A DNA stretch of 63,491 nt, counting the filler, from Octopus bimaculoides (taxonomy: Eukaryota): assembly GCF_001194135.2 (NCBI RefSeq). It is 5 parts of 4 records of this genome, joined end to end, with 100 filler letters (N's around TTAATTAATTAA, not from the genome) between each part and the next. Parts side by side here need not be neighbours in the genome. Positions count along the whole stretch, not along the records: positions 46,285 to 57,005 come from NC_068985.1; 4 more parts are not named here. One strand, given 5' to 3'. The position numbers were made by a program, and so were the translations under genes. Shown here one piece after another: positions 1 to 63,491 of the stretch (the stretch's first letter is position 1; each line of letters begins with the position of its first letter). Below the pieces are notes generated by a model. That model did no database searches. It saw only the letters and a program-made list of their open reading frames with translations, and had not been told where the DNA came from.

Positions 1-34
<34 letters not shown>

Positions 35-342
35 TGATATTTTGTATCCTCATATATATGTATATATATATATATATATATAAATTTATACAAATAAATA
101 AATATATATATATATATACTGATATTATGTATCCTCATATATATGTATATATATATATAAATTTATACAAATAAATAAATATATATATATATACTGATAT
201 TATGTATCCTCATATATATGTATATATATATATATAAATTTATACAAATAAATATATATATATATACTGATATTATGTATCCNNNNNNNNNNTATATAAA
301 TTTATACAAATAAATAAATATATATATATATACTGATATTAT
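1..342. repeat. AT-rich minisatellite, ~75-80 bp unit, 4-5 copies
   Basis: Unit tatatactgatattatgtatcctcatatatatg(ta)n aatttatacaaataaataaa repeats head-to-tail across a 10-N gap. Confidence 0.85.
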
Positions 343-347
343 GTATC

Positions 348-399
<52 letters not shown>

Positions 400-657
400 G
401 TATGTATATGTGTGTGAATATATATCTATGTGTATATATTTGTTTGTATATTTAAATATTTTAAGGTATATATTACATATATAGGTACACTTAATCTATA
501 TAACATATATATCTTGTGTATATCCATGAGAGTACATGTGTGTGTATACATACATACATATTTTCGTATATACATATATATATATATATATGCATGTATG
601 TATGTATACGTAAATTATTAAGGTGGCTATTCGCAATTTAGAACCGGTCCCCATCGG

Positions 658-694
<37 letters not shown>

Positions 695-1253
695 TTATAT
701 ATATAAAATTTTTAAAAATTGCCTGAAGCCAAAACTATTTTCTTAAATTACGTCGCACTTTCAAATCACGTGAAGGTCATTTTATATTCCATTTTTTTTT
801 TCATTTTTTACCTTTCAATCCCCCTCGTGGGGTATCGATTAAATATCACACCAATTAACCAACCAAGTAATTACTAGCTTCCATCATTACCTGCAGTGAA
901 TATCCCGTCCCACCTTATTTGCTCACGTGTGATCACGTGCGTTTTAAAAACAAATATCTGCATCATTGTACCTCATCGTTTTCAGATCAAATCCGTCTTA
1001 GAGCAGGCTTCATATTTATTTCTCCAGGGGCCATAAGAGATCTGTTAAATTTTTCCGGGCACTTAATTTCTCTATCAGAATTCGTAGTAATTATTCCTTT
1101 AAAGCGATACGGTTCCGTGCGTGACCTTCCCCACAGGATTTTTTTTCATTCATCCCTTATAATATCTGTAAAATCATTCGCCCTTTTTTCTTCCTTTTTT
1201 TGACAAAGAATGGATTATTATTATTATCATTATTATTATTATTTTTTTTTTTC

Positions 1254-1386
1254 TGTCCAGGTCGACTTTGCCTTTCATCCTTTCGGGGTCAATAAATTAA
1301 ATACCAGTTATGCACTGGGGTCGATGTAATCGATTCATTCCTGCCCCCAAAATTGTTGCCCTTGTGACAAAATTTGAAAACATTTA

Positions 1387-1429
<43 letters not shown>

Positions 1430-1555
1430 GCGGCGAGCTGGCAGACTCGTTAGCACGCCGGGCGAAATGCTTAGCGGCATTTTGTCTGCCGCTACGTTCT
1501 GAGTTCAAATTCCGCCGAGGTCGATTTTGCCTTTCATATTTTCGGGGAGTCGATT
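1254..1555 (+). mobile_element. Two copies of tRNA-derived SINE family A (one 5'-truncated) separated by (ATT)n
   Basis: Head gcggcgagctggcagactcgttagc (A box), gttctgagttcaaattccgccgagg (B box), core gtcgactttgcctttcatcctttcggggtcgataaattaagtaccagt. The core resembles the MetaSINE central domain (from recollection, not verified). Confidence 0.85.
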
Positions 1556-1828
1556 AACAAAAAAAAACAACAACAACTATAGCCTCTAATACAAACTACA
1601 GTGCTTATACATCAGATAATGTAGTCCTAGATACACTTTGCCTGAATATCAGATGGAACCGTCACAGCCGGAATCATCTGTGATCACAGATTTGCGGGGA
1701 TCACAACAGACTCGGGGCTAAGCAACAATAACACACTGATATATTATGCAATATTAATATACTGCTTGTTCTTTATCTCCTCTGATATATTATTCAATAT
1801 TAATATACTGCTTGTTCTTTATCTCCTC

Positions 1829-1859
<31 letters not shown>

Positions 1860-2929
1860 GTAGATATGTGTGTGTGTGTATGTGCATATATACATACATA
1901 TGCATACATATATATATGCATACTTACATATATATGCATGCATACATATATATTTGTATACATACACACATATATATATATATATATATACATATATATG
2001 TATACATATATATATATTTATATACATATATATATTCATAATACACATATATATTCATAATACATATATAGACGTGCATATTGATAAAGATATTTACAGG
2101 CATATTTATATATATTCACACGTGTGTGTATATATATGTATAATATATATACAAATAATATGTGAGTATATGCATATATACGTACATGTGTGTACATACC
2201 TACATCTACATGTATATATAGATGCATATCTGGGTACAGGACATTGCAAACAAAACGTGGACAAAATGAAAAACAAATATAAACAAAGCACGGAAAGCAA
2301 ACTTTTTTTCGGACAACGGTAGGAACATACAGGAAAACAGACAGGCCACATAGAGAACATTTCCTTCATTAGCTACCCCTATTCAAGACTAAACGATATA
2401 TATATACACATACAGGAGATTGGGAATGAGACTCGGGAGATGGAGAACTCCAAAGGAAAGGCCTTCAACATCACCAAGACGTGTGGCCAAAGAAGCTTTC
2501 ACCATTGGAAACAAACCCTATAAAACATTCCTAGATGTAAATATCTTATAGAAGAATGAGTCGATGAAGAATAACAAGAAGATGAAAAACAAGGTTAATT
2601 TATCTTTTTCTCAAAAACCGAAGCAGACACATTCACCCACCTCACCATGACACACAGCTAGGAATATATCTAAATGGCTTTATATTTTTCCAGTGGAAAC
2701 CAACACCATCTTTCTGGCCCTTTTGTATTCTGAATTTTTTTTTTTTTCATATAGAGCAGCAACAACAAAGAGTTTGTGCAATGTGCTCCGCATCAATCTC
2801 TTGTCTATGTTTTACGTTTGGAGACATACTTCGTTGCTGCCATATTATTGTTGTGATTGACAAGTTAGGATTAGGATTAGTGCTCAGCGGCGTATTTAGT
2901 CCTTTTTTATGTTTTGTGTTGAAAAGCCT

Positions 2930-3265
2930 CCGAGGTTGACTTTTATCCTTTTCGGGTCGATAAAATAAGTACCAGTTGCACACTGGGGTCGATGTAATCG
3001 ACTTAGCCCCTTCCCAAAACTGCTGGCTTTGTACCCAAAATTTTGAAACAATTATTATGAAGGTGACGAGCTGGTAGAATCGTTAGCACATCGGGAGAAA
3101 TGTTTAGCAGTATTTCGCCCGTCGCTGCGGACTGAGTTCAAATTCCGGCGAGGTCGGCTTTGCCTTTCATCCTTTCGGGGTCGATAAATTAAGTACCAGT
3201 GAAACACTGGGTCGATGTAATCGACTCGTCTTGAATTTCAGGTTTTGTGCCTTTAATAATCAGGA

Positions 3266-3299
<34 letters not shown>

Positions 3300-3790
3300 G
3301 GCGGTGAGGTGAAAGAGTAGTTAGCTCGCCGGACAAAATGCTTAGTGGAATTTTGTCCGTCTTTATGCTCTAAGTTCAAATGTCGCGAAGGTCCACTTTG
3401 CTTNNNNNNNNNNNNNNNNNNNNNNNNNNNNNNNNNNNNNNNNNNNNNNNNNNNNNNNNNNNNNNNNNNNNNNNNNNNNNNNNNNNNNNNNNNNNNNNNN
3501 NNNNNNNNNNNNNNNNNNNNNNNNNNNNNNNNNNNNNNNNNNNNNNNNNNNNNNNNNNNNNNNNNNNNNNNNNNNNNNNNNNNNNNNNNNNNNNNNNNNN
3601 NNNNNNNNNNNNNNNNNNNNNNNNNNNNNNNNNNNNNACTATTTTGGTGCTTCTCATAATTAAGACAATATATTGGAAGAATCATTAGTACGCCGAACAA
3701 AAGAGCATGCAAATTTCGTTACGTCCACGTACGTTCTAAGTTCAAATCCCGCTTAGGTCAATTTCACATTTCATCTACTTTGGAAAGTGG
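2930..3790 (+). mobile_element. Head-to-tail array of four SINE family A copies
   Basis: Copies start at ~2930 (truncated), ~3060, ~3299 and ~3685, sharing the head and core motifs with (ATT)n spacers. Confidence 0.8.
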
Positions 3791-4270
3791 AGGGGATGGG
3801 AGGGCGGGTCAGAAGCGAAAAGGGTATCAGTCAATTATGGATATCGATTTAATCGGTTAAGCCACGCCTATCTCTTAATCTCTGATCTTGTTCCTGCGGT
3901 TGAAAATATAATTATCTTCAAAGATTATATACGCATGTTTAATTGTGTGTTAATATATATTTATTGGGTTTATATAATAATGTTTATGGGCTTTGTAGGA
4001 TTGTTGGGTGTATATTCAAAGAACAGGTGTTGACAAACTTTAATGTTGGTAAGTGTGAGCCTGCGTGTGCGCGTCTGTATGTATGTATGTATGCATGTGT
4101 GTAAATGTGTGTGCGTGTATGTGTGCGTACGTGTACACATACACACTTAAGTTCATGCATAGATACATACACACATATATACCTAAACACTCCAACGCAG
4201 ACAGACAAACAAATATTTACATATATATATATGTATATATATATATGTATATATATATACATACATATAG

Positions 4271-4311
<41 letters not shown>

Positions 4312-4391
4312 NNNNNNNNNNNNNNNNNNNNNNNNNNNNNNNNNNNNNNNNNNNNNNNNNNNNNNNNNNNNNNNNNNNNNNNNNNNNNNNN

Positions 4392-4493
<102 letters not shown>

Positions 4494-4706
4494 TATACAC
4501 ACACACATATATACATATATATTACTCTTTTACTCTGTCTTGTTTCAGTCATTTGACCTTGGCCATGCTAGAGCACCACCTTTAGTCGAGCATATATATA
4601 TATATGTATATATATTTATTTATTTATTTATTTATGTATTTATGTGTTTCAGCCAAGTGGCTGCGGTCATGCTGGTGCATATATATAAATGCACTCACAC
4701 AGTAAT

Positions 4707-4740
<34 letters not shown>

Positions 4741-4954
4741 TTAATGCACCTCTAATGCTGGATTATAAAATGTGTTCTTCCGTTTTCAAGGTGGATCTTA
4801 GAGATTTATAGGCGATTTAACTGCTCTTTTCAGCACGTCGAAAATCCACTGTAATCATCGTACCACTTAACTCTAAACGCGAATATACAAACACATGTAT
4901 ATATATGTGTGTGTGTATGAGTGAAGTCTTTGTGTGTGAACGGATGTATATATA

Positions 4955-5004
<50 letters not shown>

Positions 5005-5326
5005 CGGTGTTTAAATTGCAACCATGGTTTTATATAGATCTCACAGCTATATGGAATATGTGAAACGCTGGTATTATAGTGATGATCGCCAATTTCCGCT
5101 CCGATACCTGCGTGAAACCACGGATTGAATATAAACAGCTTCTTATAACTAGGCAGACACACAGACACAGTGTTACATAGGCAGGAAAAAAAACAGCACT
5201 CACGCACACACACACATGCATTTGTGTATAGTGATACCAGAATACGTTTGTGTATACCTGTGTGAAATGTATACACACACGCGTATATATATATATATAT
5301 ATATATGTTTGCATGTATATATAATA

Positions 5327-5478
5327 GGCGCAGGTGTGGCTGCATGGTAAGAAGCTGCCTTCTCCACCACATGGTTCAAGGTTCAGTCCTACTGCGTGGC
5401 ACCTTAGGCTATGCCTTCTAGCCGACCAAAATCTTGTGAGTAGATTTGGTAGACAGAAACTGAAGAAATCCCGTCGTA
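5327..5478 (+). mobile_element. tRNA-derived SINE family B, 5' part
   Basis: ggcgcaggtgtggctgcatggtaagaagct...ggttcaaggttcagtcctactgcgtggcacctt. Same family as 62267-62431 (+) and 57110-57290 (-). Confidence 0.8.
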
Positions 5479-5493
5479 ATCCATCTATATATG

Positions 5494-5535
<42 letters not shown>

Positions 5536-6698
5536 TAGNNNNNNNNNNNNNNNNNNNNNNNNNNNNNNNNNNNNNNNNNNNNNNNNNNNNNNNNNNNNNN
5601 NNNNNNNNNNNNNNNNNNNNNNNNNNNNNNNNNNNNNNNNNNNNNNNNNNNNNNNNNNNNNNNNNNNNNNNNNNNNNNNNNNNNNNNNNNNNNNNNNNNN
5701 NNNNNNNNNNNNNNNNNNNNNNNNNNNNNNNNNNNNNNNNNNNNNNNNNNNNNNNNNNNNNNNNNNNNNNNNNNNNNNNNNNNNNNNNNNNNNNNNNNNN
5801 NNNNNNNNNNNNNNNNNNNNNNNNNNNNNNNNNNNNNNNNNNNNNNNNNNNNNNNNNNNNNNNNNNNNNNNNNNNNNNNNNNNNNNNNNNNNNNNNNNNN
5901 NNNNNNNNNNNNNNNNNNNNNNNNNNNNNNNNNNNNNNNNNNNNNNNNNNNNNNNNNNNNNNNNNNNNNNNNNNNNNNNNNNNNNNNNNNNNNNNNNNNN
6001 NNNNNNNNNNNNNNNNNNNNNNNNNNNNNNNNNNNNNNNNNNNNNNNNNNNNNNNNNNNNNNNNNNNNNNNNNNNNNNNNNNNNNNNNNNNNNNNNNNNN
6101 NNNNNNNNNNNNNNNNNNNNNNNNNNNNNNNNNNNNNNNNNNNNNNNNNNNNNNNNNNNNNNNNNNNNNNNNNNNNNNNNNNNNNNNNNNNNNNNNNNNN
6201 NNNNNNNNNNNNNNNNNNNNNNNNNNNNNNNNNNNNNNNNNNNNNNNNNNNNNNNNNNNNNNNNNNNNNNNNNNNNNNNNNNNNNNNNNNNNNNNNNNNN
6301 NNNNNNNNNNNNNGATTCTTCCCCACCCCCTCGAATTTCTGGTCCTCAATCTCGTATTGATCTCAAGATCTAACAGTACAACGCCAAGCCTCTTCTTGTC
6401 ATGTATGCACCTTGTCGACTGGTCCACCCACGCTCCACTCTTCCACACAGAGTACCCTATCAACTTTACCTTGTCCACACCCTTCGACTTCATCATAGCC
6501 ACCCGGCTACCTACCACCCCGCTCACTACTATACGCCCATAAACTAACACACACACAGAAACATATATACACACACACACACACACACATATACATATAA
6601 ACATGCACACACATACATATATACACACATATATACTACATGACTGTTTTCTTTTGTCGACGTCAACAAGTTTAAGTGCATGTATGAACATATTTTTA

Positions 6699-6745
<47 letters not shown>

Positions 6746-7085
6746 ATAATTGCTTGTATAAATATATATTTGTAGATATATATATATGTATGTATGTATA
6801 CAGAATTATAAATATGTATAGTAATATAAACATACACAACTTATAAAAACATACACGCATATATGTATTATATATATCTTATGTGTCTACGTCTATTATG
6901 TTTTAATATATGTTCATATATATATATATATATACGTATATGAATTNNNNNNNNNNTATATATATATAATTATATATATATATATACACACATATATATA
7001 TACATGTGTATATATATATATGTTTATTTGTATGCATTTTTATGTTATACAAACATGACTGCATAAATCTCAACACACTCGTGTT

Positions 7086-7145
<60 letters not shown>

Positions 7146-7590
7146 TACTTAGAGGGAGAGAGAGAAAAAGAGAGAGGGGGAGTAATTTCTCGTCTGAATG
7201 TCCCAAATGGAGTTTTGTAGATATAAATGTGGTACAACACCAGGTCTTGTTCATCAAAAGGGGTGTACAACAAAGCGTACATTATGTCTCTTTCTTGTAT
7301 ATACATATATACACACACACATATATACACATACATATATATATATTTATTTATAACATATATATATGTGAGGTCGGATTGAGAAAAATTTTTCACATTA
7401 ATCTGAAAAGTGACTGAATAGTTTTTTTTTTTGCAGAATACATATTTAGTGTACTTTTAACATGTAGAATGTTGACAGTAACTTCTAAGTTTTTTGGAGT
7501 TTTGTTTTTTTGTGTTTTTTTTTTTGTTTTTTTAGACGAAAGCTGGCAGGCCGAATCTTCGAAGTCAGTTATACTCCTCTGAATGTAAAA

Positions 7591-7626
<36 letters not shown>

Positions 7627-7645
7627 AATATACATGTAAACATAT

Positions 7646-7703
<58 letters not shown>

Positions 7704-7817
7704 AAAAAATAATAAGGTACTCAGATATCTGAGTATATGCATTTACATGTATATATACATACATATATATATACATACATACATATACATATACATATAT
7801 ATATACATATAAATATC

Positions 7818-7851
<34 letters not shown>

Positions 7852-8219
7852 TATATATATACATATATATATGTGTACATATATATACACATATATATAC
7901 ACATATATACACACATATATATATACATATACACATATATACATACACATATATACACACACACATATATATATATACATATATATTTATCTACATATAT
8001 ATATATTTATATACATACATATATACAATATTCTATCAACACATGATATGATAACTTCGTGGTTGTTTTACATTACAGTGAACCCTCTGTTATGAGACCT
8101 AGCCATTTCTGTCGCCCTACGTGTTGATGTGCCTCGATTCTATTGAATCTTCCACCGCTTCATTTAGACTGTTGATTTTATACACATGCTTTCATATCTA
8201 CATATGTGTCTCCACACAT

Positions 8220-8292
<73 letters not shown>

Positions 8293-9594
8293 TATATGTA
8301 TGTGTATATACATATAATGTTCATGTATATACATTTGAACAGGGAGCGAGATAAACCTTTTATATGCATAATAACATTACTANNNNNNNNNNNNNNNNNN
8401 NNNNNNNNNNNNNNNNNNNNNNNNNNTTAATTAATTAANNNNNNNNNNNNNNNNNNNNNNNNNNNNNNNNNNNNNNNNNNNNCATACATACATACATACA
8501 TACATACATACATTAATGCGTATAGTTCTCTGCCGATAGAGACACCTGCAGGTTTTATCGCTGGTTGTGAAGTACTTATACTGATATGATTGATGTTAAG
8601 AAACCTGATTGGTTTGTGGGACATATTCTATATATATTGTATAATTTATGGACATACAGACACACACACACACACTCACACACATACACCAACATACACA
8701 CACACACGCACGCAAATATACATACAGATAGATACGTAGTTAGTTAGACAGAAAGACGGATGGGTAGACAGATACATAGATAAACGCACACAAACTCTTA
8801 TAATCAAAGATAGGTTTTAAATTACCAATTACAGTCGCCTCACTTCATGTCATCACTGATTTGATGAAGATTCATTTCTCAATACATCCACCCCCATCTC
8901 TTTCTTCCTCTCACTCCCTCCCTCTCCCTCTCTTATGCTCATTTTCTCGCACTCCCTCTATCTCTCTTGTCTCGTCCTCATCCACCTCCTCCTCATTTTT
9001 ATACCTCTCCCCACAATACCCGACACCCACACGTGATTAATTCCAAACGATAATGTCTCTGTAAATTATATTTCTTGCAACGTTCTTGATTGGAGAATTA
9101 GAACAGAGCCACTGTGAATGCAGGCATCTATCTTGANNNNNNNNNNNNNNNNNNNNNNNNNNNNNNNNNNNNNNNNNNNNNNNNNNNNNNNNNNNNNNNN
9201 NNNNNNNNNNNNNNNNNNNNNNNNNNNNNNNNNNNNNNNNNNNNNNNNNNNNNNNNNNNNNNNNNNNNNNNNNNNNNNNNNNNNNNNNNNNNNNNNNNNN
9301 NNNNNNNNNNNNNNNNNNNNNNNNNNNNNNNNNNNNNNNNNNNNNNNNNNNNNNNNNNNNNNNNNNNNNNNNNNNNNNNNNNNNNNNNNNNNNNNNNNNN
9401 NNNNNNNNNNNNNNNNNNNNNNNNNNNNNNNNNNNNNNNNNNNNNNNNNNNNNNNNNNNNNNNNNNNNNNNNNNNNNNNNNNNNNNNNNNNNNNNNNNNN
9501 NNNNNNNNNNNNNNNNNNNNNNNNNNNNNNNNNNNNNNNNNNNNNNNNNNNNNNNNNNNNNNNNNNNNNNNNNNNNNNNNNNNNNNNNNNNNNN

Positions 9595-9675
<81 letters not shown>

Positions 9676-11518
9676 TATCATCATCATCATCATTATCATT
9701 ATCATCCTCATCACATTGTTAAATTCTAAGATATTCTAAGACAGAGAAGCACAGTGCTTCATTTTCCACTTTGAAGTAGTCGAAATTGTATGGCAAGCGA
9801 TATGCATCCCCATTCTTTCTGTACGGCGATGTAGTTAAGTATGCTTTAGTATGATATATATATCTATTCACCATATATTGTATACCTACGTATATACATA
9901 CATACACTCAGGAACTCATATGTATATGTTTATCTTCTGCAGACGATAATAACTATGTAATTTGTGCTATTTCACATATATTCACTAAAACCAATCTAAT
10001 TCGTGCACATAAACACACAACGCACAATACCGCACTAACTGAACATCAAACCCATGAAAATGCTGTAAAATTTGGTCCACATTTTCCACTCTCTCCTTTG
10101 TGAGGTTCGAGTATGAAATCCCCAGGATGAACCCCTATGAAGGACTGCCTTTTATTTATAGCGTTAGAGTATACACCCACAAAGTGTCTACCTATCTACA
10201 AAAGAATTACTATTAACTCCCGCTTTCCCAATGTTCCAGTTTTTCTACTTAATTTATATAATGTTAGAATCGTATTTGTTTAACTAAATGGGTTGGTGCC
10301 ATTTACGACCACCCGTCCATCTTTTATACATGCATGCATCCATCCAACGAACCAACCATACATACATACATACATGCACACATACATACATATATACGTA
10401 AATGCATACATACATACATACATGTGTATGTATGTATGTATGTATGTATGTATGTATGTGTGCATGTACCGGTAGACTGTTGTGTTTTTGTAACATAAGA
10501 ATATTCATTGAACACCTAGAAGCTCTTCTCATTAAAAAAATTAACATTTACCAAGATTTTTTCATCTTCCACCGTGAAATGACAAATTTTTAAGTCAAAA
10601 AATATTATCCAACTTTGGGCAGTGAAATTTCACCTTCCAACAATGCACTTCTCGCCATATGCTTGCTGACCGTTTTATACACTTTATCTCTTTAAATATT
10701 TTCTCATCTGTCTTTTGAACTCTATCCATTCCCAGACCAAAACACTCCTATTCACAGCTGACATAAATTTCTAGTATTCTCTGGGAAATGTTCAACTTAT
10801 TTGGCTCTTTTACCAGAATGTATTCTTTTGCCAAGACCAGCCAAATCAATAATTCCTAACTGTAATATTTTTTCTAAAATTATATATAGTCTTCTGGCAC
10901 GCTCCACTGTCTCAGCAGTTTTTCCCCCCATAAACTATTATTTAACCTCAGATCAGCCCTGATCATGTATCTTTATGATCAGAGACCTATCGATTGCGAC
11001 GATACTGACTTTTCTTAACCACAATGCATCTGGAACCAAGTTCTCCAAACTATACTTCGCAATTTAAGACAGTTGTGTGGTTTGACGTAAATTTATTTGC
11101 TATTTCTAATCAGATAATCAAACACATGAAAGTACAGTCATTGACTCGCCTGGTTTATTTTATGCTGGATTCCTTTCAATCAGTTCTTCTCGTATTTTCC
11201 ATCAAAGCATTTCATGCTTGCTTGTTACCGTCCACATTGCTCGCAATATTTCACATTCCGACAAGCAATTGCTGGAATATCTCTATTTCCTTTACACGCT
11301 CCACGCAATTTTAATGTAGTTCCATTCCTGCCATGATTCTCACCCAATTCTCACCCAATTCTCACCCAATTCTCACACTCTGTTCATATAATCATTTGTT
11401 CTCCAACACTAATTATAAAACAATTTTTCCTGGAATCCAAGTGAAATCTATATAGTGTTTGTGCTTTCTATTAATAAAACCAAATATATACACCCTTCCC
11501 ACGACTGGACTGTATTTC

Positions 11519-11597
<79 letters not shown>

Positions 11598-11929
11598 TGT
11601 GTGCGCGCGTGTGTGCGCGCGTGTGTGTGCGTGTGTGAGCGCGCGCGTGTGTGTATGTATTAGTGTTTGCGCATGTATGTAAGTATATATGCATGTATGT
11701 ATGAGTTTTCTTTCAGTTTCATGTAAGTTCAGAAGAGTTAAGAGAGTTCTCGGTGTTTGTGAATATGAAATTGAGTTGTTGTGTTGGTGGAACAGCCGAT
11801 GCACATATCCCAAGTGTGTGCATCTGTTAACCCTTAATAGGTTGGATTTGGAGAATCAGCGTCAGTTTCTTTTGCTCTTTTTTCGTAAAACCTAGCATTT
11901 CTAGGGTTTTGTTCAAATCTGTTGGTACA

Positions 11930-13430
11930 AATTTGTTGGTAATGCACCTATGATGATAGGTACAAATGAGAATTCATAGGGTACAAGAGCTGTAAGTTCT
12001 GAATTAATTCACCATAAATGCTCTCTTTTTGTGATTGTACATTTACATGCACCTCTATAGCACTGCATGACTTTTGTTATCTGTCCCACAGAACGATACC
12101 AGATCTAATATGTTGACATCAGATGCTGTTTTCATTGGAGTGTTCCATAAGTATTCCTTGTTTTTAAAAGTGTGAATACCTGCTCGCTTTGACATGCCTT
12201 TCATGTGAACGTCAGTTCCATTCTCTCTGCGAATACCATTGTAAATAGTCTTTGCAACTATATCAGTCCCCAGCAGGGGCAGGGAGTATCTCGTAGACAT
12301 TTTGTGGCAGTGCTGCTTACGTGGTGATATATCCCACAGTGGTATAGCATAGCCGACGTTTTCTATCACAACGTGGAGGTTTGGTGGTATCTTTGTCCCT
12401 CCTTTTGTTTATCGGGCATTTTATAGCTATCTCCTGTTCTCGGAAAGTGAAAGCATATCCTTCTAGGTGAGATGTAATGTGTCTACCACGGGTCCAGGAG
12501 CGGCTACTCATCTTGTCACTAGTGTTGCTGTCCTCTAGGTTACGGGATATGTATCCATGCACTGCTTTTGTCTGATATGATGCCTGCTTCTTCTCACAGC
12601 TTCTGTTTATGTAGGCCAGTCCAGCCTCCTTTGGGTCACATGAGACAGTTGTATTTTCAGAGTACCGGCACAGTAGTTTTCCAACTCTGAAGATGTTGCT
12701 CTCACTTTTGAGTTTGTGTGGAATGTACTCGTTTCTTTCTTTACTCTTCAGCAGATGTTGTCTGAATGATACAATGCAACATTCAAGGGCTATTTGGACT
12801 GACCTTATACCTCTAACGCCATCACTTCGTCTCACGTAAATCCTATCGGTGATACTATAAAGGTGGAAGTGGCTAGCGGTGGTCAGTACCTTTCTGGTTT
12901 TGATGTCCAGACTGCGTATCTCGTCAAGCGTCCCTAAGGAGAGCATTGTTTAGGAGGACCGGTTCAGCACATCTCCAGACACCTTTCTTTTCTCCTGCCT
13001 GTTCATCGGTTATCACGCACCATCTCTTTGGCAATGGATTTACAGAAACGTACTCAGAAAACCTGTGTACAGTTTGTGCATAAAATTCAAGCATGTTACG
13101 GACCTATAGCTTTTTGGCCATGTGGGTTTCATTGTTCTTGAAGATAATAATAGCCCGAGCAAGCGTTAGCCAATCTGGTATATTCATTTCAATGTCCATT
13201 ATTGTTTTAAACAGGGTCATGAGAATTTATCTGTAGAACGTGAGCATTTTGTTCCAGGAGCCTACTATCAAGTCTCTTCCGGGTGATTTCCCATTTGGCA
13301 GTTTCATAATAACCGCCAGGAGTGTTTCATATTATATATTTTGCGAGAGTCAATTACACAATACTCTGTAGTTCCTTTTAACCATGCTGCATTACAATTG
13401 CCTCCTTTGTTCACATTCCAAATTCCCCGC
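11930..13430 (-). mobile_element. Degenerate Dong/R4-like non-LTR retrotransposon, 3' half
   Basis: ORF fragments LDEIRSLDIKTRKVLT...DRIYVRRSDGVRGIRSV...HGYISRN...EQEI...CDRKRRLC are typical of the post-RT and zinc-knuckle/RLE region; several frameshifts. Confidence 0.8.
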
Positions 13431-14130
13431 CAGAATGACTCTGGTTTTTCCTAGGGCGGAGCATGTACGACGCTGACCGTATCGCATTTCATACTGCGAT
13501 ACACAACTTGTGCGTTTCGGGCAATATTTCGGTTTAAGGACTTTCGTTCGTGTTATTCTTTACGACAATGAAGTTTTTCACTTACTGCTTTTACACCAAG
13601 TTTGAGAGTGATCAGTTTGTGCATGCATGATGCATGTATGTCTGTACGCATACATGTATGTATGTATGTACGTATGTATGTATGTATGCATGTATGTATG
13701 TATGTATGTATGTATGTATGTACGTACGTATGTACGTACGTACGTATGTACGTATGTACGTATGTATGTATGTACGCATGCATGTTTGTATGTGTGTATG
13801 TATGTATGTATGTGTCTGTATGGACGTAAGCATTCCCGTATGTATGCATGTATGTATGCATGTATGCACGCATGCATGCATGTATGTGTGTGTATATGTA
13901 TGAATGTGTGTGTGTGTGTGTATGTATGTGTGCATGTATGTATACATGTATGTATGTATAATGTTGCACGCTTTCTTCTTCTCAGCAGAAAACAATTGNN
14001 NNNNNNNNNNNNNNNNNNNNNNNNNNNNNNNNNNNNNNNNNNNNNNNNNNNNNNNNNNNNNNNNNNNNNNNNNNNNNNNNNNNNNNNNNNNNNNNNNNNN
14101 NNNNNNNNNNNNNNNNNNNNNNNNNNNNNN

Positions 14131-14239
14131 ATTTGCCAAGATATTTTCGTCGCTCTGAGACCGCGACCTTTTCACTGCAGCTCGGAATTTTTTCATTGAA
14201 CAGGTCGCAGTACAAAGCGACGAAAATATTTTGGCAAAT
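14131..14239. other. Long imperfect hairpin (~43-bp stem, 22-nt loop)
   Basis: atttgccaagatattttcgtcgct...gcgaccttttca / tgaacaggtcgc...agcgacgaaaatattttggcaaat. The outer 24 bp match with one substitution (G:U in RNA). Confidence 0.85.
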
Positions 14240-14577
14240 TAAATTTAAATGTTGAAGTGAATCTAACGGTTTTTTGTATGTTTTTAAATTGCTTATAAAC
14301 ACCTTCCACGCTGCAGTTGTTTTCGTTCCGGCACACGATCTCAGAGTTTTCAATTCGTTTTCAAATTTTACCAAATATTTCTTCGCTTCGAACTTTTCCT
14401 TTGACCATTTATGATTACCTCTTCCTAACATTTTCTGTTAAGTTTCAACTGAGAATCTTCTGTATTCTGTCTTTTAATAAAACTTTATTACTTCTCTCTC
14501 GCGCTCTTTCACTTCTTTCCTTTTGTCTCTACGTTTCACTTCATCCCTATCTATCTATCTATCTATCTATCTCTCTC

Positions 14578-14617
<40 letters not shown>

Positions 14618-14646
14618 CCTACCTACCTACCTACCTACCTATCTAC

Positions 14647-14701
<55 letters not shown>

Positions 14702-14773
14702 AATATCGCACACGCTGTTTCTTTACCAATTTTTACTTTTTCCTCGTCCTCCTCCTCCTCATCATCATCGTCG

Positions 14774-14808
<35 letters not shown>

Positions 14809-15297
14809 TGTCACCATCTCTCTTTCTCTCCCTCTCTTTCTCTCTCTTTCTCTCCCTCTCTTTCTCTCTCTTTCTCTCCCTCTCTTTCTCTCTCTTTCTC
14901 TCTCTTACTATCTCTCTTCCTCCCTCCTTTAATGTCTTCTCCCTCCATTTTTCTCTTTCCTATTCGTAGCTTTTATAGATACGTGCTTCTCTNNNNNNNN
15001 NNNNNNNNNNNNNNCTTTCTCTCTCTTTCTCTCCCTCTCTTTCTCTCCCTCTCTTTCTCTCTCTTTCTCTCCCTCTCTTTCTCTCTCTTTCTCTCCCTCT
15101 CTTTCTCTCTCTTTCTCTCTCTTACTATCTCTCTTCCTCCCTCCTTTAATGTCTTCTCCCTCCATTTTTCTCTTTCCTATTCGTAGCTTTTATAGATACG
15201 TGCTTCTCTGACCTTTGTTTCCTTGCCTACACCTATTTTATTCTCATCTTAAACGCTTTGATCCTGTAACCATTAATAACGTTCTATCATTTATTCA

Positions 15298-15356
<59 letters not shown>

Positions 15357-15359
15357 TAT

Positions 15360-15499
15360 TTCAAATTCCGCCGAGATCGACTTTGCCTTTAATCTTTTCG
15401 GTGTCGATAAATTAAGTATCAGTGAAACACTGGGGTCGCTATAATCGACTAGTCCCCTACCAACAAACTTGAGACCATGTGCCTCGAGTAGAAGGGATT

Positions 15500-15500
<1 letters not shown>
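15360..15500 (+). mobile_element. 5'-truncated SINE family A
   Basis: tcaaattccgccgagatcgactttgcctttaatcttttcggtgtcgataaattaagtatcagtgaaacactggggtcg, followed by (ATT)n. Confidence 0.8.
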
Positions 15501-15550
<50 letters not shown>

Positions 15551-15552
<2 letters not shown>

Positions 15553-18500
15553 TCGTCAATCGACACGTGCTCACACATCACTGCGTAAGTTTTACTATTA
15601 TTCATATTGTTATACATTTTTTTACATTGTATATTTGTCATTGTTACTTAGTGGAAACAAACCAGGACCTTGGGGAACTGGTTGGTTCTTGCCCATTTGT
15701 AGCCCTTAGGCCTATTTTGGGTTTTGTTTGCGTTACAACGCTCTACTTTTATTTTTGCTACAATAAAAGATGGCGAACGAAAACCATCCGTCCGCTGAAA
15801 AGAATAGCGGGTTATCCGCAAGACAGAACAGCCAAGTTGACCAAGACAGCGACTCTTGCCACAACAACAGCAGCAGCATCAACAACAATAGCGCATGTGG
15901 AACGTATAAAAATGAAATCCCCTTGCTTCGTTCCTCCCCCTTACCACCGCAGAAAATTACAATCACCAACAGCTCAAGTGATAACACTACCATCTCCATC
16001 GCTACCACCAGTGCTAGCAGCAGTAGTAGTTGTAGTGGTAGCAACATCAACAATAAGAGAGGCAGTAACGGTAACAGCAGCACTGATTGCAATAATAACA
16101 ACAACAACAACAACGAGAGCAAATGTCAACAGCGCCAACCAAAGCAATGACACCAACAACAACAGTAGCAGCAGCAGCAGAAGTAGCAGCAGCAACAACA
16201 ACAACTATACCAATATTACCAACAACAAGGAAAAACTTTTGCGGAGGCAGCAGCCAAAATGAGACCACGATTCAGCCTAGACATCAAAAAGACAAAAAGT
16301 TGGCCCAAACCTGGAAACTCATCAAACACGACCGAACCTGGGCCAACCTAACTATTCCAGCTAATGCCATCGAAGAAGTGGGAAGACGAACGGTGCATTT
16401 TAGATACATCTCAGCAGAGTCGAAGAAATCGGCCTTAGTAGCACAAAGAGATATGGTAGTTGCGCTGGGATGTATCAGGGACGACACCGAGTACGGGACC
16501 ATTTCGTGCTTTTAAATTCAGAAGCCCTCGCTATGAAGCACTCACTGACCGCTTGCAAAACCAGCAAGGTCATAATGTACCCATACCATATGGGGGAAAA
16601 CAGCACATGTCCGCATTCCTAGGATTCTAGCAGGACTTGAAATGCGGTGGCTTTTGGGATGCGTCATCGAGCAAAGGTCAGATACCGTTCCCGATAGAAG
16701 TGACAAAGACTGCCAGGAAGGACAGGTCCGGGGTGGATTTGGAGATACTTCTCCAGATCAGGATAGAAAATATAAAAAGAATCACGGACCACATCCGTCT
16801 CCAAAACGGAGAGTAATACACATAATGACTGAAGGCAAAAGGCTATATTGTTTCGTTTGTGGAGAAATAACCCATTTGCGAGCCTTCTGCCCTGATCAAA
16901 GGTGCAAGGGATCGAGGGTCTTCACTGCTGCCTACCCCGGGGTAAGGACCACAAACAACACTAGAAGGCTGCATTGTCAGAGCTAAGGTGCATGCACCGA
17001 GAAACGAAGGGACCAAAGTTTTTCGATGGGCCTGCGTGACGGAAATTCAGCGTTGTAACAAAACTACAATTTAGTCTTTGACGAACGGAGACGGATACAT
17101 GCTGCATGATTTCAGCCCAGTACTTTGCTCAGTTGTTTGGAGTGAGGGGCGAGTCACAGACGGTAGCATATTTCAGTCCCGACCTGGACGGCTTGCATTG
17201 AGCGCCGCGAAAAGCAGATAACTTCAGACGAAATCCAGGATGCCCTTGCCTGTTGCACGAGGTGGAAGTCACTCGGTTGGGATGGTCTGTCTTACGAGCT
17301 TTACGTAAATATGCCAGACTTGTTCTCCGATCTCCTCGAAGCGCCCTACACCAACTGGCAGCAGAACGGGAGTATTTCCAGTTTTGTGAGCCGGGGCGTA
17401 GTGAGGCTGATAAGGAAAGACGAAAGCAATAAGGATACGTTAGATAACGTCAGTCCTATAATTCTACTCAGCACACAGTTTAAGATTTTAGCCAAGGAGT
17501 TACTGAAGAGGTTGAAGCTTGTCTTCCAGGAGTTGGTTGGGGAGGCGCAACCCTCTGCAATCCCGACCTGATCCATACACGACAAACTCCACCTTATGCG
17601 ATACATCATAGAAAGGGTAGGGTGTAAACCTGGCTTCGGTGGAGCTCTGATTAATTTAGATCAATCGAAAGCATTCGATAGTGTCGACCATCGGTACCTG
17701 GAGGCTGTCCTCAAAGCAGCTGGCTTAGACCCCAATTTAAGATGTTCGATCGCCGCAATGCACAATGGCATATGCTCGGTGGTCAAAATTAATGGCCACC
17801 TCTCGGAACCGTTTCAGATCTCCCGATCGCTCCGTCAAGGGTGCTCTCTCTCCTCCCTTCATTATGTATTGACTCTTGCGCCTTTACTGTGGAAGCTGGA
17901 GCTGCTGCAGAGCACCCCGCTCGAACCAGGACGCAACAGGGCTGTGTCGGCTTATGCGGACGACATCACCGTGATGGTGTCGGACACCATTAGTAGGCGG
18001 CCATAACTGAAGGAATATGAAAAGTTGACGGGAGCGAAACTTAACCCGGAAAAGCCGGTGGGCAGCGGATCCAGACTTGGACAGAAATCCCTCGTTTGGC
18101 AGCGCTACCGGAGGGCACTGCCGGTTAGAGATAAACTCTAGAGGCACGGAAGTTCTGTCNNNNNNNNNNNNNNNNNNNNNNNNNNNNNNNNNNNNNNNNN
18201 NNNNNNNNNNNNNNNNNNNNNNNNNNNNNNNNNNNNNNNNNNNNNNNNNNNNNNNNNNNNNNNNNNNNNNNNNNNNNNNNNNNNNNNNNNNNNNNNNNNN
18301 NNNNNNNNNNNNNNNNNNNNNNNNNNNNNNNNNNNNNNNNNNNNNNNNNNNNNNNNNNNNNNNNNNNNNNNNNNNNNNNNNNNNNNNNNNNNNNNNNNNN
18401 NNNNNNNNNNNNNNNNNNNNNNNNNNNNNNNNNNNNNNNNNNNNNNNNNNNNNNNNNNNNNNNNNNNNNNNNNNNNNNNNNNNNNNNNNNNNNNNNNNNN

Positions 18501-18896
18501 NNNNNNNNNNNNNNNNNNNNNNNNNNNNNNNNNNNNNNNNNNNNNNNNNNNNNNNNNNNNNNNNNNNNNNNNNNNNATTTGCTAAAAAGTGGGTAAAAAT
18601 ATTAAAAATGGCCCCTGTGATTGGGTCTGCTCTAATAATTCCCTTCTTGGCTGGTGAATTTGAGGAGGAGAGGGCTACCCTTCGCCAGTGCCCTCGAAGT
18701 GTCAGGTGGTTCATTATTGGAGGGGCACCTGAACCAATCCAGGGTGGTTAGGGATTTTTCATTCTTATAATTTTCTTGTTTAATGTGCATCGTTGTTTCT
18801 TTCCTAATTGTTTACTCGTTGTTTTGTGTTAAAACATCACTGTCCCCGTCTACTGTATTGTCCCCTATATATCGGCTCTGGTGGTCAATAAATAAG
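15551..18896 (+). mobile_element. Tx1/L1-clade LINE, near full length but degenerate and internally deleted
   Basis: ORF1 fragments with low-complexity N-terminus and CCHC knuckle CFVCGEITHLRAFC (16849-16890). RT motifs LDQSKAFDSVDH, LRQGCSLS, AYADDITV. C-terminal FAKKWVKILKMA, 3' UTR with AATAAA at 18887, then (ATT)n. Confidence 0.85.
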
Positions 18897-19043
<147 letters not shown>

Positions 19044-19044
19044 G

Positions 19045-20045
19045 AGTGAGAGAGCAGTGCATGCTCTCCAAGTCTCACACAGTGTCCTCAAGACACAAGT
19101 TAGATGTTGAAGTGGTGTTATGACCAGGGTGCCATATATTTGGTTTTGCAAAGATTATTATTCTGGAGAATGTCTGTCAAAACAAGTAAATTAGAAGTTT
19201 GTTTTAAAAGTAATTTAATAAGATGATAGTCTGTTAACGTGACAGACAGTAAAAGGTGTTGCTGTTATGCACTTTTAAAAGTATCTTGACACTCTTTACG
19301 GATTAACATATTTTTGAGATTACGTAGACAATATTTTACGTAGGATAAGGGTAATTCCCATGCGCACTATTTTTTAAATGTCTTCCATTTTTGGATTCCC
19401 TAGTATCTGAGCTAGGTAGCAATCAGCCCCTTTTGCTATCATTCCTATGACAACATGTATTGTTTTATTCTTGAGGTTCCCTATTTTTCCTGTTTCTATT
19501 TCAAGATCCTTATATTTACTGTTTTTGGTAGGTCTTGACAGATACATTTATGTCAATTGAAAGAGCCATATCGATGCTATACTAAATATACTCAAACATT
19601 CAGCTATCCATGAGTGTGGGATCATGTTTATTACGTACCTACATTCGGGTTAGCTCTATTTCCAACTTCTCCATTTCTTTTAGAGAAACAATGTTATCTG
19701 TTGGTATTGATACATCAATTAGAAAGAATTTTTTTCTTGGCGATTTATGGCAATTATATCCAGCCTATTAGCTTTAATTTCTCTATCTGTGTGTATTGGC
19801 ATATCCCAGAGTATGGTTACTTTCTCATTTTCTATGACCTTGGCTGGCGTGTGCCTTTACCATCTTTTTTTTTCTGTTGTTATTCCATGGTGTTGGCATA
19901 ACTTCCAGTGTATATAGGTCCCAACTCAGTCGTGTCTTTGAATATATTCCTTCTTAGCCAGGACTGGGCAGCCAGAGACAATACGGTTTATTGTTTCTTG
20001 TCCATCTCCACATATTCTACAATTACTTGTATTTCTCTTCATTAC
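19045..20045 (-). mobile_element. Dong/R4-like LINE 3' end (RLE domain and 3' UTR), degenerate
   Basis: The minus strand encodes LAAQSWLRRNIFRHD*VGTYIHWKLCQHHGIT...KVTILWDMPIHTDREIKANRLDI. Homologous to 31842-32362; flanked by (ATT)n and (GTT)n. Confidence 0.8.
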
Positions 20046-20054
20046 ATGTTATTA

Positions 20055-20115
<61 letters not shown>

Positions 20116-20789
20116 GGTAGGTGTTGTTATTGTTATTATTATCAATGATATTCTTATTTTTGAAAATCATTATTACAATTATTATAAGGGTTATTGAAAT
20201 CGTCATCGACATTATCTTCATTTCCTCTCATTATGGCTGATATTCATGCTGTTATATTCACTGCTAATGTCCTTATAATAGCGCCAACAATTTTTCTTTT
20301 GTCAGGAACAGAGATAAAAGTTGGTTTTAACTGGCGTTTTATTCTAATTTATACCACCACGACCACCACCACCACCACCACCACACCACTACCACCACCA
20401 CCATCACCACCACCACACCACTACCACCACCACCATCACCGCAACCACCTACATAATATCCACCACTGAGATCAACACCATATCAACAATAATCAACTAC
20501 AGTTTACTTGTAATTTAACACTTCATTTTATCACTGATGTTCAGAAGCTAGGAACATATCAGCCTCACCGTCACTCTTACCACCATCATTCCACCCAACG
20601 TCATCACCATCATCATCATTGTCGTCGTCGTCGTCATCGTCATCATCCTCATTATCATTTGGTAAAGGATGTTAGAAATTGTAATCACTGGAAAGACAGT
20701 TGCTTCTTGGTAAACCCGAACCACCCACCGAACATCCGTCCAGCAAAGCCCAGAGCAGAATATTGCAAAGGAATACAAGAATCTATGAA

Positions 20790-21639
20790 TACGAGTTGTG
20801 TTCAAAATGTATCGGCCAAAACTAATGTCACATGGGCAAAATTCTTTAGTTGGGAGGTGGTGCCACACCTGTGCATGCATGAAAATGTTCGATCCTGTTG
20901 TCAGAGTCAGTTCCCAGCTGATAAGCCTAGCGTCCATATGTGTAATGCGACCACGTCAGATTCTCATTTTTACACAAGATGACTAAACACATCAAGCAGG
21001 GACCATGAACCCATCACCAGGGATTCCGGTCTTCATGTCGTGGTTTTCACAGTCCAGCATGCCCTGAGCTTTATACACGCGGAGCCGATTATAATGCAGA
21101 TGAATTTCGCCGACACTCTCCGCATGGACAAATCCTTCGTTAAAATGGCATACACTGACTCTGTGCTTATTCCCACTTTGTGAGCAATTTCTTGATTCGT
21201 TACAAAACAATTCGCCGAACCTTGTCAATCAGCTCCTCGTTTCGGCTTGTGGATGCTCTGCCTGAGCCTGCTTCAAGTTCCACTGAGATGCAGCCATGCT
21301 TCTAGTGGTTGTACCACTATTTGATCTGAGTTTTGCCCATTGCATCATCGCAAAAATTCTATTGAATTTTTGGGTGGTTTGAATTCGTGTATCACCAAGC
21401 TTTAGTAAAACTTGATGCAATATCTATGCTCGATGCGTACGGTGGAAAGGAAAATCCGACGAGCGTGCCTTACATGACTGTACTCTAAGCGGGAAATGAC
21501 ATGGCCTACCGGAGTGAAAATTCTTATGCATGTGCAGAAAGGGTGATGTCACCCCACCCCCACTCAAAGAATTTTGTTCATGCGGCATTAGTTTTGGTGG
21601 GAAAATATAAAATTGGATACTCCTTGAACGCATCTCGTA
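20790..21639 (-). mobile_element. Mariner-derived element carrying two convergent 5' ends
   Basis: Left tacgagttgtgttcaaaatgtatc; right end (revcomp) tacgagatgcgttcaaggagtatcc. The minus strand encodes degenerate transposase CIKF...SGRASTSRNEELIDKV...QEIAHKVGISTESVYAILTKDLSMRRVSAKF...GDGSW. Confidence 0.8.
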
Positions 21640-22862
21640 AAAGAGATTACAACGACGATTGAAGAATAGAATATTCTAGAGATAGTAAATAACAGAGTAA
21701 AAGTGAAAAATATTTAATGTCCACAGAAGGTCTTCCAATAGAGCATTGATAGCAACTTAAAAAATATACTTTAAGTATGAAATAATATGGAATAAGATTC
21801 TGTCATATTGGTGGCTTGAAAGTTCTTTGAGGCCGCCTTCTTTGATGGAGGCGATGAAAACATACTGGAATAGGAACCTTTAGAAGTTTTACTAGCTTTC
21901 CGTAATCTTGTGATGCTATTTCTCTCAAGTCATTGATATATGGCTACATAATCGCCTGGAGATAGTTTGCCAAGGGTTTACACAGAACCTGTCGTTACTG
22001 ACGACAGGCAAAACTGCTGTTTCACTATTTTAAATGTTTAAATGAGTTTTATCATTTAAGGCTTTCCCTGATCCTGGTCTTTCTACCGGCATTTTATGGA
22101 CGCAGAAAAGACTTCAAATCTGTCCTTGCTTATAGTGCTAACTTCTCCAGGAACTATAGACCATTATTTCTCCTCTCAGTGGTCATTCAGCTTCATATAT
22201 ATAAGTATACATACTCAACTTAAGTACCATATGGGTGAATGAGTAGATGGGTGAATGGATGGGTGAATGGGTGGATGGCGCAATGACTGGTATATATGTA
22301 TATGTACTCATGTAAACATATCTTTCTCTGAAGCTATACGGTGTAGATTCTGAACAGGAGTTATTTCCCTTACAAAGTTACCTCCCATGGTTTATATTTC
22401 TCTTTTTGATTACCAGCGTAAAATGAATACTTGTTTCGCCTGTCTGTTGTCTGCGCCTGTCTCAGTCGTTGTCTTTCTATATTTCTCAGTCTTATTTGTT
22501 TCTCTCTCTTTCCTCCCTTTTTCCACGCATTCATACACTCTGTGTATCACTATATATACACACGCCTAGCTGTATGCTAACACATTTAGTGACAATATCT
22601 GTCATTCTCTTGAATTTAGATGTTGTGAACTTTACATTATCCATTACTGTCTCTATACAAATACATAAATCCACTGAAACTCACTCCTCTTGCTTTGTAA
22701 AGTCAATATTTTATCCATTCTGATGTGTATAAGTATTAATACACGCATACATTAGCGTAATGTTCTCCTAATAACTACCTACCTACCTACCTACCTACCT
22801 ACATACCTACATACCTACATACATACATACAATACCTGCGTACATGAGCGTGTATGTGTATG

Positions 22863-22903
<41 letters not shown>

Positions 22904-24879
22904 NNNNNNNNNNNNNNNNNNNNNNNNNNNNNNNNNNNNNNNNNNNNNNNNNNNNNNNNNNNNNNNNNNNNNNNNNNNNNNNNNNNNNNNNNNNNNNNNN
23001 NNNNNNNNNNNNNNNNNNNNNNNNNNNNNNNNNNNNNNNNNNNNNNNNNNNNNNNNNNNNNNNNNNNNNNNNNNNNNNNNNNNNNNNNNNNNNNNNNNNN
23101 NNNNNNNNNNNNNNNNNNNNNNNNNNNNNNNNNNNNNNNNNNNNNNNNNNNNNNNNNNNNNNNNNNNNNNNNNNNNNNNNNNNNNNNNNNNNNNNNNNNN
23201 NNNNNNNNNNNNNNNNNNNNNNNNNNNNNNNNNNNNNNNNNNNNNNNNNNNNNNNNNNNNNNNNNNNNNNNNNNNNNNNNNNNNNNNNNNNNNNNNNNNN
23301 NNNNNNNNNNNNNNNNNNNNNNNNNNNNNNNNNNNNNNNNNNNNNNNNNNNNNNNNNNNNNNNNNNNNNNNNNNNNNNNNNNNNNNNNNNNNNNNNNNNN
23401 NNNNNNNNNNNNNNNNNNNNNNNNNNNNNNNNNNNNNNNNNNNNNNNNNNNNNNNNNNNNNNNNNNNNNNNNNNNNNNNNNNNNNNNNNNNNNNNNNNNN
23501 NNNNNNNNNNNNNNNNNNNNNNNNNNNNNNNNNNNNNNNNNNNNNNNNNNNNNNNNNNNNNNNNNNNNNNNNNNNNNNNNNNNNNNNNNNNNNNNNNNNN
23601 NNNNNNNNNNNNNNNNNNNNNNNNNNNNNNNNNNNNNNNNNNNNNNNNNNNNNNNNNNNNNNNNNNNNNNNNNNNNNNNNNNNNNNNNNNNNNNNNNNNN
23701 NNNNNNNNNNNNNNNNNNNNNNNNNNNNNNNNNNNNNNNNNNNNNNNNNNNNNNNNNNNNNNNNNNNNNTATATATATACACGTATATATAAACGTATAT
23801 ATATATATACGTATATATATATACGTATATATGCATGTATATATATACATACATACATAATACATATATATATATATACATGCATAAGCATACATAAGCA
23901 TACATATACACACTCACGTACGTACGTATTCTATGTATGTATGTACGTATGTATGTATGTATGTATGTATGTATGTAGGTAGGTAGGTAGGTAGGTAGGC
24001 AGGCAGGTAAGTGTGTGTGTGTGTGCGTGTGTGTGTGTATATATATCTATCTATCTATATCTATATATATATATATATGTATTATTTTTATTAAATAAAG
24101 CATATTACTCTACCTCTGGTATTTGAGTACTCTATTTTCCACCTTGTTGCACATTTTATGTGCTTACTCCGGTATATATATATGTATGTATATATGTAGC
24201 TTTTCTCCTTCTTTGAACGGCCACACCTCGAATACTGCTGCCCCCTGCGGTCTCATACAAAACAAAGCCTCTTGAAGTTATTTGAGTTCCTGTTGTCTTT
24301 CTTTTTACCACCACAGTAATCTCCCTTCCTTTTTGGAGCCTACACACGTCCATTAACGACACATTTTCCAATCGAGAATAAAATAAAAATTATTTCAACA
24401 TCCGAGTCATTTTAGTAATTTATTTATTTAGTTCAGGAAACCGAAGTTTCTAGAAATATTTCTATGCTTTATTGAAAATATATACAAAGTTTATTTTGTA
24501 GGTGATTAAAATGATTGAAGTTGTCATTGGTCCTCTCTTCATATTTTTTTTAAATACCAGCATCAAAAATCGAGGTTTTGTTGAGAAAAACTCGATTCAT
24601 ATTGAACACATCTTAAACCTGAAATGGACTGAGGGGAAGCTCGGATGAAAGCTAATCGAGTAAAAATCGTTTCTGATTTAGGCGAAAGGCGAACAGGTTT
24701 TAGGAGAAAGGGTCGTCGTTAGTATCGACCCAGAACATGACTGGTACTTCATATCGAGCGCAGATGGATAAAAGACCAAACTGAGCCAGCGAGGACTGGA
24801 ACTGACAACGTAATATATAATAAAATGTTTCTATAACATATATAGAAAGCTTTCGCTCATGGGAGACAACTTAGCTCAA

Positions 24880-25680
24880 ATATTCTTTTCTACATGTAAC
24901 ACGAGGCCTGGTATTTGGTGGAGCGGGTAGGATCGATAAAATCGACCCCAGTATTCAATTTGTACATATTTTATTGAATCCGAAAGGATGAAAAACAAAG
25001 TCGACCTCAGCACAATTTGAATCGAGAGCATAAAGACGAGCAAAATGCCGCTAAGCATTTTGTCCGGTGGTGGGATTAGATCTCCTTTTGTCCGGTGGTG
25101 GGATTAGATCTCATTTTGTCCGGTGGTGTGCTAACTGACAATTTGCCGCCTAAATTTAACTTTTTCGATTGGTTTAAAATTTTGTACAGAAGAAAGGTCA
25201 AGTCGATTATATCGATTTCGTGGTCAACTTGTATTTATTTTATTGACCCCGAAAGGCAACGTCGACCTCGGAGGCTTCTGAAAGCATAAAGACGGACAAA
25301 ATGCCACTAAACTGTTTGACCGACGTGTTAGTTCGCTGTTTGAGTTAAATAATTGAATTGTTACAGTTTAACAAAAAACGTTTTAAAATCGTATTTTTCA
25401 TTTGCATTTCTGCCGAGTTGACTATCATTATTCCAGTCACCTCCAGGATCTGATTATGGGATTAGATCTCATTGATAGTGTAATTTCATCAAGGCGACTA
25501 GCTGGTAGAAACGTAAGCACGCTGAACGAAATGCTTAGCGGTATTTCGTATGTCCTTACTTTCTGAGTTCAAATTCCACCGAGGTCGACTTTACCTTTCA
25601 TCCCTTCGGGGACGATATATTAAGTATCAGTTGCCCCCTCCCACTAAATTTCGGGCCTTGTGCCTATACCAGAAGAGGAT
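24880..25680. mobile_element. Cluster of degenerate SINE family A copies in both orientations
   Basis: Core motifs at ~24940-25060 (-), ~25150-25340 (-) and ~25490-25680 (+); includes a 29-bp tandem duplication at 25060-25130. Confidence 0.7.
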
Positions 25681-27049
25681 ATTTTATTTCATCAACAACC
25701 ACAGAATAATACCAAGTAAAGTTCTATTAACCGGAATTTGAACTTCGATAAAATGAGCACCAGTCCGAGGGAAATCGTTTCAGTAGCATTTCTGCTGTTC
25801 TCTCGTACGCTTTGGTCTTTTTTTGAAACATTCCAGCGTTCTCATCTCGATCCTCATCTGACCCTCCATTCACTCAACTGTCTCTTCTAGTTGCTCTCAT
25901 CCCTTTTTTTAAACTTCAAGAGTGGTTGCATTTTGAAGTGACCCAGTTATTCTTCCAATATGGCCGAACTTCCATCAAATTCTTTGTCTTATGTTTCCAT
26001 ACTTTTTCTCTCTTTCCAACCATTCTTGTACGTTGCTCAGAGATAGAGAGTGACTCACTGGTTGGTCAGGTTCTTGCATTAAGACCAACACTTCTGCCAA
26101 ATCAGCTCCTCTTTTATACAAATATTTCCATCTCAATGGTTAACGCTATACTCGTGTCTCACACCCACATAATACAATGTTTATAACCCACCTTCACATA
26201 TTGCTAACCTTCCTTTCTTCATCACAAATCCACTTCACATTGCCTCCTTAGTTGTTTATACAAACGTTTGCCCTTATTTTCTTTTATTTAATTTCATTCT
26301 TCTGCCTTTAATTCTTCGGGATTCTTTCTGTCATTTTCTTTTGTTTGTTCTTCATTCTTGTCGTCACTAATTCTTTATCCTTTTTTCATTTCATTTCTTT
26401 TTTCTTTCATTTCATTTCCTTCTTTCTTTCTTCTAACTTTCTTCCTTGCTTCCTTTCTTTCATTCTTTCTTTCTTTCTTTCTGTTTTTTTTTTCTTTTCT
26501 GGTCCTTCTTTCTCTTTATATATCCGATCGTCATGTATTCACTCTCAGTTCGTCCTTGAAATAAATTCCTTCTTCACTCAATCCGTTTCATTTTTGTCCT
26601 TGTATCAAACATTTCCGTTCTGTTTCCCTCCAACTCTTCATTTATTCTCCCAAATAATTTTTAATTCCACTTCCTCTCTCTCTCAACTATTTATATCTAT
26701 AAAAGATCGAGTTGGAAATAGTACAGAAGTAAGTCTAAGACATTTCAGTTTGAGAGGGAATTTGATAAAAAATTGTTAAAATTTATATAAAGAAAATATT
26801 ACTGGTTTCAATGATGAATCTCATCTTATCAAATATCAGTAAAAATTTATAAAAATTGTCTGGGGTCAAGAACATTTCTTGAGATTTTTCGTTGAAGTCT
26901 TCTTTAAATATAGTTTGGTATAGGGTTCAAACTAGTACCCTTGAACTAATTGTGATTCTGGGATCTTCGAATTCGGCATTTTTCCTAACACTTTACAAAT
27001 TAATTCACTAGATGTTAGATCTGGCTGCTTCTTACTCACTACATCTTCT

Positions 27050-28094
27050 CACCACTTTTTTAACCATATAGTACCTCCATTATGATTGACTGGTTTATCC
27101 TAAATATTACTACAGAACTTTCTAGTTTCTTCTGCATTAGGTTTCTCATCTTCAGTACTTCGTTTTCCACTATTTATATGTTTATAAAATCTCCTCTGGT
27201 CTGTCGCAAATAATCTATTCTCTTGATACTGATTTATTCTTTTCTTATATCTGGAGAGCTTGTCTGCTACTGCTATGATACGCAGTTTCAACTCTTGCAT
27301 TACTATCACAAATCCTTTCTCTTTGACTAAGCATCTTTCCTCGAGGGAAGATTTGCATCTTGTATTTCCTAACTTGTTCAGTTTCCAGGCTTCTATTCTA
27401 CTCAGATCTTGTCTTAAAGTTTTCGCTTTACTTTGTAGTCTCCTTTTCCACATTTGCGCTTTCCCTGTGAGATTTATGGCATCTATTCTCCTGATAACAA
27501 TCTATTTTCCTAGTCATTTCTTGTAGCTTCCTTTTGTTGGTATTTTTTAATTATGACAATCTTTTTATTACCTCTTTACTCATTACTTCCTGCAAATCAT
27601 CTTTTGATTTTCCTCATTTAAATCACTTAAGTCGTTGGTGCCCGTTGTCCCTTCCTTATTGGTAGCACTAGTATTATTTTTTCCTTTAGGTTATTATTAT
27701 TGTCATTGTTCAGTAGTTTTATTTTTATAACGCGCTTTCACTTCACTACCGAGCGCAGCTCTGTGTGCCTTGGGTATGTGCTGTGGTTTGCTGTGATGCT
27801 CTTATGGTTACTGTATTGAAAGTGTTTTGCGTAGGATGTGTGCAGTGCCCAGTAGTGCAATTTTCGGTATGTTATATATATTTGTAAGTCCTGGTGTTTT
27901 TGTTATGCATTTGTCTGAATATTATTATTATTATTATTTTATGTTTGACTTTTGTTTTGCATTTGTACAAGTTGGATCCAAGTCTCACCCAGAGACCTCA
28001 AGAGACAACAAGTTAGAAGTTCATGTAGGTGTTATGCCTAGGGTACCATATATTTGTATTTGTACAGTTTTGTTCTAGTGAATGTTTAAGAAAC
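27050..28094 (-). mobile_element. Three stacked Dong/R4-like LINE pieces separated by (ATT)n
   Basis: 27100-27453 WKRRLQ...LRQDLSRI...NQYQENRLFATDQRRFYK (pre-RT region). 27715-27925 is a 3' end near-identical to 32160-32362. 27940-28094 is another 3' end similar to 19050-19150. Confidence 0.8.
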
Positions 28095-28194
28095 NNNNNN
28101 NNNNNNNNNNNNNNNNNNNNNNNNNNNNNNNNNNNNNNTTAATTAATTAANNNNNNNNNNNNNNNNNNNNNNNNNNNNNNNNNNNNNNNNNNNN

Positions 28195-28232
<38 letters not shown>

Positions 28233-28269
28233 ATATATGTGCGCGCGCGTGTGTGCATGTGTGCACGCG

Positions 28270-28485
28270 CGGGCGGCGTGTTCGTGTTTGTGGCCACCAC
28301 CGCTTGACAATCGGAGTTGTCTTGTTTACGTCTCCGTAACTTAGCCGTTCGGCAAAAGAAAATGACAACAATACTTGGCTTGTAAAATAAGTATTGGGGT
28401 CGATTTGTTCTACTAAAGCCTTAAAGGCGGTGCATGACGCCAGCATGGTCGCAGTCCAATGAGTGAAACAACTAAAAGATTAATT
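28270..28485 (+). mobile_element. 3' part of SINE family B
   Basis: cgcttgacaatcgg...cgtaacttagccgttcggcaaaag...ggggtcgatttgttc...cagcatggtcgcagtccaatgagtgaaacaa. The same tail occurs inverted at 4525-4590, 47700-47900 and 53700-53850. Confidence 0.7.
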
Positions 28486-28499
28486 ATAAAAACAGAGTC

Positions 28500-29243
28500 A
28501 GCAGAGGAGTGTTACTGCCAGTGAACCTCGCAACATTTCTCAGGCGGGAGACAAATGATGTGGTCGATGTTCTGTTTGAATAACTGAAGGTTAGTGTTTG
28601 AACGAAAGGAGAAAAACAAAAGACAAAAAAAAAACGGGTGCAGATGGAATTCTAGAGGAGTGTGTGGACGAAGAGCAGCGTCTGAAAGATAAGCTACAGA
28701 AAGAGTGACGGGTCAGGAAGCAAGGAAGATATGTTTAAATGAATGTTGAATGAATGTGAGATTATACACAGGGGATAATTTACAGAAGTAACGGTCATTA
28801 GGGTCGAGGCAGAATATGACGAGATGAAACAATGCGTCTGTTAGTAACTGATTGAAGCCTGTTGATGATGGACTCGTCGACAGTCAAAAGAATGGTTCAT
28901 TTGGATGAGGACTGCGATGTTTGTGTAGGAAGCAGCAACACCATCCTATACAGAATATTTGCACACCAGTATGGATTGAGATGACAGATTATCAGAGATT
29001 GTGAGACCCAGCTTTTGTAGCAACTTTTAGCTTATCTGTGTTAGACATAACCAAAGAGTGAAAAGGATGAAAGTGTAACCTTTATATGTATATTTGCTGA
29101 GGTTCCATGCCGGGAAAAGATGGAAAATGGTTATGTAGTCATCGAACCATATACGTTGTTAGTATGTGCAGTATAATACTCAGCCAGGCTGGGGTATGAC
29201 CTGTGCAGAGATATACAGATTGCTCTTATCACCACAACACTCC

Positions 29244-29250
<7 letters not shown>
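28500..29250 (-). mobile_element. Possible highly degenerate CR1/Jockey-type LINE 3' fragment
   Basis: Purine/pyrimidine skew and faint similarity of the minus-strand translation to the CR1 post-RT region; no intact motif. Confidence 0.3.
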
Positions 29251-29302
<52 letters not shown>

Positions 29303-29350
29303 NNNNNNNNNNNNNNNNNNNNNNNNNNNNNNNNNNNNNNNNNNNNNNNN

Positions 29351-29404
<54 letters not shown>

Positions 29405-29589
29405 CGAAATCTATCTCAATCTTAGCAATTATGCTATATATCTTGTCGTCTTCAAAAAGAACAACTTTTGGGTCTTTATTTTTAGTATTTCAAAGGTAAG
29501 TATGAACTCGTGAAAAATATCTTCCTTAATCTATCTTGCCGCAGTGGATCTTACTAAAATCTATAGATGTACAGAAACATTCTGAATAG

Positions 29590-31570
29590 ATATGAAAATT
29601 CATCATGTCCTGACTACCACACTACATCATATACGTTGGGTCTTTGCAAAAAATCTCGATATGGGTTTGGTATGTCTCTCGCGTGAGATGCGTAATAATA
29701 CACCTGCAAAACCAGAATGTTTTACCAGAAGAACAAAAGGGGTGCTGGAGATGGATGAATGGTTATAAAGGACTGTAAGAGGAGAAAAACAAACCTGAAC
29801 ATCACTTGGACTGATTACCAGAAAGCATTCGACAGTGTTCCACACTAGTAAAATGAAGTAACTCCAACACTACTAAAATATATGAAACATGCAATAGCAA
29901 ACTGGAAAACCAGTATAACATTGAAAAATGAATCACAGGTCATTAAAACCTGCCCTATATCCGTAAGAAGGGGGATTTTCCAGGGAGACTAGCTGTCGCC
30001 CCTGCTTTTCTGCTTTCCTCTGACCTCGCTAACCAACTTGTTAAATGAAACCACCATGGGTTATAGGTGCTATGGACAAACAATAAATTATCTTTTGTAC
30101 ATAGATTACTTAACAATTTTTCACTAAAAATACCACAGAACAGGATGAGCATGGGGCTGGACAAATGTGCCGAAGTGGCACTGAGAAGAGGCAAATTAAT
30201 CAGCACTGAAAATACTGCACTCGGCATAGACACAGAAATCAGAGAATTAGACCATAATCACTTATATAAATATCTAAGAGTAGGCGAAACAGACAAAATA
30301 CAACATACAGAAATGAAAGAGAAAATTAGAAGAGAGTATTACAGAAAAGTTAGACTAATATTATCAAACACTAAGCTCAATGCTAAGAATAAGATAAGAG
30401 ATAAAACGCAAGCCATACCAAATCATAAATTACAGCTTCAACATAATAAACTTGATGATCAGTGAATTGAAAAACTTAGAAAACTATAAACAGCATACTG
30501 AAGTCACCATCCCAAAGCAGATACAAACAGAATATATATACTCCACTCAGAAGGAGGCTGTGGCCTGATGTAGATAGAAAGCTATTATAAAATAACAACA
30601 GATGAACTAGAAAAGTACTTAGAAACAAAAGGACTGCTACATGTAAAAAAGCAACAACAGAAAAAGAAAACGCTTCCCTTTATACACAAGGAGGCGACAA
30701 AATACAAAAGAGAACAATCTACAGTGGTACTCTGACTTCAGATGGCAAAATAGCAGAAATGGTCAAAGAGACAAAAAACAACATGAAAACAGAACTACAA
30801 AACATACTAAAGAAGAAATGGAGCGAAAAATCATTCCGTGCAAGGCTTGACAGAGAAGTGTGCCTAAGTAAAAGCCAATAATGGCTCAAAAGCTGAAACG
30901 GAAGGAGTGATTCTCACTGCACAAGAAAAATGTCTGACTGCTAACAACAATAAAAGCAAAATAATGAAAACAGGCCCTAACACCAAATGCAGAATGTGCA
31001 ACCAGCACAATGAGACAGTTGACTACATCATCTCTGGCAGTCAAGTCCTTGGCAAATCTAAATATATATACAGACACGACCGAGTAAGTAATTATATTCA
31101 CTGGACAATGTGTCTACACTACAACATATAAACTGGCAATAAATTGTATAAATATGTGCCAAATAAGGTACAAGACCACGACCGGGCCACGATCATCTGG
31201 GATAAGCTTGTTCAAGCCAACAAAGAAATAAAAGCTAATCCTCCAGACATAATAATCAAAGATTGGAAAAAGAAAAAAAAAAAGCACCTGCTTACTAATA
31301 GACATTGCAGTCTCTTTTGACCAAAATATTGTCCAAAAATAAGTGTAAGAATTGTCAAAGTACAAAGACCTCGAAATTGAAATATTCAAAATGTGGGGCA
31401 CGAAGGTGAAAACAATGCCAGTAATAATTGGAGCACTGGACATGATAAAACAAAAAAAAAAACATATGAACAAAAACATAGAAGCTATATCTGGATCCTC
31501 AACACTACACACTATCCAAAAAAATAGCCCTGCTAGGAACAGCCAACATCATAAACAAAACACTATCAAT
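29590..31570 (+). mobile_element. Dong/R4-like LINE from RT to RLE, frameshifted
   Basis: WTDYQKAFDSVPH (~29807), KGIFQGD*LSPLL (~29968), GLDKCA...YKYL, TKCRMCNQHNETVDYIISG...RHDRVSNYIHW, SKYKDLEIEIFKMW...IPVIIGAL. Confidence 0.88.
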
Positions 31571-31841
31571 TCAATAATACACCCTAAACAAAACAATTCA
31601 GAAACACAAGACACTCTCTATATAACAATATCCAGCAGGCCGGTTACCCAACGCATTACACACACAACACAAACATTAATACAACAAAAGACTGCACAAT
31701 GCTTCACACACCCTAGCAACATGGAGGTGTAGCAAGTCATGCAGTAGAAAGTTGCCTGAAACTAACAAATGTTGAATAATAATAATAATAATAATAATAA
31801 TGATAATAATAATAACAATAATAATAATAATAATAATAATA

Positions 31842-32359
31842 GGCTGCCCAGTCCTGGCTAAGACGGAATATATTCACAGACACGACAGAGCTGGGACCTA
31901 TATACACTGGAAGCTATGCCAACACTATGGAATAACAACAGAAAAAAGATGGTATAAACACACGCCAGAAAAGGTCACAGAAAACGAGAAAGCAACCATA
32001 CTCTGGGATATGCCAATACACACAGATAGAGAAATAAAGGCCAATAGACCAGATATAGTTGTCAAAGATCATGAAGAAAANNNNNNNNNNNNNNNNNNNN
32101 NNNNNNNNNNNNNNNNNNNNNNNNGTAGGTGCCTTAAGTATAATAAAAAAATATTCAGACAAATACATAACAAAAACACCAGGACTTACAAATATATATA
32201 ACATACAGAAAATTGCACTACTGGGTACTGCACACATTCTACGCAAAACACTTTCAATACAGTAACCATAAGAGCATCACAGCAAACCACAGCACATGCC
32301 CAAGGCACACAGAGCTGCGCTCGGTAGTGAAGTGAAAGCACGTTATAAAAATAAAACTA

Positions 32360-32362
<3 letters not shown>
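31842..32362 (+). mobile_element. Young 5'-truncated Dong/R4-like LINE (RLE domain plus 3' UTR) flanked by (AAT)n on both sides
   Basis: GCPVLAKTEYIHRHDRAGTYIHWKLC...ILWDMPIHTDREIKANRPDIVVKD...IQKIALLGTAHILRKTLSIQ*. Confidence 0.9.
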
Positions 32363-32449
<87 letters not shown>

Positions 32450-32450
<1 letters not shown>

Positions 32451-32930
32451 ATAATGGGCATGACGTGGATCAACCATAAGAAAGCGTATGACATGATCCC
32501 CCGTTCCTGGGTTTTATAAAGTCTTGAGCTGGTACAGGTGGCTGATAACATCAAATTTTACTGAGATCAATGAAAAACTGGAATACAGAGTTAACTTCAT
32601 GTGGAAAATGTTTGGTGATGGTTAACATCAAGAAAGGCATATTTCAAGGAGATAGTCTATCACTGTTGCTGTTTGTGATTTGTATGATGCTCCTCACATA
32701 TACACTACAGAAAGTGACATCAGGGTACACCTTGAAAAGTGGAGGAAAATAAAATCATCTGTTATATGTGGATGACTTAAAAATCTTTGAAAAGACCGAT
32801 CATGAAATAAATGGCCTGGATTCAATAGTGCGGATATTCAATAAGGGTATGGAAATGGAATTTGAAACTAAAAAGTGTGGTATGCTTATAATACAAAAAG
32901 GCAACGTAGATCTATGTATAACAAAACGAA
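32450..32930 (+). mobile_element. Dong/R4-like LINE RT core fragment
   Basis: WINHKKAYDMIPRSW, KGIFQGDSLSLLLF, HLLYVDDLKIF. Confidence 0.8.
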
Positions 32931-33436
32931 TAATTGTGAGTAGGTCATGCAGTCTCTAAAATTATACGCTAAGCACGCACACGAACATTCCTCGTCCTGC
33001 TTCCTTCCAGTCCGTTGCTTCACAGCGTTCAATATACACATATTTTTTCATGTCTGGCCGTATAGACTTTTCTGTTTATTTCACTATTTCGTTTTCCTGT
33101 CTTGTCTTCTGTCCGCCACTACATTCCTCCATGGTACAAATTTAATTTGTGGTCCGTGGGAAGAGCCATTTTAACGATGCGTCCTGCCCTAACTCTTCGA
33201 AACGCCAGTGTTAGAATGGAGGCAGCTGATGAAGGAAATGTTCTCTATGTGGCCTGTGTGTTCTCTGAACTCTGTTTATCATTTGTCTACGTTTTGTTTG
33301 CAACGTCCTGTACCCAGATATGCATCTATATATACAGGTAGATGTAGGTATGTACATACTTGTACGTATATATGCATATACTCATTTATTATTTGTATTA
33401 TATATATATATATATATATAATTTATATATTATATA

Positions 33437-34630
33437 TGTAAGAACGACCGTGCGAACCCAAAAGGAGAAATGGTGACGAATGGAAAAACAGGACTCCCTT
33501 TATTTAGAACGCGTCACACGGTCGAACACAAAAAATTATATCAAAGATGATATATAAATGTTATACTTCGATAACATAGTGATTTAGTAAATACCAGTAA
33601 TGAAGACGATAGAACACAACCGTATGAGATGAATAACAGAAATATTTATTGCGACATTATAATGTATGTCTGTGGGTGAGTGTGAATGCGACATAATGAA
33701 AACATAATAAAAGACAAACCGTCGTATAAAGAAAAGAGTGTGTGTAAGTGATACATGTATGTGTATGCGTGAGATACAGCAGATAGAAAGAGTCAGTAAC
33801 ACGTGTGAGCATTTGCCGGTTTGTTGAGTACACAATAGGAAGAGTCTGTATGTAAGAAGTTGAGGCGTGTGTGTGGCAATGCGATCACTCGTTGTGATGT
33901 TAGGGCTTCCATGCCGGGCCGGGTTCTTGTTATACAGATGTTCGTCACAGGCTAGGTTCTTGTCTGTTATTTATCGTGGTGAAGATGAATCACCAAACAG
34001 AATCGAAGAGAGATGTGCCGCGGTAGTTAGGTTAGTTGGTGTACGTAGAAATCATGTTGATGATATTGGCGACGTCGGTGGTGAATCTTGTAGTTCGTAG
34101 TGTCGTGTTGACTGGCGGCGATGCTGGTAGTAGTCGTAGAGTCGTGTTGCTGGCGGCGGCGATGCTGGTAGTCGTAGTTGGACGAAGCTGTGCTTGTTGT
34201 CGCTGGAGCTGCTGCTGCTGATCTGTGTGGTACACGGAGCAGTCTCTAAGAGAACTGAACCGAGACGAATTTTGCCGCTGAATTTAGGCTATTTATAGTT
34301 GATGGCAGGCTCCCAAAGGCATCAGAAAAATACTCTATCACGTGACCTTATTAGGGGCCACGGTTGGTCAGTTTGCGTTCTAGCGGGAACGGTACGAAGC
34401 AGTTGCCGCTTCAAATAATAATTAGTCACGTGANNNNNNNNNNGTTTGCGTTCTAGCGGGAACGGTACGAAGCAGTTGCCGCTTCAAATAATAATTAGTC
34501 ACGTGATGACAGGGAAAGATGTTTTCTACTACGCCCGCGCTTGTTTATATATAATAGTGAGAAGATGGTTTGTTTGTATATAATGGCGATAGTAGTTTTG
34601 TATATAATGGCGATAGGTAGTTTCACTACA
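33437..34630 (-). mobile_element. Solo LTR (~1.19 kb)
   Basis: Bounded by TG...CA (tgtaag / cactaca) with TATA(TA) on both flanks. On the minus strand: TATA box (ctatttatag at 34289-34298) and AATAAA (ctttatt at 33498-33504) about 60 bp from the end. No coding capacity. Confidence 0.7.
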
Positions 34631-34680
34631 TATATATTTATATATTATATTTATATATTATAAAATATATAAATATATGT

Positions 34681-35024
34681 GGAGGCGCAATGGCCCAGTG
34701 GTTAGGGCAGCGGACTCGCGATCATAGGATCGCGGTTTCGATTCCAAGACTAGGTGTTGTGAGTGTTTATCGAGCGAAAACACCTAAAGCTCCACGAGGC
34801 TCCGGCAAGGGATGGTGGCAAACCCTGCTGTACTCTTTCACCATAACTTTCTCTCACTCTTACTTCCTGTTGTGCCTGTAATTCAAAGGGTCAGCCTTGT
34901 CACACTGTGTCACGCTGAATATCCCCGAGAACTACGTTAAGGGTACACGTTAATTTCACGAGCAGGCTGTTCCGTTGGTCGGATCAATTGGAACCCTCGA
35001 CGTCGTAAGCGACGGAATGCCAAC
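34681..35024 (+). mobile_element. Full-length tRNA-derived SINE family D
   Basis: A box tggcccagtgg and B box ggtttcgattcc, followed by a ~270-bp non-tRNA body; flanked by AT microsatellite. Confidence 0.8.
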
Positions 35025-35465
35025 ATAAATATATATGTATATATACATACATATATGTATATATGGGTACAGGACGTATATGCATATATGGGTACAGGAC
35101 GTCATAAAACGTAAAGAACATGAAATATGAAATACGAAAACATGGAATACGAACTTTTGGCTTAGCAACCTTTACTATTTGTTTTCACTGTCCTGTTTTT
35201 GTTACCAACGTTGACATCCGCAAATCCCAAATTATATTTTACTTTGCGGGAGCAACTGTTTTCTCGAAGACACATCTTGTAATTGCTCGAGTTTGACCTC
35301 AGAACGTAAAGACGGACGAAATGTCATTAATCATTTTTCCCGGCGTGCTAACGATTCTGCCAGCTCGCTGCCTTAAAACATTAATTAATTATTCTTTTTA
35401 AATCTGTTTTAGAAATTTACATGATGGGGTTCGATAACATCAACTACTACATGACGAGGTTAATG

Positions 35466-35553
<88 letters not shown>

Positions 35554-36339
35554 AAGAAATTTGCCGACTCTTGCTGTAGACCAGAGCTTCTCAACCATCT
35601 TTTGCCTATCGACCCCTTTGATTCCTATTTAACTCGGATGGATCCTCCTAGCCATTTGATATTTTAAAAAAGCCACATCGTATTTTTATAATTAAATATT
35701 ATTAGGAATTGTATTAAAAAATTGTTAAAATATTTTATGCGTTGTAAAAGTATAAACATGTATTGCAGATAAATTTTAACGACAAAATCTTCTATGGACT
35801 CCCAAGAGCCATATAGACCCCTGTTGAGAACCACTACTGTAGACGAAGGTGTGCTTTATTTAAAGAAGAGGGCGACCAATTTGGTTACCGCACAGGACGG
35901 CCATGCTACATCATTAGTAAGGTAAGGTAAAACAGATTACTAGGCATTTTATATCAACTGCCATCATAAAGCACTTGAACACTTGGAATATAAAATTTTC
36001 CGTTTCCGTACATTGTCCACATACATTGAAAACTGTAGTTGCCTCACTGTGGGAGAGACTTTGATCTCATTTGTTTCTTGTGATCCTCTCTTTATACAAA
36101 CACAGAATATATACATCTCCACCTCTTGTACTATTCACCAAGCAGTACTATTATAATTTTATATGAAACGACATTAAAACAAACAAAACAAACATATGGA
36201 ATTAATATCTCAAAGTAGTGCCAAGAAATATTTTACAGTGAGTGTAGCATAGTTTATTCTCGTATAAAATTTCGTCACTCACGGCTTCCATATTTTTTAA
36301 TTGAATGCAGTAGTATTTGTTATATAGTAGGAAACAGCT

Positions 36340-36900
36340 ATTTCGTGTTGCGATCAGAGTCAGAGTCCAAACAGTGTCATCTCTTTGTAGAGACAAACGC
36401 ATGGGATTTCCCAATCAAAACAGATCCGGTGCTAGAGCATAACAGACCGGACCCAGTGGTGGTGGACAAGATGTACCACATGTACTATATAGTTGGTGTT
36501 GCGTGCCCCTTTGTCCCACGAATTGTCAAGAAGTAAAGCGAAAAAATAGATGTATACAATGCTCTTTAAGTACGAAATGAAAAATGAAGAATGTGAAGAT
36601 AATGCCAATTATTGTTGGGCCTTTGGGACCAGTGTCAGAAAGCATCAAGAGGAATATAAGGGAAATCGGAATAGAGTGCCCAGTAGAACCGTAGGCACGG
36701 CCAAAATAACCAGGAAAGTATTAGATAGCTGAAAAGAACAGTAGTATGGTACCGTAGGCTGTAGGCAGCAAGTCCACTACGCATGCAAAACTAAAAGACT
36801 TACAACAAAACCTGAGATCAAACCAATAAAATATCTATTGCAATCGCATCGCGTTCTTCGTATTTTCTATTTACCTTCCTGAAGAGCTACATCAATCCTT
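36340..36900 (+). mobile_element. Degenerate Dong/R4-like LINE 3' end
   Basis: WDFPIKTDPVLEHNRPDPVVVDK...ACPF...GTAKITRKVLDS*, then a 3' UTR ending in (TAC)n(TAA)n. Confidence 0.75.
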
Positions 36901-37574
36901 TTATACTACTACTACTACTACTAATAATAATAATAATAATGATAATGATATATACAACCTAAACAAAACAACCCACAAATACAAGACACTCTATACAGCA
37001 TTTACCCAGTGAAATAAACTTCTACCAGCAAGCCAAATAACTAAAGCTTTACACACTCAACACATAATATAAGCATGGTACCGTTCTCTAATACCGAGAG
37101 GAATACAACAAAAAAACTGACCCACATCTCAAGAGGTGAAAACAACTACATCAATATAGTACCGGGAAGAGTTTGCACACTCCCAACATTAGAAAAGAAC
37201 ACAATGCTGCACACACTCCAACAACACTGAAGTGCAGCAGGTGACGCAGTAGACATTTACTACAATCTACCAAATATTGAACAGTTATAAAACATCAATA
37301 CGTCACACTGAAAAACAATCGAGGATGGTATGAGGTGAGGTGGTCATGAGATGTGCTAAAAATAACAGCTAAATAATCATTAAATCACGCAACAACTGCC
37401 TTTTTATTCTGATTTTACATAGTCATATGAATTCCTGTGTGTTACAAATTCGCAAAACTTTTCTGTAAATTCTTTAAAATGAAAAAGTTATGAAGGGTTA
37501 TATGCCGTACGTAAAGCAGAATTCTGTCAATAATAATAATAATAATAATAATATTAATAATAATAATAATAATC

Positions 37575-37790
37575 ATAATCTTTTCTACTATAGGCACAAG
37601 ACCTGAAATTTGTGGGAGGGGTATAATCGATTTCATCGACCCCAGTGTTCAAATGGGACTTAATTTATCGGCCCCGAAAGGATGAAAGGCAAAGTCGACC
37701 TCGGTGGAATTTGAACTCAGAACCTAGTAATAGGCGAAATACCACTAAACATTTCGTCCTGCGTGTTAACGATTCTGTCTACTCGCCACC

Positions 37791-37855
<65 letters not shown>

Positions 37856-37904
37856 CATAATTAATTCGTTTTATTGGCTACAAGGGCTAATATCAATTAA
37901 AAAC

Positions 37905-37956
<52 letters not shown>

Positions 37957-38090
37957 TCTACTGAAGGCACAAGGCTTTGAAATTTTCGAGGAGGGGACTA
38001 GTCGATTGCATCGACCCCAGTGTCATCGACCCCAAAAGGATGAAAGGTACAGTCGACCTTGGCGGAATTTGAACTCAGAACGTAGTGAAT
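37575..38090 (-). mobile_element. Two SINE family A copies embedded in (AAT)n
   Basis: Reverse-complement core gatgaaaggcaaagtcgacctcggtggaatttgaactcagaac at ~37680-37725 and ~38040-38082. Confidence 0.85.
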
Positions 38091-38098
38091 ATTAATAA

Positions 38099-38551
38099 TG
38101 GTAGAGATGGACTATATGTAATCTGAACCTTTCCCCCACTTATTTATAAATTTTTTTACGGAATCCCACGTTTTAGGCTATGGAGATTCCGATTCTGAAA
38201 AAAAAATTTTTGAAAAATTTCAATCCCCCCCCACCAAGCAGGCTATTTACATGCTAGAAATAACAGCCAAATCTCACAAAACTAGTGTTAGGGTTAGGTT
38301 TAGGTTTAGGGTTAGGNNNNNNNNNNNNNNNNNNNNNNNNNNNNNNNNNNNNNNNNNNNNNNNNNNNNNNNNNNNNNNNNNNNNNNNNNNNNNNNNNNNN
38401 NNNNNNNNNNNNAAAATTTTGAAATTGAGATTTTGGAAAATTTTTTTCAGAATCGGAATCTCCATAGCCTAAAACGTGGGATTCCGTAAAAAAAAACAAA
38501 ATTTAAAAGGGGGGGGGGTATACCCAGATTACATATACTCCATCTCCACCA
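38099..38551. mobile_element. Foldback / MITE-like element with ~130-bp terminal inverted repeats and internal telomere-like repeats
   Basis: Arms 38099-38225 and 38413-38551 (tttacggaatcccacgttttaggctatggagattccgattctgaaaaaaa is exactly inverted). Possible TAA target duplication; ttagggttaggtttaggtttagggttagg at 38288-38316. Confidence 0.8.
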
Positions 38552-40595
38552 TAATAATAATAACAACAATAACAATAATAATGATAATCCTTTCTACTAA
38601 AGGCACAAGGCCTGAAAACCCGTAAGATTGAAAGGTAAGTCATTAATAATAATAATAATAAGTGATAATAATGATAATTTCTTTTATTTGCCACAAGACG
38701 ATAGTGATGGGTCCTCTTGGTACAGAATGATCTCTAGGGATAATCAAGGAACCTCAACAGCCAAAATTTCCCTGAATACCAAGGACAAGACCCCTCTCCA
38801 ACGACTCACAAGTCTACACTTAGAGAGCGGTACCATTCTTATTTAGGGACAAGGCCAGCAAATTTACATCGACTCCAGTGCTCAACTGATACTTATTTTA
38901 TAGGTCCCCAAAAGAGCGAAAGGTAAAATCGATCTNNNNNNNNNNNNNNNNNNNNNNNNNNNNNNNNNNNNNNNNNNNNNNNNNNNNNNNNNNNNNNNNN
39001 NNNNNNNNNNNNNNNNNNNNNNNNNNNNNNNNNNNNNNNNNNNNNNNNNNNNNNNNNNNNNNNNNNNNNNNNNNNNNNNNNNNNNNNNNNNNNNNNNNNN
39101 NNNNNNNNNNNNNNNNNNNNNNNNNNNNNNNNNNNNNNNNNNNNNNNNNNNNNNNNNNNNNNNNNNNNNNNNNNNNNNNNNNNNNNNNNNNNNNNNNNNN
39201 NNNNNNNNNNNNNNNNNNNNNNNNNNNNNNNNNNNNNNNNNNNNNNNNNNNNNNNNNNNNNNNNNNNNNNNNNNNNNNNNNNNNNNNNNNNNNNNNNNNN
39301 NNNNNNNNNNNNNNNNNNNNNNNNNNNNNNNNNNNNNNNNNNNNNNNNNNNNNNNNNNNNNNNNNNNNNNNNNNNNNNNNNNNNNNNNNNNNNNNNNNNN
39401 NNNNNNNNNNNNNNNNNNNNNNNNNNNNNNNNNNNNNNNNNNNNNNNNNNNNNNNNNNNNNNNNNNNNNNNNNNNNNNNNNNNNNNNNNNNNNNNNNNNN
39501 NNNNNNNNNNNNNNNNNNNNNNNNNNNNNNNNNNNNNNNNNNNNNNNNNNNNNNNNNNNNNNNNNNNNNNNNNNNNNNNNNNNNNNNNNNNNNNNNNNNN
39601 NNNNNNNNNNNNNNNNNNNNNNNNNNNNNNNNNNNNNNNNNNNNNNNNNNNNNNNNNNNNNNNNNNNNNNNNNNNNNNNNAAGAAAAAGAGAAAGTAATA
39701 CTAAGATAGAAAAACTCAATGCATGAAACTGAGAAATAATAATAAATTTAAAGAATTAAATTATTATTAAAATTTAAGTGAGGAGAGAAACTTAAATTTA
39801 AGTGGTTCTATTTTTAAAATTAAAAAAAAAAATCTTTTCTTATAAGCAATGATGATAAAATAGAATCAATCTTAGGAGGATGCAAAGGAACATAGATAAA
39901 TAAAGTAAAAACATTTAATCCAGCATTCTACTGTTTCTATTCTCAGATCCATTACACATTATCCGAATGAAACACACACACACGTACGTACGTACGTACG
40001 TACGTATGTATGTATGTATGTATGTATGTAGAGAATTATAATAACTTAGCTTAAAGTTTAGTCGTATATCAGAAATAATGAGAGCCATCGGTGGCGTAGT
40101 TATTGTTGCTGCAACTATACATATAAACATAAATATATGTATATATCTGTGTGAGTACGTACATAATTATGCATGTATATACATACTCGACATAGATATC
40201 AAAAATACGCGTTTTACATTGACAATGCTAAATAAAATTAAGATGATGATGATTTTGACGATGATGATGATGATAACTTAGTTAATTAGTTACTTAATGT
40301 TACCATAGTGTTATTCAAGTGAATGAATTTGGGCAGCAAGAAAGAAGCCAGGATATGAAATACTAAACAAATATCGTATTACTAACTTATATATATATGT
40401 ATATATATATATATGTATGTATGTATATATGTATGTATATGTGCATATGATATATGTATGTATGTCAGTTTTATTTCAAGATTTCTTGCCGATAGAGAAA
40501 GGACCGGTTTCTAATCTAGATCCAAGTTTTCTTCATTGGAACTTCAGCAACATCAACAGCTTATTTTTGTCTGTCTGTCTGTCTGTCTGTGTGTA

Positions 40596-40626
<31 letters not shown>

Positions 40627-40696
40627 ATGTATGCATGCATGTAAGTATGTATGCATGTATGTATATGTACAAATGTGTATGTTTTGTTTTATGAGA

Positions 40697-41179
40697 GCTA
40701 TTTTAACGTGTGATCTACAAAGGAGATTACTTCAGGTTACTTTTTAAATTATGTTGTACATAGCATTGTAAATGTATTTTTTCAAAATGCTTGCTATTTT
40801 AATAAGAAGAGGACCATATAATAATTAGAATAAGCGCGTAGATCACCCACCAAAGTAAATTTTCTCACGCAGATCACACGGAAAGTAGCACTAACACAAA
40901 GTAAACTAAAAAGTAACCTAAAGTAATCACGCTTTAAATTGTAGATCACAGCAAAGTGGTACCTTTCTTTTTCTTAAAAAATGATGTGAATATACTGTTA
41001 ATTTCTTGTAAAAAATGCAACTGCTTTCTGGTTTCTTGTACAAATGCAACTGCCTTTGTCTCGTCGCTGATCACATTGTAAAAATCTTTAGCCAACATCT
41101 TACGGGATTTTAGAAATTGAAAATTAAACTAAAATGTAACCTAAAGTAATCTCCTTTGTAGATCACACGCCAAAGTAGC
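40697..41179. mobile_element. MITE-like element with 44-bp TIRs and subterminal repeats
   Basis: gctattttaacgtgtgatctacaaaggagattacttcaggttac versus its reverse complement at 41136-41179; internal copies of gtagatcac...aaagta at ~40838, ~40870 and ~40941. Confidence 0.7.
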
Positions 41180-41234
41180 ACCGTCTTTATGTATATATTC
41201 TCAGGCATAGAATTACATATTTAGACATGCTCAT

Positions 41235-41560
41235 ATATACTTAAATGATAGACTTCTGGAAAGTTTTACAGATTTTTACTGTTCCAGTGATGGCTTGGAT
41301 CTGTGGTCTTCGAATCAGCTTTGTCCTTTCTGGTTTTGAGAAACCGAATTTCTCAAGACTGGTATATAGGCAGTGTGTTATATATCATAGTGTCCCAATA
41401 TTTATAGGTTTAAGCCTGAACTTGCAATCTGGGTAGAGTAGCAGTACATTCTTCAATAAATCAACGTAGGTATTTTCTTTTTCGATGATTTTTAGCTTTA
41501 TGCTAACATCCATGATTTCCATAACTGCACACAGTTTCTCTTTATCCAAATTACTATGCC
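41235..41560 (-). mobile_element. Degenerate LINE C-terminus (RLE type)
   Basis: Minus-strand frame ending LEKFGFSKPERTKLIRRPQIQAITGTVKICKTFQKSII*, resembling the R4/Dong terminal motif. Confidence 0.45.
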
Positions 41561-42471
41561 AAGTCTATTATATTTACATTTTATTGAGGTTTTCACTGGG
41601 CCATTCATGTCTATGTATGCATGTGTGTATGCATGTATGTGTGTATGTGTCAGTGTGTGTATGTATGTATGTATGTATATTATTAAAATTATTATTAAAT
41701 CATACTTAAGGGTATCTAAGAGATACCACCATGCTAGATATAGCAGTCAAAACTTGACTCTAAAACCACATTAAATGTTCATACAGCACCAGGATGTGGA
41801 ATATTAATGACTGAATAAGATAATCTGTTACAAGCTTCATTTATGTGCACAAAACCAGTCCCAAAAACCAGTGAACCATGACAGACTGTCACAGACCAAC
41901 CAAAAATAAAATTTAAAAAATCCTTTTTAACTCTTCTTCCTTCCCACCCCAGCTAGCCAGTCATACTGTCTCTTAAGACAGTAAAACATTCCCTCAATAT
42001 ACACAAGAGAAAAAAGCCAGGTCAGTTTCTCCTCAACTTTATTCGATTGTCAAAGAATATGTATAAGAATATGTATATGTATTTTTCCATATGTGTATTT
42101 TCATACACTGTTTTTAAAATTTTCATTTTAATATCAGAGAATGTGTGATAATCAGTATGTAACAATACAAAGTTCATACAAAGCTTTATACTTTAAATNN
42201 NNNNNNNNNNNNNNNNNNNNNNNNNNNNNNNNNNNNNNNNNNNNNNNNNNNNNNNNNNNNNNNNNNNNNNNNNNNNNNNNNNNNNNNNNNNNNNNNNNNN
42301 NNNNNNNNNNNNNNNNNNNNNNNNNNNNNNNNNNNNNNNNNNNNNNNNNNNNNNNNNNNNNNNNNNNNNNNNNNNNNNNNNNNNNNNNNNNNNNNNNNNN
42401 NNNNNNNNNNNNNNNNNNNNNNNNNNNNNNNNNNNNNNNNNNNNNNNNNNNNNNNNNNNNNNNNNNNNNNN

Positions 42472-43063
42472 GTTGTCCGGAAAGTTCCTGCCGATTTGTA
42501 GCAGCTTACCTTTCGACTTATTTTAGAACATGGTTGAGTCCATAAAATAGGATTTGACTACACCTCCATTTAGAGCACAGTTTAAGCTATCTCTTCGCGG
42601 AAGAAGGTTTATATTCTTATAACCTGTGTTAATTCTGTAACCCTTTAATATGGAAGATAAGAAAATTCATTTTCGGCACTTGATGCTTTTCTCTTTCCGT
42701 AAAGGGAAAAATGCCTCACAAGCAACCAAAGGAATATGTGCGGTTTACAGTAATGTTCCTTTATCCGAAAGAACTGTACGGAAGTGGTTCGCAAGGTTCC
42801 AAGCTGGAGATTATAGCCGTATTGATAAAGAGCGATCAGGCAGACCATCCACTACAGATGATGACCAAATCAAGTCATTAATTGAGAATAACCCATGTTG
42901 CACAACCCGAGAATTGGCAGAAAGCCTCAACCTATCAAAATCCGTCGCTCATGAGCACTTGGTAAAGCTTGGGTACACAAATCGCTACGATGTTTGGGTA
43001 CCACATGAGTTGAGTGAGAAGAACGTTTTGGAAAATCGGCACGAACTTTCCGGACAAACCACT
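42472..43063 (+). mobile_element. Internally deleted mariner with both TIRs and an open N-terminal transposase ORF
   Basis: Left TIR gttgtccggaaagttcctgccgattt, right aaatcggcacgaactttccggacaa. ORF 42650+ MEDKKIHFRHLMLFSFRKGKNASQA...RSGRPST...WVPHELSEKN; catalytic D34D domain absent. Confidence 0.92.
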
Positions 43064-43739
43064 AGAGACGTTACTAAAGTGACTAAGGGTACTAGTCAGC
43101 ACCAGTATTGCTGGAAATGTGAGTCAAAGACAACCTATAGCCACAGAAAGGAGTTATCATTATGCTATTCAAAGTGGAATTTTGGATGCACGCCTATTTG
43201 AGAACTCAGAACGCATGCCCATTAAGTCTGAGTATTCTGACGAAAATTCCTCATATCCTTTATATACACATAGTGATATATATGATATATGTATAAATGT
43301 ATGTATGTATGCATATATGTGTGTGTGTGTGTGTGTGTGTATGTGTGTGTGTGCGTGTGTGTGTGTGTGTGTATACATGTATATATATGTATATATACAT
43401 ATGTATATATATATNNNNNNNNNNNNNNNNNNNNNNNNNNNNNNNNNNNNNNNNNNNNNNNNNNNNNNNNNNNNNNNNNNNNNNNNNNNNNNNNNNNNNN
43501 NNNNNNNNNNNNNNNNNNNNNNNNNNNNNNNNNNNNNNNNNNNNNNNNNNNNNNNNNNNNNNNNNNNNNNNNNNNNNNNNNNNNNNNNNNNNNNNNNNNN
43601 NNNNNNNNNNNNNNNNNNNNNNNNNNNNNNNNNNNNNNNNNNNNNNNNNNNNNNNNNNNNNNNNNNNNNNNNNNNNNNNNNNNNNNNNNNNNNNNNNNNN
43701 NNNNNNNNNNNNNNNNNNNNNNNNNNNNNNNNNNNNNTA

Positions 43740-43789
<50 letters not shown>

Positions 43790-43807
43790 AAGTGGAGAAG
43801 AAAGAAA

Positions 43808-44045
43808 AGCATGGCTCAGTGGTTAGAGCGTCGAGCTTACTATCGTGAGGTTGTGAGTTCTATTCCCGGACCAAGCTGCGTGTTGTGTTCTTGAGCAAGA
43901 CACTTCGTTTCACGTTGCTCCAGTTCACTCAGCTGTGGAAATGAATTGCGACATCACTGGTGCCAAGCTGTATCGGCCCCTTTGCCTTTCCCTTGGATAA
44001 CATCAGTGGTGTGGAGAGGGGAGGCTGGTATGCTGGCCTTCCACA
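43808..44045 (+). mobile_element. tRNA-derived SINE family C (5' part)
   Basis: A box tggctcagtgg, B box gagttctattcc, CORE-like ttgagcaagacactt. The probable 3' tail of this family (ending in (GAT)n) is at ~52985-53245. Confidence 0.75.
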
Positions 44046-44049
44046 AACA

Positions 44050-46184
44050 ACCTTGCCCGGACTTGAGCAAAAACATTTGGCATCCTTTTTTTAACAGCTC
44101 GTTTAGTGGAGCCCTTGTGTTGTGTATGTTCGGGTTACATACTTGATAGTAGTTTACCAAGCCTAAAAGTGCTTGTAACAATTTGACGTTCGTTGGGAGA
44201 GGCATATTCCGCATTGCCGTCACCCTTGATGGGTCTGGTCTTTATCCCCTTTCGTCAATTACTTGACCTAAATATTTGACTTTTTTCATCAAAAATTGAC
44301 ACTTTCCCTCTGTTAATGTAAACCCGTATTCATTTATTTTCCCGAATACTTTTTTAAGATGCTCAAAGTGTTGCTCCACTGACTCGCTCTTTATCAAAAT
44401 ATCATCGAGATAAGCGACAGCGAAGTCGCGATCATTTAACATTGCGTCCATCACTTGTTAGAAAATTGCAGGTGCCACTTTTACTCCAAAAAGAATCCGC
44501 TTGAATTTATACACACGGTGTGTGTTGATTGTTAAAAGATGTGCGCAATCTTCCTCTACCTGTATCTGTAGATAGGCCTCGAGAGGTCTAGCTTCGAGAA
44601 AATTTTTCCTCCATTTAGTTTTGGGAACATTTCTTCTGGACTTGGTAGTGGATAGTTGTGTTCGAGTAAACAGTCATTTAATCCAGCTGAAAAATCCGCA
44701 CACACTCTTAGTTTATTATTTTGTTTCTTTACATAAACCGTCAGAGCTGCCCAGTCTGAGTGGTCGACTTTTTCAATTATAACTAGACTTTCCAGCTTTT
44801 CTAACTCTTTATTCACCTGGTCCAACACCGCAAACGGCACATTCCGTTTGGGCTTTAAAATAGGTGTTGCCTCTTCTTTTCCGGTGATCCTCGCTTTTGT
44901 TTTAGTGCAACAGCCTAATCCTCCCCCACAAAAAAACATTTGGAAGTAATTTTTCAATTTTTTGTCTCAATTGTTCAACTTCATTCAAACTTTTAACCAT
45001 GCCGACTACATTTTCACAGAGAACACTAATGGAGTTATCCCACATTTTAAATAACTCCATGCATCCTGTGCCAAATAGGTTTAGTGATTTTTTCAACACA
45101 TAAATGATTGTCCTTTTCGTTTCACTTGGAAAAGTTACATTGCAAATACATTTACCGATGAAATATAATTTCTTTCTTGTAACACAATATGCTACTTTAT
45201 TTGATTTAAGTAATTTCGGCTTACTGATTTGTCGCCATGTTTCTTCATTTATGACAGAGATGTCACAACCCGTGTCTAATTGTATTTTGACACTTGTAGT
45301 TTCGATTCTTGATGAAGTTTCTGTTCGTTGTACACTACTTTTTTCTTTGATGACAAACTTTATTTTTTCTCGTTTTTTTCCCAATTTTTTGTCATCTTTC
45401 TTCAGCAATGCGATTTAATGTGTCCTGTGTTTCCACAACCAAAACACTTCGCTTTTTTGAACGGACACTCTTTTCTCAGGTACCTACCACCATATACCGT
45501 ACATGGGTTTATCTCCTGATATATATCATGTTATTTTGTGGAACGCTTTATCCGTCTCCCGACTTTTTCGCACTAGTTTTATCTGTAAACAATCTCTACG
45601 TTGGATTTCTTCTGTGTCGTACCTTACTTTTAATATCATATCGCATTCTTCTGACAGTTTCTCGAGAGTTATATCCTAGTTCATTTCCAGCTTTGCGAGA
45701 ATTTTCGCTCTAGCTTCTCCGTCTATTTTAGCAGTAAGCTCCTGAACAAAAATCAGGCACTTGAAGGAGTCTGGAGTTAGCTTATCCAGCTTAAACCTCT
45801 TTCACTCTCTGTTCACTCTATCCGCATATGTGGTAAAGTCTTCGTCATCGCTTTTCTCAGTGTTCAAACACTTCCAAGGTGTGTTGAACAACGATGTTTT
45901 CCCCTAAACATCCTACATAAAATGTCAATTGTATCCGTGAAATTTATGTCAGAAACTTTTTTAGGCAATATAAAGTTACAGTATTTCTCATGCTCTATCG
46001 TCGCCAGTTTCTTCAGAATTAGACGCGTTTTCATTTCGTCCGTCCAGTTTTAGCTTTCTTTTTTCGAAAATTTACTCAAATTTTCGTTAGTATACCTCGA
46101 ATGTGACTCTTGTTTTGAGCTCCTGTTTGAACTTCTTTCTTGGTGTGACAATGATGCCTAAGTGTCAAAAATATCTTCAAATAT
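44050..46184 (-). mobile_element. Ty3/Gypsy LTR retrotransposon gag-pol remnant
   Basis: Gag CCHC KCFGCGNTGHIKSHC, protease LDTGCDISVI, RT RVCADFS...YPLP...FSKLDLS and AYLDDILI, then FLGLVNYY-like RT/RNase H junction; many frameshifts. Confidence 0.92.
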
Positions 46185-46228
46185 NNNNNNNNNNNNNNNN
46201 NNNNNNNNNNNNNNNNNNNNNNNNNNNN

Positions 46229-46240
46229 TTAATTAATTAA
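46229..46240. other. Assembly placeholder TTAATTAATTAA in a 44N-12-44N gap (also at 8427-8438, 28139-28150, 57050-57061)
   Basis: The identical 12-mer is centred in four 100-bp N blocks and gives stop codons in all six frames; artificial. Confidence 0.9.
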
Positions 46241-46284
46241 NNNNNNNNNNNNNNNNNNNNNNNNNNNNNNNNNNNNNNNNNNNN

Positions 46285-46296
46285 AGTGGAATGCAG
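46285..46296 (-). CDS. First 12 bases of a further LDLa C-terminal-half exon (CIPL...), truncated by an assembly gap
   Basis: ccttataacag|C TGC ATT CCA CT then N. Same acceptor context and reading as the 71-bp exons; lies 973 bp from its paralog at 47269. Confidence 0.8.
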
Positions 46297-46639
46297 CTGT
46301 TATAAGGAAATTTGTTTATTTAGAAATCAACTTAAGCAATACATATGTATGTATTTTGATTTATTGCTTTTGAGAAGGAAATATTTTTTGTCTTGTTGAT
46401 GAAAGAAAATATTCATTCTAGTATGTGATCAACAGAGAGATTCATTGCATGAAAAACCAGACACACTTTCACATTAACAGTTAATATCGGTAACAGAAAG
46501 ATATGTTCAACTTTCATAAAATTATAACAAGATTTGATTTTCCTCCCCCTTCTTTATAACATACTATTGAGACATATTCATTGCTTATAAATATTAAGAT
46601 GATTAATAGGGTGAGAAAGAAAAAAATGAGTTATCTTAC

Positions 46640-46790
46640 GTCTTTGTGGCTGTACAGTACATTGCACCAACTTTACATTTCAAGGAAAGAGTTGTTGTAA
46701 CTGGAGCTTGTGTAGTTGTAACTGGAGCTTGTGTAGTTGTAACTGGAGCTTGTGTTGTTGTAACTGTAGCTTTTGTAGTTGTAACTATAT
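46640..46790 (-). CDS. Internal exon (151 bp, phase 1-2): mucin-like linker plus LDLa N-terminal half, (D)IVTTTKATVTTTQAPVTTTQAPVTTTQAPVTTTLSLKCKVGAMYCTATK(T)
   Basis: ctgtttcag|AT ATA GTT ACA ... TGT ACA GCC ACA AAG AC|gtaaga. Open frame, 21-bp repeats encoding VTTTQAP, phases match both neighbouring exons. The ORF track shows only its antisense reading (46646..46885 +). Confidence 0.88.
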
Positions 46791-47198
46791 CTGAAACAGT
46801 CAAACAAATCTTTTACCGTTTATCATTTACTTGCTTCAGTCATTTGACTAAATCCTTCAAGCAGTGCCCCAGAAAGCTTAAGTAGAGATGGGTAAGAGAT
46901 ATAAAATGCAAAGTTTATGCTTCAGCAATGCCTGAAAACTCGATCAGTCAATCACTGGGAATTTAATGAGAATGTGATACATCTCAGCTATAATTCATTA
47001 GTGATATTTACACATGCTTAAAGCTTGACCAAAACTGAGATGAAACTTTACTATCAACTATAGGTTACTTTCACAAATAATACAGAATAATTTATTTTAC
47101 ACTCTTACAGGATTGTGGCAAGCTTGTTATAATCATATTTACAAATTCAAATATAGCCACTTGCATTGAATTAAAATCATTTCAGTTATTATACATAC

Positions 47199-47269
47199 CA
47201 CAATCTTTCTCATCTTCTCCATCAGAGCAGTCATTTTCTCCATCACATTTCCAACTCAGTGAAATGCAG
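47199..47269 (-). CDS. Internal exon (71 bp, phase 2-1): LDLa C-terminal half [23 protein letters not shown]
   Basis: ttttaacag|C TGC ATT TCA CTG AGT TGG AAA TGT GAT GGA GAA AAT GAC TGC TCT GAT GGA GAA GAT GAG AAA GAT TGT G|gtatgt. The acidic Ca-binding motif (W..D..D..D..E) is intact. Confidence 0.92.
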
Positions 47270-47616
47270 CTGTTAAAATGAAATTTTGTTTATATAGAAA
47301 TCAACTTAAGCAATACATATGTATGTATTTTGATTTATTGCTTTTGAGAAGGAAATATTTTTTGTCTAATTGATGAAAGAAGATATTCATTCTAGTATGT
47401 GATCAACAGAAAAATTCATTGCACGAAAAACCAGCGATGCTTTCACAGTAACAGCTAATATAGGTAACAGAAAGATGGGTTCACCTGGTATAAAATTATA
47501 ACAAGATTTTCTTTTCCTATCACTAATTCGTAACACATATGATTGAAACATATTCATTGGTTATAAAAGTTAAGATGGTTAATAGCGTGAGAGTAAAAAA
47601 AAACAAGTTATCTTAC

Positions 47617-47683
47617 GCCTTTGATGCTGAACAATACATTTCGTTAAGTAGACAATTCAAGGAAACAGTTGTTGTAACTGGAG
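47617..47683 (-). CDS. Internal exon (67 bp, phase 1-2): short Thr linker plus N-terminal half of an LDLa module, (A)PVTTTVSLNCLLNEMYCSASK(A)
   Basis: ttttcag|CT CCA GTT ... TGT CTA CTT AAC GAA ATG TAT TGT TCA GCA TCA AAG GC|gtaaga. Supplies Cys1 and Cys2 and joins in frame to 47199-47269 to complete a six-Cys LDLa. Confidence 0.85.
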
Positions 47684-47699
47684 CTGAAAAAGTCAAACA

Positions 47700-48095
47700 A
47701 ATTTCTTACCTCTTATCTTTTACTTATTTCAGTCATTTGACTAAATCCTTCCAGCAGTGCCCCAGTCATGCTGGGGTAGTGTTTGAAGGGTTCAATCAAA
47801 TAAATTGGCTCCAATCCTTATTTTTAAAACCTCATACTAATTCTATCAGTTGATTTTGTTGTACTGCTAAATTACAGGGACATTAACAAACCAACACTGG
47901 TTGTCAAATATTGGTGGAGGGACAAACACAAAGACACATAAACACACATGTATATTATACACAATGAGCTTCCAACCATCAACTAAATCCACTCACAAGG
48001 CATTGGATGGGCTGGGGCTATAGTGGAAGGCACTTGCCGAAGGTGCCCTGTAGTGGGACTGAAGCGGAAACCATATGGCTGCAAAGCTTCTTGCA
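47700..48095 (-). mobile_element. Near full-length SINE family B inside the intron upstream of exon 47617-47683
   Basis: Head (revcomp of gtagtgggactgaagcggaaaccatatgg), CA-repeat linker, and tail ttacttatttcagtcatttgact. Confidence 0.7.
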
Positions 48096-48279
48096 GAAGA
48101 TATAAAAATGAAAAATTAGAAGGATTACTTTTGTAATTTTAGTTTAAATGGGCTTTCTATGAAGTGGCATTTATGTTTTGTGTCTCTAATGATAAAGTGT
48201 GTCATTCTGTAGTTACTGTTTCATGCACATGTCAGATTTCTCTCGTTTAAGTTAATTTCTCACTTCTGACAAGGACTGC

Positions 48280-48660
48280 ATATTATTAGAGTTGACTTCG
48301 CCTTTCATCCTTTCAGGGTCAATAAATTAAGTATCAGTGAAACACTGGAGTTGATACAGTTCTATATTTAAGAGATGAGGAATTATTTACATTATTTACA
48401 TTTGATGGATATTCGTCCTCATCTTGTTTGTTGTTAACGCAACGTTTCGGCTGATATACCCTCCAGCCTTTGTCAGGTGTTTTGGGGAAATTTCGAACCT
48501 GGGTTCTCATTCCTATCGATGTTACTATTATTATTAACAACAAACAAGATGAGGACGAATATCCGTCAAATGTAAATAATGTAAATACTGGAGTTGATGT
48601 AATCAACTTGTCCCCTTCCAACAAATTTCAGACCATGTGCCTTTAGTAGAAAGGATTATT
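48280..48660 (+). mobile_element. SINE family A interrupted by a 231-bp Penelope-type terminal fragment
   Basis: 12-bp duplication actggagttgat at 48344-48355 and 48587-48598; 54-bp inverted arms at 48384-48437 and 48534-48587. Confidence 0.75.
48436..48482 (-). ncRNA. Degenerate minimal hammerhead ribozyme (Penelope-like element terminus)
   Basis: Revcomp AACAC-CUGACAA-A-GGCUG-gaggguauau-CAGCC-GAAAC-GUU-GCGUU. Stem II is perfect and the AACGUU palindrome is present, but the core has G8>A. Confidence 0.6.
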
Positions 48661-49232
48661 AGAGTACTGTTTAGATATATGTTATGGTACACCAATTACA
48701 CACACTTGCATGCATATATATATATATANNNNNNNNNNNNNNNNNNNNNNNNNNNNNNNNNNNNNNNNNNNNNNNNNNNNNNNNNNNNNNNNNNNNNNNN
48801 NNNNNNNNNNNNNNNNNNNNNNNNNNNNNNNNNNNNNNNNNNNNNNNNNNNNNNNNNNNNNNNNNNNNNNNNNNNNNNNNNNNNNNNNNNNNNNNNNNNN
48901 NNNNNNNNNNNNNNNNNNNNNNNNNNNNNNNNNNNNNNNNNNNNNNNNNNNNNNNNNNNNNNNNNNNNNNNNNNNNNNNNNNNNNNNNNNNNNNNNNNNN
49001 NNNNNNNNNNNNNNNNNNNNNNNNNNNNNNNNNNNNNNNNNNNNNNNNNNNNNNNNNNNNNNNNNNNNNNNNNNNNNNNNNNNNNNNNNNNNNNNNNNNN
49101 NNNNNNNNNNNNNNNNNNNNNNNNNNNNNNNNNNNNNNNNNNNNNNNNNNNNNNNNNNNNNNNNNNNNNNNNNNNNNNNNNNNNNNNNNNNNNNNNNNNN
49201 NNNNNNNNNNNNNNNNNNNNNNNNNATATATA

Positions 49233-49901
49233 TACGTGGAGAAGTCAAAAGTTATCTGCACTTTTGCCATAACATATCTTTATTATTGTCACAATGCCTT
49301 CTGCTCATATGTGCTTATAGTTGGTACTATTGTAATCATGTGACTGAAGTTTGACTCTGATCATGCCATTTTTCTTTCTGGCTTTATAGTGTGAGCATGG
49401 CTGCTCCACTAATAATGTGCACCAAAGAAGAACAAAGAGCAGTGATCCAAGAGATGGTAATGGTGATCTGATTCACCATTACCATCTCTCGAACTTGCTG
49501 AATATTCTTGTCAGTGGTGGAGGTTGACAGGCATCCTGCTCCCTCTTCATGTGTCAGGCTTATCCAGCCACTTTAAACTCCACTCACTCCACTCACGCAC
49601 TTCTACATGATAGTACACTGTCCCTATATTGTGCTAAAAGCCTCTGATGAATTTCAGAAACAGACACACCTTCCAACCAGAAAAATTAAATCACTACTCT
49701 TTGCTCTTCTTTGGTGCACATTGCTTGTAGAATGGCTATGCTTACACTGTAAAGCCAGAAAGATAGCGCAATCAGGCTCAAACTTCAATCATGTGATCAC
49801 AATAGTACCAACTATAAGCCTGGATGTGCAGAAGGCAGTGTGACAACAATAAAGACAAGTTATTGTGAAAGTGTGGATAATTTTTGGCTTCCCCTCATGT
49901 A
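49233..49901 (-). mobile_element. Mariner-derived element with two convergent 5' ends (~215-bp inverted arms)
   Basis: Left tacgtggagaagtcaaaagttatctgcac...atgtgcaccaaagaagaacaaagagcagtgat; right arm is the reverse complement (tacatgaggggaagccaaaaattatccacac...MCTKEEQRVVI). The middle encodes the transposase HTH region on the minus strand. Confidence 0.88.
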
Positions 49902-49904
49902 TAT

Positions 49905-50330
49905 AAAGCGCTACATTCACACACATTTTGACTTGTGATTTCTCCAAACTTCCCACACATTCTGTACAATGGCAATTTGATCATTTTGTTGATGTGGAAT
50001 TTTACATAGTTAGTTCTTAATGCTTGCTCTTGAGCAGCACAAACAAGAGCTTCCACCAACTTCTTTCAAATCTCCCTTACTCATTCAGTCCCTTGTCATG
50101 TGTTTGTCTATCTTTCCAAAATTAGAGTCTTTATCCATATCTATTTGGAACTGTCCATGCATCACCTTGTCTTTCAACTCTGCAGCCTTCTTTTCAGCTT
50201 CATTTGTTTTGAACTCTTCAGTGTTCAAGGTCAATCTGTATGAAGCAGTTTTATTTTGATAACTGGCATGAATTGTTATGATGCAGGTAACTCTTTCCCA
50301 ATTTTCCAATAATGTCAGCTAACTTTTTCT
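49905..50330 (-). mobile_element. Dong/R4-like LINE fragment
   Basis: KDKVMHGQFQ...KGDLK...YRMCGKFGE (HGQF motif and zinc-knuckle start). Confidence 0.65.
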
Positions 50331-50841
50331 CAGTAACAGTTTTAATCTTTTTGCTCTCCAGTGCCATTGACAGTCCACCTATATACATCAAGCTATTCCT
50401 GATCCCAGAGGAAAGAAAGATAGAAATGATACCAGTGAAATTTGAACTCAGAACATTAATAAAAAGACAACTAAATATCAACATGACTATGAATTCAATG
50501 ACTATGGAAGAAAAACAGATAAGGTAAAAATTTTTTTAATATATTAGTTATGGAGATTTCACTAAAGTGGATTTAATCAGTAATATTTTATTTAACCCTG
50601 TGTGAAATGTATGAACATGTAAAGAGTATGACTTTATTCTCAATCACCTTCTATAGTTCTTGAGGCAGTAATATTTAGTATTCAGAATTGGTTGTCCTTT
50701 GGAACTTCCCAACAATTATGAACTGCTTGACACTGCAGAATTTGTGGAAGTACTGTAGAAATGATTTAACTGCCAACATAAATACCAAAGTTTTACATTA
50801 TTTACATTTGACGGATATTTGTCCTCATGCTGTTTGTTGTT

Positions 50842-50888
50842 AACACAACGTTTTGGCTGATATACCCTCCAGCCTTCATGAGGTGTCT
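50842..50888 (-). ncRNA. Second degenerate minimal hammerhead ribozyme copy
   Basis: Revcomp GACAC-CUCAUGA-A-GGCUG-gaggguauau-CAGCC-AAAAC-GUU-GUGUU. Stem I (5 bp) and stem II are intact; the core has G5>C and G12>A. Confidence 0.55.
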
Positions 50889-50959
50889 TGGAGAAATTTC
50901 AAACCTGGGTTCTCATTCCTAAGGCATTTTTCGATGTTGTTGTCGTTGTTATTATTATC

Positions 50960-51052
50960 ATTAATATTATTATTCAGGTCACTGCCTGGAATCGAACTTG
51001 CAATCTTGGGGTTAGTAGCCCATGCTCTTAACCACAACACCATATGCCTGTG
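50960..51052 (-). mobile_element. tRNA-derived SINE head (family E) abutting the Penelope-type terminus
   Basis: Revcomp ggcatatggtgttgtggttaagagcatgggctactaaccccaagattgcaagttcgattccaggcagtgacctgaataataat. Confidence 0.65.
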
Positions 51053-51639
51053 GGCAATTATGGAGTGAATTTTAGGGCTTATATTTTTCTATCCTTCCCG
51101 AATACCGATTCCCATAGTGTTTTCCGTACACCTAGGGCAGAGAAACTCGTTGTATGCATTCCCAGNNNNNNNNNNNNNNNNNNNNNNNNNNNNNNNNNNN
51201 NNNNNNNNNNNNNNNNNNNNNNNNNNNNNNNNNNNNNNNNNNNNNNNNNNNNNNNNNNNNNNNNNTATATTTACTGATCTTGTCAAATTTTTTCGCCGCT
51301 ATATTATGATCACAGAGAATACTCATGTCAATTAATTAACACGTCTTCTTTGTCTGATCTTTGATAATAATATCTTATTATTATTATTATTATAATTATT
51401 ATTATTATTATCATCATCTTCTTTCAATTCTGTTTCCCTTTCTTGCTGAGTGTCTTCCTGACACCTAGGGCAGAGAAACATACTGTATACATTGATAGGC
51501 CATTAAAATTAACACACCAGATTGTTTATTTACAAAGTCATGTGACAGAGAAAAAGGGGAAGAAAGACAGAGAGAAAAAGGAAAAAAAAGAAATAAAAAG
51601 TAAACAAAAAATAAAGGGGAAAAAGGGAAAGAAAATTCA

Positions 51640-52800
51640 CAGCAACAATGCTCTTCTCAATACATGTGATGTACCAGTTGAGACAAACTTTTGCAATTCC
51701 TGCATAAATGGTAAGCCAGGGATCATTCCTAAATAATTTTCAGTTCCTTTTTTGATCATTACAAGTGCTCCTACAATCATTGGTATTGTAACTGTCTTGA
51801 GATGCCACATCTTTTCGATTTCAATCAGCAAATCTTTATATTTTCTAAGCTTAGCAAATTCTTTTGTTGAGATATTATGGTCACAGGGTATGCTCATGTC
51901 TATCAATAAACAGACTTTATTGTTTTGGTCTTTCACAACAATATCTGGTTTATTTGCTTTGATGGTTCAGTCTGTATGTACTGGAAAATCCCAAAGAATC
52001 ATTAGATTTTCTCCCTCAGTTACAGCCTCAGGGTGATGCTTGTACCATTTGTCAGCTGCTTTGATTTTATAATCCTGACACATTATCCAATGTAGATATT
52101 GGCCCACTATGTCATGTCTTGATTTGTACTCTACAGGTGCTAAAACCTTACACCCAGAGATTAGCTGGTCCACTGCTTCAAGTTCTGGGTCAATAGGCTC
52201 TGATCTTGAGCAGCCAAGATAAAGCCTTAACTCTCTGCTTTTAGCCCTGAGTTCCGTAGCCACAGATGAGTGTGCTTCTGGTTAACATCAGTTTGTTTGT
52301 TATGAGCCACATATTTGCCATGCAGCAGTTTTTGTTCCTACTTAACAGCCAATTGTTCAAACGCATTTTGCTTTGCTATTGATTTCATCTTTGCAACTAC
52401 AGTTGTGGCATTTCCCTCGTGCTGTTCAACCTGAGTGTTATGCATAAACTCACTTGAAAATTTTTTGCTCTCCTTCATAACAGAATGAAGCTCCTTACAT
52501 CTTTCAGGGTTTTCAACGACCTTTAGCATCCGGTCGTTAGATATTTCAAGATATTTTGTCGGTCGGTCCAATTGTGGTAGTTTTGTAAGAGATTTCAAAT
52601 TGGATCGTGCATTTAACTCAGATTTTAGGACTGCTCGAACTCTCCTGTAACATTCCTTCCTAGTCTTCTCTTTCATACTTGCATGCTGAATGCCAGAGCC
52701 CTCATTTATTCTGAGGTATTTGTAAGTTTGTTCCTGCTCAAGTTCTTTTATGACTGTGTCAGCATTCAACACCACTGAATGTGAGGTCTTCAATTTCCTT
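51640..52800 (-). mobile_element. Dong/R4-like LINE, RT C-terminus to end
   Basis: YKYLRINEG...KECYRRVRAVLKSELNA; LAPVEYKSRHDIVGQYLHW; ILWDFPVHTD; CLLIDMSIPCDHNISTKEFAKLRKYKDLLIEIEKMW...HVLRRALLL*. Confidence 0.88.
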
Positions 52801-52917
52801 TTCTAGAAAGTGGCCTTGGCACATTTATCAAGACCAGATATGTGTAAATATATATGTGTGTGTGTACAAGTGAATGTGTATGTGTGAGTGAATGTGTGTG
52901 TGTACGTGTGTACATGC

Positions 52918-52968
<51 letters not shown>

Positions 52969-54184
52969 TGTGTGGAGGGTAGTGTTTGTAGCTTCTTGTC
53001 TTGGCATCATGTTGTAGATATATTGATAAATGAGTGTCATCATCATATAAGCAGTGTCCTTCATTTACAATCTGCCATGAAAACATGTCTCGCCAAGAAA
53101 AATTAAGACCTTGCTTGGAAACAGTTGAGGGGTGGCAACTATAAAGAGCATCTGGTTGTAGAAATTTGTCACAAAAAATTTCTCATGACCCAGACTATAA
53201 GAAGAAAGAGGACATTAAAACAATGATGGTGATATGGATGATGACATGCATTTATATATTTTGTGCTTTTAATTTATCTGATAGTCATAATGTTTTTAAT
53301 ATGTATTAATAGGACATTTTACCTCACCCCTCATTTTGATTTGTGTACATCACTAAATTCCTTGTAATCCCTTTTGTAACATGTTGTATTGAATGGATGG
53401 GTCAGTCTTGCAAGTAGAGGGGCAAAATTAGTATTATTATTCTTGATGGAATCATTAGCAGACTAGACAAAATGGTTTGCAGTTTAGTTATGATAAAATC
53501 ATCCCAAGGTCGATTTCAACTTTTCTGGGCTAATGAAATAAAGCACTGGGGTCAATGCAATCAACTGTGTATCACCCCCATCTCTCTTTAAAAAGAAAAT
53601 TCTGATAATGTACTTATGTTAGAAACAATTATTATTTGATAATAATCAGATAAGTATTTTGAGGCTCTGGTATATTTCATTTAGAAATAGATTTTGAAGT
53701 TATATTTTTTTGTTTGTTTCAGTCTTCAGAGTCCAACCATGCTAGAGTATCACCTTGAAGGGTTTAGCCTAACAACTTGACCCCTGTACTTATTCTAAGT
53801 CTGGTAGTTAATCCATAGGTCTCTTTTGCTAAACTGCTAAGTTACAGAGAATTNNNNNNNNNNNNNNNNNNNNNNNNNNNNNNNNNNNNNNNNNNNNNNN
53901 NNNNNNNNNNNNNNNNNNNNNNNNNNNNNNNNNNNNNNNNNNNNNNNNNNNNNNNNNNNNNNNNNNNNNNNNNNNNNNNNNNNNNNNNNNNNNNNNNNNN
54001 NNNNNNNNNNNNNNNNNNNNNNNNNNNNNNNNNNNNNNNNNNNNNNNNNNNNNNNNNNNNNNNNNNNNNNNNNNNNNNNNNNNNNNNNNNNNNNNNNNNN
54101 NNNNNNNNNNNNNNNNNNNNNNNNNNNNNNNNNNNNNNNNNNNNNNNNNNNNNNNNNNNNNNNNNNNNNNNNNNNNNNNNNNNN

Positions 54185-55170
54185 TGGAAGTCTGATGGTG
54201 CAAGGTCAGGAGAGTAGGGGGTAAAGAGGAAGTATTTCATAGATACAGGAGAGTGCTTTCATTTGGACAACATGAGCATTGTGACCTGGGGTGTAGTTTT
54301 GGAGGAGGGGACTCCTTTGGTCAGCATGCCACTCCTCTTTGCTTCGATGGCATCCTGCAATTTCTGCAGCAGGAAAGCATAATATGCCCTGTTAATTGTG
54401 GTGCCATTTGCCAGGAAATCCATCATCACTATTCTGCACTGGTCCCAAAAGACTGTGAGCATTAACTTGCCTGCTGAGGGTTGGATGCAAGTGTTCTTTG
54501 GAGGTGGTGAGTTATCATGTTTCCATTGCTTTGACTGGATTTTAGTCCCAGGATAATAGTGATGGACCCATGTTTCATCCTCTGAGGTAAGTCTGCTGAA
54601 AAAGTCCTCCTCATTTTCTTGGCACATTGCCAAAAGAGCCTGGGAACAATTGACTTGTTCCTGCTTCTGAAAAGGTGTGAGCATTCAGGGAATCCATCAA
54701 GCAGACAACTTCTACATGTACAAATGGTCTGGAATGATTTTTCCATGGATCCTACACATATCTTCACTTCTTGAGCTGGTTGCTGAATAGTTATACAGCG
54801 ATCCTCTAAAATGGCAGCTTTCACTTTATGGATGGTGTTGTCATCATTGGCAGAATGTGGTCATCTAGGAATAGGAGCACTGATGTCCAACCACATTTGA
54901 ACTGGTGATGTCAATGCTTGACTACATCGTATGATGGTGCATCATCACCATATACTTCTTTCATCTCATCGAAAATCTCTTTTGGTGTACAACCTTTCAA
55001 TTATAAGAATCTGATCACTGATCTGTATTCAACTGCCACCATTATAACACCTTAGTCCACTTTAGCAGCCATAAAAGACAAACGAATACTAGTGTAAAGC
55101 TGCAAATTAAAATGTGACATGTAGAGACATGTATAATTATTTCTGTACAAGTTCCATTTCCTGCAATACA
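54185..55170 (-). mobile_element. Mariner transposon, frameshifted transposase (D34D family)
   Basis: MVAVEYRSVIRF..., WVP-like motif then EDETWVHHY, KLMLTVFWD, PYSPDLAPSDF; both ends run into N gaps. Confidence 0.92.
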
Positions 55171-56099
55171 NNNNNNNNNNNNNNNNNNNNNNNNNNNNNN
55201 NNNNNNNNNNNNNNNNNNNNNNNNNNNNNNNNNNNNNNNNNNNNNNNNNNNNNNNNNNNNNNNNNNNNNNNNNNNNNNNNNNNNNNNNNNNNNNNNNNNN
55301 NNNNNNNNNNNNNNNNNNNNNNNNNNNNNNNNNNNNNNNNNNNNNNNNNNNNNNNNNNNNNNNNNNNNNNNNNNNNNNNNNNNNNNNNNNNNNNNNNNNN
55401 NNNNNNNNNNNNNNNNNNNNNNNNNNNNNNNNNNNNNNNNNNNNNNNNNNNNNNNNNNNNNNNNNNNNNNNNNNNNNNNNNNNNNNNNNNNNNNNNNNNN
55501 NNNNNNNNNNNNNNNNNNNNNNNNNNNNNNNNNNNNNNNNNNNNNNNNNNNNNNNNNNNNNNNNNNNNNNNNNNNNNNNNNNNNNNNNNNNNNNNNNNNN
55601 NNNNNNNNNNNNNNGCTCATAGACAAACTGATTATTTTGAAACTAAATCACCAAAAGTGAGTAAAAAATCACATCACTGAAATAAAACCAAAATATGTGA
55701 GTTGCTGACCCAAGATCTACAATCGTATGTATACCATCCCAGGAACTCAAATTTAGACAAATATGGTAATTAGCATTTCCTTAGCACATAATTTTATTTT
55801 ATTCAGGTTTATTTATTTAGTGAGAGAATAAAAATGTACCTTAAATATATGAAAAACATATTTTTTATAAACTTCAATAGTGACCCCTAGAACATAAAAG
55901 TACATTTCTAAAGCCATTTGTTTAGCTCCCAAATGTTTCTGCTTTTCTCTGCCATAATACTAAATGCTTTTGTTTATGCATCCACTTGTTAAATAACTGA
56001 AATCAATTTCTTTCATGATGCCTGTAACTATGATAAATTTTCTCTGATCATATTTTTCTACAATAAATGTCACTTTAAATTTTATATGAATGCACTTAC

Positions 56100-56170
56100 C
56101 ACAACCCTTTTCATCTTCTCCATCAGGGCAGTCATTTTCTCCATCACATTTCCAAGAAATTGGGATGCAT
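56100..56170 (-). CDS. Internal exon (71 bp, phase 2-1) encoding the C-terminal half of an LDL-receptor class A module: [23 protein letters not shown]
   Basis: Reverse complement reads ttataatag|A TGC ATC CCA ATT TCT TGG AAA TGT GAT GGA GAA AAT GAC TGC CCT GAT GGA GAA GAT GAA AAG GGT TGT G|gtaagt. Canonical splice sites; matches LDLa consensus C-I-x3-W-x-C-D-G-x2-D-C-x-D-G-x-D-E-x2-C. Paralogous to exon 47199-47269. Confidence 0.9.
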
Positions 56171-57109
56171 CTATTATAATATTTTTACATGTATATATTA
56201 GAAATTAACTTTAACAATGCACATTTTCTTTTGTATTTAGTGAAAGGACTTGTAAATTTAAAACATTTGTGAATTTTCAGGTCCTCCAAGAATGGTGATG
56301 TTAATAATGTATTTGTACAAGTTGAACTTTTGGTGCCAGTATTAAAACTGTGTGCAGATAGGAAATTGTGAATAACTGCATTTTAGTGAATAGCTTGAGA
56401 GATGTTAAATACAGTAGATACAATGAATGAAAAAGAAGCAGGTGCATATATAAGGATTTGTTGAAAATGGTACTCATCTCGTTTTCTGAGGAGTAGTAGC
56501 TGTATTAGGGGCAGAAGTAAATAAAGGAAGAGCGGAAACATAATATTTATAACTTGTGATTACAGCATGATGGTGGTGGTGGTGGTGGTTAATTTTTACT
56601 AATTAGCAGATGATCTTTTTCATTGGATGCAGCCTAAGATGTTGAGAGTGTAGCAGCAACAATGTCCCAAATCAGTGAACAATATTCTGCTGTAAGTTAC
56701 ATCTGAGCTTTGTTATGAGTCAAAACCCTTTCACAGTGGAGGTATTTTGTTGCTTCAGATGAGTATCCCAGTCTTTGAGACACAGTTTTGTTAACATTAT
56801 AGATTAATAATTTGCAATGACTGAGATATTTAGTGATGTGTCATACATGAATACAGAAAGGTGTTACATGAGATGACATTTTTCCCTTTTTGTGATATGT
56901 ATAAGGATTATGTTCTGGTATAGTTGAAGGAGACTGAGCCATCATGTCTCTACTGATGCATTTGCAGTTTCTGTTTCTTAAAATAATATAAGCACGTGTG
57001 TCTATNNNNNNNNNNNNNNNNNNNNNNNNNNNNNNNNNNNNNNNNNNNNTTAATTAATTAANNNNNNNNNNNNNNNNNNNNNNNNNNNNNNNNNNNNNNN
57101 NNNNNATAT

Positions 57110-57290
57110 GCGTCGGATTGTTAACAGTTTCCGGATTGTTATCAGTTCCCCAGGAACAGTCATTTGGTCGGCCCGAGGGTATAGTACACAACACTTGCCG
57201 AAAGTCCAATGCAGTGGGACTCCAATCGTGTGGTTGGGAGACGTGTGGATAAGAAGCAAGCTTCTCCTCCAAACATCTCCGCCTGCGCCT
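57110..57290 (-). mobile_element. SINE family B 5' part
   Basis: cacttgccgaaagtccaatgcagtgggactccaatc...acatctccgcctgcgcc (revcomp head ggcgcaggcggag). Confidence 0.7.
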
Positions 57291-57628
57291 GTACAAGTTT
57301 TGCTTATCGTTTGTGAAGTTTTCATAGGTTTGACTTCTTTTCAGATACAACAATGCAGTGATAAGCAATATATATATATATAAATATGAAATGAATGATT
57401 TTCATCTGAGTATCCAATACATGTGTCATGCGTATCATTAAACTGCAACCACTAGGGAGGCTCCAGCTTGGTTGTTTTGAAGATGTGAGGAGTGTGCAAT
57501 CACTCCTTAATTACCATTACTCTAATATGCTGTCTGACCCTGCCAGGCTCCTATCTATTGGTTAAATAAATTTTTCTAGCGTAGATTGAGCTCCTTAGCT
57601 GAGGTGATAGCAGACAACTTAGTGGAAA

Positions 57629-58105
57629 GAAAACTCCAAAGTTAATACGAGCTTCCAGCATGCTCTAGCCCAACACGGAAGAGTAGGGCTGGTGAAATTA
57701 ATATGTGGTGTGACCAATAAAATAAGTTCATACTATGGAGACACTTATGCAGGCAGAGATAGCAGGCGGAAGTACTGAGGGATGAGAGAAGAAAAACTCC
57801 AGCATTAATACGCTCTTCTAACATGCCTTAAGCCAGCATGGAAAAATACAAGAGGTATGGCCTTTAAAATGAATTCAACGTATGGAGGCAACTATCTTAT
57901 GTTAGCGTGCATTCGACTGCTGGAGGAGATACTGGGAAATGAAAATAGGAAAACTCCAAAATTAATAAACACTTCCAGAATAACCTAACCAGCGCGGAAG
58001 AGCATGGCTGACGAAATTAACATGAGGTATCGCCAATAATATAAATTCGTATTATGGAAGTAACTATCTCAAGTTAGTGCGCATTCTGCTGCACGGAGAG
58101 ACAAC
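57629..58105. repeat. Three diverged tandem units of ~160 bp
   Basis: Units begin gaaaactcca at 57629, 57791 and 57949 and share ttaata, cttc.agcat, ggaagag, gaaattaa, tatgga(g/a) and aactatct. Confidence 0.75.
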
Positions 58106-58914
58106 GGCAAATCAATGCTTAAATAATTCGCTTGAACAATAGGTTTATCTCCTGCACAGCGTTCTAAATACGACGGTTATGGTGGATATCTTTGAATTCC
58201 ATATGTCTGGTCTCTGGACCCTTAAATAGGATTTCCTTTGCACACTTTATTTAAAGGGCAGCGTTGTCTTGGACCATGGGGGCACCCGAAGGTTCCTGCG
58301 TCATATGTCAGGAAACTACACACAAACGCACACATTTATATGCAAATATCAAAAATATACGCACAAGGCGAGTGCACATATAATTACACACACATACGCA
58401 TACATAGATGCATGCATATATATGTATATATGTGTATATATATATGTACATATATATATGTGAGTGTGTATACATATATAGATGTGTGCGTGCCCATATT
58501 TGAATGTAAGTATCTATCTTTCTATCTATCTATTTATAGATATATACATGGGGATAAATACGTGATCTCATTCAGCTGTATATTTTTGGAAGTGTTGGTT
58601 AAATATCAGTTATGCGATGACACTTAATCGCGTACATATTTATTTCTAACACTCTCAAATTTATATTTGAAATGCTGCAGTGAAGAAGTGAAATAAGTCA
58701 ATATAACTTTTCTTTAATACCGAATCACGTATGCAGCTAATCTGAGTCATGTGGATTCGTTATTTTTCTCTTTGCCTCCGTAATAAAAAGTGTGTTACTG
58801 TGTGAGTGATATTTATGGTAGCGGAAAAGGTATTTTAACTAATATTTCTAAACTTGGTGCGTGGGGAAGCAATTAGCTGACCCCTGATTATAATTATGCT
58901 TATAATAAAATATT

Positions 58915-58952
<38 letters not shown>

Positions 58953-59415
58953 NNNNNNNNNNNNNNNNNNNNNNNNNNNNNNNNNNNNNNNNNNNNNNNN
59001 NNNNNNNNNNNNNNNNNNNNNNNNNNNNNNNNNNNNNNNNNNNNNNNNNNNNNNNNNNNNNNNNNNNNNNNNNNNNNNNNNNNNNNNNNNNNNNNNNNNN
59101 NNNNNNNNNNNNNNNNNNNNNNNNNNNNNNNNNNNNNNNNNNNNNNNNNNNNNNNNNNNNNNNNNNNNNNNNNNNNNNNNNNNNNNNNNNNNNNNNNNNN
59201 NNNNNNNNNNNNNNNNNNNNNNNNNNNNNNNNNNNNNNNNNNNNNNNNNNNNNNNNNNNNNNNNNNNNNNNNNNNNNNNNNNNNNNNNNNNNNNNNNNNN
59301 NNNNNNNNNNNNNNNNNNNNNNNNNNNNNNNNNNNNNNNNNNNNNNNNNNNNNNNNNNNNNNNNNNNNNNNNNNNNNNNNNNNNNNNNNNNNNNNNNNNN
59401 NNNNNNNNNNNNNNN

Positions 59416-59453
<38 letters not shown>

Positions 59454-60621
59454 TCAGAAATATATACATAAATTTATCCATAAGTATGTTCACATACATA
59501 TGTGTATATATATGGCTATACATATATATGTATGCACTTGTGTGTAATGACTATAAATGCTTAAACGTGCAATATTTACTTGGCTCTCCCTCTCTTCACC
59601 CATAAAATATAACTTTAACTGTTAACTGTTATGTTCTCTGGTGAGGAGAGACATAACGTCTGGTAGGTGTTAGACACATATGTCTCCATTACACTGTAGA
59701 CAACCAACATTGACCAAAACACAGATACAATAACACTCAAAATTCCTGGGCCCACTCCATAGACCCATGAGCATAGACATGATCACACACGCCTATTAGA
59801 CACATAGTAATGAGTGGTAGTGTGCGTCTATGTATGTATGTATGTATGTATGTATGTATGTATGTATGTAGATTTGCATGCATACATATATATCATGTAA
59901 ATATATNNNNNNNNNNNNNNNNNNNNNNNNNNNNNNNNNNNNNNNNNNNNNNNNNNNNNNNNNNNNNNNNNNNNNNNNNNNNNNNNNNNNNNNNNNNNNN
60001 NNNNNNNNNNNNNNNNNNNNNNNNNNNNNNNNNNNNNNNNNNNNNNNNNNNNNNNNNNNNNNNNNNNNNNNNNNNNNNNNNNNNNNNNNNNNNNNNNNNN
60101 NNNNNNNNNNNNNNNNNNNNNNNNNNNNNNNNNNNNNNNNNNNNNNNNNNNNNNNNNNNNNNNNNNNNNNNNNNNNNNNNNNNNNNNNNNNNNNNNNNNN
60201 NNNNNNNNNNNNNNNNNNNNNNNNNNNNNNNNNNNNNNNNNNNNNNNNNNNNNNNNNNNNNNNNNNNNNNNNNNNNNNNNNNNNNNNNNNNNNNNNNNNN
60301 NNNNNNNNNNNNNNNNNNNNNNNNNNNNNNNNNNNNNNNNNNNNNNNNNNNNNNNNNNNNNNNNNNNNNNNNNNNNNNNNNNNNNNNNNNNNNNNNNNNN
60401 NNNNNNNNNNNNNNNNNNNNNNNNNNNNNNNNNNNNNNNNNNNNNNNNNNNNNNNNNNNNNNNNNNNNNNNNNNNNNNNNNNNNNNNNNNNNNNNNNNNN
60501 NNNNNNNNNNNNNNNNNNNNNNNNNNNNNNNNNNNNNNNNNNNNNNNNNNNNNNNNNNNNNNNNNNNNNNNNNNNNNNNNNNNNNNNNNNNNNNNNNNNN
60601 NNNNNNNNNNNNGTGTGTGTG

Positions 60622-60661
<40 letters not shown>

Positions 60662-60888
60662 TACGTACGGATGTGTGCGTATGTGTGGTTTGCTTGAGAA
60701 CTTTGACACGTCGCAGACGCAAAGTTTTCTTCGTTTTGTGTCAGAAGAAAAAGATTGGTTTTCACACTGCGAAACCAAGAAAAGAGGAAATTAAGCGGTG
60801 TTTTTTGTTTTGTTTTTGTTTATTCGTTAACCAATAACGTGACTTCAACGAATCCATAGACATACACGTTTGCTGCACGCCTGTTCTC

Positions 60889-60928
<40 letters not shown>

Positions 60929-61388
60929 TAATATTAATAATAATATTAATAATGATAATATTAATATTGATAATCATGTTTTCAAATTTTGGCACAAGGA
61001 CAGTAATTTTGGTGAGGAACTAAGTCGATTATGTCGATCTTAGAACTCAAATGGTACTTATTTTTATCGATCCTAAAAGATAAAAGGTAAGGTCAATATC
61101 GGAGGAATGAAGATAACAGTTGATATAGGTTTGGTTTGAAGTCAAAAGCCACAGAGTCACGAATAATAACATGGCATTTACCACTACATACTACTGATTT
61201 GAGGACGTTCTTCCGACTTTAGTCTTTTAGGGACAGTAAGGATTATCAGGAGGGTTCTATGCACTTGAAAGACGACTGAAAACTTGTGGATACCTTAGGT
61301 TACAGGTAGTCACCCGCTACCCAGATAAATCCTACCTGGAATAAGACCGAACCATATTATAATGATGATGATGATAATAATAATAATA

Positions 61389-61940
61389 ATAATAATAAAT
61401 GCCCAGATGCAGTACCAGGCAGTGGCTCTCATGGCTTCTGATCTTAATTGATTGGAAGTGTTATCATATACATTGTTTAATCTTGATATAAAAGATGGGC
61501 TACAGCAAATATTCTCAATACCAAAGATTTGCTTGTCAGTTGTTTGACCTTAACCAGTTGAGCATGTCCCTTAGTAGCTGACGATATGTGCATCTCTGAT
61601 TACGAACAGAAGTAGTGGAGGAATATCATAGCCATGTGCTGAGGAGTATTATTTGGGGTTTAAATAATTCAGTTCTGGCCACATGCGTGTTTCGTTCAAC
61701 ATCCTTAAACAACACTTATTCATGGACACTGTGAGCAGGATGGGCTACTCGATCTGAAGAAAATCTTTACTGGGGCCCACCTGCAAGGACATGTGATGTT
61801 TATCTTGATATGAGATCACAATGTCACGCAGGTATAGTTGTGATGCATGTGCCTGGTGTACCCTTATCAGACGGGTAGTCATGATGGGTATACTGGGCTT
61901 CGTATATTTGTACCCCAGTGAATATGGTAGCATGAACTGT
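61389..61940. mobile_element. Probable unclassified interspersed repeat starting directly after (AAT)n
   Basis: Non-coding ~550-bp block with balanced composition beginning at a microsatellite edge. There is only one copy in the window; repeat status is recollection and inference only. Confidence 0.35.
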
Positions 61941-62266
61941 TATTACGCTAGAAGCCTTAAGTTCACATCGTTACATCGAGGATTTGACAGTTATAAATGG
62001 ATATAGATAAATAGATAGAGAAAATAAGAGGAGGAGTTGTATTAGCACTAGACTCTCCTAGATTTATTAGAGCAACGTGAAATCGAATACCTCTCTTCCA
62101 GCACACAGCAGGGTACTCTTTTGCGGAATCGAAGTCACTACCATACCCACTAGAACACAGACTTTCAAAGTAAATCAGTATTTTTTGACCTGTTTCTATT
62201 TTCAAAAATCGACAGACAATGACCCTAGAAATATCATTGTTATTATATCATTATCATTATATCATA

Positions 62267-62431
62267 GGCGCAGGAGTGGCTGTGTGGTAAGTAGCTCACT
62301 TACCAACCACATGGTTTTGGGTTCAGTCCCACTGCGTTGCACCTTGGGCAAGTGTCTTCTACTATAGCTTCGGGCCGACCAAAACCTTGTGAGTGGATTT
62401 GGTAGACGCAAACGTAAAGAAGCCCGTCGTA
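62267..62431 (+). mobile_element. SINE family B 5' part
   Basis: ggcgcaggagtggctgtgtggtaagtagc...gggttcagtcccactgcg...ttgggcaagtgtcttc (CORE-like). Confidence 0.85.
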
Positions 62432-63491
62432 TATATGTATATATATANNNNNNNNNNNNNNNNNNNNNNNNNNNNNNNNNNNNNNNNNNNNNNNNNNNNN
62501 NNNNNNNNNNNNNNNNNNNNNNNNNNNNNNNNNNNNNNNNNNNNNNNNNNNNNNNNNNNNNNNNNNNNNNNNNNNNNNNNNNNNNNNNNNNNNNNNNNNN
62601 NNNNNNNNNNNNNNNNNNNNNNNNNNNNNNNNNNNNNNNNNNNNNNNNNNNNNNNNNNNNNNNNNNNNNNNNNNNNNNNNNNNNNNNNNNNNNNNNNNNN
62701 NNNNNNNNNNNNNNNNNNNNNNNNNNNNNNNNNNNNNNNNNNNNNNNNNNNNNNNNNNNNNNNNNNNNNNNNNNNNNNNNNNNNNNNNNNNNNNNNNNNN
62801 NNNNNNNNNNNNNNNNNNNNNNNNNNNNNNNNNNNNNNNNNNNNNNNNNNNNNNNNNNNNNNNNNNNNNNNNNNNNNNNNNNNNNNNNNNNNNNNNNNNN
62901 NNNNNNNNNNNNNNNNNNNNNNNNNNNNNNNNNNNNNNNNNNNNNNNNNNNNATTATTTTGTAGTTTAGCAAAATATCAGCCTCGATTAAGCAAACGTTT
63001 GACCAATGGTCAAGAATTTGCCCACCGTGACAGTCCAGTGCCCCTTACATCGATAACTCGCGCCCCTACATCAATACTACCACGTTTGTTCATCCTGATG
63101 CTCTTCTATTCTTCACGGTCAAGGGTTACATAAGACCTTACGTAATACATTTATTGATGTCATCATTAAACCTCGAAATAGCTTTAAAATACTTGGTGTG
63201 TGCTCGTGTTGATTCTGCTACTTCAATGCTTTCGTAGATTTCATACCAAAGTACACTTTCACTTAATTCTGGCATTGAAATATTTCTGTAGCTTCAATAA
63301 AGTCAAAACACGTGCTCTAGTTATATATAGGCATGTATGTATGTATGTATGTATGTATGTATGACCAAATTTACATGTATAGGCATACGTAATATACACA
63401 TATGTGTGCGTATGAATATACAAACATAAACTAAAATAGCCTGTACATGTTTGAAGATAGATGTGTGTGTATACATATACATGCATATATA

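Follow-up and report, generated by a model that had tools for sequence, protein, structure and literature searches.

A probable second, inverted and partial copy of a mosaic serine-protease gene, with an LDLa cassette array, in Octopus bimaculoides

The window (the whole stretch of DNA analysed, 63,491 nucleotides with filler, from Octopus bimaculoides) contains five minus-strand exons that probably belong to a second, inverted and partial copy of a mosaic serine-protease gene, in which a two-exon LDLa cassette is tandemly amplified. The original prediction had read these exons as a hidden, possibly lineage-specific LDLa-mucin gene, an interpretation that is partly supported. The piece carrying them corresponds to chromosome CM046605.1 at ~22.793-22.804 Mb, with 100% identity over L001 635-11355 and gaps common to both; hereafter L001 denotes the window locus and its flanks, L002 the sister locus with the parent protease gene, and L003 a gap-free O. 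sinensis contig.

Exons, linkers and public gene models

All five exons display an AG acceptor and, wherever the donor is visible, a GT donor; their phases chain, and the spliced frame, free of stop codons, is exactly the peptide originally proposed. On the minus strand they comprise (i) exon B0 (56100..56170), the C-terminal half of an LDLa module, entered in phase 2 and left in phase 1; (ii) exon A1 (47617..47683), a 10-residue Thr-rich linker, APVTTTVSLN, followed by the LDLa N-terminal half CLLNEMYCSASKA; (iii) exon B1 (47199..47269), an LDLa C-terminal half; (iv) exon A2 (46640..46790), a 38-residue linker, DIVTTTKATVTTT(QAPVTTT)3LSLK, followed by the LDLa N-terminal half CKVGAMYCTATKT; and (v) the first 12 nt of exon B2 (46285..46296, CIPL...), truncated by the piece edge, where a 6-kb assembly gap (L001 11356-17403) opens. 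The LDLa assignment is confirmed by a Pfam Ldl_recept_a match of the spliced peptide with E = 4.9e-20 and 71.9 bits (cut-off, 24.1 bits). The A2 linker contains 53% Pro/Thr/Ser over its 38 residues, and a 21-nt repeat at 46694-46786 (4.4 copies, 94% matches) codes for its (VTTTQAP)n. Thr-rich spacers are present as predicted; their length of 10-38 residues is that of mucin-like linkers and falls short of a mucin domain. An N-terminal half-exon was sought in the 835 bp upstream of 56170 and none was found there, as expected because the corresponding O. sinensis intron spans 2.4 kb.

The gene had been described as hidden and without an assignable name, yet two public models cover it, XP_052823984.1/XP_014784323.1 and UPI0006952FA1; both include exon A1 and they differ in exon joining. 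RefSeq XP_052823984.1 (P0001) is a partial model of the window locus that begins at an internal Met within exon A1 and closes with a doubtful 13-residue exon. Its name, "very low-density lipoprotein receptor", is a misnomer that mirrors the domain only, because the EGF/YWTD propeller, the transmembrane segment and the NPxY tail are found in none of the octopus proteins.

Relationship to the parent protease gene

The parent gene, XP_052823985.1 ("neurotrypsin"), is the orthologue of the O. sinensis/vulgaris "svh-1-like" gene and comprises SRCR, C-lectin, kringle, five LDLa, PAN, LDLa, SRCR, LDLa, SRCR and trypsin domains; Pfam returns SRCR, Lectin_C, Kringle, seven LDLa, two more SRCR and Trypsin on the proteases. 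L002 is regarded as the orthologous copy since its downstream neighbour is a CDC27-domain gene, as in the O. vulgaris and O. sinensis genes. The window copy and the protease gene lie on opposite strands of CM046605.1, head to head and ~165 kb apart, and what is visible of the window copy begins with the half-exon for the LDLa-2 C-terminus and reaches the first PAN exon at least. The self-contained LDLa-mucin gene of the first reading is not borne out; the locus descends from an interior segment of the protease gene, with which it is collinear. Nor is it a 1:1 orthologue of LRP, SORL1, GRL101 or MALRD1, the case named at the outset as contrary to a novel gene.

Exon B0, whose protein sequence is identical to XP_052823985.1 residues 43-65, is the counterpart of LDLa-2 in the parent protease; the block around it shows 96.8-98.9% identity to L002 and 93.6% to O. 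sinensis, and its adjacent introns bear no relation to the tandem-unit introns (~48% identity). Exon B1 differs from the parent-gene exon at 1 of 71 nt. Along the collinear L001 and L002, the upstream blocks share 98.9%, 96.8%, 90% and 97.2% identity, the unit 90.9% and the PAN exon block 98.4%; L001 is likewise collinear with the gap-free O. sinensis gene. Outside the window, the first exon past the array (L001 23788-23880) starts a PAN domain (Pfam PAN_1, E = 2.8e-7) and ends at a splice donor. When its peptide was searched exhaustively, three proteins came back at 97-100% identity, namely P0001, the O. bimaculoides "neurotrypsin" and the O. vulgaris/sinensis "svh-1-like" protein. Copy-specific variants between the loci include a single K/R difference in the PAN exon (AFPKEVY is a variant of this exon) and a 324-bp indel.

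In unique blocks the copies diverge by 1-5%, and their large deletions are not the same, L001 being without L003 36873-41328 and L002 without L003 41131-43356 and 44083-45507. Compared with a genome-wide heterozygosity of 0.08% in O. bimaculoides (PMC7656900), this divergence and these distinct deletions indicate two loci and not two alleles. Several observations count against a second protease-gene copy: neither a 5' exon nor a signal peptide nor a protease exon can be seen in the window copy, since gaps enclose the locus at both ends; the RefSeq model has the internal start and doubtful last exon noted above; two LDLa modules are missing (see below); the assembly is a draft; and a lossy search for a further O. 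bimaculoides protein resembling the protease's downstream half returned none. Separately, 296 bp past a 9.6-kb gap match the protease gene further downstream, at only 86.5%, and could be a repeat.

The comparison with O. sinensis also bears on the four splice junctions originally listed. Three of them, 47617/47269, 47199/46790 and 46640/46296, lie within continuous sequence. The fourth, 56100/47683, treats the minus-strand interval 47684..56099 as one intron, although these 8.4 kb include all four gaps, of which none breaks an exon, along with a mariner pseudogene, LINE-like remnants and MITE-like repeats. Three gaps are bridged collinearly by L003, with 55171-55614, 53854-54184 and 48729-49225 corresponding to L003 33717-34067, 34994-36054 and 41953-42632, respectively, and no exon was found in these O. 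sinensis stretches. The remaining gap (51166-51265), a 100-N join of unknown length in an assembly that is a short-read draft, later scaffolded, is not bridgeable with L003; it lies inside a transposon-derived fill (~49849-52898) and adjoins a block that matches O. sinensis out of order (L001 6845-7387 to L003 28935-29462, 93.2%). The fill stands where O. sinensis (L003 36873-41328) and L002 have a 4.4-kb stretch with four exons that code for two LDLa modules; these modules, LDLa-3 and LDLa-4, are absent from the assembled window-locus sequence. Junction 56100/47683 is phase-compatible yet unproven, because it spans the unbridgeable gap and would skip two LDLa modules of the orthologue and the parent.

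Cassette amplification, constraint and alternative readings

Every LDLa module of the gene is encoded by two exons, an N-half entered in phase 1 and left in phase 2 and a C-half entered in phase 2 and left in phase 1, and in the O. sinensis stalk the split position and the phases are shared by all five LDLa. Each pair thus forms a symmetric 1-1 cassette, repeatable or deletable without breaking the frame. The "VTTT-linker + LDLa" cassette occurs once in the parent gene, once in O. sinensis and at least four times in the window copy, a lower bound, with room for ~6 further units in the 6-kb gap. The amplified element is "Thr-rich linker + LDLa-5", in tandem genomic units of ~0.9-1.0 kb. Unit 1 (46875..47767, minus strand) consists of exon A, a ~345-nt intron, exon B and a spacer intron, and is the counterpart of the single unit in the parent gene and O. 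sinensis; unit 2 (46285..46872, minus strand) is partial, cut by the piece edge; and units 3 and 4 lie outside the window (L001 19240-22209). The A-B intron of unit 1 shows 94.8% identity to the L002 unit and 91.3% to O. sinensis, and A-B introns share 87.5-95.9% across units. There is no gap between unit 4 and the PAN exon in L001, nor between the single unit and the PAN exon in L002. The early suggestion of lineage specificity is supported for the array, which is absent from the single-cassette O. sinensis gene and contributes sequences of its own, such as DIVTTTKATVTTTQAPVTTTQAP...KCKVGAMYC. We propose that the protease gene was copied in inverted, partial form ~165 kb away, and that the cassette multiplied in tandem in the window copy, its 1-1 symmetry preserving the frame. 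The internal units show 82-86% identity to the O. sinensis unit against 91-96% for the array flanks, which a simple recent amplification does not predict and which counts against it.

The nine array exon copies are all open with canonical AG/GT borders; the acceptor of unit 3 has moved by 3 nt, keeping the reading frame. Across the array, the C-half exons display pN of 0.017-0.11 versus pS of 0.27-0.56, and Cys1, Cys2 and a Tyr are invariant. Residues around and after Cys1 (the C1-C2 loop) form an 18-nt hypervariable patch (47640..47657 in exon A1; 46663..46680 in exon A2, minus strand, where KCKVGA is the most divergent copy). Within the array, 17-44% of patch sites differ, whereas the neighbouring intron varies at 4-12.5%; for units 2 and 4, differing sites number 8/18 in the patch and 14/340 in the intron (Fisher p = 1.6e-6).

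This pattern bears on a reading that shares the same origin by partial segmental duplication and cassette amplification and holds the locus to be a dead, untranslated fragment, the public models being annotation artefacts on exon-like relics. The missing start, signal peptide and downstream domains, the internal Met of the RefSeq model, the two lost LDLa modules, the transposon-rich B0-A1 interval, the disagreement of the public models over exon joining, the lost canonical acceptor of unit 3 and N-half loops that differ at or above the intron rate all speak for it. Even so, it appears rather unlikely: while introns differ by 4-12.5%, all exon copies stay open and keep usable splice sites, every Cys and the full calcium cage, pN stays well below pS in the C-half exons, and neutral decay cannot make an 18-nt exon patch diverge 4-10 times more than its own intron. 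These signals could nevertheless be inherited, and would then say little on the present state, if the array predates the duplication in a functional gene.

In another reading, the array is an independent gene for a secreted LDLa-mucin, equipped with a promoter, a signal peptide and a stop codon of its own and unrelated in function to any protease. This would agree with the confinement of at least four "linker + LDLa" units to the window locus, its treatment by RefSeq as a separate gene and its position on the opposite strand, ~165 kb from the protease gene; it is improbable given the collinearity with the internal protease segment to either side of the array, down to a PAN exon closing at a splice donor, the failure to find a first exon or signal peptide, and the renewed, possibly repeat-derived resemblance to the protease gene past the 9.6-kb gap. 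Marginally less probable again is an assembly artefact, whereby one protease gene would appear twice, through an alternative haplotype or a misplaced or misjoined scaffold, and the array copy number would be unreliable. False duplicates often sit near their true counterpart, the draft has gaps at matching positions in both loci, and the 100-N join with its out-of-order neighbour invites suspicion; but the divergence far exceeds heterozygosity, the two copies have lost different large segments relative to O. sinensis, the array or unit continues into the PAN exon without a gap in both L001 and L002, and units differing by 4-12.5% are not collapsed or duplicated reads of one unit.

Structure and comparison with known systems

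Among the octopus mosaic proteases compared, XP_052823985.1/A0A0L8GWJ9 (O. bimaculoides), XP_029655255.1 (O. sinensis) and CAI9722755.1 (O. vulgaris), the likeness to the window copy lies in collinearity from LDLa-2 to the first PAN exon, a protein-identical exon B0 and the same exon split and phases. In contrast, the window locus carries at least four cassettes instead of one, is without LDLa-3 and LDLa-4 in its assembled sequence and without a visible SRCR, kringle, lectin or trypsin exon, and has strongly diverged N-half loops. By domain order, the parent gene resembles insect Tequila/Sp22D and nearly matches Apis SP23, which comprises a scavenger receptor domain, C-lectin, kringle, LDLa, PAN, two LDLa and a serine protease, together with low-complexity regions (PMC1761132). 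SP23, Drosophila Tequila and Anopheles Sp22D are mosaic immune-/neural-type serine proteases of the neurotrypsin group; unlike them, the octopus gene is without chitin-binding domains, and the window fragment displays only the LDLa and linker part and the PAN start.

In human LPA, a duplicate of plasminogen, itself a mosaic serine protease, lost modules, and the two-exon kringle IV-2 cassette then multiplied in tandem (PMC4378929). The window locus displays the same pattern, an analogy in mode of origin and not homology; the module is LDLa instead of kringle, the unit ~1 kb versus 5.5 kb, and LPA is known to be expressed and copy-number variable.

The AlphaFold2 model, with pLDDT 87-95 in the modules and 41-57 in the linkers, agrees with the predicted beads-on-a-string layout. 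Its Foldseek matches are LDLa modules of VLDLR, CD320, megalin and ApoER2, and one module taken alone matches LDLa structures solved for VLDLR, LDLR, CD320 and LRP2. CD320, the transcobalamin receptor, is among the best structural matches and also has two LDLa set apart by a longer non-LDLa linker; it is, however, a small membrane receptor whose linker contains no Thr heptad repeat, and no evidence of common descent beyond the domain was found.

The modules retain all six Cys together with the aromatic residue, and their Trp/Asp/Glu calcium cage is intact. We infer that the window copy is translated, in which case the segment would form a string of Ca2+-dependent LDLa modules, putatively ligand-binding, set apart by short, probably extended and O-glycosylated (VTTTxAx)n stalks, and might serve as a multivalent binding or targeting arm. 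The LA repeats of the LDL-receptor family share the six Cys and the calcium cage, as well as Thr residues just before Cys1 of the following module, and O-glycans on LDLR/VLDLR linkers (GalNAc-T11) are reported to raise ligand binding and uptake (PMC11745429). Unlike the linkers of ~4-5 residues in the LDLR family, those of the window copy comprise 10-38 residues of (VTTTxAx)n.

Exon pairs encoding LDLa modules

The piece at positions 46285-57005 comprises five minus-strand exons, 56170-56100 (B0), 47683-47617 (A1), 47269-47199 (B1), 46790-46640 (A2) and 46296-46285 (the start of B2), all of them preceded by AG; a GT follows the first four, and the fifth is truncated at the edge of the piece. 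As the original prediction held, their phases chain and the joined frame runs without a stop and ends in (QAPVTTT)3LSLK followed by CKVGAMYCTATKTCIP, with the VTTTQAP heptads specified by a 21-nt repeat. The spliced peptide matches the Pfam family Ldl_recept_a (PF00057) in two stretches with 71.9 bits (E = 4.9e-20) against a curated threshold of 24.1 bits. Every LDLa is split over two exons, an A exon encoding the Thr-rich linker and the N-half, and a B exon encoding the C-half with the calcium cage. In the O. sinensis stalk, one common split position and one set of phases apply to all five LDLa modules, and therefore each exon pair constitutes a symmetric 1-1 cassette.

Each unit displays the six-cysteine pattern C-x6-C-x5(6)-C-x6-C-x5-C-x9-C, with a Tyr before Cys2, and the Cys columns are invariant in an alignment with 31 homologues. 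All B exons carry the motif W-K-C-D-G-[EQ]-N-D-C-[SP]-D-G-E-D-E, which lines up with the calcium cage of solved LDLa modules; the Ca-ligand residues are assigned from the structures established for LDLR module 5. A single module of the array matches the solved LDLa modules of VLDLR, LDLR, CD320 and LRP2, and the AlphaFold2 model reaches a pLDDT of 87-95 in the modules and 41-57 in the linkers, values that assign the latter no confident structure, with VLDLR, CD320, LRP2 (megalin) and ApoER2 as the best Foldseek matches (E = 3e-9 to 1e-6). On all these sequence and fold properties the octopus segment is a member of the LDLa family, as had been proposed. A tRNA search and an Rfam search of the piece returned no match.

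The piece is 100% identical to O. bimaculoides chromosome CM046605.1 (GCA_001194135.2), gaps included, a short-read draft in which gaps of 634 N and 6,048 N flank it. The idea of a hidden, unannotated gene was abandoned because two public models already overlap the piece: XP_052823984.1 (earlier XP_014784323.1), a "very low-density lipoprotein receptor" of 209 residues starting at a Met within exon A1, and the older UPI0006952FA1 of 204 residues. Exon joining differs among these two and the five-exon prediction; one public model skips A3 and the other A2, and exon 56170-56100 is used by neither. XP_052823984.1 reads ATKT joined directly to CIPLIWK (positions 11344-11355 and 19747-19820 of L001, the CM046605.1 locus holding the piece), a reading that requires a non-AG acceptor, unless the 12 nt of B2 are fused to the remainder of B3 over the 6-kb gap. 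Unit 3 has lost its canonical CAG acceptor; splicing at the AG located 3 nt upstream, the choice made in the older model, lengthens the product by one Asn.

Membership of the LDLR/VLDLR/LRP class, implied by the RefSeq name, was rejected: by Pfam and by the sequences themselves, no EGF-precursor/YWTD beta-propeller, transmembrane segment or NPxY tail is present in the fragment, the full-length paralogue or the orthologues, and the proteins end in a trypsin domain. The name therefore misleads, and the annotation is corrected to a protease-gene fragment rather than a lipoprotein receptor. The designation LDLa-mucin stands for composition only, the 38-residue linker being 53% P/T/S and thus mucin-like; the mucin (PTS-domain) class requires hundreds of residues, and linkers of 10, 38, 16 and 24 residues are on the scale of spacers. 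Linker length steps by seven residues in this series, and is 24 in O. sinensis.

A mosaic protease gene and its probable duplicate

Past the 6-kb gap, L001 contains two further cassettes, A3/B3 and A4/B4, followed by an exon that encodes DYTLDNFEKQDTNFIIDAFPKEVYVRIPLET and ends in a GTAAGT donor. Only an exhaustive phmmer run, queried with this exon's 31-residue peptide, disclosed a link to proteases, matching the O. bimaculoides "neurotrypsin" A0A0L8GWJ9/XP_052823985.1 (839 aa) and the "serine protease svh-1-like" proteins of O. vulgaris and O. sinensis (up to 1305 aa, 97% identity). A fourth match, P0034, a 6660-residue cadherin-like repeat protein, is unrelated and was discarded as spurious. 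A word-indexed protein search with the spliced peptide recovered nothing beyond generic LDLa proteins and the two fragment models of O. bimaculoides, missing the protease paralogue and orthologues, and with a 40-residue query it gave no candidates, missing even the RefSeq model XP_052823984.1.

According to Pfam, the proteases comprise, in order, SRCR, C-type lectin, kringle, five LDLa, PAN, LDLa, SRCR, LDLa, SRCR, a Thr-rich stretch and trypsin, with the 31-residue exon opening the PAN domain (PAN_1, E = 2.8e-7) and the VTTT linker occurring once, before the fifth LDLa only. Their trypsin domain preserves the His/Asp/Ser triad, which in the parent protein reads AAHC, DIAL and GDSGGP. Apis SP23, which corresponds to Anopheles Sp22D and Drosophila Tequila, has a reported architecture close to this one (PMC1761132), and SVH-1 combines a PAN-like domain with kringle and protease portions (PMC11305532); "svh-1" and "neurotrypsin" were not adopted as function labels, these automated names mirroring common domains only. 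The O. vulgaris gene spans 118 kb, and the O. sinensis protease is represented by four RefSeq isoforms, XP_029655255.1, XP_036354950.1, XP_029655256.1 and XP_029655257.1, of 1177, 1175, 1160 and 1141 residues.

The gene of XP_052823985.1 lies at a sister locus, L002, on the same chromosome and the opposite strand, its B0-like exon being located ~165 kb from B0 of the window; L002 has a CDC27-domain gene downstream, the arrangement also seen in O. vulgaris and O. sinensis, and is on this ground the syntenic orthologue. L001 and L002 are 98.9% identical in the block upstream of B0, 96.8% around B0, 90% in a common mariner insertion, 97.2% in the next block after it, 90.9% between unit 1 and the single L002 unit, and 98.4% around the PAN exon, the peptides of which are one residue apart (K versus R, AFPKEVY versus AFPREVY). 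To either side of the array, L001 is collinear with L002 (90-99%) and with its O. sinensis counterpart (positions 32335-47347 of the gap-free contig L003, 85-94%), and by this collinearity the piece is assigned by descent to an octopus mosaic protease gene of the Tequila/Sp22D/neurotrypsin type.

Compared with O. sinensis, each O. bimaculoides copy has a separate set of deletions, and the copies are 1-5% apart, against a heterozygosity of 0.08% (PMC7656900) and a genome divergence from O. vulgaris of ~8% (PMC6472339). Therefore the window locus is read as a real, inverted, partial segmental duplicate, younger than the split between O. bimaculoides and O. sinensis. That the second locus is an assembly artefact is very improbable, and a haplotig in particular is judged unlikely from the divergence of the copies set against heterozygosity. 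A search for a second O. bimaculoides protein matching the PAN-to-trypsin region of XP_052823985.1 found none, a weak result as it also missed the O. vulgaris/O. sinensis cluster. After its first PAN exon L001 enters a 9.6-kb gap; the assembled 10.7 kb hold no SRCR, kringle or C-lectin module, and a gap lies upstream of 57005. A 324-bp intron segment at 56323-56646, present in the window locus and O. sinensis and deleted from L002, provides a copy-specific marker.

The cassette array and its divergence

Units 1-4 of L001 are arranged in tandem, ~0.9-1.0 kb each with introns included, and their A-B introns are 87.5-95.9% identical to one another; the intron of unit 1 is 94.8% identical to that of the L002 unit, and both are ~91% identical to O. 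sinensis. The flanks of the array show 91-96% identity to O. sinensis, the orthologous level, whereas its internal segments reach only 82-86% (L003 43155-45569), a contrast that, judged by these identities, a simple recent amplification does not explain. Possibly the array predates the species split and was later lost from O. sinensis and L002; L002 does carry a deletion beginning 128 bp past its C-half exon. Alternatively, evolution may be faster in the internal units. Should the array have arisen within the functional gene before the duplication, its present coding signals may be inherited.

Within the array, the C-half exons keep all cysteines and the entire calcium cage (pN 0.017-0.11 versus pS 0.27-0.56). 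Between the orthologous units of L002 and O. sinensis, the A-B intron differs at 8.9% of sites, the Cys1 loop patch (18 nt, around and after Cys1) at 5.6% and the C-half exon at 2.8%, the intron differing more than the exons. Among the array units the corresponding values are 4-12.5%, 17-44% and 5.6-12.7%, the patch diverging far beyond the adjacent intron; units 2 and 4 differ at 8/18 patch sites and 14/340 intron sites (Fisher p = 1.6e-6, to be read in the light of a very short patch picked post hoc). The pattern hints at diversifying selection, or at selection that counteracts homogenisation, but proves neither; gene conversion over a short tract, with an unseen unit as donor, could look the same.

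The origin of the locus parallels that of human LPA, a plasminogen duplicate in which modules were lost and a two-exon kringle cassette was multiplied (PMC4378929): here, too, the duplicate of a mosaic protease gene has shed some modules and expanded a single cassette, and the locus offers a clean molluscan example of module shuffling via symmetric phase 1-1 exon pairs. Judging from known LDLa modules, each bead would hold Ca2+ in its Trp/Asp/Glu cage and capture basic ligand residues, and the Thr-rich heptads, if O-glycosylated and extended, would space the beads for multivalent binding. Dense O-GalNAc on the linkers is predicted because their Thr clusters have Pro, Ala and Val neighbours. 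In LDLR/VLDLR, GalNAc-T11 O-glycans on the inter-module linkers are reported to raise ligand binding and uptake (PMC11745429), although those linkers are far shorter than the octopus heptad linkers. In the parent protein, the LDLa/linker arm would target the protease zymogen.

It is conceivable, if rather unlikely, that the array is expressed, alone or on a second protease, as a rapidly diversifying, copy-number-variable "natural avimer", with LDLa binding modules strung on glycosylated stalks and Cys1-Cys2 loops kept different by selection. Such a protein would have originated in the O. bimaculoides lineage, as apolipoprotein(a) did from plasminogen, and might serve in pathogen recognition or as a decoy. 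If the array is expressed, the contrast of a conserved cage and a hypervariable N-terminal loop would suggest that selection favours varied ligand specificity in an extracellular binding protein of an invertebrate; if it is not, the locus would be a common kind of young gene relic, in a draft genome rich in repeats.

Gaps, the B0-A1 junction and transposon-derived fill

Three of the four gaps are spanned collinearly by O. sinensis, which has no exon there. The 100-N gap at 51166-51265 sits within transposon-derived fill, where O. sinensis and L002 instead have 4.4 kb with the four LDLa-3 and LDLa-4 exons; regex and tblastn scans of the piece found neither these two missing modules nor an N-half exon upstream of B0. 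The introns flanking B0 are unrelated to those of the tandem units, and B0 is assigned as the C-terminal half of LDLa-2, outside the array. The predicted splice from 56100 to 47683 is possible, all cassettes carrying identical phases, but stays putative; compared with the orthologue it would amount to a deletion-type join.

The block at 50253-50795 (L001 6845-7387), beside the 100-N join, is 93.2% identical to L003 28935-29462, which lies upstream of the B0 exon in O. sinensis; this out-of-order position may reflect a misjoin, a rearrangement or a young repeat. On the minus strand, 54186-55170 carries a Mos1/mariner transposase pseudogene with numerous stops (Transposase_1, E = 2.3e-17; HTH_48, E = 1.2e-6), cut off by the gap at 53854-54184, and its insertion predates the species split because L002 and the O. 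sinensis gene have the same insertion at ~90% identity. Within the transposon fill, LINE-like ORF remnants at 51637-52793 (minus) and 52853-52974, which gave no Pfam match, adjoin a (TG)n/(CA)n microsatellite. A short interspersed element occurs in two related copies, at ~48384-48587 and ~50790-50950; tRNA-like sequence, in which ARAGORN and Rfam call nothing, adjoins the latter copy, and the former has a MITE-like look, with inverted termini of ~54 bp.

Follow-up and report, generated by a model that had tools for sequence, protein, structure and literature searches.

Organization of the Locus

The window analyzed is a stretch of 63,491 nucleotides of Octopus bimaculoides DNA, filler included, and the piece of interest within it (positions 46,285–57,005) is 100% identical to O. 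bimaculoides CM046605.1 (GCA_001194135.2; L001:635–11355). This region is the middle of a gene in which LA (LDLa) modules are strung together with threonine-rich, mucin-like spacers between them. The gene is annotated as XP_052823984.1, “very low-density lipoprotein receptor,” a name that derives from domain similarity alone, and PF00057 is the sole Pfam domain in both public gene models (209 aa and 204 aa). Each module is divided between an N exon, which encodes the spacer and Cys1–Cys2, and a C exon, which encodes Cys3–Cys6, the Trp, and the acidic Ca2+ cage, with a phase-2 intron between the two. Exons NB, CB, NA, and CA of units B and A have AG acceptors and GT donors throughout on the minus strand; exon usage and the 5′ and 3′ ends of the gene are predictions from genomic sequence. 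The parts of the locus are as follows.

46285–46296, minus strand: CA, opening 12 nt of unit A's C-half exon (c tgc att cca ct = CIPL...), cut by the edge of the piece
46297–46639, minus strand: NA–CA intron, 343 nt, phase 2, just ahead of Cys3 (sequence alignment)
46640–46790, minus strand: NA, spacer and N-half exon of unit A, 151 bp, DIVTTTKATVTTTQAPVTTTQAPVTTTQAPVTTTLSLKCKVGAMYCTATKT (AG/GT)
46694–46786, minus strand: 21-bp in-frame coding minisatellite in NA, VTTTQAP type (Tandem Repeats Finder)
46791–47198, minus strand: CB–NA intron, 408 nt, phase 1 (alignment to other units)
46870–46872, minus strand: head-to-tail duplication junction (repeat family ends at 46872/47765)
47199–47269, minus strand: CB, C-half exon of unit B, 71 bp, with Trp and acidic Ca2+ cage (AG/GT)
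47270–47616, minus strand: NB–CB intron, 347 nt, phase 2 (exon boundaries)
47617–47683, minus strand: NB, spacer and N-half exon of unit B, 67 bp, APVTTTVSLNCLLNEMYCSASKA (AG/GT)
47684–47765, minus strand: 82-nt intron segment immediately upstream of NB, common to four units
47766–48187, minus strand: repeat-like sequence upstream of NB (alignment)
56100–56170, minus strand: C3, a more diverged C-half LA exon, 8.4 kb upstream of NB and in phase with it (alignment)

N runs interrupt the locus at either side. The left edge of the piece adjoins a 6,048-N scaffold gap of the public assembly, and sequence 3′ of the exon that follows the last module enters a 9,651-N gap; the assembly as a whole is gap-rich, with fragmented annotations (PMC10925132). 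NB, CB, NA, and CA all lie within one unbroken 2,444-bp contig, which stops 12 nt inside the conserved exon CA, so that the remainder of unit A, and possibly extra units, are concealed by the 6,048-N gap. Past this gap, two further units, x and y, are found on the public chromosome. The gene, taken as having two units in an earlier note on this DNA, therefore has an array of at least five modules that enters the gap. The tandem array is already annotated, in fragments. The two public gene models thread it differently, one joining NA to Cx and the other CB to Nx, and both mis-thread the array across the assembly gap.

Each Exon Pair Encodes One LA Module

The spliced product matches Pfam Ldl_recept_a (PF00057) in two stretches at 71.9 bits (cut-off, 24.1 bits), and phmmer matches in the PDB are LA modules of LRP2, VLDLR, LDLR, and CD320. 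Units B, x, and y, as well as the visible part of A, show the pattern C(x6)C(x5)C-I-x4-W-x-C-DGxNDC-xDGEDExxC, with six residues between C2 and C3 in unit x owing to a shifted acceptor. An LA module is marked by six cysteines spaced in a C1-x6-C2-x5-C3-x6-C4-x5-C5-x8-C6-like manner, by an aromatic residue ahead of C2, and by Ile following C3, and each N plus C exon pair encodes one such module.

All C exons carry WKCDGENDC[SP]DGEDE, that is, the Trp and the acidic Ca2+-cage motif W-x-C-D-G-x-x-D-C-x-D-x-x-D-E. Their pN/pS values of 0.07–0.38 point to purifying selection on the C exon, and the modules would be expected to bind Ca2+ and basic ligand patches through their C-half. LA modules in general bind Ca2+ and have their disulfides paired 1–3, 2–5, and 4–6. 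An endocytic receptor of the VLDLR/LDLR type would continue beyond its LA cluster with an EGF-precursor homology region containing a YWTD beta-propeller, and would have a single transmembrane helix and a cytoplasmic NPxY motif. Past the last module, the next exon encodes DYTLDNFEKQDTNFIIDAFPKEVYVRIPLET, a peptide assigned to no family. Neither the locus, which is bounded by a gap on its 3′ side, nor the gene models show EGF, YWTD, transmembrane, or NPxY parts; the transmembrane helix and NPxY motif are absent from both the 209-aa and the 204-aa model, in which the 3′ end of the gene is a prediction.

For the upstream C3, alignment with the other units is limited to the exon itself and some 70 nt of the intron preceding it (~78–80%). 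Neither an N-half partner for C3 nor any additional LA half-exon was detected in the 34-kb locus by tblastn and regex scans. A protein search returned no cephalopod relatives beyond the two O. bimaculoides models; the next match, scoring 98 bits, was to an LA protein of Toxocara. The Rfam scan gave only a sub-threshold mir-297 match on a (TG)n tract, and ARAGORN found no tRNA. Three retroelement-like ORFs lie at 51637–52793, and Pfam returned no match on them.

A Head-to-Tail Duplication Nested in an Older Array

Positions 46285–46872 align with 47258–47765 at a spacing of 973–977 nt, in repeat blocks that are 82–90% identical, the longest of them 254 nt at 88%. The earlier note had proposed that an exon-pair unit of ~975 bp was duplicated head to tail with the frame kept, and this is borne out by the spacing and by a junction at 46870–46872. 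The junction, ...aagctttCTG followed by gggcactgc... (ctacttaagctttCTG joined to gggcactgcttgaagg), lies in the CB–NA intron, and its CTG is common to both parental flanks, a 3-nt microhomology. Its left part continues otherwise after Cy and Cx, and its right part has other sequence before it at NB, Nx, and Ny. This joining of the distal to the proximal end of the unit identifies a tandem exon-pair duplication. The CB–NA intron is composed of 329 nt that are also found after exon Cy and 82 nt that are also found before NB, Nx, and Ny, the 82-nt segment being the proximal end of the ~0.9-kb duplicated segment. Both outer boundaries of the exon pair are phase 1 (intron phases 1/2/1; exon pairs of 138, 222, 159, and 180 bp), and duplication of the whole pair therefore preserves the reading frame.

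The repeat-like sequence upstream of NB recurs upstream of Nx (83%) and Ny (82%), with none upstream of NA, and belongs to an older, longer unit. The short duplication is nested in an older array of such units. Growth of the array thus involved two layers or more: an older layer that gave rise to B, x, and y, whose units measure at least 1.3 kb and have the repeat-like sequence ahead of the N exon, and a younger head-to-tail duplication of ~0.9–1.0 kb that gave rise to the short 408-nt CB–NA intron. This is ordinary tandem exon duplication, a common way for such genes to grow, and the copying of units may have proceeded by microhomology-mediated or unequal recombination.

Independent Change of the 21-bp Spacer Repeat

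Exon boundaries and Tandem Repeats Finder confirm the reported lengths of the two linker exons, 67 and 151 bp, and their difference of 84 bp, equal to four 21-bp VTTTxAx units. NB has one VTTT unit followed by VSLNCLLNEMYCSASK(A), and NA has five followed by LSLKCKVGAMYCTATK(T). The repeat in NA has a period of 21, 4.4 copies, 94% matches, 0% indels, and a score of 165, and two of its neighboring copies are identical; as an in-frame Thr/Pro-rich tandem repeat contained in one exon, it is a mucin-like coding minisatellite. The four paralogous N exons contain 1, 5, 2, and 3 spacer units, and the sister units A and y are 42 bp apart in their spacers by way of different unit types. Copy number is thus shown to have changed independently in each unit, in agreement with the independent expansion proposed earlier, and replication slippage or unequal exchange could account for the changes. 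The spacers would be expected to form O-glycosylated stalks of variable length. Together with the junction, they make the locus a breakpoint-resolved example of how a modular extracellular protein lengthens, by frame-neutral exon-pair duplication and coding minisatellite slippage.

Relationships and Divergence Among Units

Intron divergence between units A and y is 4% (proportion of differences, 0.040) as compared with 0.109–0.139 for the other pairings compared; the NA–CA intron is 96% identical to its counterpart in unit y and 87.5% identical to that in unit B. Fifteen informative sites group A with y, and two and four support the alternatives. By these alignments, unit A is closest to y and not to its neighbor B, which rules out recent direct copying of A from B and means that the A/B comparison does not date the duplication event. 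The flanking introns of A and B differ at 52 of 425 positions (0.122). Of the earlier description of highly similar introns and a recent event, the similarity holds, but at 87.8% identity and not near-identity, and a divergence of 12% is not recent.

The same figures bear on the proposal of an assembly artefact, in which diverged haplotypes or a mis-joined repeat would have come to look like tandem units because the assembly is built from short reads and rich in gaps. The flanking N runs, a contig that stops only 12 nt inside a conserved C exon, as is typical where a repeat causes the break, the gaps and fragmented annotations of the public assembly (PMC10925132), and a unit order, B–A ... x–y, that loosely parallels itself would fit such an artefact. 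Against it, units A and B stand in one contig at 12% divergence and are therefore not alleles, so that the allelic mis-assembly named in the earlier note as a refutation is not borne out. Between B and A, divergence is 12% for introns and 28% for the N core, and the spacers are unequal by 84 bp. Unit A is preceded by the short junction and unit y by repeat-like sequence, and B and x are 14% apart. All of this is far beyond plausible allelic divergence. We consider an artefact extremely improbable.

Divergence is distributed unevenly between exons and introns. The N-half cores of A and B differ at 14 of 50 positions (0.28), as compared with 0.122 in the introns (Fisher one-sided p = 0.004), and N-core divergence exceeds intron divergence in all six unit pairs, which are not independent of one another (0.18–0.32 vs 0.04–0.16; odds ratios 1.7–5.2). 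Constraint on the final ~100 nt of the N-to-C intron pulls its average divergence down, and once these positions are left out three of the six contrasts are marginal or nonsignificant (p = 0.03–0.15). Using units x and y of the public chromosome, C-exon divergence is 0.056–0.127 and N-core divergence 0.22–0.26; within the piece, only 12 nt of CA can be compared with CB, of which one differs. The earlier statement that the N-halves have diverged more than the introns or the C-halves accordingly stands for the introns, the opposite outcome that had been named as a check not being observed, and stands for the C exon only by way of x and y.

This excess had been tentatively attributed to diversifying selection on a ligand-facing loop. 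In this explanation, positive selection changes amino acids in the Cys1–Cys2 loop of the N-half and yields modules with different binding. Besides the excess in every pair, the comparison of A with y would fit, as 9 of 29 differences are packed into a 24-nt stretch around Cys1 (scan P < 5e-5) in which five of six residues have been replaced, with a charge change from −3 to +2 on the A lineage, and pN (0.20) exceeds intron divergence (0.04; p = 0.0003). However, N-core pN/pS is 0.23–0.93 in five pairs, and the value of 1.43 for A–y is based on 1.5 synonymous differences and is not significant (pN > pS, p = 0.59). Synonymous sites in the N core are elevated as much as nonsynonymous ones (pS 0.41–0.45 vs 0.09–0.16 in introns; p = 0.0001–0.005), albeit in a tiny sample of ~22 synonymous sites, and a rise that includes synonymous and third-position changes is not predicted by amino acid selection alone. 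With synonymous sites raised alike and pN/pS not above 1 in all pairs but one, the data do not demonstrate diversifying selection. The canonical LA ligand face, moreover, is an acidic cluster and Trp (PMC5452030), and these are encoded here by the C-half exon and not the N-half, so that the description of the N-half loop as ligand-facing is at odds with the canonical binding mode. We regard selection on the loop as a possible but rather doubtful cause. Base composition was considered as a cause of fast synonymous change and rejected, as third positions of the C exon are ~30% GC (by eye), the same as the introns.

The burst around Cys1 could instead reflect a short gene-conversion patch, by which the loop of unit A was overwritten from an unseen paralogous N exon lying in the 6,048-N gap or at some other place in the genome. 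The differences occur as a cluster in which whole codons have changed at several nucleotides (AAA vs GAC, AAA vs CCC), only one further difference lies in the other 26 nt of the core, the array is mosaic elsewhere too, and part of it is hidden in the gap. Nevertheless, the 34 kb examined contain no donor, KCKVGAMYC words occur in no other protein in a search over 5.8 billion proteins, and the tract, at about 24–60 nt, would be unusually short, making a patch unlikely.

Intron homogenization or a short conversion patch fits the N-core excess as well as selection does. Introns of the paralogous units are less diverged than synonymous sites, in this small sample, which is the pattern of concerted evolution. 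B–y divergence drops along the unit from 15–18% to 1–7%, the ratio of B–y to B–x divergence is unequal upstream and downstream (Fisher p = 0.012), indicating mosaicism, and CB and its downstream intron are closest to y. These mosaic similarities, together with the grouping of A with y and the greater divergence of cores than introns, find their best explanation in gene conversion or unequal crossing-over at a later time, which would have homogenized the introns as the exon cores stayed apart. An additional burst of changes, or a short conversion patch, may then have affected six codons around Cys1 of unit A. Layered exon-pair duplication with independent minisatellite change and later intron homogenization is, in our assessment, the probable explanation of the locus as a whole.

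A more far-reaching proposal takes the array as a diversification device, in which selection would keep fast-changing Cys1–Cys2 loops and length-variable mucin spacers different as gene conversion homogenizes the introns around them, and hybrid LA modules would provide a combinatorial repertoire from one gene. Every N exon ends and every C exon starts in phase 2, and any N exon could therefore splice to any downstream C exon. The public gene models already differ in how they thread the array (NA to Cx; CB to Nx). We consider this proposal very unlikely.

Comparison with Known Systems

In LPA, glycosylated linkers rich in Ser, Thr, and Pro connect the kringle modules, as spacers do between the octopus modules. 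Human LPA kringle IV type 2 (KIV-2) is a repeated 5.5-kb unit spanning two exons (PMC10584998). As in KIV-2, the octopus gene encodes a disulfide-rich module in a pair of exons, and this pair, introns included, recurs as a complete head-to-tail unit within one gene without loss of frame. Unlike KIV-2, the octopus unit is ~1 kb and encodes an LA module and not a kringle, and its copies, read from one assembly, are 4–14% diverged and not near-identical.

LDLR-family genes were reportedly described by Sudhof et al. in 1985 as exon-shuffled mosaics, and under Patthy's 1-1 module rule LA repeats are bounded by phase-1 introns. The octopus array resembles this family in that its LA boundaries are phase 1 on both sides, so that duplicating or skipping a module does not shift the frame. 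It differs in that each module is split by a phase-2 intron right before Cys3 and that EGF, YWTD, transmembrane, or NPxY parts are not visible in the octopus locus, as far as its 3′ gap, or in the models.

In LDLR-related receptors, GalNAc-T11 O-glycosylates the linkers between LA repeats at a C6-XXXT-C1 motif (PMC11745429). The octopus array likewise has Thr-bearing linkers between consecutive LA modules, but the known linkers are ~4–5 residues with a single Thr at −1 of Cys1, whereas those of the octopus are 9–37 residues of VTTTxAx heptads with Thr residues at least five residues before Cys1, where glycosylation is putative. Like mucin-type PTS repeats and coding minisatellites, the spacers are in-frame, Thr/Pro-rich short repeats in one exon with a variable number of units, but unlike mucins, their arrays are 1–5 units between folded modules and not a large central mucin domain.

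In the primate L/M opsin genes, introns are homogenized by gene conversion and key exons are kept divergent (PMC3213168). The octopus units differ from this system, for which population and multispecies data and GENECONV tracts are available, in being four units from one genome, and resemble it in that exon divergence of tandem paralogues, synonymous sites included, is above intron divergence. The one point of wider interest here is that divergence of the exon cores exceeds that of the introns and rises sharply around Cys1 in the youngest copy: if confirmed in gap-free assemblies and sister species, this would represent intron homogenization in an invertebrate, with exon divergence maintained or accelerated, inside one gene.

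Exon pairs encoding LA modules

The gene lies on the minus strand of the window, and all four exons of the flagged interval (units B and A) carry canonical AG acceptors and GT donors. Two further complete units, x and y, lie past the gap in the public chromosome.

Exons of the tandem units
47617-47683, minus: NB, N exon of unit B, 67 bp
47199-47269, minus: CB, C exon of unit B, 71 bp
46640-46790, minus: NA, N exon of unit A, 151 bp
46285-46296, minus: CA, C exon of unit A, cut by the gap
Public chromosome: unit x, 85-bp N exon (VIVTTTQAPVTTFSLDCPVNEIYCSASKA) and a C exon encoding 23 residues
Public chromosome: unit y, 109-bp N exon (DIVTTTKATVTTTKALVTTTLSLDCPLDEMYCTATKT) and a C exon encoding 23 residues

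In coding order, the N exon specifies a Thr-rich spacer and then Cys1-x6-Cys2-x5, followed by a phase-2 intron; Cys3 to Cys6, the Trp and the acidic motif are encoded in the C exon. The outer boundaries of the exon pairs are phase 1 on either side and the pairs total 138 and 222 bp, and therefore each pair is frame-neutral. By sequence, the modules are bona fide LA (LDLa) domains: the spliced peptide scores 71.9 bits against Pfam Ldl_recept_a (cut-off 24.1) and also matches solved LA modules of LRP2, VLDLR, LDLR and CD320. The locus, which is interrupted by gaps, shows no EGF, YWTD, transmembrane or NPxY parts, so that identity as a VLDLR/LDLR-type receptor cannot be demonstrated.

Locus and assembly

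The piece (window 46285-57005) is AT-rich eukaryotic DNA with four internal N runs. Contig by contig, the reverse complement matches L001:635-11355 at 100% identity, where L001 is 34 kb of Octopus bimaculoides chromosome CM046605.1 (assembly GCA_001194135.2), retrieved via the annotated protein of the gene itself. This short-read assembly, later put into chromosome-scale scaffolds, has been described as rich in gaps and fragmented in its annotations (PMC10925132). The piece is bounded on the left (46285) by a scaffold gap of 6,048 N and on the right by one of 634 N. At the left edge (L001:11355/11356) the contig stops 12 nt into the conserved C exon, which looks like a repeat-induced assembly break, and further units may be hidden behind it. 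Past the last module, the public chromosome has one exon encoding DYTLDNFEKQDTNFIIDAFPKEVYVRIPLET and then a 9.6-kb gap.

The possibility that the two units are alleles mis-assembled in tandem is contradicted, because both lie on one 2,444-bp contig, their introns differ by 12% and their N cores (the 50-nt N-half part of the N exon) by 28%, and their flanks differ.

Array size and gene models

C3 (56100-56170), an older, diverged C-half exon within the piece, is in phase with NB and lies 8.4 kb upstream, with transposon debris between the two. Its contig holds no N-half partner. No half-modules other than C3 and those of the listed units are detectable in the locus. The gene has at least five LA modules.

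Both public models are fragmentary and mis-thread the array (L001:10001-24208). XP_052823984.1 (209 aa) begins with a Met internal to NB, splices NA onto Cx and leaves out Nx; in UniParc UPI0006952FA1 (204 aa), CB is spliced onto Nx without NA, and the last donor site is read through.

In unit x (L001:19747-19820, outside the window), the ancestral acceptor aacAG/c has been lost and now reads agtaac; with tatAG, 3 nt further upstream, an extra Asn precedes Cys3 (SKANC), and six residues instead of five separate Cys2 from Cys3. An ORF at 56474-56541 (minus), MFPLFLYLLLPLIQLLLLRKRDE, sits 303 nt upstream of C3 and in phase with it, with a mean hydropathy of 2.33 over 18 aa and a weak GA/GTACCA donor. 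It could be a signal-peptide first exon, in which case the first "module" would be a C-half only.

The duplication junction

Within the piece, a direct repeat runs in blocks of 29-254 nt (82-90% identity) at a constant 973-977-nt offset, far beyond chance. The intron upstream of NA (408 nt) consists of 329 nt as found after Cy and 82 nt as found before every N exon, joined at ...ctacttaagctttCTG/gggcactgcttgaagg... (window 46870-46872). The sequence left of the join has a different continuation after Cy and Cx (tttcagcttc...), and what stands before the right-hand part at NB, Nx and Ny is ...catgaCTG, which makes CTG a 3-nt microhomology. Such a junction is the mark of a head-to-tail duplication of a ~0.9-kb segment (B copy 893 bp, window 46873-47765). 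The B-x and x-y alignments extend over 1,326 and 1,257 nt, so B, x and y share much more than a ~975-bp unit; they have ~300-520 nt of common repeat-like sequence directly upstream of the N exon, which unit A does not. The ~0.9-kb duplication sits inside an array of longer and older units. The exon-pair duplication proposed in the earlier note is supported and now has a breakpoint, and the note's description of the repeated exon pair and of the 84-bp difference is correct; its count of two units is not.

Relationships between units

Intron divergence and informative sites were taken from a four-unit alignment (A, B, x and y of one genome).

Intron divergence between units
A-y: 0.040
A-B: 0.122
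A-x: 0.109
B-x: 0.139
B-y: 0.109
x-y: 0.102

Informative sites group A with y (15, versus 2 and 4 for the alternatives); therefore, among the visible units, with 6 kb hidden in the gap, the adjoining unit B is not the nearest relative of A. CB and its downstream intron are nearest to y (6.5%, versus 17-18% to x), and B-y divergence falls along the unit from 15-18% to 1-7% (Fisher p = 0.012 for the shift). The array is therefore a mosaic, the outcome to be expected of unequal crossing-over or gene conversion following the duplications. The duplication had been called recent, which is inconsistent with the 12% divergence of the A and B introns; at neutral rates of 1-5 x 10^-9 per site per year, an assumption and not a measurement, this corresponds to ~13-67 million years, and A/y to 4-21 million years.

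Copy number of the spacer repeat

NA is 84 bp longer than NB, exactly four copies of a 21-bp in-frame repeat (in NA: period 21, 4.4 copies, 94% matches, no indels). NB has one VTTT-type unit, NA five, Nx two and Ny three. The first unit (VTTTKAT) is identical in A and y. In A, three units of QAP type come next, and two of these share the same DNA sequence; y has a single unit of KAL type. In x there is one QAP unit plus a last unit that is one codon shorter, and B has no QAP- or KAL-type units. Copy number has therefore changed independently, as the earlier note held, and both A and y underwent such change during the period in which their introns diverged by 4%. In vertebrate receptors, short Thr-containing linkers between LA repeats are O-glycosylation sites (PMC11745429); those linkers are single-site, whereas the octopus spacers are heptad arrays.

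Divergence of exons and introns

In six of six pairs, N-core divergence exceeds that of the flanking introns (0.18-0.32 versus 0.04-0.14; one-sided Fisher p 0.0002 to 0.10), also when the strongly conserved last 100 nt of the intron is removed (0.18-0.32 versus 0.04-0.16; p 0.0007 to 0.15). The outcome that the earlier note named as refuting its view, N-half divergence no higher than that of the introns, was therefore not observed. A and B cannot be compared in their C-halves inside the piece alone, where CA has only its first 12 nt. The substitution classes do not demonstrate the proposed diversifying selection on the N-half. N-core pN/pS (Nei-Gojobori) is 0.23-0.93 in five pairs and 1.43 in A-y, there from 1.5 synonymous differences, and pN significantly exceeds pS in none of the six. 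Synonymous divergence pooled over both exons (0.41-0.45) is itself 2.6-4.5 times intron divergence (p = 0.0001-0.005), and non-synonymous sites do not specifically account for the N-core excess. Purifying selection on the C exon is clear (pN/pS 0.07-0.38). Read literally, these values make the exons seem older than the introns that surround them.

The sharpest signal is in the youngest pair, A-y, where 9 of 29 differences fall inside 24 nt around Cys1 (K-C-KVGA versus D-C-PLDE), a clustering equalled in 0 of 20,000 random placements. The changes are mostly on the A lineage and shift the loop charge from -3 to +2. They could reflect a burst of adaptive change, and could equally be a short conversion patch from a donor unit hidden in the gap. 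In canonical LA binding, ligand lysines dock on an acidic cluster and flanking Trp around the Ca2+ site (PMC5452030); these are encoded here by the C exon, at odds with the description of the N-half as ligand-facing.

Ahead of each C exon, the final ~90 nt of intron is almost invariant in the four units (window 46297-46390 and 47270-47365), where B, A and y share identical stretches of 73-87 nt, and is alignable also upstream of C3 (56171-56240). It may be a constrained splicing element.

Other elements in the piece

48384-48587: MITE-like element, 54-nt terminal inverted repeats, 98% complementary
49227-49905: long foldback of two adjoining inverted-repeat pairs (arms 149 and 74 nt, 79-84% complementary), ~240-nt centre
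50792-50921: 130-nt copy of one half of the MITE-like element, 2.4 kb off, 91% identity
50975-51045: by eye like the reverse complement of a tRNA-derived SINE head (…ggaatcgaac…); no tRNA called by ARAGORN
51637-52793, minus: ORFs of retroelement-like appearance, no Pfam match
52853-52974: imperfect (TG)n microsatellite
54259-54684, minus: degenerate mariner-type transposase remnant (Pfam Transposase_1, E = 2.6e-17), surrounding frames broken

The Rfam match to mir-297 at the (TG)n tract (35.8 bits, gathering score 90) is an artefact of the imperfect microsatellite.

Comparison with known systems

Growth of the array fits classical phase-1 LA exon shuffling. Here it is accompanied by a small mucin-like coding minisatellite. 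The mechanism of growth is the same in kind as that of LPA kringle-IV type 2, a 5.5-kb unit over two exons (PMC10584998). The array adds a new and well-resolved case to a known kind, and the gene that holds it already has an annotation, albeit a poor one. The sole feature worth follow-up is the unexplained exon-over-intron divergence, a pattern described for the primate L/M opsins, in which introns are homogenised by gene conversion and key exons are kept apart by selection (PMC3213168).
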